In this document: positions 1 through 39,526 of the stretch, piece by piece
How positions within the stretch are numbered: position 1 is the stretch's first letter
Layout of the letters: every line of letters starts with the position of its first letter
Position numbers and translations under genes: made by a program
Notes under the pieces: generated by a model
The model's database searches: none
Seen by the model: only the letters and a program-made list of their open reading frames with translations
What the model was told of the DNA's origin: nothing
DNA from: Candidatus Micrarchaeota archaeon
Lineage (GTDB): Archaea; Micrarchaeota; Micrarchaeia; Anstonellales; J096
Assembly: GCA_013153395.1 (NCBI GenBank)
Contig: JAADEL010000028.1
Span: 1-39,526 of the forward strand
Direction: 5' to 3'
DNA length: 39,526 bases

Positions 1-547
1 TCGGGAAAATAAGCTCTACCTGAGGAGCCTGGTAATCATCGATAGAACAATAATAAGTACATTCATTGGGAAATCCATAATCTGACCAACCATCCGCATT
101 ATCACATTGGTTTTCTGTTCCATTAGAAGTGTCCCAGCCGGTAGGGCTATAAAAATCCCATTGATTGTTGAAACAAACCCGATTATCAAAGGCATAGATA
201 TCGGCGTATTCTCCGTATATTCCATATTCGTTGCCCTCCACCTGATTATTAGTAAGATAAACATTATCGGAGCGATTTAAGTAAATCCCGTATTGAAATC
301 CTTCTACATAACAATTGGAAATGGCCGTATTATCTATGGGAACATAGATTCCGATGCTGGAGTTGTTTCCTATAATATGATGGCCATTACAATCTAACTT
401 AGAGGCCTTAAGGTCAATACAAACATCTCCAGAGGCAACAATATCTTGAGTGAGGATGATTTCCTCAGTAACGTTGCTACAGCTCTCACAAGAATCACAA
501 TAGACAGCGCCGCTCGCAATGGCCACTAAAAAGAGCCATAAAAGCAT
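1..547 (-). CDS. Secreted parallel beta-helix (PbH1/NosD-like) repeat protein; 3' end lies outside the window
   Basis: Absent from the ORF track because it runs off the window. My translation from the ATG at 547 begins MLLWLFLVAIASGAVYCDSCESCSN, a signal peptide followed by a Cys-rich stretch. Repeats then follow, such as GIYVPIDNTAISNCYVEGFQYGIYLNRSDNVYLTNNQVEGNEYGIY, typical of right-handed beta-helix proteins. The start is 5 nt downstream of the PolD-small stop at 552. Confidence 0.6.
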   Translation of the reverse strand, partial: MLLWLFLVAIASGAVYCDSCESCSNVTEEIILTQDIVASGDVCIDLKASKLDCNGHHIIGNNSSIGIYVPIDNTAISNCYVEGFQYGIYLNRSDNVYLTNNQVEGNEYGIYGEYADIYAFDNRVCFNNQWDFYSPTGWDTSNGTENQCDNADGWSDYGFPNECTYYCSIDDYQAPQVELIFP

Positions 548-551
548 CAAC

Positions 552-1940
552 CTATTCTAGAAAATTTACCTTAAAAAACTTTTTTTGTTTAGGTGTGAAG
601 ATGTATACTTCTCCAGGTGTGGGAATGAGGTTTTGTTTGGCTTGATAGGGGGTTTGTTCCTGGAATGCACCGGAGTTGAGCACAATCACCCCTCGATGCT
701 TTTTTACCCCTACTCTATGCACGTGACCTGTCTGAAACACATGAGGCACCATATCAATTACCAGAAAATCCATGGGCAATGGTGTTATAAGGTTATATCC
801 ATAGATAGAAGAGAGATGTCTGCGTCTCAGCATCTCCACCGCTCCATCTACGGGATTTTCATAGCTTAAACGGGGGATAGAAGCAATATAGGAATCCAAT
901 GAGGTTCCATGATAAAGGAGGTGTAGCAAACCATGGGCCTTCACATAGGCGGGATTGGGTAAAAGATGAACATCAGTGGTGAAATAAGAGGGATCAATGG
1001 CCTCAGAGGGCTCAGCTCTTCTTACCGCATCATGGTTGCCAGGGATAACTATCTTTTCTATGTAATCGGGAATCTCAGACAAAAAGGCATCAAAGAGCTT
1101 ATACTGCCCTTCAATATCTACCTCCTCTAGTTCCTTCTCTTGATTAGGGTAGATTCCAATCCCATCCACATTATCTCCTCCTATCATAATATACTTGATT
1201 TTCTTTCGGAGGTCGCCAAGTAAATCGTTTTTTCCCTGGAGAGCATCCAAAAGCCTTTGAATAGCCTTTTTTGCCAGGTACTTGCTTCCAAAATGGGTAT
1301 CAGAGATATACATAATAGCAATATCATCTTCCACAGTCGGCAAACTCTGAGGTCTCACATCAGGGAACTCAATATCCTCAATAATGCCAATGCTGCCCAG
1401 CCAGGTTCCTTTTATCCGGATAATATCGTCCTTGAGGACCTCCTCCGATGCCCACTTAAACAAAGGACTGTCCTTTCTCAGGATGAACTGTTTGATGCCG
1501 GTAAGGTCCTCACACTGAAAAGAGAGATTTCCGTTTTTGGTTTTGAGTTTATCGTAAACCATGCACACCAGCGAGAACTTCTGCTTCTCCTTGAGATCTT
1601 TGATTTCTACCTCAGGATACTTATCATCAAATCCTGAGAAGAGGATCTTGATGCGCTCAAACCGATTCCTGAAATACTTTATAAAATCCTCAATAGAAGA
1701 AGTGGTGCGAGTATTGGAGGAGTTATACCTATGTTCAAAAAACTCCAGTTGGGGAGAAACATCCTTGGCCTCTATCTCCTCCGATTGTTGAATCACAGTC
1801 CTTGTTTTCAGAATCTCTACTATCTTATCCGCTGTCACAAATCCCTTGACCGGATTTTCAAAGAGGTATTCTCTTACATAGGCCTGTTCCTGAGGAGAAA
1901 GAGTATTAAAAAAAGAAAGAGCCTTTTCAGTAAATCTCAT
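552..1940 (-). CDS. DNA polymerase II (PolD) small subunit DP1
   Basis: 462 aa. Calcineurin-like phosphoesterase motifs are present: ISDTHFGS, GGDNVDG, PGNHDA and GHVHR. An N-terminal OB-like region typical of archaeal DP1 precedes them. Confidence 0.9.
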   Translation of the reverse strand: MRFTEKALSFFNTLSPQEQAYVREYLFENPVKGFVTADKIVEILKTRTVIQQSEEIEAKDVSPQLEFFEHRYNSSNTRTTSSIEDFIKYFRNRFERIKILFSGFDDKYPEVEIKDLKEKQKFSLVCMVYDKLKTKNGNLSFQCEDLTGIKQFILRKDSPLFKWASEEVLKDDIIRIKGTWLGSIGIIEDIEFPDVRPQSLPTVEDDIAIMYISDTHFGSKYLAKKAIQRLLDALQGKNDLLGDLRKKIKYIMIGGDNVDGIGIYPNQEKELEEVDIEGQYKLFDAFLSEIPDYIEKIVIPGNHDAVRRAEPSEAIDPSYFTTDVHLLPNPAYVKAHGLLHLLYHGTSLDSYIASIPRLSYENPVDGAVEMLRRRHLSSIYGYNLITPLPMDFLVIDMVPHVFQTGHVHRVGVKKHRGVIVLNSGAFQEQTPYQAKQNLIPTPGEVYIFTPKQKKFFKVNFLE

Positions 1941-2182
1941 TGATCCCTGATGGACTCCAGCGTGCTTATAATCTGCAACAAAGCAATACGGGTATGCTGC
2001 ATCAGGTTAGGTTCATCGATAGTTTTTTCTAGCTCATAAACAGCTGAGGAAATCCTCACCGGGAGCTCTTTTTCTTCATTAAGGAGTTCTTCTTTAGCAT
2101 TCTGAAGAGCCTGTCTCACATTCTTGGGCAAACCAGGTTCGGTAGAAAGCCTCTCAATCTGTTTTACTATTTCCTCAATCAT
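1937..2182 (-). CDS. UPF0147 family small helical protein
   Basis: 81 aa. LPKNVRQALQNAKEELL and DEPNLMQHTRIALLQIISTLESI match the conserved archaeal UPF0147 pattern (PRNIRRAA ... DPNMP.HTR ... LESI). It overlaps the DP1 start by 4 nt. Confidence 0.8.
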   Translation of the reverse strand: MIEEIVKQIERLSTEPGLPKNVRQALQNAKEELLNEEKELPVRISSAVYELEKTIDEPNLMQHTRIALLQIISTLESIRDQ

Positions 2183-2242
2183 GGTATCCCCACCCCCATA
2201 TTTAATCCATAGGGTTTAAATCTTTTAAACCAATAAACCTAT

Positions 2243-2902
2243 GTGAAAGAACTAGACCCTTTATCCGAAGATAACGTATTCGAGGATTATTATGATGTAA
2301 TTTATAGGGCGCAGTATGACGAAGATGTCCAAATCAAGGATCCAGAAGGATTTATGGAGTGGGCTGCTCGAAAGGTGGAGAGCGCCCAAGAGGAGTTTGG
2401 GATGTCTCCTCCTGCCTTTTTCCTCTTTGTACTCCAGCTCTTGAGAAAAAAGGGCATTCCCTATTACACCTTTTTGGATGAGATTAAAAGCAAGCGCATC
2501 CTTTTATTAGGAGTAGCTGAACTTGCCAAACACGACCCGGAGTTGTTAGAGGACCTCCTAAAGAAAAACCTCACTATCCTAAGCATCTTCAAGAAGCTTC
2601 CTTCCGATATGAGAAAGCCCTTTAAAGACACTCTATCCATCGTGGCTCGAACTGAGATTGGTGAGATGCAGTATCAGGCCTTAGAGGCTCTTTCCGACCT
2701 TATCTACGAGGATCCTGACCTGATGGAGTTCTTTTACTCTCTCCTCCATGATTGGGATGATAAGGTAAGGCATATTGTGCTAAAGGCGCTGGCAAAACAG
2801 CCTAATGAAGAAACGAAAAGGCGCGTAAAGGCCATTAAATACGATGAGAACAATGAAAACAATTTAAAACTAATCGAGTATATTTTATCATACGATGGTT
2901 GA
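2243..2902 (+). CDS. Hypothetical protein with a HEAT/PBS-lyase-like repeat
   Basis: 219 aa with a GTG start. The protein is helical, and HDWDDKVRHIVLKALAKQ resembles a HEAT_PBS repeat. No other family was recognised. Confidence 0.45.
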   Translation: MKELDPLSEDNVFEDYYDVIYRAQYDEDVQIKDPEGFMEWAARKVESAQEEFGMSPPAFFLFVLQLLRKKGIPYYTFLDEIKSKRILLLGVAELAKHDPELLEDLLKKNLTILSIFKKLPSDMRKPFKDTLSIVARTEIGEMQYQALEALSDLIYEDPDLMEFFYSLLHDWDDKVRHIVLKALAKQPNEETKRRVKAIKYDENNENNLKLIEYILSYDG

Positions 2903-3419
2903 GTATGTAAAGGTTCCCAAAAAGCGTGTAAAAGCAATAAAAGATGCTCAAGAGTCCATTGAGAAGAAGCTCAAAGTAAAGCTTAGCTTTGAGGATAACA
3001 ACATCCGCATAGATCCAGGAGAAGAAGGTGACCTTTACACAGCTACCCTCTATGTTCAAGCAATGGGCAGAGGGTTCTCCCCTAAAGAAGCGGACCTTCT
3101 CCTCAATCCCGATTACTCTCTCACGGTGATTGACCTTCAAGACCATTTCAATACCAAAAACCGCATCCACGTCATGAAAGGCCGCATTATTGGAAGAAAG
3201 GGTAGCATGAAGCTAGAGCTCGAAAGAGCCACCGACAGCAAGATCTCCGTATACGGAAACACCGTAGCAATCATTGCTCCTTTCTATGGATTGCCCAAGC
3301 TTAGGGAGGCCTTGAACATGTTGTTGGGCGGAGCAAAGCACTCCACCGTCTTCAACTATCTTTCCAAAGCTCGCCAGATGATTAATCGGGATAAGCTGGC
3401 AGGGTTTAAGCGGCTGTAG
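2895..3419 (+). CDS. KH-domain RNA-binding protein (archaeal Dim2/Pno1-like)
   Basis: 174 aa. The tandem KH-like layout includes RIIGRKGSMKLELERATDSKISVYGNTVAIIAP (GxxG-type loop). The start overlaps the previous stop by 8 nt (ATGGTTGA). Confidence 0.7.
   Translation: MVEYVKVPKKRVKAIKDAQESIEKKLKVKLSFEDNNIRIDPGEEGDLYTATLYVQAMGRGFSPKEADLLLNPDYSLTVIDLQDHFNTKNRIHVMKGRIIGRKGSMKLELERATDSKISVYGNTVAIIAPFYGLPKLREALNMLLGGAKHSTVFNYLSKARQMINRDKLAGFKRL
3381..3386 (+). promoter_or_regulatory. TATA-like element for tRNA-Gly, embedded in the KH-protein coding sequence
   Basis: ATTAAT is centred 26.5 nt upstream of tRNA position 1 (3410). Confidence 0.3.
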
Positions 3420-3480
3420 TCTAGGGGCAGGATGCCGGCTTCCCAAGCCGGCGACCCGGGTTCGAATCCCGGCAGCCGCA
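3410..3480 (+). tRNA. tRNA-Gly (anticodon CCC), no encoded CCA
   Basis: Hand fold of the cloverleaf:
- Acceptor stem GCGGCTG/CAGCCGC.
- D arm GTCT-AGGGGCA-GGAT.
- Anticodon stem CCGGC/GCCGG with loop TTCCCAA.
- Variable region CGAC.
- T arm CCGGG-TTCGAAT-CCCGG.
- Discriminator A.
The gene is followed by TTT rather than CCA. Confidence 0.85.
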
Positions 3481-3488
3481 TTTAAAAG
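3481..3488 (+). promoter_or_regulatory. TATA box for 3509 gene
   Basis: TTTAAAAG is centred 24.5 nt upstream of the ATG at 3509. Confidence 0.4.
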
Positions 3489-3489
3489 G

Positions 3490-3496
3490 TTTTTTT
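3490..3496 (+). terminator. Oligo-T tract downstream of tRNA-Gly
   Basis: A T7 run starts 10 nt after the tRNA 3' end. Archaeal RNAP terminates at oligo-T. Confidence 0.35.
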
Positions 3497-3508
3497 CAAC
3501 AATTAAGC

Positions 3509-4399
3509 ATGGGAATCCGTATATCCCAAGTAATAAATGACATTCTTCGCTATCTTCAAGACAGACATTTTTTAGAAAAGGAGTTGATTGTGGATACTAT
3601 TTATACTCTCTATGTGATGGCTGTGCTCATATTTTTAGGTGTAATATTCGTGGTTGAAACCGGGATTAATGTTTATGAGATGATAAGCGATATTGGGGAG
3701 TACTATAAAGGCATCCTAAAACTAGTAACTCGAGCATTCCCTATAAAAACGGTGATCTTGTTGGTGGGATGGTTGTTTCTTGTGGCGCCCGTTCTTGGCT
3801 GGCATTACTATTATCTCACCAATCTTATTGCGTTGTTTCCTAAGAAGTCCTGGGATGAGCTTCTAGCACCTGTATTCGGAATTAGCCTGGCAGAAAGAAT
3901 AAAAGGAATAGTGGTTTGGACAGGCTATATATATGGTTTAGCATTAGGGGTGATTGCCCTCATGGCGTTGAGTATATTGTTGATAAAGGGATTGGCGGGC
4001 TGGATTGTGGCCATCCTATGGCCTTTGATATTCTTCCCTTACACCATATATGCTCCACAACTCTACTTCCTCCACAAGGTTTATACCAAATCCAACCTTC
4101 AGGCCCTCACCAAGGCAATCGCGGATGTAACTCACTTTTACCTGGACTTCGTGTTATTAACCATTGTGATAACAGGATTAGGAAGCTTGGCAGGATTAGT
4201 AGCTTGGGCAATCAGCCTGGTGCTCAAGGCCACAGGTATTGGTTTCTTCCCTTCTTTCCTCTGGGATTATCTGGTTAATTGGTATATTGCTCAGATTCCT
4301 AGAGTGGCTACGGTCTCCGCCTTCCAACAACTTCATTGGCAGCCTTCAGAAGAACAACGTGATCAATCATCGCAAGAATCTCCACATTCTGAGGAGTGA
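3509..4399 (+). CDS. Polytopic membrane protein, unknown function
   Basis: 296 aa with at least 6 hydrophobic spans. The hydrophilic low-complexity tail (SEEQRDQSSQESPHSEE) overlaps the convergent gene. Confidence 0.6.
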   Translation: MGIRISQVINDILRYLQDRHFLEKELIVDTIYTLYVMAVLIFLGVIFVVETGINVYEMISDIGEYYKGILKLVTRAFPIKTVILLVGWLFLVAPVLGWHYYYLTNLIALFPKKSWDELLAPVFGISLAERIKGIVVWTGYIYGLALGVIALMALSILLIKGLAGWIVAILWPLIFFPYTIYAPQLYFLHKVYTKSNLQALTKAIADVTHFYLDFVLLTIVITGLGSLAGLVAWAISLVLKATGIGFFPSFLWDYLVNWYIAQIPRVATVSAFQQLHWQPSEEQRDQSSQESPHSEE

Positions 4400-5105
4400 T
4401 GCCCTCTTTTTTCATGTATTCGGCAAACTTCTTTCTTACTTCGTGAGCCCCTGAAAAGCTATTGGTAAATAATTGAACTATGCTGGCTGCAGGCGGATGG
4501 GGCAAGAAAAACTTCGCATCCTTATAGAGCTCTTCATCTTGAGCCAGCTTCACAAGCAGCCTATAGGCCAAGGAAACATATTCCTCTCCCCAATCCAAAG
4601 GAGAATTTATAAGCTCGTCAGAACGGAGTATCCCCTTAAGCCAGAAGAAAAAGGGCAGCGTAAAGACAGGGGTGGGATGGCTGCGAGGAGCATACATCAC
4701 AAATCCCAGGGCAGTATCATGTCCCCATTTCTTTACTATGTCATCGACTTCTAGGTTAGGCAGGCCCATCTTCCCCACATAGGTAAGTTCTTCCACATCT
4801 AACAGAGGGAATCCTCTCCATTTTCGGGATGCGGTCATCAAAGTGGCAAACACCAGAGGATCCTCCCGAGCCAGTTGAGCAATAGCCTCAGCATGGGCAG
4901 AAGAGTAGGACATATGCTTCAAAAGCTCCTTCCTTAGCTTTACTACTTCAGCCTTTTTAGAGCGATGTAGCCTAAGAAGCTTCTTTCCCACTTCCCGGGG
5001 CTTCATAAAAAGAGTGATTTTCAGCTTGGAACCTAAATCATTGGCCTTTTCCTTAAGTTGTTTCACACTATCCTCGGGAACAGGATATACCTTGATGTTT
5101 TCCAC
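4308..5105 (-). CDS. Hypothetical helical protein (start re-assigned)
   Basis: The track ORF is 4308..5270, but residues 1-37 overlap the GTPase gene on the other strand. The ATG at 5159 shares CATG with the opposing start at 5158 and has no TATA. The in-frame GTG at 5105 lies 26.5 nt from the TTTAAAAA box at 5128-5135. The ATG at 5006 is an alternative. No family was recognised. Confidence 0.5.
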   Translation of the reverse strand: MENIKVYPVPEDSVKQLKEKANDLGSKLKITLFMKPREVGKKLLRLHRSKKAEVVKLRKELLKHMSYSSAHAEAIAQLAREDPLVFATLMTASRKWRGFPLLDVEELTYVGKMGLPNLEVDDIVKKWGHDTALGFVMYAPRSHPTPVFTLPFFFWLKGILRSDELINSPLDWGEEYVSLAYRLLVKLAQDEELYKDAKFFLPHPPAASIVQLFTNSFSGAHEVRKKFAEYMKKEGITPQNVEILAMIDHVVLLKAANEVVGRRRP

Positions 5106-5127
5106 TGTTTTAATAAGTGATTGTTGG

Positions 5128-5135
5128 TTTAAAAA
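5128..5135. promoter_or_regulatory. Shared TATA box for divergent genes starting at 5105(-) and 5158(+)
   Basis: TTTAAAAA is centred at 5131.5, 26.5 nt from both the ATG at 5158 and the in-frame GTG at 5105. Confidence 0.45.
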
Positions 5136-5157
5136 GATTTGGGGGTAAAGAGAGGGC

Positions 5158-6297
5158 ATGGAGATAGGTCTTGTGGGAAAGCCCTCTGTGGGCAAAAGCA
5201 CCTTTTTTTCTGCTATCACCATGATTGATGTTCCTATTAGCGATAGGCCCTTTACCACCATAGAGCCCAACGTAGGTGTGGGCTATGTGAGGGTAGAGGA
5301 TTTGGGAGTGGAATTGGGGGTTCAGTCCAACCCAAGATCCGGTTTCATTCTGGGGAAGTATAGGTTTGTGCCTGTGAAGATAATAGATGTGGCAGGTCTT
5401 GTTCCAGGTGCCCATGAAGGAAGAGGTCTGGGAAACAAGTTCTTGAACGACCTTAACCAGGCCGAAGGTCTCCTCCATATCATCGACCTCTCAGGGTCCA
5501 CCGATGAAGAGGGAAACTTCGTAGGTTATGGAAAGTATGATCCTGAAAAGGACATCCTTTTCTTGGAAAGGGAATTGGACTTCTGGTATAAAGATATCTT
5601 GGAAAGAAATAGGCCCAAGATAGAGAGAGAAATCAAGGCCGGTAAGGAGCCCTGGGAGGCCCTTTATAGCGTGTTTTCCTCCTTGCGGGTAACAGAGGAA
5701 GTGGCAAGGGAGGCAATGGAAAAGTATGACTTGAATTCAGAGGAGTTGCCCCAGTTCTTGAGGAAGAAAAGCAAGAAGATTGTGATTGTGGGAAATAAGA
5801 AGGATGCGCCCCATGCGATGGAAAACTACGATAGATTGAAGGATAGATGGGATATTATTCCGGTGTCGGCAGAGGCAGAGCTTGCTCTAAGAAAGGCGGC
5901 CAAAGCCGGGCTTATCAAGTATGTTTATGGCGAGAGCGATTTTGAGATAATAGGGGAGTTGAATGAGAAGCAGCGGGAGGCATTAGAAAGAATACGGAAG
6001 ATAATGCCCACCAATGTGCAGCAAGCCTTGGAACATTTGGTGTTTGATGTGCTGGGATATGTGGCGGTGTTTCCAGCAGGAAGCAAGCTCAAAGACAAGC
6101 AAGGCAGGGTGCTGCCCGATTGCTTCCTTATGAAAAAAGGCTCCACAGTAATGGACTTTGCCAAAACCATCCACAGCGATATTGCCAAAGGGCTTTTATA
6201 CGGCATAGATTTGAGGACAAAAAGAAGGCTGGCAAAGGACTACGTGCTCAAGCATAGGGATGCTATAGAGCTGGTAAGCGCAGGCTCTCGAGGGTAG
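5158..6297 (+). CDS. Obg-family P-loop GTPase/ATPase (YchF/DRG-like) with C-terminal TGS domain
   Basis: 379 aa. G1 is GKPSVGKST, followed by FTTIEPNVG and NKKD. The C-terminal stretch VAVFPAG...[19 protein letters not shown]...RDAIELV is a TGS fold signature. Confidence 0.85.
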
Positions 6298-6298
6298 G

Positions 6299-6306
6299 TT
6301 TTTAAA
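6299..6306 (+). promoter_or_regulatory. TATA box for the CBS gene
   Basis: TTTTTAAA is centred 25.5 nt upstream of the ATG at 6328. Confidence 0.4.
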
Positions 6307-6327
6307 GTCTTGGATAAGAAGAAAAGC

Positions 6328-7389
6328 ATGGAGCTTGTAACCGTAAAGATAACGGATAAGATTGCCGACGTTTTCAATGAACTTCTGAAAAAGGATGCCG
6401 TTGTAGCCGTAGTGGATCAGAAGGGAAAGTTCTTGGGAGTGCCTGACAAGAAACACCTCCGCATATTAAAGCAGGACAAAAACGCCAAGGTAGAGAGGAT
6501 TTTAAGGACAGTGACTCCTGTGCTGGAGAGCGAGAGAGACGACCTAGAAAAGGTGCTTAGATCCTTTATCGAGTATCCAAAGGCAGTGTTCATTGTAAAC
6601 AAGAATAAGAAGCTGGTGGACTTCATCCCAAAGAAGGATGTGGTGGGAGAATTCTTGGATTTTGTACCTAATATCAGGGTAGATGATATAATGCAGCAAG
6701 GAGTATATCTGGTGGATGAGAATAAGACCTTGCAGGAGGCAAAGGCCATGATGAGGGCCTTTCAAACCGATGTCCTCATCGTGAGCGACAAGAAAGGTCA
6801 GCCTCTAGGAATGATTACCTATGATGACTTGATTATTGCGGCCGCATTGTTTGATACCAAAGGCAGAAAGGACCTTGTGGAAAGAAAAATACCGCCGGAT
6901 GCAAAGCTCCGCGTTAAGGACATTATCTATGAGCCTGTGATTACTACCAAGAGAAGTGCTCTATTGCCTAAGGTAGTGAAGAAGATGGTAAAAGAGGAGG
7001 ATATTGCCGTAGTAATGGACCTAAAGAGACCGGTGGGAATGTTCTCTATCAAGGATGTGGCCAAGGTAGCATTGGAGTTTGTGAAGGCAGAGGATCCTTC
7101 TATTGAGGTTCTCGGATTGGCGGAAGAAGACGAGATTTTCTTGGAGGATATAAAGCGAGAGCTCAAGCGCCTCAAGGAGAAGATTGGAAAGATAAAAAGG
7201 GTTGATAAGGTAGTGTTGTTTTTAAAGCAGTCCAAGGGAGCTTTCAGAGCAAAGCTCACTATCACAGGTGAGGAAATCATCCACATTGAAGAAGATGGCT
7301 ATGACCTAGGGGGATTGCTAAAACGATTGGTGAAGATGGCAACGTTAAAGATAAAAAAACTAAAGCCCAATAAAAAGCGTAGCAAATGA
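6328..7389 (+). CDS. Four-CBS-domain protein with C-terminal RaiA/HPF-like domain
   Basis: The track ORF starts at TTG 6310; the ATG at 6328 lies 25.5 nt from the TTTTTAAA box at 6299-6306. Four CBS-like units are visible (for example VDDIMQQGVYLVDENKTLQEAKAMMRAFQTDVLIVSDKKGQPLGMITYDDL). The last ~95 aa show a beta-alpha-beta-beta-beta-alpha pattern resembling ribosome hibernation factors. Confidence 0.7.
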   Translation: MELVTVKITDKIADVFNELLKKDAVVAVVDQKGKFLGVPDKKHLRILKQDKNAKVERILRTVTPVLESERDDLEKVLRSFIEYPKAVFIVNKNKKLVDFIPKKDVVGEFLDFVPNIRVDDIMQQGVYLVDENKTLQEAKAMMRAFQTDVLIVSDKKGQPLGMITYDDLIIAAALFDTKGRKDLVERKIPPDAKLRVKDIIYEPVITTKRSALLPKVVKKMVKEEDIAVVMDLKRPVGMFSIKDVAKVALEFVKAEDPSIEVLGLAEEDEIFLEDIKRELKRLKEKIGKIKRVDKVVLFLKQSKGAFRAKLTITGEEIIHIEEDGYDLGGLLKRLVKMATLKIKKLKPNKKRSK

Positions 7390-7802
7390 AAGGTCAATTG
7401 TCGTTAGAAGTATTGTTGGTGCTAGGGCTCATCTTCGTGTTTTTAATCCCCATTTTGTTTTACTTCTTTTATGAGTATATGTTGGTTTCTGACCACATGA
7501 CACGAGAGTACGCCATCCAGTGGATTATGGACTTGGAAAGAGTGGCTGAAAACGTCTATTATGGAGGACCAGGAACAAGGATCGTGATGGACCAGATGTT
7601 GCCCACCTCTATAAAAAGCATCCAAGTAAAGGAGGTCTCTAACGGCACCTTGGTGGTATATGAGTTTGTGGATGGCACCCAGATTGTAAGCTATTTCCCG
7701 ATGTCTGTGGTGCTAGCAGGAGGAAACTGGGATGCACTAACAAGCTTTAAAATAAAAGTAGAAAACAAAAACGGAACGGTGGAGATAAGCCCGGCTTCTT
7801 AA
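7386..7802 (+). CDS. Class III signal peptide protein (archaeal type IV pilin-like)
   Basis: 138 aa. The N terminus is MKGQLSLEVLLVLGLIFVFLIP, a KG/Q prepilin-peptidase-type site with the QxSxExxxL-like motif followed by a hydrophobic helix. It has an ATGA overlap with the CBS gene. Confidence 0.65.
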   Translation: MKGQLSLEVLLVLGLIFVFLIPILFYFFYEYMLVSDHMTREYAIQWIMDLERVAENVYYGGPGTRIVMDQMLPTSIKSIQVKEVSNGTLVVYEFVDGTQIVSYFPMSVVLAGGNWDALTSFKIKVENKNGTVEISPAS

Positions 7803-8746
7803 AGTAAGTGGATAGCTACCTTTCTTTCTCCTGGCAAGATACCTCCATGGCCCCATTTATTCTTGGACTTTATATAAGGAAAATCGAATCCATAGCCTTC
7901 TTTAGCAAGCACGACGGTCTGGCCATTCCGCTCCTTAATAAGAGGAGTGAGTGGGCGTTTTAGAATATTCTCTAAAGGATGTATGGTTATTCCCGGCAAT
8001 CCTTGAAGATGGTATTGTACTACCTCCACTGGCAGCTGATAGAAAGCAGACCTTTCTCCTCCTACTGGTAGATTTCCCTTTATTTTAGGTAAGAACACCT
8101 TGGTAGAGCTATTCACCAATCCATGATCCCCAAACACATAGAGATGCATATCAGAAGGCAATATTTCCTTTCGGAGCTTGGTAACAATTCGTTCTAGTTT
8201 GTGAATCTCCTCATAATAAGGTTGAGTTCTTCCATGCTTGTGGAGCACGCTGTCAGGATGCTTCCAGTGCACAAACACAAACCTATAGCGATTGTAAGGA
8301 ATGCGTTCTAGATAGCTAAGGTCTTCGGGGAGCTCATGGACGAAGGGAGAGTCTTTCACAGTAGGTTGATAAGGCCAATGAGTATAATAACCAAAGGGAA
8401 TGCCATCCCTTTCCAGAATATCTACCAATCTTCTTTTTAACAACCCCTCACGGCGCATATAATCCAAAGAAAGGGTGTTGCCCTCAAGGTCTTTGCCCTC
8501 TAAAGGAATAATGATATTACCTCGGGAGTCTCGGATAAACCACTCGAAGATGGCATGTCCATAGACTGGAGTACGGGTGTGGAGAGTAAAGAAGAAAGGG
8601 GTGCTAGAAGGAGGAAACACTGTATCTATCACTTTGACCTCGGCATCCACGTTTAGATGGTAATTTCCAAGGCCGTCCGCTAGCAACACCATAACACGTT
8701 CTCCGCGATAGACCTTATCAAAAAGGGTGGAAAGGAATGTGTCCAT
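7799..8746 (-). CDS. Alkaline-phosphatase-superfamily protein (nucleotide pyrophosphatase/PglZ-like core), paralogue 2
   Basis: 315 aa. Motifs are LLADGLG, VFPPSSTPFFFTLHT (nucleophile region), FGDHGL and GHGG. It is clearly paralogous to 8756..9685. Confidence 0.6.
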   Translation of the reverse strand: MDTFLSTLFDKVYRGERVMVLLADGLGNYHLNVDAEVKVIDTVFPPSSTPFFFTLHTRTPVYGHAIFEWFIRDSRGNIIIPLEGKDLEGNTLSLDYMRREGLLKRRLVDILERDGIPFGYYTHWPYQPTVKDSPFVHELPEDLSYLERIPYNRYRFVFVHWKHPDSVLHKHGRTQPYYEEIHKLERIVTKLRKEILPSDMHLYVFGDHGLVNSSTKVFLPKIKGNLPVGGERSAFYQLPVEVVQYHLQGLPGITIHPLENILKRPLTPLIKERNGQTVVLAKEGYGFDFPYIKSKNKWGHGGILPGERKVAIHLL

Positions 8747-8755
8747 AGATGATTA

Positions 8756-9685
8756 TTAAAGGATATATATTAAGATCTTTCGTTCTTCCTTGGAAAGCCC
8801 ACCATGGGAGAACACATTATCGGGCTTGGCATAAGGAAACACAAATCCATAGCCTCTTTCGGCTATCACTGCGGTTTCACCATATCGGCGTTTGATTTCA
8901 GGTGTGAGAGGGAATCCCAACACAGCCTCCAATTCCTCTTTTTCTAGTACCAGCACGCCCTCCATATTCTCCAGAGCATTGGCTACCTCGTCATAGGAAA
9001 GCTGATAAAAGGCCGCTCGCTCACCACCTACCGGTAAGTTTCCCTCTATCTCAGGCAAAAATATCTTCTGCTGGCTCTCTGTTAAGCCGTGGTCTCCAAA
9101 GACATAGATCTTAACCTCAGGAGGAAGCCTTTTGCGAAGGCGTTTTACAGTAAGCTCCAGCAACTCTATCTCTTGGTTAAAGGCGGGTGAATAGGGGCCG
9201 TATTTGTGGAGGGTGTAATCTATCATTGGCCAGTTCACGAAGGTAAAATCCTTCTCGGGAAGCTCATAAAGCTGGGATAAGGTGTTTAAAGGTTGGGCCT
9301 TTCCCCATCTTTTTACATAAGGCTGGTCTAAATAGGGTGTAAGGTGTTGTACCTGGATCCCTTCCTCCTCAAGCAAACTAAACAGGTCATCCTCCAGCTC
9401 CTCTTCTACTCGATTACCATTCAGGTCTTTCCCCCATAAAGGGATATAAATCCCCTCTTCACCTCGGGTATAATGTTCGAGGGTGTGATGGTGTTCGGGG
9501 GTTTTCTGAGTATAAAGAGAATAGAAGAAAGCGGTTCCCGAAGTAGGAAAGAAAGCGTTGGTTTTCTTGGTAGCAGAAGGAATATTCAAGGGATAGCCGC
9601 CAAGGCCGTCAGCCAATATCACAAAGGCCTTTTCTTCGTTCTTGCGCACGCGGTCCAATATGGCACGCACCTCATCAAAGATCAT
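8756..9685 (-). CDS. Alkaline-phosphatase-superfamily protein, paralogue 1
   Basis: 309 aa. Motifs are ILADGLG, FFPTSGTAFFYSLYT, FGDHGL, NLPVGGERAAFYQL and SHGGLS. It is collinear with its neighbour along the full length. Confidence 0.6.
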   Translation of the reverse strand: MIFDEVRAILDRVRKNEEKAFVILADGLGGYPLNIPSATKKTNAFFPTSGTAFFYSLYTQKTPEHHHTLEHYTRGEEGIYIPLWGKDLNGNRVEEELEDDLFSLLEEEGIQVQHLTPYLDQPYVKRWGKAQPLNTLSQLYELPEKDFTFVNWPMIDYTLHKYGPYSPAFNQEIELLELTVKRLRKRLPPEVKIYVFGDHGLTESQQKIFLPEIEGNLPVGGERAAFYQLSYDEVANALENMEGVLVLEKEELEAVLGFPLTPEIKRRYGETAVIAERGYGFVFPYAKPDNVFSHGGLSKEERKILIYIL

Positions 9686-9688
9686 CGC

Positions 9689-10207
9689 TTATTCCTCACC
9701 ATCTATCTTTATAAGCTTTTTGTTTTCGCTGGGAATGACCTCTATCTTTGCCCCCGGGCGCTTGGCATAGAGATATTTTCCGCCCGTTAGCTCATATAAG
9801 AAAATGGCAAGGGCGGCCACCTCGCTATGGGGCTGATTGCCAATAGAGATGTTGTGAGAAATCTGATAGACCTCGCCCGGAACCTTCTCTCCACCCACCA
9901 CCACTACCATATCTTTGAAGCCTTTGATTTCCTCCATCTTTTCCTGAAAAGGCGCGCCATACATGGTAAGATGGACAATAGGGACTGTGAGCTCCTTGAG
10001 GTATTTCATAGGACGGGGCACATAAAAAACCTTGAAATCACCGCCCCAACGCTCCACCACCTTTTGAACGCTTTCTTCCATGCCCGGGTCATGGGTGCCT
10101 GAATAGGCCATATAGCTCGCGCCAAGAGCACGGGCCGTTAATGCCACATGGGTGGTGATGCGTTCATCCCGTGGGAGACGATGTCCAAGGCGAAACACTC
10201 CAATCAT
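9689..10207 (-). CDS. trm56: tRNA (cytidine56-2'-O)-methyltransferase aTrm56 (SPOUT)
   Basis: 172 aa. The N terminus MIGVFRLGHRLPRDERITTHVALTARALGA is the hallmark aTrm56 N terminus. Confidence 0.85.
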   Translation of the reverse strand: MIGVFRLGHRLPRDERITTHVALTARALGASYMAYSGTHDPGMEESVQKVVERWGGDFKVFYVPRPMKYLKELTVPIVHLTMYGAPFQEKMEEIKGFKDMVVVVGGEKVPGEVYQISHNISIGNQPHSEVAALAIFLYELTGGKYLYAKRPGAKIEVIPSENKKLIKIDGEE

Positions 10208-10209
10208 GC

Positions 10210-10217
10210 TTTAAAAA
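10210..10217 (+). promoter_or_regulatory. TATA box for uppS (crossed with the trm56 promoter)
   Basis: TTTAAAAA is centred 24.5 nt upstream of the ATG at 10238 and lies 3 nt from the trm56 start codon. Confidence 0.45.
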
Positions 10218-10227
10218 CCCAACGTTG

Positions 10228-10236
10228 TTATAAAAA
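10228..10236 (-). promoter_or_regulatory. TATA box for trm56 (crossed with the uppS promoter)
   Basis: The minus-strand sequence TTTTTATAA is centred 25 nt upstream of the ATG at 10207 and abuts the uppS start codon. Confidence 0.45.
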
Positions 10237-10237
10237 T

Positions 10238-10870
10238 ATGCATGTTGCTTTTATCCCAGACGGAAACCGGCGATGGGCCAAGAAAAACAACGTAAGCTTG
10301 CAGGAGGCCTATTTAAAAGGCACTGAGAAGCTAAAGGATGTCCTGCAATGGTCAAAGGACCTCGGAGTAAAGGAGGTCACCGTCTGGGCTATGAGCTATG
10401 ATAATTATAAAAAACGTTCACCCGAGGAAATCTCCCTTCTGTTTCAGATTATGAAAAACTATAGGCAGTGGTTGGGTGAGATCAAGAACGTGAAGGTGGA
10501 GTTTGTGGGAAAGCTAGACGAATTGCCCCAAGACATACTGGAGATGATAGAGGAGGTTAAGGAAAAAGGGAAGGAAGGAGAATACAAGATAAATGTGCTC
10601 TTTCTCTACAACGGAAGGTGGGAGATATTGGAGGTAGCCAAGAAAGGCCCAAAAACCGAGGAGGAACTTTATCAAGCACTTTTGCTCAAGAGCTTTCCCG
10701 ACATTGTGATTAGGACAGGGGGCCAAGTAAGAACCTCAGGATTCCTCCCCATCCAGACCGAGTATAGCGAATGGTTTTTCTTGGAGAAGTTATGGCCTGA
10801 TTTTAGTTTTGAAGATTATAAGAAAATCTTGGAAGATTTCCAAAAAAGGCAGAGGAACTTTGGAAAATGA
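10238..10870 (+). CDS. uppS: cis-prenyltransferase (undecaprenyl-diphosphate synthase family)
   Basis: The track ORF begins at 10148 but would overlap trm56. The ATG at 10238 gives MHVAFIPDGNRRWAKK, the canonical UPPS N terminus. IRTGG and RNFG lie near the C terminus. Confidence 0.85.
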   Translation: MHVAFIPDGNRRWAKKNNVSLQEAYLKGTEKLKDVLQWSKDLGVKEVTVWAMSYDNYKKRSPEEISLLFQIMKNYRQWLGEIKNVKVEFVGKLDELPQDILEMIEEVKEKGKEGEYKINVLFLYNGRWEILEVAKKGPKTEEELYQALLLKSFPDIVIRTGGQVRTSGFLPIQTEYSEWFFLEKLWPDFSFEDYKKILEDFQKRQRNFGK

Positions 10871-11640
10871 AAATCAAGCTCTTCCGGGACCTAAGCGTGT
10901 ATGAGAACGCTGCCTATTATTTTGAGAAGGCAAAGAAGCTAAAGAAGAAGCTCCAAGGTATGTATAAGGCGTTGGAGGAGCTGGATAAAAAAATAGAGGA
11001 GGCCCGTCAGGAGATCAAGCGCCAGCAAGAACAACTGGAGCGGGCAAAGAAGCATGTGGAAAAACAAGAATGGTATGAGCGGTTTAACTGGAGCTTTACC
11101 AGCGAGGGCAAGCTTGTGCTCATAGGAAAGGATGCACCCCAGAATGAGGTTCTTGTGAGGAGATATCTGGAGCCCAAGGACCTCTTCTTTCATGCCGATA
11201 TTCAAGGAGCCTCCACCGTGATCTTGAAAAAAGGGCAAGAGGCCTCAGAGCGAGAGCTTTTGGAGGCTGCCCAGCTTGCCGCTTCCTATAGCAGGGCCTG
11301 GAAAGAGGGCCTTACCACTGTAAACGTGTATGCAGTAAAACCTGAGCAAGTGAAAAAGGCCTCTCAAGGAGAATACCTAGGCACCGGTGGATTCTTGATA
11401 GTGGGAGAAAGGAAATGGTTTAAGCATACACCGCTAGGGCTGAAGATAGGGCTAAAGGATGGAAAGCTCTGGGTGGTGCCCGCCATATCCAAGATAGATC
11501 TAGAAAAGCAATACTGGCTAAAGCCAGGAGGGCCTTACGGGAAGGGACAGCTGGCAAAGAAGCTCTCTCCCTATTACAACATCCATCCAGACTATTTTCT
11601 CTCAAGATTGCCTGCGGGTAAGTTCTCCTTAAAACAGTAG
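10867..11640 (+). CDS. Stand-alone NFACT-R (DUF814) domain protein, Rqc2/RqcH-related
   Basis: 257 aa. An N-terminal coiled coil is followed by WSFTSEGKLVLIGKDAPQNEVLVRRYLEPKDLFFHADIQGASTVILKK...AASYSRAW, the DUF814 signature. No NFACT-N domain is present. Confidence 0.7.
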   Translation: MKIKLFRDLSVYENAAYYFEKAKKLKKKLQGMYKALEELDKKIEEARQEIKRQQEQLERAKKHVEKQEWYERFNWSFTSEGKLVLIGKDAPQNEVLVRRYLEPKDLFFHADIQGASTVILKKGQEASERELLEAAQLAASYSRAWKEGLTTVNVYAVKPEQVKKASQGEYLGTGGFLIVGERKWFKHTPLGLKIGLKDGKLWVVPAISKIDLEKQYWLKPGGPYGKGQLAKKLSPYYNIHPDYFLSRLPAGKFSLKQ

Positions 11641-12801
11641 AGACCTGCGCCAGGCATCTATCTTTCTTTCTTTCTCAAACTCGGGCAGGTTCCAGCCCAT
11701 CTTTTCTTGCTTATATTGCTTAGCAATAGGGTATTTCTGGAAGAATTCCTTTGTCAAGCTCTCCAACTCATAATCATAGGGCCTCACGATGTTTATGTAT
11801 CCGTCTTTGAGAAAGAGCTCCCCTTTTATTTTCCCGAACCTCATATCTGCTCTCGGACCTTGTCTCACATCCTTAAAGGAAACCTTAGCATCCACAGGAA
11901 TCCCTCCGATATAGCCATAGTTCTCATTCCCATAGACACTTACCCATTTTAGGAAAATCTTGTGGTCCTCAAGGTATTTGCGCCAGGCCCTTGCCATCCT
12001 TTTGAGCTGCCCAAAAAGCTGCTCCTCCACCACATCATGGGAAAACAATATCCCAAATTCGGGCTCAGGGTCTTTTTCTTTTTCAAAGAAGAACTCCTCT
12101 GAAGGGCTTTCGAGATATTTGCGGGCATATAAGATGGCCTTTGCCATGGTGTCAAGCTCCACAGCAGCCGCCACATTCCTGTTGCCATCCACAGGATCCA
12201 CAATAACCAAGGGCTCTTGGAAATCCCTTGAACGATTTCCTTCAATATCGATGATAGTTTTGTAAAATTTCCAATTTGCCATGTGCTTTATTGTATTTTC
12301 AAAGGTTCCATAGTGGATGATTAGGAGCTCGGTGGCATAGCCGGAAAAACCCCCTACTCTAATCTCAGCCCCATACAGCCCCAGCGCCTTCAAAAACCTC
12401 TTTAGCAGCCTAACCTCATCCTTTTGCTCCTCGGTGAGATGGGAGACCACATAACGATAGTGATAGGGCGTTCTATCCACAGCGCTCTTTTCCTTTTTGG
12501 ACAAAGGAACAATATCTATCCAGATTCCCTTGTAAAAGATGCGCACATAGGGATGTTCCGCATACCTTACCACTACCTTGTCAAACACCTTCTTTGCTTT
12601 CTCGAGGATATATTCAAAGGCCTCTTTTTTGCCCATCTCGGTTTCAAAAAAGACATCAAGGTCATAATCCCCTTTGAGGTTGGTCCCCTTTGCCACTGAA
12701 CCATACATCTTGAGGTCTTCGCCTAGCTTCTCTCGCACCTCCTCGAAGATCTTAAGAGCCTCAGTGTTATCAGGCCTTAGTTGCTCCTTCAAGGATTCCA
12801 T
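11629..12801 (-). CDS. cca: CCA-adding enzyme (archaeal class I tRNA nucleotidyltransferase)
   Basis: 390 aa. YGSVAKGTNLKGDYDLDVF is the class-I nucleotidyltransferase motif. RTPYHYRYV and GAEIRVGGFSGY follow it. Confidence 0.85.
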   Translation of the reverse strand: MESLKEQLRPDNTEALKIFEEVREKLGEDLKMYGSVAKGTNLKGDYDLDVFFETEMGKKEAFEYILEKAKKVFDKVVVRYAEHPYVRIFYKGIWIDIVPLSKKEKSAVDRTPYHYRYVVSHLTEEQKDEVRLLKRFLKALGLYGAEIRVGGFSGYATELLIIHYGTFENTIKHMANWKFYKTIIDIEGNRSRDFQEPLVIVDPVDGNRNVAAAVELDTMAKAILYARKYLESPSEEFFFEKEKDPEPEFGILFSHDVVEEQLFGQLKRMARAWRKYLEDHKIFLKWVSVYGNENYGYIGGIPVDAKVSFKDVRQGPRADMRFGKIKGELFLKDGYINIVRPYDYELESLTKEFFQKYPIAKQYKQEKMGWNLPEFEKERKIDAWRRSLLF

Positions 12802-13403
12802 GCTTCTACCTTTATCTTTTTGGCCCCAAGGTCTTTAAACTGTTGGGCAAAGGGAATGCTCCCACAAACAAAAAGCGTATAGTCCTTTAGGTCAAAGCCT
12901 TCTAGGTCTTTGGCTGAGAGGCGAGAATCACCTTCTCGGGTAAATCGTTCTACAATATCAATGTCCCAATACTTAAATTCAGATTGATAGGGATGGTTGG
13001 CCCTGGTGCGGGTGCTAAAAAAGAGATGGAAATCGCCTTTTATCTCTTGCTCATGGATATACCTTAAAATGGACATCATGGGGGCTAGGCCCGCACCTGC
13101 TGCCAAGAATATGGCTTTGGTTTCTCCCTCATAGGTCATATGACCAAAGGGACCTTGGACGTCAATCTCCTTACCCAATATTTCATCTAGGCGAGAGGTA
13201 AATTGGCCCCCTTCTTTTTTTGTGATCATAAACTCCAGGTATTCCCAGCTCGGGGAGCTTGCTATAGAATAGGGCCTTCTTATCCCATCATAGGTGAGCA
13301 TCACAAACTGTCCAGGCTTAAAGGAGAGCTTTTCCTCTAGTGGCCAAGCCCGCAGCACATAAACATTCCCTTGCTTAGAAACGTATTTTACTTCGTATTT
13401 CAT
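12789..13403 (-). CDS. Ferredoxin-NADP reductase-like FAD/NAD(P)-binding oxidoreductase
   Basis: 204 aa. RRPYSIAS is the RxYS FAD motif and AAGAGLAPMMSIL is the NAD-binding motif. No Fe-S C-terminal extension is present. Confidence 0.65.
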   Translation of the reverse strand: MKYEVKYVSKQGNVYVLRAWPLEEKLSFKPGQFVMLTYDGIRRPYSIASSPSWEYLEFMITKKEGGQFTSRLDEILGKEIDVQGPFGHMTYEGETKAIFLAAGAGLAPMMSILRYIHEQEIKGDFHLFFSTRTRANHPYQSEFKYWDIDIVERFTREGDSRLSAKDLEGFDLKDYTLFVCGSIPFAQQFKDLGAKKIKVEAWNP

Positions 13404-13879
13404 TTTCTCTTCTTCTTATATGCAAGGACGGTTTCCTCGTCTAAGACCTCTAGCCCCTCTCCGCACACTGGACACTTGAAGAAAAGGTCGGCGGCCTCGT
13501 CAAAGGAAAAGGTATGGGATATTCCACAAGAAGGACAATAGTAGAGCTCTTCTTCTTGCACCCGCCTTATCAAATCATCGTATTTCTTGTTAAACTCTCT
13601 ATCAATCCAGGATTTAAACTTCTTAGCATCCACCAACCACTCATACTGCCACCATCCTGTCTCCTTATCTCTTTTTCTTTTATAATAAACAATACCCAGC
13701 TCAGCAAGCTTATTCAAAGCAACCCTAACATCGCTTACCTTGACGCCCAACCTTTCGGCTATTTCCTCATCCTTTAGATTTTGGCGCAAAAGCTGCAAAA
13801 CAGCAATAGCATTTTCACCCGCCTTATCAATCAAGGCCTTACGAACTTGAGGGTCATCAAGGTAATTCATAATGTCCAT
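13400..13879 (-). CDS. tfe: Transcription factor E (TFE alpha)
   Basis: 159 aa. A winged helix (EEIAERLGVKVSDVRVALNKLAELGIVYYKR) is followed by a zinc ribbon (CPSCG...CPVCG). Confidence 0.8.
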   Translation of the reverse strand: MDIMNYLDDPQVRKALIDKAGENAIAVLQLLRQNLKDEEIAERLGVKVSDVRVALNKLAELGIVYYKRKRDKETGWWQYEWLVDAKKFKSWIDREFNKKYDDLIRRVQEEELYYCPSCGISHTFSFDEAADLFFKCPVCGEGLEVLDEETVLAYKKKRK

Positions 13880-13891
13880 TACTTTATTTTT

Positions 13892-15022
13892 CTAACTAAC
13901 CTTTTTTAAAGCCTCATCCAAATTTAAGGTTTCTTCCTTGGACTGGGCAAGGTCTCGGAGGGTAATCTTCCTTTCTTGGGCCTCTTTAGGGCCTATGATG
14001 GCCACCCAGCGATAGTGCTTGCTCGCATACTCCAGCTGCTTTTTGAGGGATCTCTCCTGGAGGTTGAGCTCTGTGGGAATGTTATGCCGGCGGAAGAAAG
14101 AGGCGGCCTCGTTGGCAAACTCCTTTTCCTTTATCCAGGCTATGAAAAGGCCTTTGGGAGGGAACTCCTTTTCCCAGATATCATAAATACGGTCAACTCC
14201 AAAGCTTATGCCCACGTTATAATCACTCCCGAACATTCCGTCATAGCGGCCTCCGCCACCTACGCTCACATTCACCCCTTCTATGCCGAACTCAAAGAGC
14301 TCGCCTGTGTAGTAATCCAACCCACGGACCAAAAAAGGGTCAAAGGTCCTTCCCAGCACCTTGAGGTCTTCATAGGCCTTCTCCGAATAGCCTCTCACAT
14401 CTTCCAACGTCATCTTAGAAAGCCTATCCACAATCTCTCCGTCTATGCCCTTTTTCTCGAGCTCTTGCTTTACCCAATCCTTGCCAAAGCGGTCAATCTT
14501 ATCTAGAGTGCGGAAGAAAAAGCCCTTATCCTCAATATCCTTGGCCAGCTCTAGCAAAAAAGCCTTGTGATTTACCCGAATGATAGGCTGGATTTCAAGG
14601 CGGCGAAACACCTCCTCTGCTATCTCCAGCAGCTCCTGAGAGGCCCAGATTTCCTTTACTCCGATTATATCAACATCGGCTTGCACAAATTCTCTATATC
14701 TCATCTTTTGGGGTTCTTCGTTTCTCCACACCTTGCCTATCGCATAGCGTTTGAAAGGCTTGGGGATCTCGGGGTGGTCTCTTACATAGCGCATGAGGGG
14801 TACGGTGTGGTCGAACCTCAATCCCTCTTTCTCACAATAGAAGATTTGCTCTTTGATTTCCTCCCCTCCTTTTTCCGTCAATGTGGAGAGATATTCGAGG
14901 GCAGGCGTCTCCATATAACGATAGCCGTAGAGGCGAAACACCTCTTCAATGATGGAGAGGAGCTTACGCCTTTTCTCCCCTACAAAATCCCTAACTCCCG
15001 GCGGTAGCATTATAAACACCAA
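13892..15022 (-). CDS. hisS: Histidine--tRNA ligase (short form)
   Basis: 376 aa. Class II motifs are present: PGVRDF, WRNEEPQKMRYREFVQADVDIIG, LDYYTGELFE and GGGGRYD. A C-terminal anticodon-binding domain is also present. The start could instead be the ATG at 15010. Confidence 0.8.
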   Translation of the reverse strand: MVFIMLPPGVRDFVGEKRRKLLSIIEEVFRLYGYRYMETPALEYLSTLTEKGGEEIKEQIFYCEKEGLRFDHTVPLMRYVRDHPEIPKPFKRYAIGKVWRNEEPQKMRYREFVQADVDIIGVKEIWASQELLEIAEEVFRRLEIQPIIRVNHKAFLLELAKDIEDKGFFFRTLDKIDRFGKDWVKQELEKKGIDGEIVDRLSKMTLEDVRGYSEKAYEDLKVLGRTFDPFLVRGLDYYTGELFEFGIEGVNVSVGGGGRYDGMFGSDYNVGISFGVDRIYDIWEKEFPPKGLFIAWIKEKEFANEAASFFRRHNIPTELNLQERSLKKQLEYASKHYRWVAIIGPKEAQERKITLRDLAQSKEETLNLDEALKKVS

Positions 15023-15869
15023 AGCATTCTTCAGGGTTGGGTGCGTATCTACAGGCGCTCACATCTTTGGTTTTGGTGATATAGACGTCTAAGCACACTG
15101 TGATGTTGGTATCATACTTACACAAGAAAGGCATTCTATATTCCACGGCCACGCTTCTAAGCTCAGTAGGAGAAGGGGGCTCCAAGATATAGGAAAGGGC
15201 CACCTGCACATAATTCATGGTAGCGTTAGGTTCTATCATAGGGATCTCGTCATAGAACTGGAGCGGAGAATAATTAACTACCGCTACATACTCGCTTCCA
15301 TTCACCAGATAAAGCACCTTTCGCACCCTTTCTAAAGAGCCATCCTCCCTGAAATTATAGGTGAGGTTAATGAGAGCAATCTGATTTACTACCGCAGGAT
15401 TGCCGATTCTTAAATCCCGGAGTTGAGCATAGGAAAGGTCGGAATAATTATAGAGCACATTCAAGGTGTTGTTGTTTACCTCTACCTTCTGGGCAATCTC
15501 CAATAGGGTGTTGAAAAACCTTCTCTCTTGCTCTATAAAGGCAGGTGTCCAAAAGTAATTATCTCTAATATCATCGAGGGTGGCAGGCTCACATCCTATC
15601 TTATCCTCCACCCATAAACAGGTTCTGTTCTCATAACGCCAAAGAGAGTAGTTGGTGAAGTTGTATATTACCAAAGAAGGATTGTAAACAACTACCGTCA
15701 CATTGTCGGCAAGCTCTCCATCCTTCCAGTAAGTATAGGTCCAAGAAAGGGTATAGTTATCCTGGGAATGATTAGAGAGAAAGGCAATATAACGTTCCAC
15801 CAGCTGCTGGGCTCCAGTATCCTGGGCTACACATCCTGAGAGAACCAAAAGCAACAAGAGCCAAATCAT
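14991..15869 (-). CDS. Putative lipoprotein / surface glycoprotein, unknown function
   Basis: 292 aa. MIWLLLLLVLSGC is a signal peptide with a lipobox-like LSGC. There are 14 N-x-S/T sequons and 6 further Cys. Confidence 0.55.
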   Translation of the reverse strand: MIWLLLLLVLSGCVAQDTGAQQLVERYIAFLSNHSQDNYTLSWTYTYWKDGELADNVTVVVYNPSLVIYNFTNYSLWRYENRTCLWVEDKIGCEPATLDDIRDNYFWTPAFIEQERRFFNTLLEIAQKVEVNNNTLNVLYNYSDLSYAQLRDLRIGNPAVVNQIALINLTYNFREDGSLERVRKVLYLVNGSEYVAVVNYSPLQFYDEIPMIEPNATMNYVQVALSYILEPPSPTELRSVAVEYRMPFLCKYDTNITVCLDVYITKTKDVSACRYAPNPEECFGVYNATAGS

Positions 15870-15872
15870 GCT

Positions 15873-16421
15873 TTATTTCCTGATAAAAGGCTTTAAGAGC
15901 TTTTTTACTTTCTTAATAGCCTCCTTGACCTCTTCCTCGCTCTTAGAACCTGCAATAATAAGCTTTCCGTTCTTGAACACGAGCACAGTAACCTTAGGCT
16001 TGTCTAGCTTTAGAATCGTTCCAGGGAATTGCTCAGGCTCATACTCCACATTGGCCTCAAGCTCCTCTACAATCTCAAACAGATTAAGGTCGGTTTTAAG
16101 GTCGGCTAATGCCACGATGTTGGTAATCTGATACGGGATCTTCTTCATGCGCTTGCGAATCTTAGTAGAGACCTTCTTGAGTTGATCATAAGCAAGCTTA
16201 ATAGCACTTTCAATATCCTTCTTGGTTTTACAACCTACAATCACAATCTTACCGTTCTTGAAAACAAGAATGGTTGCCTTAGGTTGAGTAAGCTTGAGGA
16301 TAGCGCCAGGAAACTGCTCGGGTTCGTATTCAGAATTTCTGAGTTTTTCAGCCACCTGGTGGAGGTCGATTTCAAGGCCGAGGTCGGTGGAGGCCACCAG
16401 GTTCACTATCTTATAACTCAT
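15873..16421 (-). CDS. tbp: TATA-box binding protein
   Basis: 182 aa. Two direct repeats carry NLVASTDLG...EYEPEQFPGAILKL and NIVALADL...EYEPEQFPGTILKL. Confidence 0.95.
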   Translation of the reverse strand: MSYKIVNLVASTDLGLEIDLHQVAEKLRNSEYEPEQFPGAILKLTQPKATILVFKNGKIVIVGCKTKKDIESAIKLAYDQLKKVSTKIRKRMKKIPYQITNIVALADLKTDLNLFEIVEELEANVEYEPEQFPGTILKLDKPKVTVLVFKNGKLIIAGSKSEEEVKEAIKKVKKLLKPFIRK

Positions 16422-16442
16422 ATTTAAATACTAAAACCTAAC

Positions 16443-16452
16443 CTTTATAAAG
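16443..16452. promoter_or_regulatory. Single palindromic TATA box shared by tbp(-) and rpl21e(+)
   Basis: CTTTATAAAG is a perfect palindrome centred at 16447.5. It lies 26.5 nt from the tbp ATG (16421) and 27.5 nt from the rpl21e ATG (16475). Confidence 0.5.
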
Positions 16453-16474
16453 CCATTGTTTATAAATAAAAGCC

Positions 16475-16756
16475 ATGAAACGCCCTAAAGGATATTTAAG
16501 CAAGCACACCCGCAGCCTTAAGGCGAAGCGTAAGCTCACACCTGCCGACTTTGTGAGGAAGTTCGAGATTGGAGAAAAGGTAAGGATTGTACCTTATCCT
16601 TATTATAAAGCGGGCATGATTCCTCACCGCCGCTACAAGAACCTAGTGGGTGTGATAACAGGAAAAAGAGGAAGCTCTTATATTATTGAGGTAATGCTAG
16701 GGAAGAAAAAGAAGGTGCTTATCCTCTTACCTATCCACCTTCAGAGGGTGGAATAA
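16475..16756 (+). CDS. rpl21e: 50S ribosomal protein L21e
   Basis: 93 aa. The protein is basic, with FEIGEKVRIVPYP ... HRRYKNLVGVITGKRGSSYIIEV. Confidence 0.9.
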   Translation: MKRPKGYLSKHTRSLKAKRKLTPADFVRKFEIGEKVRIVPYPYYKAGMIPHRRYKNLVGVITGKRGSSYIIEVMLGKKKKVLILLPIHLQRVE

Positions 16757-17052
16757 TGGAGAAGGTCTTGAAAGATTTTCCTATCACAGAATACGAAGCT
16801 AAGGAGTATATGTCCTTGGAGGAGGACTTTAGCTATAATGTAAAGCTTGCTATTGCCCATTTTGAGGTAGTAGATGAAAGAGCTCCTTATGTAAAGGAAG
16901 CCCTCCAGAAATTGGGGTTGTCCGAAGAAAGTGTGTGTAAGATAACCGATGTAATGCCCAACAACGTTGACCTCGTAAGGCTCATTCTTTCTTATTATGG
17001 GGATGAGGCGGATCCTGAAGAGGTATTAAAAATAGTTATGTCCAAAAAGTAG
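16756..17052 (+). CDS. rpoF: DNA-directed RNA polymerase subunit F (Rpo4)
   Basis: 98 aa. It occupies the conserved archaeal position L21e-RpoF-DUF655. ITEYEAKEYM and KITDVMPNNVDLVRLIL...PEEVLKIV match the RpoF pattern. Confidence 0.7.
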   Translation: MEKVLKDFPITEYEAKEYMSLEEDFSYNVKLAIAHFEVVDERAPYVKEALQKLGLSEESVCKITDVMPNNVDLVRLILSYYGDEADPEEVLKIVMSKK

Positions 17053-17054
17053 AT

Positions 17055-17576
17055 ATGGAAGAGTTTGCATATGTGCTTGATATAGTCCCATTTGGAGATA
17101 GAGAAGGGACTGCTGTTTATCTCATCGGTTTAAAGTATACTCTGCTCAAGGCCAAGGCCAAAGAAAAGGTGCCCATTAAGATAGGTCAAAGGACCTATGT
17201 GGGCAAGGACCTTGAGAAAAGAGAGATTGTGGAGAAGATAAGGGGCAGAGTAGATTATGATAACCTATCAGAGGGCGCACGCCAGAACCTAAAGGATGTG
17301 CTCAAGCTTATTGTAAAGGAAAAAGAGAAGGAGTTTGTGGAGTTCTTGAACAAGGCAAAGGCAATAAGCGTGCGCACCCATCAGCTAGATTTTATCCCTT
17401 ATGTGGGTAAGAAGACCAAAAAGGCTATCTTGGCGGAGAGGGAGAAGAGGCCTTTCGAGAGCTTTGAGGATGTGAAGGCAAGAACAGGAATGGACCCGGT
17501 GGAGGCCTTTGCCGAGAAGCTCTATCGTGAGATCTCAGGTAGGGATGTGGTAAAGTTCTTCGTGGTGAGATTTTGA
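17055..17576 (+). CDS. DUF655 family putative RNA/nucleotide-binding protein
   Basis: 173 aa. The N terminus EEFAYVLDIVPFGD, a C-terminal HhH-like segment and the conserved neighbourhood with rpoF support the call. Confidence 0.7.
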   Translation: MEEFAYVLDIVPFGDREGTAVYLIGLKYTLLKAKAKEKVPIKIGQRTYVGKDLEKREIVEKIRGRVDYDNLSEGARQNLKDVLKLIVKEKEKEFVEFLNKAKAISVRTHQLDFIPYVGKKTKKAILAEREKRPFESFEDVKARTGMDPVEAFAEKLYREISGRDVVKFFVVRF

Positions 17577-18010
17577 TATGTGAGATATGCGGAAAAAGGC
17601 GGGCCATAAAAACGGTGGTGATAGAAGGTGCAGAGGTAGAGATTTGTGAGGTCTGCCTCGGAAACTTTGAATATAAAACCCCCCAAGGCCGCCCTGTGAA
17701 GAAGAGGGAAAAGAGACCGGAAAGAGAAACTGAGGTTGTGGAGAACCTAGGAGAGATCGTGAAGCAGGCTCGCGAGAGCGAAGGCCTCTCCTATGCGGAG
17801 TTTGCCAAGAAGGTGGGAATAAAGGAGGCATTGCTCCGCAGGATAGAGCATGGGTTTATCCCCGACTTAGGAACAGTAAGAAAGCTGGAACGCTATCTCA
17901 AGAAAAAGCTCACCTATGAGATAGTGATAGATGAGGAGGAGGGCCCAGAGAAAAGAGAGGAGGCATACTCTTTAGAATCTATCTCCGAAATAGAGAACGA
18001 TGGGAGTTAA
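17573..18010 (+). CDS. Multiprotein bridging factor 1 homologue (zinc ribbon + XRE HTH)
   Basis: 145 aa. The TTG start overlaps the upstream TGA (TTGA). CEICG...CEVC is the zinc ribbon. IVKQARESEGLSYAEFAKKVGIKEALLRRIEHG is the HTH. Confidence 0.8.
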   Translation: MICEICGKRRAIKTVVIEGAEVEICEVCLGNFEYKTPQGRPVKKREKRPERETEVVENLGEIVKQARESEGLSYAEFAKKVGIKEALLRRIEHGFIPDLGTVRKLERYLKKKLTYEIVIDEEEGPEKREEAYSLESISEIENDGS

Positions 18011-18908
18011 TCTCGGAGATTTGGTTTGGAAGAAGGATACAAGCTTTAATGCACTCTCTCGCAAGGCCCTTGTGTTTGACGGCAACAACATGGTTTATCA
18101 GTTCTTGAGCTCTATACGGCAAAACGGCGAATTCTTGCGGGATAGCAAAGGAAACATCACCTCCCATCTCTCCGGGATATTTTATAGGTTGTCAAAGTTC
18201 TTGGAGCACAAAATCAAGCTGGGAGTGGTCTTTGACGGAGAGCCACCCGAGTTCAAGAAAGAGGAGATAGAAAGAAGGAAGCAGCAGAGAGAACGCTACG
18301 GGCTAGCAGGAATAAAGTTTGATGAGAAGATGTTTGAGGAAAGTAAGGAACTGTTGGAGGCAATGGGCATACCTGTAATCAAGGCTCCTTCAGAGGGAGA
18401 GGCTCAGGCCGCCTGGTTTGTGAAAACAGGTCAGGCCTATGGTGTGGTAAGTCAAGACTATGATTCATTGTTGTTTGGGGCAAAGAAGGTGCTCCGCAAC
18501 TACCAGGATGAAAAATCCTTTGAGGAAGTGGACCTCCAAAAGACCTTGGAACAAAACCAGCTCACCCAAGACCAGTTGATTTTATTGGCAATGCTGATAG
18601 GAACGGATTTCAACAAAGGTATAAAAGGGATAGGTCCTAAGAAGGGCCTGAAACTTGTGAAACAAAGAACACCTGAACAGATCCTGAGGATGATTGAAAA
18701 GGAGAACAACGTTGATGCTTGGAAGATTTTCGAGTTCTTTAAAACCCCGCCTGTATGGGAAACCAAGCTGGAATTCGGGAAGTTCGACCCCGAGAAAGTT
18801 AGGGATATCTTGGTATATAAGCATGATTTCTCACCTGAGAGAGTGAACAAAGTGATTGAACGAGTGGTGCGCGCCCAGAAGGAAAAAACCCTAGAGGACT
18901 TCTTTTAA
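18000..18908 (+). CDS. fen: Flap endonuclease 1
   Basis: 302 aa. MGVNLGDLV, VFDG, PSEGEAQAA, SQDYDSLLFG and IGTDFN are present. The C-terminal KTLEDFF is a PIP-box-like tail. Confidence 0.9.
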   Translation: MGVNLGDLVWKKDTSFNALSRKALVFDGNNMVYQFLSSIRQNGEFLRDSKGNITSHLSGIFYRLSKFLEHKIKLGVVFDGEPPEFKKEEIERRKQQRERYGLAGIKFDEKMFEESKELLEAMGIPVIKAPSEGEAQAAWFVKTGQAYGVVSQDYDSLLFGAKKVLRNYQDEKSFEEVDLQKTLEQNQLTQDQLILLAMLIGTDFNKGIKGIGPKKGLKLVKQRTPEQILRMIEKENNVDAWKIFEFFKTPPVWETKLEFGKFDPEKVRDILVYKHDFSPERVNKVIERVVRAQKEKTLEDFF

Positions 18909-18909
18909 A

Positions 18910-19944
18910 ATGAAGGTCCTATTTACCACTGACACCTACCATCCCAATGTGGATGGTGTGGTAAAGACCTTGGATTTGCTGGAAAGAGAACTCGAGAAAT
19001 ACGGAATCGAGGTATATATCCTTGCGCCTGAGGGAAGCGAAACAAAGGAAAACGTGCACTTGGCAAAGGCCCTGCCTTTCCTTCCTTACCCTGATTATAA
19101 GATTCCTCTGCCCTTTGAGCTAGAGTTTGAGGTTGATATTGTTCACAACCACGGGATCACAATAACAGCCTGGGAAGGTCTGATTTATGGGAGGAAAAAG
19201 AACATCCCGGTTATCGGAACCTATCATACGGATGTTATAGATGCCACCCACTATGTTAACCTTCCTAAGGAAGTGGCCGCCCGCTATATTCGCACCCTCT
19301 ATAAACGACACGATATAACGTTGGCACCTTCTTACTTCGCCCTCAAGAAGCTTATGAAACGAACCAAGCTCCGCAATGGGTTTGTGTTTCCCAACCCTAT
19401 TGACACCTCCGAGTTCATACAATCCAAGCAAAAATCCCCTTTTCTTCTTCATGTAGGCCGGCTGGTAAAGGAAAAAAGGATTGATTTGATATTTCCCTAT
19501 CTCGAGAAGGTAGGAATGCCCCTTTATGTGGCGGGCAAAGGACCTGCATTGGAGTATTATAAAAAACTGGCTGAAAGCTATAATGCGGAAATCCATTTCT
19601 TGGGATATGTGCCTGATGAGGAGCTCAAGCAGCTCTATGCGAAGGCAACCGCTCTTGTTTTTAACTCAAGCTTTGATACGCAGGGGCTTGTGTGCTTAGA
19701 GGCGTTGGCAAGCGGAACCCCTGTTGTGGCCTATAAAGAAACTGCCTTTGCGGAGATAGCCGAGAAGCTGGGCACCGTATTCTGGGACGAGCTGAGCTTT
19801 ATAAAGGCCGTAAAGCAAGCCACCACCATTCCTCAATCTAAGCTTCTCTCCATTGCCAAGAAGTATGATATTCAGGTGCTGGGAAAGAAGATTGTGAAGC
19901 TATACGAGCTTATGCTCGAGAGAGAGCTTTATAAACTTCTCTGA
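18910..19944 (+). CDS. Glycosyltransferase family 4
   Basis: 344 aa. The fold is GT-B; the C-terminal half has GRLVKEKRIDL and EALASGTPVVA (EX7E region). Confidence 0.8.
   Translation: MKVLFTTDTYHPNVDGVVKTLDLLERELEKYGIEVYILAPEGSETKENVHLAKALPFLPYPDYKIPLPFELEFEVDIVHNHGITITAWEGLIYGRKKNIPVIGTYHTDVIDATHYVNLPKEVAARYIRTLYKRHDITLAPSYFALKKLMKRTKLRNGFVFPNPIDTSEFIQSKQKSPFLLHVGRLVKEKRIDLIFPYLEKVGMPLYVAGKGPALEYYKKLAESYNAEIHFLGYVPDEELKQLYAKATALVFNSSFDTQGLVCLEALASGTPVVAYKETAFAEIAEKLGTVFWDELSFIKAVKQATTIPQSKLLSIAKKYDIQVLGKKIVKLYELMLERELYKLL
19928..19935 (+). promoter_or_regulatory. TATA box for leuS inside the 3' end of the GT4 gene
   Basis: TTTATAAA is centred 25.5 nt upstream of the ATG at 19957. Confidence 0.4.
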
Positions 19945-19956
19945 TAATAAAAAGAC

Positions 19957-22575
19957 ATGGAAGAGGAGAAACTCATCGAACTCTGGGAAAAAGAAGGAAG
20001 ACACCTCTCTGACCCTGACTCCCGCCCTAAATACTTTATCACAGCTGCATTTCCCTATCCTAACAGCCCCCAGCACATAGGACATGCAAGGACATATACT
20101 TTAACCGATATCTATGCTCGCTTTTATAGGCTGTTGGGATATAATGTTTTGTTCCCGATGGGTTTCCATGTAACAGGAACTCCTATTGTTACCATGGCCG
20201 AGCGCATAAAAGAAGGGGACCCTAGCCTAGCCGAGGTTTTTGAGAAGATATATGGCATTCCTAAGGAAGTTTATTCCAAACTCACCGACCCTTTTGATTT
20301 GGTGATGTTCTTCTCTCGAGAGATAGAAGAAGGAATGAAACGAATGGGCTATTCTATCGATTGGAGGAGGAAGTTTTATACCTCTGACCCTCATTTTCAG
20401 AGATTTATTGAATGGCAGTTCCAGAAGCTCTATAAAAAAGGCCTTATTGTAAAGGGAACCCATCCTGTGGCCTTTAGCTTGAAGCTCAATTCCTCAGTAG
20501 GTGCCCATGACACCAAAGGGGATGTGGACCCTGAGATTACCGAATACACAGGTGTGTTGTTTGAGACTCCGCTCGGATATCTGGTCACGGCAACTTTAAG
20601 GCCTGAAACCCTCTATGGGATAACCAACATCTGGATTAGAGAAGACGAGGATTATGTGGTGGTGGAGTATCAAGGAAAAAAACTTATATTCGGAAAGAAG
20701 GCATGGGAGATCCTCCAGCATCAGCTCCCAGGTGCCAAGATAGTGGACGAGATAAAAGGGAAAGAGCTCTTGAAGCTAGAGGCCGAGGTCCCTATCACTG
20801 GGCAAAGGGTTCCTATATGGCACGGAGAGTTTGTAGACCCTGAGGAGGGAACAGGCATCGTGATGAGTGTGCCGGGCCACTCCCTCTGGGACTATTACGA
20901 GTATCGCAAGCACACTGACCAACCCTATCCGGTGATTATAAAGGTAGGAAACAAAGAAAGTAAGGCCGAGGATTACTTTAAATCCCACGGCGGAAAGGAA
21001 GAGGACCTGGAGAAACTAAACGAGGAATTCTACCATTTGGAATTTACCAAAGGCTATCATGAGCCGCTAGGCATGCCTGTAAAGGAGGCCCGAGAGAAGA
21101 CCAAAGAGAAACTAAAGGAAAAGGACGCCATGATAGAGCTTTATAAGATCTCCAACGGGCCTGTATATTCAAGGGCAGGAGACAAGGTAATCGTGAAAGT
21201 GCTTGAAAACCAATGGTTTATTGATTATGGTAATCCAGAGTGGAAGAAGAAGGCAAAGGAGCTGCTTGCCTCCATGAAAATCATCCCTGAGGAGATGAGA
21301 AAGCGTTTTGAGCACACCATAGATTGGCTCAAGAGAAAGGCTGCCACCCGAAGCAGAGGTCTTGGAACAAAATTCCCGTTTGATAAATCCCAGATTATTG
21401 AGTCCTTAAGTGATTCTACGGTGTATATGGCCTTCTATACCTTCGCCCATCATATAAAGGAGTTTAAGCCTGAGGAGCTCACCGAGGAATTCTTTGATTA
21501 CATATTTTATGGCATAGGGGAGCCTGTGAATGAAAAGCACAAGGAACTAAGAAAGATGTTTGATTACTATTATGGCTTGGATGCCAGGCATAGTGGTGTG
21601 GACCTTGTAACCAACCATCTTACCTTCTTTATCTTCAACCACGCCGCCCTTTTCCCTCATAAACCTCCTAAGGCCATAGTGGTAAACGGCTCGGTGTTGA
21701 TGGAAGGAAAGAAGATGAGCAAGTCCATGGGAAACATCATTCCGTTAAAAAAGGCAATAGAGCAGTGGAGCGCTGATGTGCTTAGGCTAACAGTGGCTGC
21801 TTCCACCGAAATTATTATGGATGCTAACTTCTCAGAGAGCACTGCCCGAGGAGTAAAGGAGAGATTGGAGTTTTATAAGAAGACATTTTTGACAGAGGAC
21901 AAAGGCAAAAAGGATGAGTTGGACGAGTGGTTGGAGAAGAAGGTAAAGCACTATGCCACACTGGCTTATGACTATTATCGGGCTTATGAGGTGCGCAAGG
22001 TAACCAATCTTTTGTTCTATGAGCTCTTCAAAGACTTGCAATGGTATATGCAGAGGAAGCCTGAAGGCAAGAGGAATCTCTCCGAGGTTGCTCGCATCTG
22101 GGCCATCTATCTTTCCCCCATAATCCCATTTACCACTGATTACATATTCAGGGAGAGATTCGGAGAGAGTGTGTTTGACCAGACCCTGCCTATGTTCAGA
22201 GAGTGGAAGTTTGTGCATGAAGAGGAGTTTTTCAGAGAGCTCCTTGAGGACATAAGGCATCTGCTCAAGCTAAAGAAAGGAAAGAAGCTCTACATCGGCA
22301 TTGCTAAGGAGTGGAAGTTTGAGGTTTATAAGAGGCTTTCTCGCAAAGATGCCATCAAGGATATTGTTTCACAAGAGCCTAAGGCAAAAGAGCTGTTGGC
22401 AAAGCTCAAGAACAAGGCCTATACCTTAGACTTTCCTTATGAGCGCGAAAGACTGATAGAGTATCTCAACAAAAACAAGGATTATCTGGAGAAGGAGCTA
22501 GGATTAGAGGTGGAGATAGGAGAGGAGAAGCAAAAGTATGCCCTTCCTGATAAGCCTGAGCTGCTGTTAGAATGA
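19957..22575 (+). CDS. leuS: Leucine--tRNA ligase (archaeal type, short)
   Basis: 872 aa. It has FPYPNSPQHIGHARTY (HIGH), the CP1 editing region and KMSKSMGN. The N-terminal block matches archaeal LeuRS. Confidence 0.9.
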   Translation: MEEEKLIELWEKEGRHLSDPDSRPKYFITAAFPYPNSPQHIGHARTYTLTDIYARFYRLLGYNVLFPMGFHVTGTPIVTMAERIKEGDPSLAEVFEKIYGIPKEVYSKLTDPFDLVMFFSREIEEGMKRMGYSIDWRRKFYTSDPHFQRFIEWQFQKLYKKGLIVKGTHPVAFSLKLNSSVGAHDTKGDVDPEITEYTGVLFETPLGYLVTATLRPETLYGITNIWIREDEDYVVVEYQGKKLIFGKKAWEILQHQLPGAKIVDEIKGKELLKLEAEVPITGQRVPIWHGEFVDPEEGTGIVMSVPGHSLWDYYEYRKHTDQPYPVIIKVGNKESKAEDYFKSHGGKEEDLEKLNEEFYHLEFTKGYHEPLGMPVKEAREKTKEKLKEKDAMIELYKISNGPVYSRAGDKVIVKVLENQWFIDYGNPEWKKKAKELLASMKIIPEEMRKRFEHTIDWLKRKAATRSRGLGTKFPFDKSQIIESLSDSTVYMAFYTFAHHIKEFKPEELTEEFFDYIFYGIGEPVNEKHKELRKMFDYYYGLDARHSGVDLVTNHLTFFIFNHAALFPHKPPKAIVVNGSVLMEGKKMSKSMGNIIPLKKAIEQWSADVLRLTVAASTEIIMDANFSESTARGVKERLEFYKKTFLTEDKGKKDELDEWLEKKVKHYATLAYDYYRAYEVRKVTNLLFYELFKDLQWYMQRKPEGKRNLSEVARIWAIYLSPIIPFTTDYIFRERFGESVFDQTLPMFREWKFVHEEEFFRELLEDIRHLLKLKKGKKLYIGIAKEWKFEVYKRLSRKDAIKDIVSQEPKAKELLAKLKNKAYTLDFPYERERLIEYLNKNKDYLEKELGLEVEIGEEKQKYALPDKPELLLE

Positions 22576-23234
22576 TATACTTGGTAGGTTTGGGCCTTTA
22601 TTTCCAGCTTCCCCAATCAGTGATAAAGGAGCTTGAAGGCTTTGATATTGTGGTGATTGACGGATACACCGTTACCTTGCCTCCTTTGGATTTTCCCTAT
22701 CCTGTGGTTGATAGGAAGTTCCTGGAGGAAGACATATGGAAATTGATGGATAAGGATATTGCGATATTGGTGGCAGGGGATCCCCTCTTTGCAACCACCC
22801 ATACCTCTATCTACTTTGAGGCTTTGAAACGAGGGATAGAGGCAAAGGTCTTTCACAATTCCTCTATATTGAACGCTGTTTCACGCACTGGGTTAAGTGC
22901 CTATAAGTTCGGGAGGGTGGTAAGTGTGGTGAAATGGAGCGAGAACTACAAGCCCACCTCCTATCTTGACCACATAAAACAAAACCAATCTTTGGGGCTC
23001 CATACCTTGGTGCTGCCTGATCCCCAGTTTAAGGATTTCAATGAGTTTCTTTTCCAGATGCCCGAGGATATGGAGATGATTACCCTCCATAGAATAGGAT
23101 GGAAAGAAGAAGGGATCTATTTTGATAAAAGGAATGTTAAGCATCCTTTTGCGGTGGTTGTTCCTGGGGAGGTCTCCCATTATGAGAGAGAACATATGGA
23201 TATACTAAGGCAATTATCGCAGCGCTCCCGATAG
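22572..23234 (+). CDS. dph5: Diphthine synthase
   Basis: 220 aa. MIYLVGLGL, VAGDPLFATTH and VVVPGEVSHYE are present (tetrapyrrole-methylase fold). It has an ATGA overlap with leuS. Confidence 0.85.
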   Translation: MIYLVGLGLYFQLPQSVIKELEGFDIVVIDGYTVTLPPLDFPYPVVDRKFLEEDIWKLMDKDIAILVAGDPLFATTHTSIYFEALKRGIEAKVFHNSSILNAVSRTGLSAYKFGRVVSVVKWSENYKPTSYLDHIKQNQSLGLHTLVLPDPQFKDFNEFLFQMPEDMEMITLHRIGWKEEGIYFDKRNVKHPFAVVVPGEVSHYEREHMDILRQLSQRSR

Positions 23235-23583
23235 CCATCTCGAGGAACATCTCCGGCGTCCAATAGCGCTGCCAGGTTGTCCATCCCCAAAGGTGGCCAA
23301 GAGTAAGGCCTAGAGCAATAGGCCACTTTATAGGGCTTTTGGAATAGACCCAGAGCCAGCCCAACGTCCATAAAAAGCTTCCTACAACAAGGCCGCCGTC
23401 ATATGCAAGAAAAGGCCTTACGATGGGATTGCCCTCCATCCAAGGTCGGGTATTGGCCATGTGGTAGGTGATAACAAGGTCTCCTAGCCCAAAGATCATA
23501 AAACCAGCCAGCCATATCCAGCTTTTGTCAGCCCATCTGCGGGCAATATAGACTGCGGCTATAGGTCCGAGAAGCTCAATCAT
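23137..23583 (-). CDS. Small membrane protein (DUF5658-like, EGNP motif)
   Basis: 148 aa with 4 hydrophobic spans and the MEGNPIVRPF motif. Its 3' end overlaps dph5 by 98 nt. Confidence 0.5.
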   Translation of the reverse strand: MIELLGPIAAVYIARRWADKSWIWLAGFMIFGLGDLVITYHMANTRPWMEGNPIVRPFLAYDGGLVVGSFLWTLGWLWVYSKSPIKWPIALGLTLGHLWGWTTWQRYWTPEMFLEMAIGSAAIIALVYPYVLSHNGRPPQEQPPQKDA

Positions 23584-24157
23584 CGAGGGTGTGCTGCTTG
23601 GGAGCCAACAGCTCCTTCAAAGTACTCCACTTCTTCCTAACATAGGGCTCTATCTTCTCAGGATGGTTTTTCACATAGTCGCGGGTTATGGGGTCAGAAG
23701 GATATCCGCTCCCAAAGAAGCCTATCTTATCCGCTATCTTGGCAATCTCTTTGTCTCGTTCTACCTTGGCAGCAATAGAGGCAGCTGCCACTATGGAATA
23801 CTTTTCATCAGCTTTGAACTCTGCTTGCACAGGGATAGGGAGCACGCTCTCAATCTTCTTAGGGTCGGTAAAGGCATCGATAAAGGCTTTTTCTGCTTTA
23901 TAGGTGGAAAGCACCTTTTGGAGGGCTTGGAGCTCTAGCCAGTTGATGTTGTTGGCATCTATCTCGCTAGGGCTAAGCTTGACCAAAACAACTTTGGCAT
24001 GCTGCTTTATCTTTTGGTAGAGTTGCTCGCGTTCTTTAGGAGAAAGTTGTTTGGAATCCTTATCCACAAAATCAAGAGGATGGTCAGAAAAAACAAAAGC
24101 AATAACCAAAGGGCCAACCAACGAGCCCCTGCCTGCCTCGTCTATGCCTACAATCAC
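23576..24157 (-). CDS. rnhB: Ribonuclease HII
   Basis: 193 aa. MIVGIDEAGRGSLVGPLV, DSKQLSP and ASIAAKV are present. Confidence 0.9.
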   Translation of the reverse strand: MIVGIDEAGRGSLVGPLVIAFVFSDHPLDFVDKDSKQLSPKEREQLYQKIKQHAKVVLVKLSPSEIDANNINWLELQALQKVLSTYKAEKAFIDAFTDPKKIESVLPIPVQAEFKADEKYSIVAAASIAAKVERDKEIAKIADKIGFFGSGYPSDPITRDYVKNHPEKIEPYVRKKWSTLKELLAPKQHTLDD

Positions 24158-24417
24158 TTGGTCAACAGCATGCGCTTATCCACGATGATATAGTCGCTTA
24201 CTGCCAACACGCTGTCAAAAGGCACGTAGGCATAGCCTTCTTCATTTATGTTCAAGCGGTCCTTAAAATCCAGGCTCTCATTAGGCTCTACTATCAAGAA
24301 CTCTAGCTTGCCGGTTTGCTCATTAATAGTAACATCTACAAGACGGCCTAAATCATCCCCGTCGGTAGTGACTATCTTTTTACCAGGGAGTTGTCGAGCG
24401 ATAACTATCCTTGCCAT
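24154..24417 (-). CDS. PRC-barrel domain protein
   Basis: 87 aa. GKKIVTTDGDDLGRLVDVTINEQTGKLEFLIVEP is a typical PRC barrel. Confidence 0.7.
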   Translation of the reverse strand: MARIVIARQLPGKKIVTTDGDDLGRLVDVTINEQTGKLEFLIVEPNESLDFKDRLNINEEGYAYVPFDSVLAVSDYIIVDKRMLLTK

Positions 24418-24478
24418 ATTTTCTTCACCTAATTCTAAATTATGGTGTTGTTTTTTTAAACCTATCCTAACCCCTTAC

Positions 24479-24486
24479 ATATAAAA
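24479..24486 (+). promoter_or_regulatory. TATA box for PCNA
   Basis: ATATAAAA is centred 26.5 nt upstream of the ATG at 24509. Confidence 0.4.
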
Positions 24487-24508
24487 ACCCTACGGGGGAG
24501 ATTAAAGC

Positions 24509-25231
24509 ATGAAAATCACCTTCTCCAGCGCAAAGGAATTTTCCAAATACATAGAGCTCTGCAGCAAGCTATCCACCGATGCTCTGTTTAAGCTTACACC
24601 CGATGGCCTTATCATAAAGGCCTTAGACCAAGGAAACATCTCCCTACTCAAGCTCACCATACCCACCCATGCATATGAAGCAGATACTGAGGAGCTCCAA
24701 ATCGGCTTGGATGTTGCAGAGCTCAAAAAGCTTATCGGTAAAGCAAAGGATGACCAAACCCTCACATTAGAATTCCAAGAAACCCAAATCATTATCACAA
24801 TAACCAAGGAAGGAATTACCAAGAAATACTATTCAAGAGCAGTAGATATGACAGGCAAGGATATCGAGCCCAAGACCCAATATGAGAACTATGCAATCAT
24901 AGACCCCGAGACCTTCAAAGAGATAATAGATGATGCAAAGAAGGTCTCCACCCATATCAAGTTCTATCTCACACCAGACCATCTTGAAGCAGAGGCCAAG
25001 GACATGGGCAATGTAAAATACCAAATAAGGCTGGAAAAGACTGCTTTGATAGACCTGGTGTGCAAGGATCCCCAAGCCGCCATGTTCCCTGTGCTCCACC
25101 TCTCCTACATAGCTCCTGGCCTAAAGGAAAGCGATGTCAAGCTTTACTTAGCCACCGCCAAGCCTCTTAAGCTGGGGTTCAGAGTGGGCTCTGCTGATGC
25201 TCAGTACTGGGTGGCTCCTGCGGAAGAATAA
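24509..25231 (+). CDS. pcn: DNA polymerase sliding clamp (PCNA)
   Basis: 240 aa. The N terminus FSSAKEFSKYIELCSKLSTDALFKLTPDGLIIKALDQGNISLLKLTIP and the two-domain clamp pattern support the call. Confidence 0.9.
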   Translation: MKITFSSAKEFSKYIELCSKLSTDALFKLTPDGLIIKALDQGNISLLKLTIPTHAYEADTEELQIGLDVAELKKLIGKAKDDQTLTLEFQETQIIITITKEGITKKYYSRAVDMTGKDIEPKTQYENYAIIDPETFKEIIDDAKKVSTHIKFYLTPDHLEAEAKDMGNVKYQIRLEKTALIDLVCKDPQAAMFPVLHLSYIAPGLKESDVKLYLATAKPLKLGFRVGSADAQYWVAPAEE

Positions 25232-25259
25232 CTTTTTGTCGAACTTCTTTCTTTTTATC

Positions 25260-25267
25260 TTTATAAA
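25260..25267 (+). promoter_or_regulatory. TATA box for the OFOR operon
   Basis: TTTATAAA is centred 25.5 nt upstream of the ATG at 25289. Confidence 0.45.
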
Positions 25268-25288
25268 TGTATGTTCTCCTAATTAGGC

Positions 25289-27046
25289 ATGGATTTTACT
25301 ATAAAGGTAGGAGCGGCCGCTGGTGAAGGGGCCTTTGTAACCGGTAAGGTGCTGGGAAAGCTCTTTGCCCGCGGCGGATATCATGTGTTTGGATATCCTG
25401 AGTATCCTTCTTTGATTAGAGGCGGACACAACAGCTACCAAGTGAGAATCTCTGATGGAACAATAGAGAGCCCAAGAAGAGAAAACAACATCATCCTGGT
25501 CCTAAACCCTGATGCCTATGCCTTCCATATCGAAACATTGGCCAAGGATGGTGTGATTATCGTGGACAAGAGCTTTGCTCCAGGCAAGGACGAGAGAGAG
25601 CTTGCCCTGCCTATTGCGGATTTGATAAAAGAGGCAGGCGGAGATATGAGGATGAAGAATACCTTGCTGGTGGGCGTAACGCTAGGATTGGTAGGATATC
25701 CGTTGGAGATGTTGGAACAATTGTTGGAGGAGATCTTTGGCTCTAAGGGAGAGGAAGTAGTGAATGCCAATAAGAGAGTGGCAAGAGCAGGATATGAGAT
25801 AGGCAAGGACCACAAGAAATGGGAGATTGTTCCAAAGGGCGAGCCCAAGTATTATATTGCAGGAAATGAGGCCGCTGGGCTTGGTGCCTTGTCGGCTGGA
25901 TTGAGGTTTTATTCAGGATATCCTATGACACCTGCCTCCTCTCTGCTCCATTTCTTGATAAGCAAGAGGGGCAAGCTACCTTTGGCTGTGGTCCAATCTG
26001 AGGATGAGATTGCCGCCATAAATCAGGCAATAGGTGCTGCCTATGCGGGTGTAAGGGCGATGACAGGTTCTTCAGGAGGAGGATTTGCCCTGATGACAGA
26101 GGCAGTGGGATTGGCCGCTTTGGCAGAGATCCCGCTGGTTGTATACTTGGCTCAGAGAACAGGTCCTTCCACAGGTATGCCTACTTGGACTGAGCAAGCC
26201 GACCTTTTCCAGGTGCTTGGGGCAAGCCAAGGAGAGTTTTTGAGGATTGTGCTGGCACCTACCTCCATACCTGAAAACTATAGACTGACAGGAGAGGCTC
26301 TTAATCTTGCTGAAAAGTATCAGGTGCCTGTGTTTGTGCTTGTGGATAAGTTCCTTGCCGAGTCCAATGCCACCTTAGATAGCTTGCCACCCATCCCTAT
26401 AGAGCGAGGTCCTATTATATTGGAGGATATGGAGGAGCTTCCTTTAATGAAACGATATCCCCGCTATAAGGATACTGAGACGGGAGTTTCGCCTAGGCCA
26501 GTGCCGGGCGTAAGAGGAGGTTATCATATAGGGACCTCTTATGAGCACAGGGAAGATTCCTTCACTACGGAGGATTTTGATGAGAGGAAGAAACAGGTGG
26601 ATAAGAGGATGCGCAAGCTTGCCCATATCTTGAACGAGAGCTATCCACCTATTGTCGAAGGAAATGGAAGGGTAGCGGTGGTTGCATGGGGAAGTCAAAA
26701 GGGCCCTGTGTTTGAGGGTGCCAAGAAATACAAACGCATTGCTTTCAACTGGGTGTATCCGCTGGACAAAGAGAAGGTGAAGAAGGCCTTCGAGGGTGTG
26801 GAGAGAATAGTGGTGTTTGAGAACAATGCCACAGGATTGTTTTCCAAGCTTCTTTACATGGAGACAGGGATAAAACCTGATGCCCTTGTGCTCAAATACA
26901 CAGGAAGGCAGTTCTTCCCTGAGCAGGTAGAGCATGCTTTGGAGATGCTGGAAGAGAAGGATTTCCAATCCCCTGATCCTATCAGGTATGAGGAGGACTT
27001 TGAGAAGTATGAGTTTTATGCTCCTTGGAGATATAAGGTGAAATAA
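25289..27046 (+). CDS. 2-oxoacid:ferredoxin oxidoreductase, fused gamma-alpha subunit
   Basis: 585 aa. An N-terminal gamma-like domain (VGAAAGEG) is fused to an alpha domain (GYPMTPAS, EDEIAA). The two-subunit architecture resembles crenarchaeal-type OFOR. Confidence 0.85.
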   Translation: MDFTIKVGAAAGEGAFVTGKVLGKLFARGGYHVFGYPEYPSLIRGGHNSYQVRISDGTIESPRRENNIILVLNPDAYAFHIETLAKDGVIIVDKSFAPGKDERELALPIADLIKEAGGDMRMKNTLLVGVTLGLVGYPLEMLEQLLEEIFGSKGEEVVNANKRVARAGYEIGKDHKKWEIVPKGEPKYYIAGNEAAGLGALSAGLRFYSGYPMTPASSLLHFLISKRGKLPLAVVQSEDEIAAINQAIGAAYAGVRAMTGSSGGGFALMTEAVGLAALAEIPLVVYLAQRTGPSTGMPTWTEQADLFQVLGASQGEFLRIVLAPTSIPENYRLTGEALNLAEKYQVPVFVLVDKFLAESNATLDSLPPIPIERGPIILEDMEELPLMKRYPRYKDTETGVSPRPVPGVRGGYHIGTSYEHREDSFTTEDFDERKKQVDKRMRKLAHILNESYPPIVEGNGRVAVVAWGSQKGPVFEGAKKYKRIAFNWVYPLDKEKVKKAFEGVERIVVFENNATGLFSKLLYMETGIKPDALVLKYTGRQFFPEQVEHALEMLEEKDFQSPDPIRYEEDFEKYEFYAPWRYKVK

Positions 27047-27047
27047 A

Positions 27048-27902
27048 ATGATGGAGTTTAACACACCTGAAAAGCCGCAGTGGTGTCCTGGCTGTGGTGA
27101 TTACGGAATACACACTGCATTAAAGCAGGCATTGCATGAAGTAGGTGCCCATCCTAAGGATACAGTGATAGTAAGCGGTATTGGCTGTGGTAGCAAGATC
27201 CCCAACTATGTGAGAAGCTATGGACTAGAGGGATTGCACGGCAGGGTGATCCCAACAAGCGTGGGCATAAAGATTGCCAATCCTGAGCTCACCGTTATCG
27301 GCATAGGAGGAGACGGAGATGGATTTAGTGAGGGAGGAAACCATTTCATCCATGGCGCAAGAGAGAACTTTGATATTGTGTATATTGTCCAAGACAACCA
27401 CATCTATGGATTAACTACTGGACAAGCTTCTCCCACTACTCCTAAGGGAATGAAAACCAAGACCACACCAGACGGAAACATGATTAATGAGTTTAGGCCA
27501 GTGCCTATGGCCTTAGTGGCAGGGGCAACCTTTGTAGCAACTGCCTTTGCCGGAGATATCATGCACTTGAAGGAGGTGATAAAGGAGGCAATTGCCCACA
27601 AGGGATTTGCCTTTATAGATGTCTATCAGCCTTGTGTGACATGGAACAAGCTTAACACCTACGACTGGTATCGTGAGAGAGTGTATAAAACAACTCATGA
27701 CCCTAGCGACTGGAACCAAGCATGGGAGAAGGCTTGGGAACCTTATGTCACCGACTTTGAGAAGATCCCTCTTGGAGTGATCTACAAGAAGGAAAGAGAG
27801 ATTGCCGACGATTTCTTCTCTCCTGGCCGAAAGAACCTAGTGAAGGAGCCTCTGGATCCCAACGGCATTGACGTCTCCTTCCTAGCGAAAGAGTTCCTAT
27901 AA
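27048..27902 (+). CDS. 2-oxoacid:ferredoxin oxidoreductase beta subunit (TPP-binding)
   Basis: 284 aa. WCPGCGD, SGIGCGS, GGDGDG and DNHIYGLTTGQ are present. Confidence 0.9.
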   Translation: MMEFNTPEKPQWCPGCGDYGIHTALKQALHEVGAHPKDTVIVSGIGCGSKIPNYVRSYGLEGLHGRVIPTSVGIKIANPELTVIGIGGDGDGFSEGGNHFIHGARENFDIVYIVQDNHIYGLTTGQASPTTPKGMKTKTTPDGNMINEFRPVPMALVAGATFVATAFAGDIMHLKEVIKEAIAHKGFAFIDVYQPCVTWNKLNTYDWYRERVYKTTHDPSDWNQAWEKAWEPYVTDFEKIPLGVIYKKEREIADDFFSPGRKNLVKEPLDPNGIDVSFLAKEFL

Positions 27903-27935
27903 AGGGGCAAGGCGCCTATTAGTTCCGCCCCTTTA
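27900..27935. repeat. Hairpin L1 of the AAAGGGGC/GCCCCTTT family (possible terminator of the OFOR beta gene)
   Basis: TAAAGGGGC - 18-nt loop - GCCCCTTTA forms a perfect 9-bp stem. The stop codon TAA of 27048..27902 lies in the 5' arm. Confidence 0.7.
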
Positions 27936-27960
27936 AGGTGCCTAACAGGGTCCGGGGTTT
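27936..27960. repeat. Left arm of the 25-bp imperfect inverted repeat flanking the ATPase gene
   Basis: The sequence is AGGTGCCTAACAGGGTCCGGGGTTT. The reverse complement of 29372-29396 is AGGTGCCTAACAGGATTCGGGGTTT, identical at 23 of 25 positions. Weaker similarity extends to about 27927-27971. Confidence 0.8.
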
Positions 27961-27961
27961 G

Positions 27962-27998
27962 ATAAAGGGGCGGTTCAAAAGGTGTCTTGCCCCTTTAT
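27962..27998. repeat. Hairpin L2 of the same family (possible terminator of the ATPase gene)
   Basis: ATAAAGGGGC - 17-nt loop - GCCCCTTTAT forms a perfect 10-bp stem. The ATPase stop codon (27995-27997) lies in the 3' arm. Confidence 0.7.
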
Positions 27999-29185
27999 TG
28001 TTGGGATAATTTCCAAAAGGGAATTGCTTCAATCTCTCCGAAAGATTGCTCTTGGTTATAGGTAATAATAATGCCTTTTTTATCTGGGTTGAGATCTAAA
28101 TAATGGCGAAGGGATTTTAGCTCTCTTTCTAGATTGTCGCCTAAATTGTAGCTAACCTGGATAGCATGAGAGGGTGTTATAAAATCTACCTCGGCATTTT
28201 CCGCTCTCCAATAATGAAGCCTCTTATATTTTCGGAATAGTTCCACCGCCACTGCATTTTCTAACAACTTGCCCCATCCATCTTGAAAAAGTGATAGGTA
28301 ACCGTTGTCTATGAAATAGCTTTTTCTATACATCTCTTTTTTCAAGAAGGACTGCTTTTCTCTGTAAGACGTTAAAAATAACCACGCATTCTCTAAATAT
28401 TTGTAATAATTAATCAAGGATTTTGGTGAAATAGATATATTCAAGCTTTTCAATTTTTTGCTTATGGAGAGAAAAGAGTATTCTTTTCCTATGTTTTCCG
28501 CGAGTTTTTTGATTAAAAGCTCTAAAAGCGCTTCTTCTCTTATGTCATATCTTTTGACTACATCTTGGAGTATGGTAGATTGGAAATAAAGTCTAAGCAG
28601 CTCCTCTTTCCGATTACTGTTAACCACGCCGGGGAAACCGCCATAATATAGGTAATCATCAACCAAATGATATTTTTCTGGAACATAAGGGAAGTTGGTC
28701 ACTCCTTTAAATCGTAAATACTCGCGGAATGAAAGAGGGAGAATGGTTATTTCCCAATATCTGCCTGCTAACACAGTTGAGAACTCACCGCTTAATAGAT
28801 TAGAATTAGAACCTGTGATATATACTTCATACCCGTCGTTTAACAATCTCCGTATGAACCGCTCCCAATTAGGAGCGTTCTGAATCTCATCAAAGAAAAA
28901 GATGGGCTCTTGATCCGGATATAAGGAGTAGTAGGCACTCACAATCTCCTCTAGATTTCTTAGGTCCATCAGCCTATAATCCTCAAAGTCCAAATATACA
29001 TACCTTGTAATAGGCTCCTTTAAGCTATCCATAATCTGATATAAAAAATAGGTCTTTCCTGCACGCCTAGGCCCTGTAATCACTTTCACCAATCCCTTTT
29101 CGTCAGGAATCTCTATTTCCCTTGGGATATATTCAGGTATGCCTTTTTTATGGAAGTTTATTATCAACTCCTTTATTACCTCCAC
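27995..29185 (-). CDS. COG1373-type AAA+ ATPase (AAA_14) with C-terminal DUF4143 (PD-(D/E)xK-like) domain
   Basis: 396 aa with a GTG start. Walker A is GPRRAGKTY and Walker B is IFFFDEIQ. The C terminus ENAVAVELFR...YWRAENAEVDFI...IQVSY fits the nuclease-like DUF4143 pattern. Confidence 0.8.
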   Translation of the reverse strand: MEVIKELIINFHKKGIPEYIPREIEIPDEKGLVKVITGPRRAGKTYFLYQIMDSLKEPITRYVYLDFEDYRLMDLRNLEEIVSAYYSLYPDQEPIFFFDEIQNAPNWERFIRRLLNDGYEVYITGSNSNLLSGEFSTVLAGRYWEITILPLSFREYLRFKGVTNFPYVPEKYHLVDDYLYYGGFPGVVNSNRKEELLRLYFQSTILQDVVKRYDIREEALLELLIKKLAENIGKEYSFLSISKKLKSLNISISPKSLINYYKYLENAWLFLTSYREKQSFLKKEMYRKSYFIDNGYLSLFQDGWGKLLENAVAVELFRKYKRLHYWRAENAEVDFITPSHAIQVSYNLGDNLERELKSLRHYLDLNPDKKGIIITYNQEQSFGEIEAIPFWKLSQQ

Positions 29186-29205
29186 ATTTATTAACGAAGG
29201 AAAGT

Positions 29206-29213
29206 TTATTTAA
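29206..29213 (-). promoter_or_regulatory. TATA box for the ATPase gene
   Basis: The minus-strand sequence TTAAATAA is centred 24.5 nt upstream of the GTG at 29185. Confidence 0.4.
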
Positions 29214-29214
29214 G

Positions 29215-29231
29215 TTTTCCCCAAAGGAAAA
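29215..29231. promoter_or_regulatory. Palindromic operator-like site 1 (TTTTCC-N5-GGAAAA) abutting the ATPase TATA box
   Basis: The sequence TTTTCCCCAAAGGAAAA lies immediately upstream (in the gene sense) of the TTAAATAA box at 29206-29213. Confidence 0.4.
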
Positions 29232-29246
29232 ATATTTCAAGAAAAA

Positions 29247-29264
29247 TTTTCCCCACAAGGAAAA
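29247..29264. promoter_or_regulatory. Palindromic operator-like site 2 (TTTTCC-N6-GGAAAA)
   Basis: The sequence TTTTCCCCACAAGGAAAA lies 32 bp from site 1. The 14-mer AATTTTCCCCACAA recurs at 32796-32809. Confidence 0.4.
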
Positions 29265-29288
29265 TCTTTTTTACAACGTCTTTTTCAA

Positions 29289-29296
29289 CTATAAAG
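29289..29296 (+). promoter_or_regulatory. Orphan TATA-like element at the edge of the structured non-coding region
   Basis: CTATAAAG has no ORF start 25 nt downstream. It would place a transcription start near 29318-29320, inside the hairpin-rich region. Confidence 0.2.
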
Positions 29297-29329
29297 GAGG
29301 CCGGCTAAGAGGGTTCATGCCCCCTTTAT
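29291..29329. repeat. Hairpin R1 of the same family
   Basis: ATAAAGGAGGC - 17-nt loop - GCCCCCTTTAT pairs at 10 of 11 positions. Confidence 0.6.
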
Positions 29330-29333
29330 CAAA

Positions 29334-29370
29334 TAAAAGGGCTAGGCGCTCTTACTCCCCTGCCCTTTTA
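29334..29370. repeat. Hairpin R2 of the same family
   Basis: TAAAAGGGC - 19-nt loop - GCCCTTTTA forms a perfect 9-bp stem. Its loop TAGGCGCTCTTACTCCCCT resembles the L1 loop AAGGCGCCTATTAGTTCC in the same orientation. Confidence 0.65.
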
Positions 29371-29371
29371 A

Positions 29372-29396
29372 AAACCCCGAATCCTGTTAGGCACCT
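29372..29396. repeat. Right arm of the 25-bp imperfect inverted repeat flanking the ATPase gene
   Basis: The sequence is AAACCCCGAATCCTGTTAGGCACCT, which pairs with 27936-27960. Weaker similarity extends to about 29361-29405. Confidence 0.8.
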
Positions 29397-29415
29397 AATG
29401 GGGTTCAGGGTTGTT

Positions 29416-29451
29416 GAAAGGGTGGCCACCTATCTGGGTTCACACCCTTTC
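29416..29451. repeat. Hairpin R3, related architecture
   Basis: GAAAGGGTG - 18-nt loop - CACCCTTTC forms a perfect 9-bp stem. Confidence 0.6.
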
Positions 29452-29544
29452 ACAGGGTTGTCGGAAGGGGCATGTTATTAGGGTCCGTGTCCCTTGCGCG
29501 GGGTTCTTGAAAGAACCGGCGCATTCTCCAGCAGAAAAGATAGG

Positions 29545-29552
29545 TTTATAAA
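29545..29552 (+). promoter_or_regulatory. Palindromic TATA box for the RDD gene
   Basis: TTTATAAA is centred 25.5 nt upstream of the ATG at 29574. Being palindromic, it could also fire leftwards into the structured region, with a start near 29522. Confidence 0.45.
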
Positions 29553-29573
29553 GTGTTTGGGAGGGTGTGTATT

Positions 29574-29930
29574 ATGAACACAAAATTGAAAAGGATAGCA
29601 GCCTATGTGATAGATTTGATAGCCTTGGGTTTTATTAACGGCATAGTGATGTCTTACCTGGGTTTTTTGGGAGTAATAGGGTTTATCTTGACAAAGTTTC
29701 TGTATGACCCATTGTTTCACCTTATAGGCTGGAAAGGACAGAGTTTAGGAAAGAAGTTGCTAGGATTGCGGGTGGTAAAAAGCACTGGCCAGCTCACGTT
29801 GGCGGATCTAGCTGTCCGAAGCTTCCTAAGGTTCTGTATGCTTACCGCATTAATTTCCTTTATACTCTGGCTGGTAGAAAAGGAGACCTTGCATGACAAG
29901 ATTGTGAAAACTAGAGTAGTGGAAGAATAA
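29574..29930 (+). CDS. RDD family membrane protein
   Basis: The track ORF starts at 29553. The ATG at 29574 (MNTKLKRIAAYVIDLIALGF...) lies 25.5 nt from the TTTATAAA box. LGKKLLGLRVV is typical of RDD proteins, and there are three TM spans. Confidence 0.7.
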   Translation: MNTKLKRIAAYVIDLIALGFINGIVMSYLGFLGVIGFILTKFLYDPLFHLIGWKGQSLGKKLLGLRVVKSTGQLTLADLAVRSFLRFCMLTALISFILWLVEKETLHDKIVKTRVVEE

Positions 29931-31107
29931 GCTTCTCGTATTTTTCTTTTATTTCTTTTAGGAGCTGGGGTGTGCTTGCCTCTATTGTTAGTCTTATGAG
30001 ATCCTCAGTTCCGCTTGGCCTTATAAGGACCTTATAATCTTCTTTCTCTATCAAGATGCCATCAATATCGGAGAAATCCTCTTGAATAAGGGATTTGAGC
30101 TTCTCCATTACTTGATGTTTTTGGGTAGTGGGATAGTTGGAACGTTCCACAGGATAGGGTTTTATATGGGGAAGTTCAAGCATGCCCTGGGACTCCATCT
30201 CGGTTAAGAGGGCGGTAGAGGCAATTCCATCGGGCACATAGGAGATCTCAGGAAAGATATATTCTCCGTTAGGCTCGCCCCCAAAGCTATCCTTGTATTT
30301 CATGAGCTCGTATCCTACAAAGGTAGAGCCCACCGGCACAATCCTTATATGAGGATAAAATTGTTTAAGGTAGTTAAGAAGGTATTTGGGGAGCTCAACA
30401 GTTGCTACCAAGGTCTTTTTGCCCTTTTGCTCGGCCATATAGCGGGCCACCATCGCAAACAATAGATCCCCTGATATGGGCTTACCGTCTTTGAAAAGAA
30501 CTACTCGGTCTCCGTCAGCATCATAGGCAAAGCCCTCTTCAAGGGAAAGTTTGCTAGGCTCGCTCTCCCTCACCATCTTAGGCACGTTGTTTATAAGGGA
30601 AAAGCGCTCGGTGCTCTCTTTAGCATACCAGGTGAAAAAGGTCTGAACAGCTGAATTAACCTCAAACACACGACCTTCGAAGGAGAACTCAAATACCTCT
30701 AAGGCATCCAGATAATCGCTGAAAATCTCCTCTTGATAATAATGGCCAGCTCCTGCCTCATACAGGGGCTCAGTAAGAAAGCCCGCCTCGGTTTTCATGA
30801 GCTCCCTCTTTTCTTTGATAAACTTAACGCCGTTGTGATTTAAGGGGTTGTGAGAGGCCGTTATCATGATTCCCACTCCTGCAAAGCCCATTATGCCGGT
30901 GCTCACTATGCCAAGGTCATAGACATCTACCCCTGCACTTAAGGCTCCTGCCGAAGCTGCCTTAGCCAATGGTAAAGAGCTCTCTCTTAGATCCCTTCCT
31001 ATATAAATATAATCAAACTCTTGGGCAAACTTGTTTACCCATTCATATACAGAGCTCCCTTTTATCTTTTCACCATAAACGCCTCTTATACCAGAAGTGC
31101 CTAGCAT
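29911..31107 (-). CDS. Phosphoglucomutase/phosphomannomutase-family enzyme (GlmM-like, short)
   Basis: 398 aa. GTSGIRG, TASHNPLNHNGVKF (active-site Ser), DADGDR and RPSGTE are present. Confidence 0.85.
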   Translation of the reverse strand: MLGTSGIRGVYGEKIKGSSVYEWVNKFAQEFDYIYIGRDLRESSLPLAKAASAGALSAGVDVYDLGIVSTGIMGFAGVGIMITASHNPLNHNGVKFIKEKRELMKTEAGFLTEPLYEAGAGHYYQEEIFSDYLDALEVFEFSFEGRVFEVNSAVQTFFTWYAKESTERFSLINNVPKMVRESEPSKLSLEEGFAYDADGDRVVLFKDGKPISGDLLFAMVARYMAEQKGKKTLVATVELPKYLLNYLKQFYPHIRIVPVGSTFVGYELMKYKDSFGGEPNGEYIFPEISYVPDGIASTALLTEMESQGMLELPHIKPYPVERSNYPTTQKHQVMEKLKSLIQEDFSDIDGILIEKEDYKVLIRPSGTEDLIRLTIEASTPQLLKEIKEKYEKLILPLL

Positions 31108-31128
31108 GCCTTTATTTTGGGCTTAAAA

Positions 31129-31136
31129 CTTTAAAT
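31129..31136 (-). promoter_or_regulatory. TATA box for the PGM/PMM-family gene
   Basis: The minus-strand sequence ATTTAAAG is centred 25.5 nt upstream of the ATG at 31107. Confidence 0.4.
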
Positions 31137-31141
31137 GGGCT

Positions 31142-31163
31142 GGGGGGAGGGGGGTCATTTCCA
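31142..31163. repeat. G-tract arm of the 22-nt inverted repeat in the divergent promoter region
   Basis: GGGGGGAGGGGGGTCATTTCCA pairs with 31272-31293 (18 Watson-Crick pairs, 2 G-T pairs, 2 mismatches by hand alignment). Confidence 0.75.
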
Positions 31164-31271
31164 GTCCCAGGGAGGTCCTGTCCAATGCCAAAATCCCTTA
31201 TTTATATGGTGGTAAAAAGTGGTTTTTAGTGATTATAACTAAGGTTGGTTGAGTAAAAACCGAAATGGTAT

Positions 31272-31293
31272 TGGAAATTACCCCTCCCCCTCC
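31272..31293. repeat. C-tract arm of the 22-nt inverted repeat
   Basis: The sequence TGGAAATTACCCCTCCCCCTCC is directly followed by TTTATAAG, the TATA box of gene A. Confidence 0.75.
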
Positions 31294-31301
31294 TTTATAA
31301 G
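31294..31301 (+). promoter_or_regulatory. TATA box for gene A
   Basis: TTTATAAG is centred 27.5 nt upstream of the ATG at 31325. Confidence 0.45.
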
Positions 31302-31324
31302 CGCAACCTAACATAAATTAACAT

Positions 31325-32005
31325 ATGTTTAGGGAAAAACCCCAAAGATCCTCTAAGAAAAGAGGTCCGTTAGATTGGATGTTTCCTGATAAAGAAAAGG
31401 TTTTCCGCAATCTAGAAGAACATTATGAACGCTCTTTATGGAAAGCAGCCAATGAAAGGCGGAGCAAACAAGGAAAGCCTCTTTTAAGAAGAACTGATTT
31501 AGGCTATTATCTGGACTTGGAAAAATCTCCTCCTGTAGTGGTAACCTTTGAAGGAGTGGTTAGGAACTTGGTAACAACTGAAGGAGCTTTGGAGAAGGCA
31601 TCGCAAGGATTTGCTCGTTTGTTTCCTGCCGGACTAGAAAAACTCATGCTTTCTCATTTTAGCCCTTACTTTGCAACTCATATCAAGAGAGGAGAAACCA
31701 ATTATATAGGTGTGATTGGTGCCATGGGCAATTTCTTGCTTTATGAAATAAAAGATGGAGGATTGGCAGCGGCCTATGAATGGAATTATATGCTGGATGA
31801 GGTGCCTTTTCTCACATTGTCTGGCAAGCTTAGCAACACACTTACTTTCTCTTTAGAAGCTTTGAGATTGGTAAAAATACAGTATAAGGATTTTGAAGTA
31901 ATCTTTGAGCGCCTTAAAGATAACATATCTTTTAGAATAACTACCTCCCGAGGACAGAGGGAAACCAAAGGTCCTGTGCTGTTGTTTCCACCCACTACCC
32001 AATAA
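31325..32005 (+). CDS. Hypothetical soluble protein (gene A of an uncharacterised cluster)
   Basis: 226 aa with a basic N terminus (REKPQRSSKKRGP) and no TM span. No family was recognised. It has its own TATA box 27.5 nt upstream. Confidence 0.5.
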   Translation: MFREKPQRSSKKRGPLDWMFPDKEKVFRNLEEHYERSLWKAANERRSKQGKPLLRRTDLGYYLDLEKSPPVVVTFEGVVRNLVTTEGALEKASQGFARLFPAGLEKLMLSHFSPYFATHIKRGETNYIGVIGAMGNFLLYEIKDGGLAAAYEWNYMLDEVPFLTLSGKLSNTLTFSLEALRLVKIQYKDFEVIFERLKDNISFRITTSRGQRETKGPVLLFPPTTQ

Positions 32006-32008
32006 CTC

Positions 32009-32016
32009 TTTTATAT
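32009..32016 (+). promoter_or_regulatory. TATA box for gene B
   Basis: TTTTATAT is centred 24.5 nt upstream of the ATG at 32037. Confidence 0.4.
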
Positions 32017-32036
32017 TGTTTTTTACTATATAAACT

Positions 32037-32786
32037 ATGGTAGGCCAAAAACAGGAATTTCCTATGCCAAGAGAAAAAGAAAGACCTGGTTCTCGGATTT
32101 TCAGGAAAATAGAGGAATGGGGAAAGAAAGTAACGCCTTTTCTTGTGGCCGCTAATTTTATGCTGGGTTTTCCTGTTGTCCCTAAGGTAGCAAATAGTCC
32201 ACCAATAAACGCCGCCTATGCTCAATACGACCCACATGTCACTTATATGTTCGATTACCGAGTAAAAATATACACCTTTGATGTAGGGAAGATGGGATAT
32301 GAGTATAAGACCTTTTTGGAAGTACTGGCCGATAAAGCACAAATGGAGGTGCCACTGAATAGGTTTGTGAAAATAGAGGATCCAAAACTCCCTGATGGCT
32401 ATTACATCAGAACTCCTCAAAACCTCCATGCTATAATATATAAGCAGGGCATTATCTTCTATAACACCACTGATAAAGGAGTACTTAAAGGAATGATATG
32501 GTTTATAATGCCTTCCTCCCTCCTACATTACCAATTTAAAGAAGTGGAATGTAAGGAGAAGATGTGCATCGTATATGTAACTGAGCCCACTGAGAAAGAG
32601 CCTGGCAAGCTACTGGCAGTTAAATTAGCTAAAAACACCCTTTCTGAGTTTCCTTATAGGTTTGTAATATATAAAGGAGAATACACAGACAAAAACCACA
32701 TTCGTTTTACCGGCAAGGACATCTATCATAAGATAATTGCTAGTGGCCCTCCGAGTTACCCTAGCATTGCCGAAGTAGTACCTTAG
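32037..32786 (+). CDS. Hypothetical N-terminally anchored membrane protein (gene B)
   Basis: 249 aa. The EKERPGSRIFRKIEEWGK motif is followed by one TM span and then a domain with FKEVECKEKMCIVYV. It is a paralogue of gene C. Confidence 0.55.
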   Translation: MVGQKQEFPMPREKERPGSRIFRKIEEWGKKVTPFLVAANFMLGFPVVPKVANSPPINAAYAQYDPHVTYMFDYRVKIYTFDVGKMGYEYKTFLEVLADKAQMEVPLNRFVKIEDPKLPDGYYIRTPQNLHAIIYKQGIIFYNTTDKGVLKGMIWFIMPSSLLHYQFKEVECKEKMCIVYVTEPTEKEPGKLLAVKLAKNTLSEFPYRFVIYKGEYTDKNHIRFTGKDIYHKIIASGPPSYPSIAEVVP

Positions 32787-32787
32787 A

Positions 32788-32795
32788 TTTATATA
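32788..32795 (+). promoter_or_regulatory. TATA box for gene C
   Basis: TTTATATA is centred 25.5 nt upstream of the ATG at 32817. Confidence 0.45.
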
Positions 32796-32816
32796 ATTTT
32801 CCCCACAATAACATTC

Positions 32817-33545
32817 ATGGTATATAAACAAACCGGAAAGGAGCCTCTGAAGCAGCAACCAGAGGTTGAGAAAGAGAGACCAGGATCCCAATTTTTCCGA
32901 GCAGTTAGAGAGAGAGGAAAGAGCTTATTGAGAGTGGGAGTAGTAACCATGGCTTTTACATTGTTGGGACTCCCTCTAGTGAAAAAGGCCGATCCAGTGA
33001 AGCAGTTTACAGGACAAAAGATAGAAGTAGTGAGCACCAACCACGCCCTGGCAAATCCTTCTGAAAAGATAAAACTAAGCGAGAAGAACCTGCTTATCTT
33101 TGTGCTCACACACGACGAATTCAAGCAGATAGATAAGGATTTCTATGATCTCTTACAGAAGTTGGCTAAAGAAGACTTTCCTGCAGGAGTAATGGCCGAT
33201 TTAATGATCTTTTATTACATGAGAACATCTGACAATCACCATATGGTGGCCAATAAAGAAGGAATGCTATTGTATAGTACGGAAGGAGGATATATATGGT
33301 TCTTTGCACCGCTAAAAGGCGATACATTCCAAGACTTTAAGTGTAAGGAGGAGCAAAAGGCATGTGTGGCTAAGCTAACTTATCCAGAGGATGGCAAGCC
33401 AGGTCATATTCTTGCAGTATTTTATAGCGATAGCGCCGGTGAGCTTGTAGTAGGACTAGGCGAATACGGCGAAGATGGTAAGTTAATAGAAGGAACTACC
33501 CAGATTGAGGTTTATGATCCTTACAAGATTCCAAAATTTAGATAA
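32817..33545 (+). CDS. Hypothetical N-terminally anchored membrane protein (gene C, paralogue of B)
   Basis: 242 aa. The EKERPGSQFFRAVRERGK motif is followed by one TM span and then a domain with FQDFKCKEEQKACVAKL...GHILAV. It is collinear with gene B. Confidence 0.55.
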   Translation: MVYKQTGKEPLKQQPEVEKERPGSQFFRAVRERGKSLLRVGVVTMAFTLLGLPLVKKADPVKQFTGQKIEVVSTNHALANPSEKIKLSEKNLLIFVLTHDEFKQIDKDFYDLLQKLAKEDFPAGVMADLMIFYYMRTSDNHHMVANKEGMLLYSTEGGYIWFFAPLKGDTFQDFKCKEEQKACVAKLTYPEDGKPGHILAVFYSDSAGELVVGLGEYGEDGKLIEGTTQIEVYDPYKIPKFR

Positions 33546-33575
33546 ATTCTTCTTTTTTCTTTTTTATCTGACACC

Positions 33576-33583
33576 TTAATAAA
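33576..33583 (+). promoter_or_regulatory. TATA box for secFD
   Basis: TTAATAAA is centred 25.5 nt upstream of the GTG at 33605. Confidence 0.4.
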
Positions 33584-33604
33584 TCTTTCCCTGTAAAAGA
33601 AGGT

Positions 33605-34609
33605 GTGATTGATAGGAAGTATTTATTGGCAGGATTGGTAGTTCTTTTCCTTTTATCCCTTTATGGGTGGTTCCATCTAAAGCTAGGGATGGATTTTCAA
33701 GGTGGAACCTTGATTACTATTACTTCTTCCACCCCTATCACCATTGAAGATTATTTTACCCCTCCTTATAGGCTTAATGCTAAGACAGCGGGCGACCAAT
33801 ATATCTACGAGCTGGAGATCCCTAATCCTCCGGAGATAGAGGAGGCCTCTCAGCTTCGAAACCAGTTGATAGAATGTGCCCGCAACCTCTCATTGGCCTA
33901 TGCTCAAAACCAATCTACCCAACCTTATCAGGAAGAATGTTCTAGATTGATTGCCCGCTTATCCGAGCTTTCTGGCCTCTCGTTGCCAGAAAATGCCACC
34001 GTGCAAGATTATGTAGATTTTGCCGAGAAGGCCTATTATCAAGTCCTCAACAACTTCCGAGATAGGATAAAGGCCATGTTACCTGAGGCTACCGTAGATA
34101 TAAGCACCATTACCCCTACTTTATCTCAAACCTTCTTCGAGAAAATGAAGCAGGTGTTCTTGCTTGCCATAATCTTTGTGAGCATGGTGGTGCTTTATAT
34201 CTTCCGCACCATTATTCCCTCTTTGATAGTAATCACCGGTGCTTTGGTGGATATATTTATTGTTTTGGGATTGATGGGATTGTTGGGGATTCCGTTGTCT
34301 TTTAGCACCTTTGCCGCATTGCTTGTGATCTTGGGTTATTCCTTGGATACGGATGTGTTGCTTACCTCCCGCTACTTCAAATCCCGCTTGGAGAAATCCC
34401 AAGTGGTTAATGAAACAATGAGCACTGGTCTTTCCATGACTACCACAGGAATCCTTGCCTTTATCATCCTGCTTGCCATCGGTTATATATTGAAAATAGT
34501 GTTCTACCAAGAGATTGCCAGCGTTGTTGTGATGGGACTTTTCGTGGATATCTTTACCACATGGGGCCTTAACGCCTATCTGTTGGAAAAACTGGGTGAG
34601 AAGAAATGA
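33605..34609 (+). CDS. secF: Protein-export membrane protein SecF
   Basis: 334 aa with a GTG start. GMDFQGGT lies near the N terminus. The C-terminal TM bundle contains ILGYSLDTDVLLTSR (compare GYS.ND.IV..DR of SecF). Confidence 0.75.
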   Translation: MIDRKYLLAGLVVLFLLSLYGWFHLKLGMDFQGGTLITITSSTPITIEDYFTPPYRLNAKTAGDQYIYELEIPNPPEIEEASQLRNQLIECARNLSLAYAQNQSTQPYQEECSRLIARLSELSGLSLPENATVQDYVDFAEKAYYQVLNNFRDRIKAMLPEATVDISTITPTLSQTFFEKMKQVFLLAIIFVSMVVLYIFRTIIPSLIVITGALVDIFIVLGLMGLLGIPLSFSTFAALLVILGYSLDTDVLLTSRYFKSRLEKSQVVNETMSTGLSMTTTGILAFIILLAIGYILKIVFYQEIASVVVMGLFVDIFTTWGLNAYLLEKLGEKK

Positions 34610-36150
34610 ACAAAGCATTCATCGCCTCTGTTATATTATCCTTGATTGCTATCCTCCTGTTACCAAAACCAAGCCTAAGTGTATTCTTGGTCCTATTGGT
34701 GGATATCTTTATCTTCTCCACCTTTTCAAAGACAGATGATGAGAAGATAGCCTCTTTGCTTGCTCTAGGTGCCCTTTCTCTCATCGCCTTGGCCTTAGGA
34801 GGGATAAAAACAGGTATTGACTTCAGCGGAGGAACCCGTATTGTGATCTCCCTTTCTCAGCCTGTGGATCAAGCCACCATGAATGAGATTCTGGACAAGC
34901 TTAAAGGTCGTATATCGGCTTTTGGTCTGGAGCAGGTGGTTGTGACTGGTGTGGGAAATAACCTCATTTACTTGGATGTTCCATCCACTGATGAAACATT
35001 CCCAGAGCGCATTGAACAAATAATCTCCCAACAAGGACGGTTTATAGCGATAGTAGATGGGGAGGTTGTCCTTACAGGAAGAGATATCCTTCCGGGAACC
35101 GTTTATACTACCTTCAGGGCTGACCAGATAGGAGGTGCTGACTGGGGTGTGAGCTTCTCTATAACTCCTGAAGCCAACATACGCTTTTTGGAGAAGGTAA
35201 AAGGTAAGGCCAATAGACCTATCTATATGTTCCTTGATCCTGTGGAAAACGCCTATATTATTCTCTCTCGAGAGAAGATAAAGGCCCCACAACAGGTTCT
35301 TGAGGTCCTGACCTATCTCAACAACACGTTGGTATATGAAGAGGACTTGGATAAGGTGACCATCCCTGAGAATGTGACGCTTATTACCTCTTTAGAACAA
35401 TTCAAAGACCGTCCCAATACTATCATCGTAAACGAGAGTGAACTCTACCCTGAATATGGAGGGGATGAGCAAACCGGTTATTATATCAAATCATGGAAGG
35501 TAATCGGTCTGGTGTCGGCACCTTTGGTCTCTCCTAATCTAGCTTCAGGGAAGACAGCCGGAGGCCTTAATTATCTTATCACAGGTACGGTAGCACCTGG
35601 CCAGGATCCCATACAAGAGGCCAAGTACATTGCCTCGGTGCTAAAGGGTGGAGCATTCCCTGTGAAGTTGGAGGTCTCGGGTATTACGCGCATCCCACCT
35701 GTGCTAGGAGAAGAGACCTTCAAATACTCCTTAGCGGGTATCTGGATTGCCGTGCTTTTAATCTCCATCTATCTAGCGTTGAGATACAAGAAGCTCAACA
35801 TCTTTATCCCTCTCTTTATCACCACCTTAATAGAGAACCTAGTTCTCCTTACCATAGTGGGACAATTCACATTAGATTTGGCGGCAATGGCAGGTTTGAT
35901 AGCGGCTGCAGGTATCTCCATCGATGGACAGATCATAATCACCGATATGTTCCGTAGGAATGAGGTGAAACAGGCCTTCGAGATTATCAAGAACAACACC
36001 TACATTGCTTTGGTAATCATGTTGCCGTTAATAGCGGTAGGTAGTCCTGAAGTAGTAGGATTTGGAATAACCACCGCCATAGCTTATGTACTGGGATATC
36101 TTGTTTCCCGAAACTCCTACTATGCCCTGTTGAAAAAGTTCTATAAGTAG
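34606..36150 (+). CDS. secD: Protein-export membrane protein SecD
   Basis: 514 aa with an ATGA overlap with secF. GIDFSGGT and a large periplasmic-type domain are present. The C-terminal AGISIDGQIIITDMFRR resembles GiaVDaNVlIfER of SecD. Confidence 0.75.
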   Translation: MNKAFIASVILSLIAILLLPKPSLSVFLVLLVDIFIFSTFSKTDDEKIASLLALGALSLIALALGGIKTGIDFSGGTRIVISLSQPVDQATMNEILDKLKGRISAFGLEQVVVTGVGNNLIYLDVPSTDETFPERIEQIISQQGRFIAIVDGEVVLTGRDILPGTVYTTFRADQIGGADWGVSFSITPEANIRFLEKVKGKANRPIYMFLDPVENAYIILSREKIKAPQQVLEVLTYLNNTLVYEEDLDKVTIPENVTLITSLEQFKDRPNTIIVNESELYPEYGGDEQTGYYIKSWKVIGLVSAPLVSPNLASGKTAGGLNYLITGTVAPGQDPIQEAKYIASVLKGGAFPVKLEVSGITRIPPVLGEETFKYSLAGIWIAVLLISIYLALRYKKLNIFIPLFITTLIENLVLLTIVGQFTLDLAAMAGLIAAAGISIDGQIIITDMFRRNEVKQAFEIIKNNTYIALVIMLPLIAVGSPEVVGFGITTAIAYVLGYLVSRNSYYALLKKFYK

Positions 36151-36680
36151 GGTTTCAGAGCTTCCAAGCTTTGTTCCACTACTCTTTCAAAGGGCTGGTT
36201 GGCATCTATCTTTATCCAAGGCGCTCTATACTGTCTTTCATATAGGAAATCAAACCTTCGTTTCACTTCCTTCAAGAAGGCTACATTCTTATCATAGTCA
36301 TCGAAAACAGCTTCTCCTCTCTTTTGAGCAGTCCTCTCCAACGCCTTATCAAAATCCACATCTAAATATAACACTACATCAGGAGACCAAGGATTAACCG
36401 TTTCGATAATGGCAATGGCCTTAAAGAGGTCAATCTTCGCATAGGCGATGGTGGAAAAATAAAACCTATCCGCAATAAAATCTCCTTTTTCAGAGAGAAT
36501 GTCTCCTAACAACAGCAGAAAGGCACCTTCATGGGTAATGGGCTCTCCTTGGAAGTACCTTTTAATCACCGGAATGTTTTCATAGTTGGGAAAGGACTTT
36601 ACCGGCAGGTTTAACTCTTGAGAAAGGGCTTTTGCCAGAGTGGATTTTCCCGCTCCGTCTATTCCCTCCAGCACGATCAT
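36141..36680 (-). CDS. tmk: Thymidylate kinase
   Basis: 179 aa. MIVLEGIDGAGKST is the P-loop, and DRF/LID-like regions are present. Confidence 0.85.
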   Translation of the reverse strand: MIVLEGIDGAGKSTLAKALSQELNLPVKSFPNYENIPVIKRYFQGEPITHEGAFLLLLGDILSEKGDFIADRFYFSTIAYAKIDLFKAIAIIETVNPWSPDVVLYLDVDFDKALERTAQKRGEAVFDDYDKNVAFLKEVKRRFDFLYERQYRAPWIKIDANQPFERVVEQSLEALKPYL

Positions 36681-36696
36681 GCCCTAATATGGGAAA

Positions 36697-38106
36697 TTAG
36701 GTTTTTATGCTTAAGTAGAGCTTACCAAATAGGGCAATTACCGGCAGGATCTCGATACGGCCAATATACATAAAGGCCATTATGATAAGTTTAAGGAAAT
36801 CAGGCATGTAAGTCATGTCAATGGTGGAGGCCCCCACATTGCTTATGGTGGATGCGGCCACAAACAAACTATCCTTCATCCCATATCCATATTCCATCAA
36901 CAATGTCGCCAATCCAAAGTAGCTTAGCACAAACAAGAATACAAAGCTTATTATGTTGTTGAGGGAGTGGCTATCCAGAGGCTGGTTGTTCAACCTTACC
37001 TTGGACATAGCGCTATATTGGCGGAAATACTTGGCTACCTGTTCTTTCACAAACTTCAGCATTACCAATATACGGCCAGCTTTTATACCTCCAGCTGTGG
37101 ATACTAGCATACCTCCCATCAACATTGCCAGGATCAAGAAGAAGGTGGCAGTATCGTTGAGATGATAATCCACATACCCATATCCTCCACAGGTGATGGT
37201 AGCAAACACATAGAGCATACTCTCTATCCAATCTATTCCTCCAAAGTATCTTAACATCACGATTAACGCTATCACCACCATGATGTAAAAATAGAAGCTT
37301 TCACCTAACTGGAGCTTTCCCTTAAGCAGATTAATGTAAATAAGCATGCTTATTGACCCTATGAACATTATTATTCCCATCGCAATCCGTTGGGCTTGAG
37401 TGAGGTCTAAATCATCCCGATGGGAGAACCCTCCGTTGCTTATAGCAGAAAACACCATATTCAAGGCATCAAACCAATCTAGACCTACTCCTATTAACAA
37501 CAGCCAACCCAAGAAGGTAAGCACAAGATATACCACAAACAAATACTTGAATATATGAGCGTCTTCAGGCACCCCATACACCTTGGCAAATCCCTTACCA
37601 GTAAGGCCTTTTAAGGCGGTAAGTGCAAATCCTGTGATCCCCAATCCTCCTAACCAGTTTAAGAAGCTTCGGTAGAAGAGGAGGTCCGAAGGATATTGGT
37701 TCAAAGGGCCGATTACAGAGAATCCTGTGGTAGTAATCCCGCTAAAGGCTTCAAAAAGAGCATCTACCAGCGGAATACCGTAAAAATAGAAAGGCAGGGC
37801 AAACAATATCCCACTTATCAACCAAACAAAGGCAAATACCACCAACACATCTCCTAACAGCACGTCAGGCGTTTTCTTGAGCTCTTTTTCCAACTCGATC
37901 CCTTTGTTTATGAAACGATAGAAAAACTTTTTGAGCTTCTTATAGAGATTAGTGGTGGAATAAAGGAATCCAGGAATAAGAAATACCATCTCCAATATCA
38001 CAAGGTAATAAAACAAGCTACCTTCAGCGAAGTAGCTGTAGATGGTAACAGGAAGCATTACCAACCCGATGAAAAAGTAAATGTTAATCAAAAACGATAG
38101 TCTCAT
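36697..38106 (-). CDS. trkH: TrkH/KtrB-family cation (K+) transporter
   Basis: 469 aa and polytopic. Four pore-loop-like motifs are present: TTTGFS, SNGGFS, TCGGYG and SNVGAS. Confidence 0.85.
   Translation of the reverse strand: MRLSFLINIYFFIGLVMLPVTIYSYFAEGSLFYYLVILEMVFLIPGFLYSTTNLYKKLKKFFYRFINKGIELEKELKKTPDVLLGDVLVVFAFVWLISGILFALPFYFYGIPLVDALFEAFSGITTTGFSVIGPLNQYPSDLLFYRSFLNWLGGLGITGFALTALKGLTGKGFAKVYGVPEDAHIFKYLFVVYLVLTFLGWLLLIGVGLDWFDALNMVFSAISNGGFSHRDDLDLTQAQRIAMGIIMFIGSISMLIYINLLKGKLQLGESFYFYIMVVIALIVMLRYFGGIDWIESMLYVFATITCGGYGYVDYHLNDTATFFLILAMLMGGMLVSTAGGIKAGRILVMLKFVKEQVAKYFRQYSAMSKVRLNNQPLDSHSLNNIISFVFLFVLSYFGLATLLMEYGYGMKDSLFVAASTISNVGASTIDMTYMPDFLKLIIMAFMYIGRIEILPVIALFGKLYLSIKT
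36702..36709 (-). promoter_or_regulatory. TATA box for tmk inside the 3' end of trkH
   Basis: The minus-strand sequence CATAAAAA is centred 25.5 nt upstream of the ATG at 36680. Confidence 0.35.
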
Positions 38107-39308
38107 TCAAAATCACCTAGGGAGGTTTGCTTTTTGTGTTCTATTTCTCCCAGGGTAAATTCTCCAAATACTCCATCATACCCAGGTTTCCAGGAAATCT
38201 GACCTTGGTTGATGGCGTAGAGCTTCTTGGCAAGCAGAGGGTCCATAGCTAACCTAAGCCTCTCTAGCGGAGCCTCTAGGACATTGAGCTCACTCCCGAA
38301 GTAATTTACCAGCTGGTGGTACATTTCCTCTACTTTTTTTGATGTGATAGGTTTATTTAAGATTTTGGAAAGGGATTGATGGAGAGGGATAATATGTTTA
38401 AAGGGGCGAGCACTGGGAGGCTTATACCCTAAAGGTTTGTCGGCAAGCTCCATCACGCGATGGAGCACTCCGATGGTGAGCTTCTTTCCACATACAGGAC
38501 AACGATTGTTGAGCTTTAGGGACTCCTCAGGTGGAAAAGAAACATTACACTTCCTATGCCCATCCCAGTAATACTTTCCCTCTTGAGGATAGTATTCGTA
38601 GGTTTTTATGATTTTATTTTCTTTGATGGCCTTTATTACTTCATCATAGCTTAATTCTTTAACATCTAACACTGTGGCTTCTCGGGCTAGATTCTTAGGG
38701 CTGTGAGCATCCGAATTAGATATAATAGGAAACCTTCTTGCCTCGGTGATCCAGTTCATAGGAGGGTCACTAGAAAGGCCTGTTTCTATGGCTAGAATGC
38801 GGTCATCCACCACATCAAATATAGAACTCAGTTTATTCCTGGCTCCCAAGATAGAGAACCAAGGCGTCCATATATGGGCAGGAAAGACCTCAGTTTTTGG
38901 ATTAAGGAGCTTGAGCTCATCCAACATCTCCTGCATAGAGAGCTTAAGATTAGGCCGTCCATCTGCCCCTAGGTCTCCATAGTTAGAAAGAAAGTCATTT
39001 ATTTGTTGGGCAGAGTCCAAGGAATCAGTCAAAATAACATTATGGATGTTCACAGGATGGCCTTCATATTCGAACATATTGTTAACCTCCACACTCAGCA
39101 TAAGTGGATATCCCTCGTACCACAACAAACCATCCCTTTCTTCCAGCCCTTTAAGCTCCTCCATCCAGGCAGGGTGGGTAAAGTCTCCTGTGCCTGTGAG
39201 CTGGAGTCCTTTAAGTCGGGACCAATGAACAATATGAGGGATATCGAGATAACGGGAGGTGGCCCTAGCAAACCTACTGTGAATGTGTAAATCGGCAGTA
39301 ATCTCCAT
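38103..39308 (-). CDS. PHP-domain endonuclease, Endonuclease Q (TIGR00375) family
   Basis: 401 aa. ADLHIHSRFARATS, KGLQLTGTGDFTHPAW, GRPNLKL, PAHIWTPW, SNSDAHSP, EGKYYWDGHRKC and CPVCGKKLTIGVLHRVMELAD follow the EndoQ layout (PHP domain plus zinc finger). Confidence 0.7.
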   Translation of the reverse strand: MEITADLHIHSRFARATSRYLDIPHIVHWSRLKGLQLTGTGDFTHPAWMEELKGLEERDGLLWYEGYPLMLSVEVNNMFEYEGHPVNIHNVILTDSLDSAQQINDFLSNYGDLGADGRPNLKLSMQEMLDELKLLNPKTEVFPAHIWTPWFSILGARNKLSSIFDVVDDRILAIETGLSSDPPMNWITEARRFPIISNSDAHSPKNLAREATVLDVKELSYDEVIKAIKENKIIKTYEYYPQEGKYYWDGHRKCNVSFPPEESLKLNNRCPVCGKKLTIGVLHRVMELADKPLGYKPPSARPFKHIIPLHQSLSKILNKPITSKKVEEMYHQLVNYFGSELNVLEAPLERLRLAMDPLLAKKLYAINQGQISWKPGYDGVFGEFTLGEIEHKKQTSLGDFE

Positions 39309-39314
39309 AGGAGG

Positions 39315-39322
39315 TTTTTAAA
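39315..39322 (+). promoter_or_regulatory. TATA box for the 39345 gene (crossed pair)
   Basis: TTTTTAAA is centred 26.5 nt upstream of the ATG at 39345. Confidence 0.4.
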
Positions 39323-39330
39323 CAAATCTG

Positions 39331-39338
39331 TTAAAAAA
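39331..39338 (-). promoter_or_regulatory. TATA box for the EndoQ-trkH operon (crossed pair)
   Basis: The minus-strand sequence TTTTTTAA is centred 26.5 nt upstream of the ATG at 39308. Confidence 0.4.
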
Positions 39339-39344
39339 CATAGC

Positions 39345-39526
39345 ATGAACAAAAAACACCTAGTTCAGCTGGGAGCTATCGCATTATTGGCAGGGATGCT
39401 TATCATAACAATCGGAGTAGCTGTGTACTTTTATTTCTCCTATCAGGAGCTTAACCAGGCTTATAAGGAGAATCTCACCTATTACATAAACAAAACTGCT
39501 TATCTTGAGAATGAGAACCGATGGCT
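39345..39526 (+). CDS. N-terminally anchored membrane/secreted protein; 3' end outside the window
   Basis: My translation is MNKKHLVQLGAIALLAGMLIITIGVAVYFYFSYQELNQAYKENLTYYINKTAYLENENRW..., with one TM span. A TATA-like TTTTTAAA lies 26.5 nt upstream. Confidence 0.45.
   Translation, partial: MNKKHLVQLGAIALLAGMLIITIGVAVYFYFSYQELNQAYKENLTYYINKTAYLENENRW

Follow-up and report, generated by a model that had tools for sequence, protein, structure and literature searches.

The most probable explanation of this region (probability about 0.6) is that a solitary gene of the family PDC-S01 was acquired at a synteny breakpoint and is flanked by lineage-specific palindromic repeats. The window analysed is a stretch of 39,526 nucleotides from contig JAADEL010000028.1 of a Candidatus Micrarchaeota archaeon (DPANN), an organism with a compact genome; the sequence retrievable for the repeat and mobility searches comprised contig positions 1-49308 (49.3 kb of one genome). 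The gene lies between the arms of a 25-bp inverted repeat, and an earlier note on this DNA had proposed a mobile or defence cassette. Part of this proposal stands, as the gene is a member of a recognised family of defence candidates. The inverted repeat does not form the termini of a cassette, since its arms are internal linkers of larger elements and a third such element occurs alone at another site.

Palindromic doublets around the ATPase gene

The left arm of the inverted repeat (27936-27960, forward strand) is AGGTGCCTAACAGGGTCCGGGGTTT, and the reverse complement of the right arm (29372-29396, reverse strand) is identical to it at 23 of 25 positions. The two arms are the sole matches to the 25-mer in the window at three or fewer mismatches, and none of 100 dinucleotide shuffles contained any 25-mer match at this threshold, so the repeat seen by the earlier note is real. 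The weaker similarity, previously followed to about 45 nt, extends over 41 nt at 80% without gaps (27929-27969 and 29363-29403) and over about 72 nt when gaps are allowed (27928-27999 against 29403-29332). The gapped alignment scores 50, to be compared with a shuffle maximum of 25 that was measured on another pair of copies, T versus R. The arms bracket a single gene. A further occurrence of the motif, in direct orientation at 29392-29412, had been missed.

On both sides the similarity runs outward from the arms into palindromic units, which argues against the arms being the ends of a mobile cassette. Each unit is about 37 nt long and has the form AAAGGGG...CCCCTTT; two inverted units around a conserved linker make up a doublet of about 100-120 nt. 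The first doublet, copy L (27899-27998, forward strand), is supported by its fold, its nested inverted repeats and its alignment to copy T. It consists of a unit at 27899-27936, the linker that holds the left arm, and an inverted unit at 27962-27998, and it spans exactly from the OFOR-beta stop to the ATPase stop, both TAA codons included. Copy L is predicted to fold into one long hairpin of -58.8 kcal/mol (z -6.5), which was equalled by none of 200 shuffles. It aligns to copy T in both orientations, with scores of 61 and 55, against the same T-versus-R shuffle maximum of 25.

The second doublet, copy R (29334-29453, reverse strand), lies in the opposite orientation and was recognised by alignment, fold and the unit HMM. 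It is composed of units at 29334-29370 and 29414-29453 and a linker at 29371-29413, which contains the right arm and, owing to a local inverted duplication of the motif, forms a 12-bp hairpin. Copy R aligns to copy L with the score of 50 given above and enters a three-way alignment of the copies (A4); the R region folds with z -4.0 relative to shuffles. Two further elements accompany it on the forward strand. A solo palindromic unit (ATAAAGGAGGCC...GCCCCCTTTAT) at 29291-29330 matches the unit HMM (E 3e-5) and aligns to 27962-27998 with a score of 27. Two more degenerate hairpin units at 29455-29526, supported by fold and by an HMM match at 29461-29498, form with 29406-29452 a series with a period of 46-47 nt (direct-repeat family D1, at 29406, 29453 and 29499). 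TRF found none of this, so the 46-47-nt units are too diverged for it.

The third doublet, copy T, belongs to the same contig and lies 18 kb away, outside the window, at contig positions 47697-47921 between the PolD-DP2 and CDC48 genes, where there is no ATPase. One of its units is 94% identical to 27901-27934, and linker-like cores are present; its linker hairpin is degenerate. The stems of the units differ by two-sided changes that preserve pairing (AAAGGGGC/GCCCCTTT versus AAAGGGTG/CACCCTTT), and the loops carry the common conserved motif CCTAWYWGGGTYC, both as read from the sequence. As judged from sequence, the 25-bp inverted repeat is the pair of linkers of two oppositely oriented doublets, not a pair of transposon ends. 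The unit HMM matches at three sites only in the 49.3 kb, so that a genome-wide family is an extrapolation from these sites; the HMM has no match in 2.15 Mb of other fetched loci, and the motif was not found elsewhere in the public genome, metagenome and viral collections.

The two non-coding flanks that hold these elements are unusual for the window. Overlaps of 92, 4, 12, 98, 20 and 10 nt (ORF coordinates) are found at the six other convergent junctions, and the OFOR-beta/ATPase junction has a 92-nt spacer (27903-27994); these values agree with those reported before. The other flank of the ATPase gene, previously given as 388 nt, measures 367-388 nt, depending on whether the RDD gene starts at GTG 29553, GTG 29565 (the JGI call) or ATG 29574. 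Its part nearest the ATPase gene (29186-29290, reverse strand) is AT-rich, low in GC, and contains direct-repeat family D2, a TATA-like box TTAAATA and two dyads TTTTCC-N5/6-GGAAAA (29215-29231 and 29247-29264); presumably these are the gene's promoter and operators. The repeat cluster ends at the BRE/TATA-like promoter of the RDD gene, GATAGGTTTATAAAGT (29539-29562, forward strand), a recurring motif (D3) also present upstream of other genes at 6293 and 38346; a similar sequence, AAAGGTTTATAAAGG, precedes CDC48 at site T.

The ATPase and its predicted structure

The solitary gene (27995-29185, reverse strand) encodes a COG1373-type protein of 396 residues with the motifs GPRRAGKTY (Walker A), FFFDEIQ (Walker B), EVDFI and IQVSY, as had been described. 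Pfam finds AAA_14 (PF13173, 3.6e-37, residues 33-157) and DUF4143 (PF13635, 4.9e-12, 46.3 bits versus a gathering score of 28.1), and the PADLOC profile of PDC-S01 (PDLC04787) matches residues 20-393 of 396 at 8.9e-99. G38, K44, D99 and E100 are invariant across 61 homologues. By its sequence the gene is an ordinary member of this PADLOC candidate-defence family, and the earlier assignment to the COG1373-type ATPases holds. PDC-S01 has been described as a fusion of an ATPase and a PD-(D/E)xK domain; it is the fourth most common defence candidate, is enriched in Archaea, has repeatedly been moved between domains by transfer, and is a 'guilt-by-embedding' candidate for which validation is still pending (PMC12988326).

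The AF2 model of the full protein (pLDDT 93.5) predicts, from the N-terminus, a helix, the AAA+ core, its lid, a winged helix and finally a C-terminal alpha-beta-beta-beta-alpha-beta nuclease-like domain. With the full model, Foldseek gives Orc1/Cdc6-DNA complexes as the best PDB matches (E 1e-6), then RFC and Avs4. In the C-terminal domain (pLDDT 87) the predicted elements H304-320, E323-328, E331-333, E340-344, H349-365 and E370-375 fit the PD-(D/E)xK core topology. The best PDB match of this domain is McrC (E 0.016, probability 0.98), then BstYI, DdmD and AgeI; these are nucleases of the restriction-endonuclease fold, none of them at E <= 0.001. The model is thus consistent with the PD-(D/E)xK-like fold suggested earlier for the DUF4143 region. 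E309 and D334 are invariant in the subfamily. Nuclease activity of the domain is uncertain because the (D/E)xK position reads Q343-V344-S345 throughout the subfamily; the invariant K288, R354 and E355 could be candidate substitutes. Tests of PDC-S01 should take this replacement into account.

On the basis of the model, the protein probably acts as a DNA-binding AAA+ switch that is driven by ATP and built like Orc1/Cdc6 and RFC, and the switch is probably coupled to a restriction-endonuclease-fold effector. We infer that the protein probably has a candidate antiviral or anti-mobile-element function.

Origin of the gene and of the repeats

The GC content of the ATPase gene (0.371, mean 0.448, z -3.1) is the lowest among 41 genes, and its GC3 is also low (z -2.1); the amino-acid composition of the family could account for part of this. 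Among 5.8 billion proteins, the best homologue is about 52-54% identical. The closest relative is a Micrarchaeota MAG in which the gene order differs: GT4, inverted PCNA, RDD and PGM follow one another, and OFOR-alpha/beta are on a separate contig, followed by a pilin-like ORF. The ATPase gene is absent from both matching junctions of the relative, and the palindromic elements are absent from its orthologous intergenic regions. No relative above about 70-83% protein identity is present in the collections searched. With its rearranged gene order and an identity of only 70-83%, this MAG does not provide a clean empty site. The low GC, the lack of close homologues and the absence from the relative's junctions suggest that the gene was probably acquired horizontally, in line with the later insertion proposed before.

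It is then possible to describe the origin of the locus in outline. A single PDC-S01 accessory gene would have arrived by horizontal transfer together with an AT-rich promoter of its own; it lies where gene order is rearranged relative to the nearest relative. Lineage-specific short palindromic repeats occupy the non-coding DNA on both sides, among the few non-coding gaps of this compact genome. They are probably non-autonomous elements of a selfish or structural kind that persist where such a genome can afford spacer DNA, and they may themselves promote rearrangement or insertion.

The hairpin clusters might instead be functional host elements to which the ATPase gene is only incidentally close: a structured 3'-UTR, a terminator, an mRNA stabiliser, a protein-binding insulator or a small structured RNA. 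The very strong folding of copy L and of the R region, the pairing kept through two-sided changes of the stems, the conserved loop motif and the exact fit of copy L between two stop codons all agree with this. Such a role is nevertheless unlikely. The intergenic regions that hold clusters R and T are divergent, and both clusters precede promoters and are not part of obvious transcripts. The linker hairpin of copy T is degenerate, and the relative lacks the elements in its orthologous regions. No terminator-like sites were detected, and Rfam gives no match here at the gathering score, which in the whole window is reached only by a tRNA-Gly at another place; the weaker hits within the region are at chance level.

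If copies were dropped at random on about 45 junctions, two of three would flank the most foreign-looking gene with an estimated probability of about 0.003; some causal link between the ATPase gene and the repeats is therefore likely. One form of link, on the whole quite improbable, is that the gene and its promoter are a non-autonomous cassette between two inverted copies of a miniature element, mobilised in trans by an enzyme whose gene lies elsewhere. The non-random inverted repeat, doublets that flank exactly the low-GC gene with two of the three copies beside it, a relative without the gene and the horizontal mobility of PDC-S01 speak for such a cassette. However, the repeats (GC 0.51) and the gene (0.37) are unlike one imported block. 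No target-site duplication was found beside the 25-nt or the 41-nt arms (sequence and direct-repeat scan), and the genes of contig positions 1-49308 encode no domain of a transposase, integrase or recombinase; the earlier note had made the same observation for the window. These results, and the position of the arms inside the doublets, speak against a transposon bounded by terminal inverted repeats. Nor does the repeat occur only beside the ATPase. Copies at many unrelated intergenic sites had been named beforehand as evidence against the cassette, and in spirit the solo doublet at PolD-DP2/CDC48 is such a copy. The loci of the closest homologues have toxin-antitoxin genes, AbiEii and paralogous ATPases as neighbours, and none of seven such loci has flanking inverted repeats, so the cassette is not a feature of the whole family. 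A second copy of the cassette was not found in the genome, metagenome and viral collections.

A bolder and very improbable reading makes the ATPase-nuclease and the doublets one selfish system, in which the hairpins would serve as recognition and cleavage sites of the winged-helix and PD-(D/E)xK modules. Cutting would mobilise the doublets, as RAYTs do REPINs, or the bracketed gene, and the PolD/CDC48 copy would be a solo derivative. If true, this would be an archaeal REPIN-like system run by an AAA+/restriction-fold enzyme, not by an HUH transposase, and PDC-S01 genes could owe their abundance and frequent transfer to something other than defence.

An integron-type gene cassette is largely refuted: integrons are reported in Archaea, a hairpin element directly follows the ORF, and GCCTAAC (27940-27946) and GTTAGGC (29386-29392) fit the inverse core RYYYAAC and core GTTRRRY of attC, but the ORF and a distance of 1.4 kb separate these boxes, which are not the two ends of a single attC of 57-141 nt. 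At the ends of the two hairpin elements no complementary pair of boxes is seen, there is no cassette array, and the 49 kb contain no integron integrase or other tyrosine recombinase.

Comparison with known systems

With the preferred reading, of an acquired gene among lineage-specific repeats, several known systems can be compared. As in a MITE-pair composite, two copies of a small element in inverted orientation enclose a single passenger gene here. The present locus differs in having no target-site duplication, cognate transposase, evidence of movement or second copy, and its flanking elements are palindromic doublets, not simple MITEs bounded by terminal inverted repeats. Orc1/Cdc6 and RFC have the AAA+ core, lid and winged-helix DNA-binding module in common with the ATPase model, but TM-scores are low (about 0.3), sequence identity is 12-15%, and the initiators have no additional C-terminal nuclease-like domain; no sign of a replication role was seen for the ATPase.

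The gene shares with PDC-S01 the domain order, the Walker A and B motifs and the C-terminal restriction-endonuclease-like domain, and it occurs, like other members, as a single-gene 'system' and accessory gene. It is divergent, at most about 54% identical to any known protein, and its subfamily has Q-V-S at the canonical ExK position. Homologues have toxin-antitoxin and Abi genes as neighbours, whereas this gene stands alone among housekeeping genes, outside any defence island. The gene itself adds little to a family already catalogued as a common candidate, especially in Archaea, but it is a clear example of a lone PDC-S01 gene among such genes at a synteny breakpoint of a reduced DPANN genome.

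The repeats most resemble the REP/BIME/REPIN elements. Those are bacterial and RAYT-mobilised, whereas the present repeats are archaeal; the TnpA classes associated with REPs were not seen in the surveyed Archaea, where only IS200-type subclass 1.1 was present (PMC6006769). No RAYT, IS200-type or Y1_Tnp gene or other plausible mobilising enzyme occurs in the 49 kb. The units do not consistently carry the GTAG/CGTC tags that are typical of bacterial REPs, and high copy number is unproven with three known sites in 49.3 kb. In their architecture the two are alike: short imperfect palindromes (about 37 nt here), extragenic only, are clustered in alternating orientation with conserved linkers between them, inverted doublets fold into a hairpin of about 100 nt, and one copy lies between convergent genes. 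REPIN/BIME-like repeats are poorly documented in archaea. The family would merit its own description if it is genome-wide, and such palindromes could bear on assembly breaks in MAGs and on the rearrangements of Micrarchaeota.

The ATPase gene and its product

The arms of the inverted repeat enclose a single open reading frame (27995-29185, minus strand, 396 aa), whose product carries the motifs GPRRAGKTY (Walker A) and FFFDEIQ (Walker B) and a C-terminal EVDFI...IQVSY region, as the earlier note had described. Pfam assigns the domains AAA_14 (3.6e-37) and DUF4143 (4.9e-12) to this protein, and the PADLOC candidate-defence family PDC-S01 is matched over the full length (8.9e-99). PDC-S01, in which an ATPase and a PD-(D/E)xK domain are joined, is the fourth most common prokaryotic defence candidate in a 2026 survey; it is enriched in Archaea, has been exchanged repeatedly between domains and is a candidate without experimental validation (PMC12988326). 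The nearest homologue among 5.8 billion proteins is about 52-54% identical. With the ATPase gene, this known and common candidate-defence family gains a new, divergent member; in the phage collection the family is rare (19 of 50,697 records, mostly metagenomic fragments).

The AlphaFold2 model of the ATPase, calculated with 61 homologues, is confident (pLDDT 93.5). A sequence search of the PDB gave P-loop noise only. The best structural matches of the full model are the Orc1/Cdc6-DNA complexes (E 1e-6), followed by RFC subunits and Avs4, which points to an AAA+ core with a lid and a winged helix. The PD-(D/E)xK census includes DUF4143/COG1373 (PMC3424549). When the C-terminal 132 residues are modeled separately (pLDDT 87), the secondary structure elements follow the alpha-beta-beta-beta-alpha-beta order expected for a restriction-endonuclease fold, and the top matches, McrC (E 0.016, probability 0.98), BstYI, DdmD and AgeI, are of the right protein kind, although statistically weak. 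The predicted structure therefore lends tentative support to a restriction-endonuclease-like fold for the C-terminus. E309 and D334 are invariant, and the canonical (D/E)xK position is occupied by Q343-V-S345 throughout the subfamily, so that catalysis by this putative nuclease domain is uncertain.

Two near-identical dyads, TTTTCC-N5/6-GGAAAA, are found 32 nt apart at 29215-29231 and 29247-29264, in the AT-rich DNA upstream of the ATPase gene, and are adjoined by a TTAAATA box. The dyads superficially recall mini-ORB dyads. They look like operator sites, in which case the ATPase gene may be autoregulated via its own winged helix.

At the seven loci of the closest homologues the neighbors are HicA and ParE toxins, AbiEii and paralogous AAA_14/ATPase_2 genes. 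The homologues are usually paired, in tandem or convergently, with another gene of the AAA_14/DUF4143 or ATPase_2 (PF01637) type (L083, 1532-4257; L170, 3891-6182; L171, 1047-3713; L167, 1998-4413; L168, 2291-4717), often with HicA, ParE or AbiEii nearby. The ATPase gene on the present contig is, in contrast, solitary.

Host genome and gene order around the ATPase gene

The sequence examined comprises positions 1-49308 of the 61.8-kb JGI contig Ga0072504_118808 (metagenome 3300005095), of which the window is 1-39526. The contig carries the archaeal housekeeping genes PCNA, FEN1, RNase HII, TBP, TFE, LeuRS, HisRS and PolD. The closest OFOR-beta (82%) and PGM (70%) proteins both belong to the Candidatus Micrarchaeota MAG WAPD01, which identifies the host as a DPANN archaeon; its genome is compact. 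In the genome collection this OFOR-beta is the only close relative, on a contig that ends 88 nt past the gene, and the best match in the metagenome collection is at 54%. The PGM search leads to a rearranged 31.6-kb contig of the same relative.

The gene order of window 16756-31107 differs from that of the relative (loci L173, L174 and L002), which reads DUF655, HTH, FEN1, GT4, inverted PCNA, RDD and PGM. The inverted PCNA of the relative is directly between GT4 and RDD, with an RDD-PCNA spacer of 68 nt of plain promoter DNA, whereas the window interposes two blocks, one with LeuRS, TP-methylase, a 148-aa protein, RNase HII and PRC, and the other with OFOR-alpha/beta and the ATPase. OFOR-alpha/beta of the relative are on a separate contig, where OFOR-beta is directly followed by a pilin-like ORF with a class-III signal (MKGQVSLETLL...). 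As the ATPase is absent from both matching junctions of the relative and the order is altered, the comparison of gene order places the ATPase gene at a synteny breakpoint. Its distance and its rearrangements keep the relative from serving as a clean empty site, and the neighborhoods in more distant Micrarchaeota are unrelated, so that either gene order may be the ancestral one.

The composition of the ATPase gene is also unusual. Of the 41 genes it has the lowest GC content, 0.371 (against a mean of 0.448; z -3.1), with a GC3 of 0.398 (z -2.1). The neighboring genes have orthologues in the relative at 50-83%. The ATPase gene looks acquired, and the idea of a later insertion is supported by its composition, its distant homologues and its absence from the junctions of the relative. 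The earlier identification of the gene is supported as well.

The earlier observation on spacing also stands. At the other six convergent junctions the genes overlap, by 92, 4, 12, 98, 20 and 10 nt, whereas the junction of the ATPase gene has a 92-nt spacer, and its other flank measures 367-388 nt, according to which RDD start codon is taken. The 92- and 98-nt overlaps (pairs at 3509-5270 and 22572-23583) are unusually long and may come from miscalled starts or ends instead of being genuine. The sole RNA gene detected in the window, tRNA-Gly(CCC) at 3410-3480, is not beside the ATPase gene, which is therefore without a tRNA-linked integration signal.

Three successive hypothetical genes at 31325-33545 (226, 249 and 242 aa), 200 nt past PGM, have a low GC3 of 0.35-0.41. 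Two of their products share an N-terminal EKERPGS-FFR motif, and the 249-aa protein has zero homologues among 5.8 billion proteins. The three genes may form another block that is specific to the lineage or was acquired.

Anatomy and distribution of the palindromic repeats

The 25-mer AGGTGCCTAACAGGGTCCGGGGTTT at 27936-27960 has one other match in the window at three or fewer mismatches, on the opposite strand at 29372-29396 (2 mismatches), as first noted; no match arose in 100 dinucleotide-preserving shuffles. The arms extend further, to 41 nt ungapped at 80% (27929-27969 and 29363-29403) and ~72 nt when gaps are allowed.

The 92-nt spacer is one palindromic element of ~100 nt (copy L, 27899-27998), in which the 25-mer serves as a linker between a ~37-nt unit, ATAAAGGGGCAAGGCGCCTATTAGTTCCGCCCCTTTAA, and an inverted copy of that unit ending in ...GCCCCTTTAT. 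Copy L folds as a single long hairpin (-58.8 kcal/mol, z -6.5), and the stop codons of both convergent genes fall within it. The right flank contains five or six AAAGGG...CCCTTT hairpins. A second doublet (copy R, 29334-29453) is positioned there in the opposite orientation, and its linker carries the right arm. The linker motif is also present directly at 29392-29412, making the right linker itself a 12-bp hairpin.

The third copy (T, contig 47697-47921, which is L082 1388-1612, reverse strand) lies between the divergent genes for PolD-DP2, the large subunit, and CDC48, just upstream of the TTTATAAA promoter of CDC48, with no ATPase nearby. Besides a doublet, this cluster contains another, degenerate copy of the linker and a unit that has decayed. 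Over 34 nt, the first unit of copy T matches 27901-27934 at 94% identity. Copy T aligns to copy L both ways, with scores of 61 and 55, and to copy R with 42 and 28; shuffling, applied to the T-versus-R pair, reached at most 25. The distal stem pairs differ between units on both sides, with complementarity kept (GC/GC vs TG/CA). On the sequences, these two-sided changes point to the hairpin itself as the feature being maintained or generated.

A GATAGGTTTATAAAGT-type motif recurs 5' of genes (6293-6316, 29539-29562 and 38346-38369) and is probably the BRE/TATA promoter consensus of the lineage. At their 5' ends the palindromic units have a sequence (ATAAAGGGG) similar to the TATA-proximal half of this motif.

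The matches of a profile HMM built from seven units are confined, within the 49.3 kb, to the sites of copies L, R and T, and the HMM has none in 176 other loci (2.15 Mb), other Micrarchaeota among them; the loci of the relative likewise lack palindromic repeats. Exact scans with the arm GGTGCCTAACAGGNNNCGGGGTT gave 0 matches in genome_contigs and 0 in metagenome_contigs, the latter being weak evidence because the source contig itself is missing from that collection. The shorter arm pattern GGTGCCTAACAGGNNNCGGGG and the unit loop GCCTATTAGTTCCGCCCC both gave 0 matches in viral contigs (viral_contigs). Judged from these searches, the palindromic repeats are lineage-specific.

Relation of the repeats to the ATPase gene

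Our reading is that the link between the gene and the repeats is indirect. In a genome whose genes mostly touch or overlap, spacer DNA is rare, and an acquired gene that brings its own promoter would create some, in which repeats could settle harmlessly. Alternatively, the ATPase gene might have landed in a repeat-rich rearrangement hotspot.

That the ATPase gene and its flanking doublets moved together as a MITE-pair composite is improbable. Two of the three known repeat copies flank the sole clearly foreign gene, for which we estimate a p of roughly 0.003 under random placement among ~45 junctions. The earlier proposal that the 25-bp repeat forms the ends of a cassette is not supported, however: the arms lie inside larger elements and not at their ends, copy T is a solo copy at an unrelated site, and no target-site duplication is found at the ATPase locus. 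The composite is further disfavored by the mismatch in composition between the repeats (GC 0.51) and the gene (0.37), by the lack of transposase, integrase and recombinase domains in any gene across 49 kb, and by the closest homologues, at whose seven loci there are no flanking inverted repeats.

The hairpins may have a role as structured RNA or in regulation, and such a role is compatible with the other readings. The Rfam scan found no structured RNA at the hairpins, TRF found nothing in the repeat region, and the promoter and terminator scan was uninformative, its models being bacterial and the host archaeal. Three further candidates were rejected: a degenerate CRISPR array, which has a 46-47 nt period but 'spacers' related to each other; integron attC sites, whose core sites the GCCTAAC/GTTAGGC boxes resemble, but with the wrong geometry and no integrase; and an ORB-type origin of replication next to an Orc1-like ATPase, as the protein is not a member of the initiator family and the inverted repeat spans a gene, not an unwinding element.

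For a DPANN archaeon, flanking repeats of a REPIN-like family are a minor curiosity, whose weight depends on the genome as a whole. Among known systems, the bacterial REP/BIME clusters and REPIN doublets are the closest to the anatomy of the repeats on this contig.
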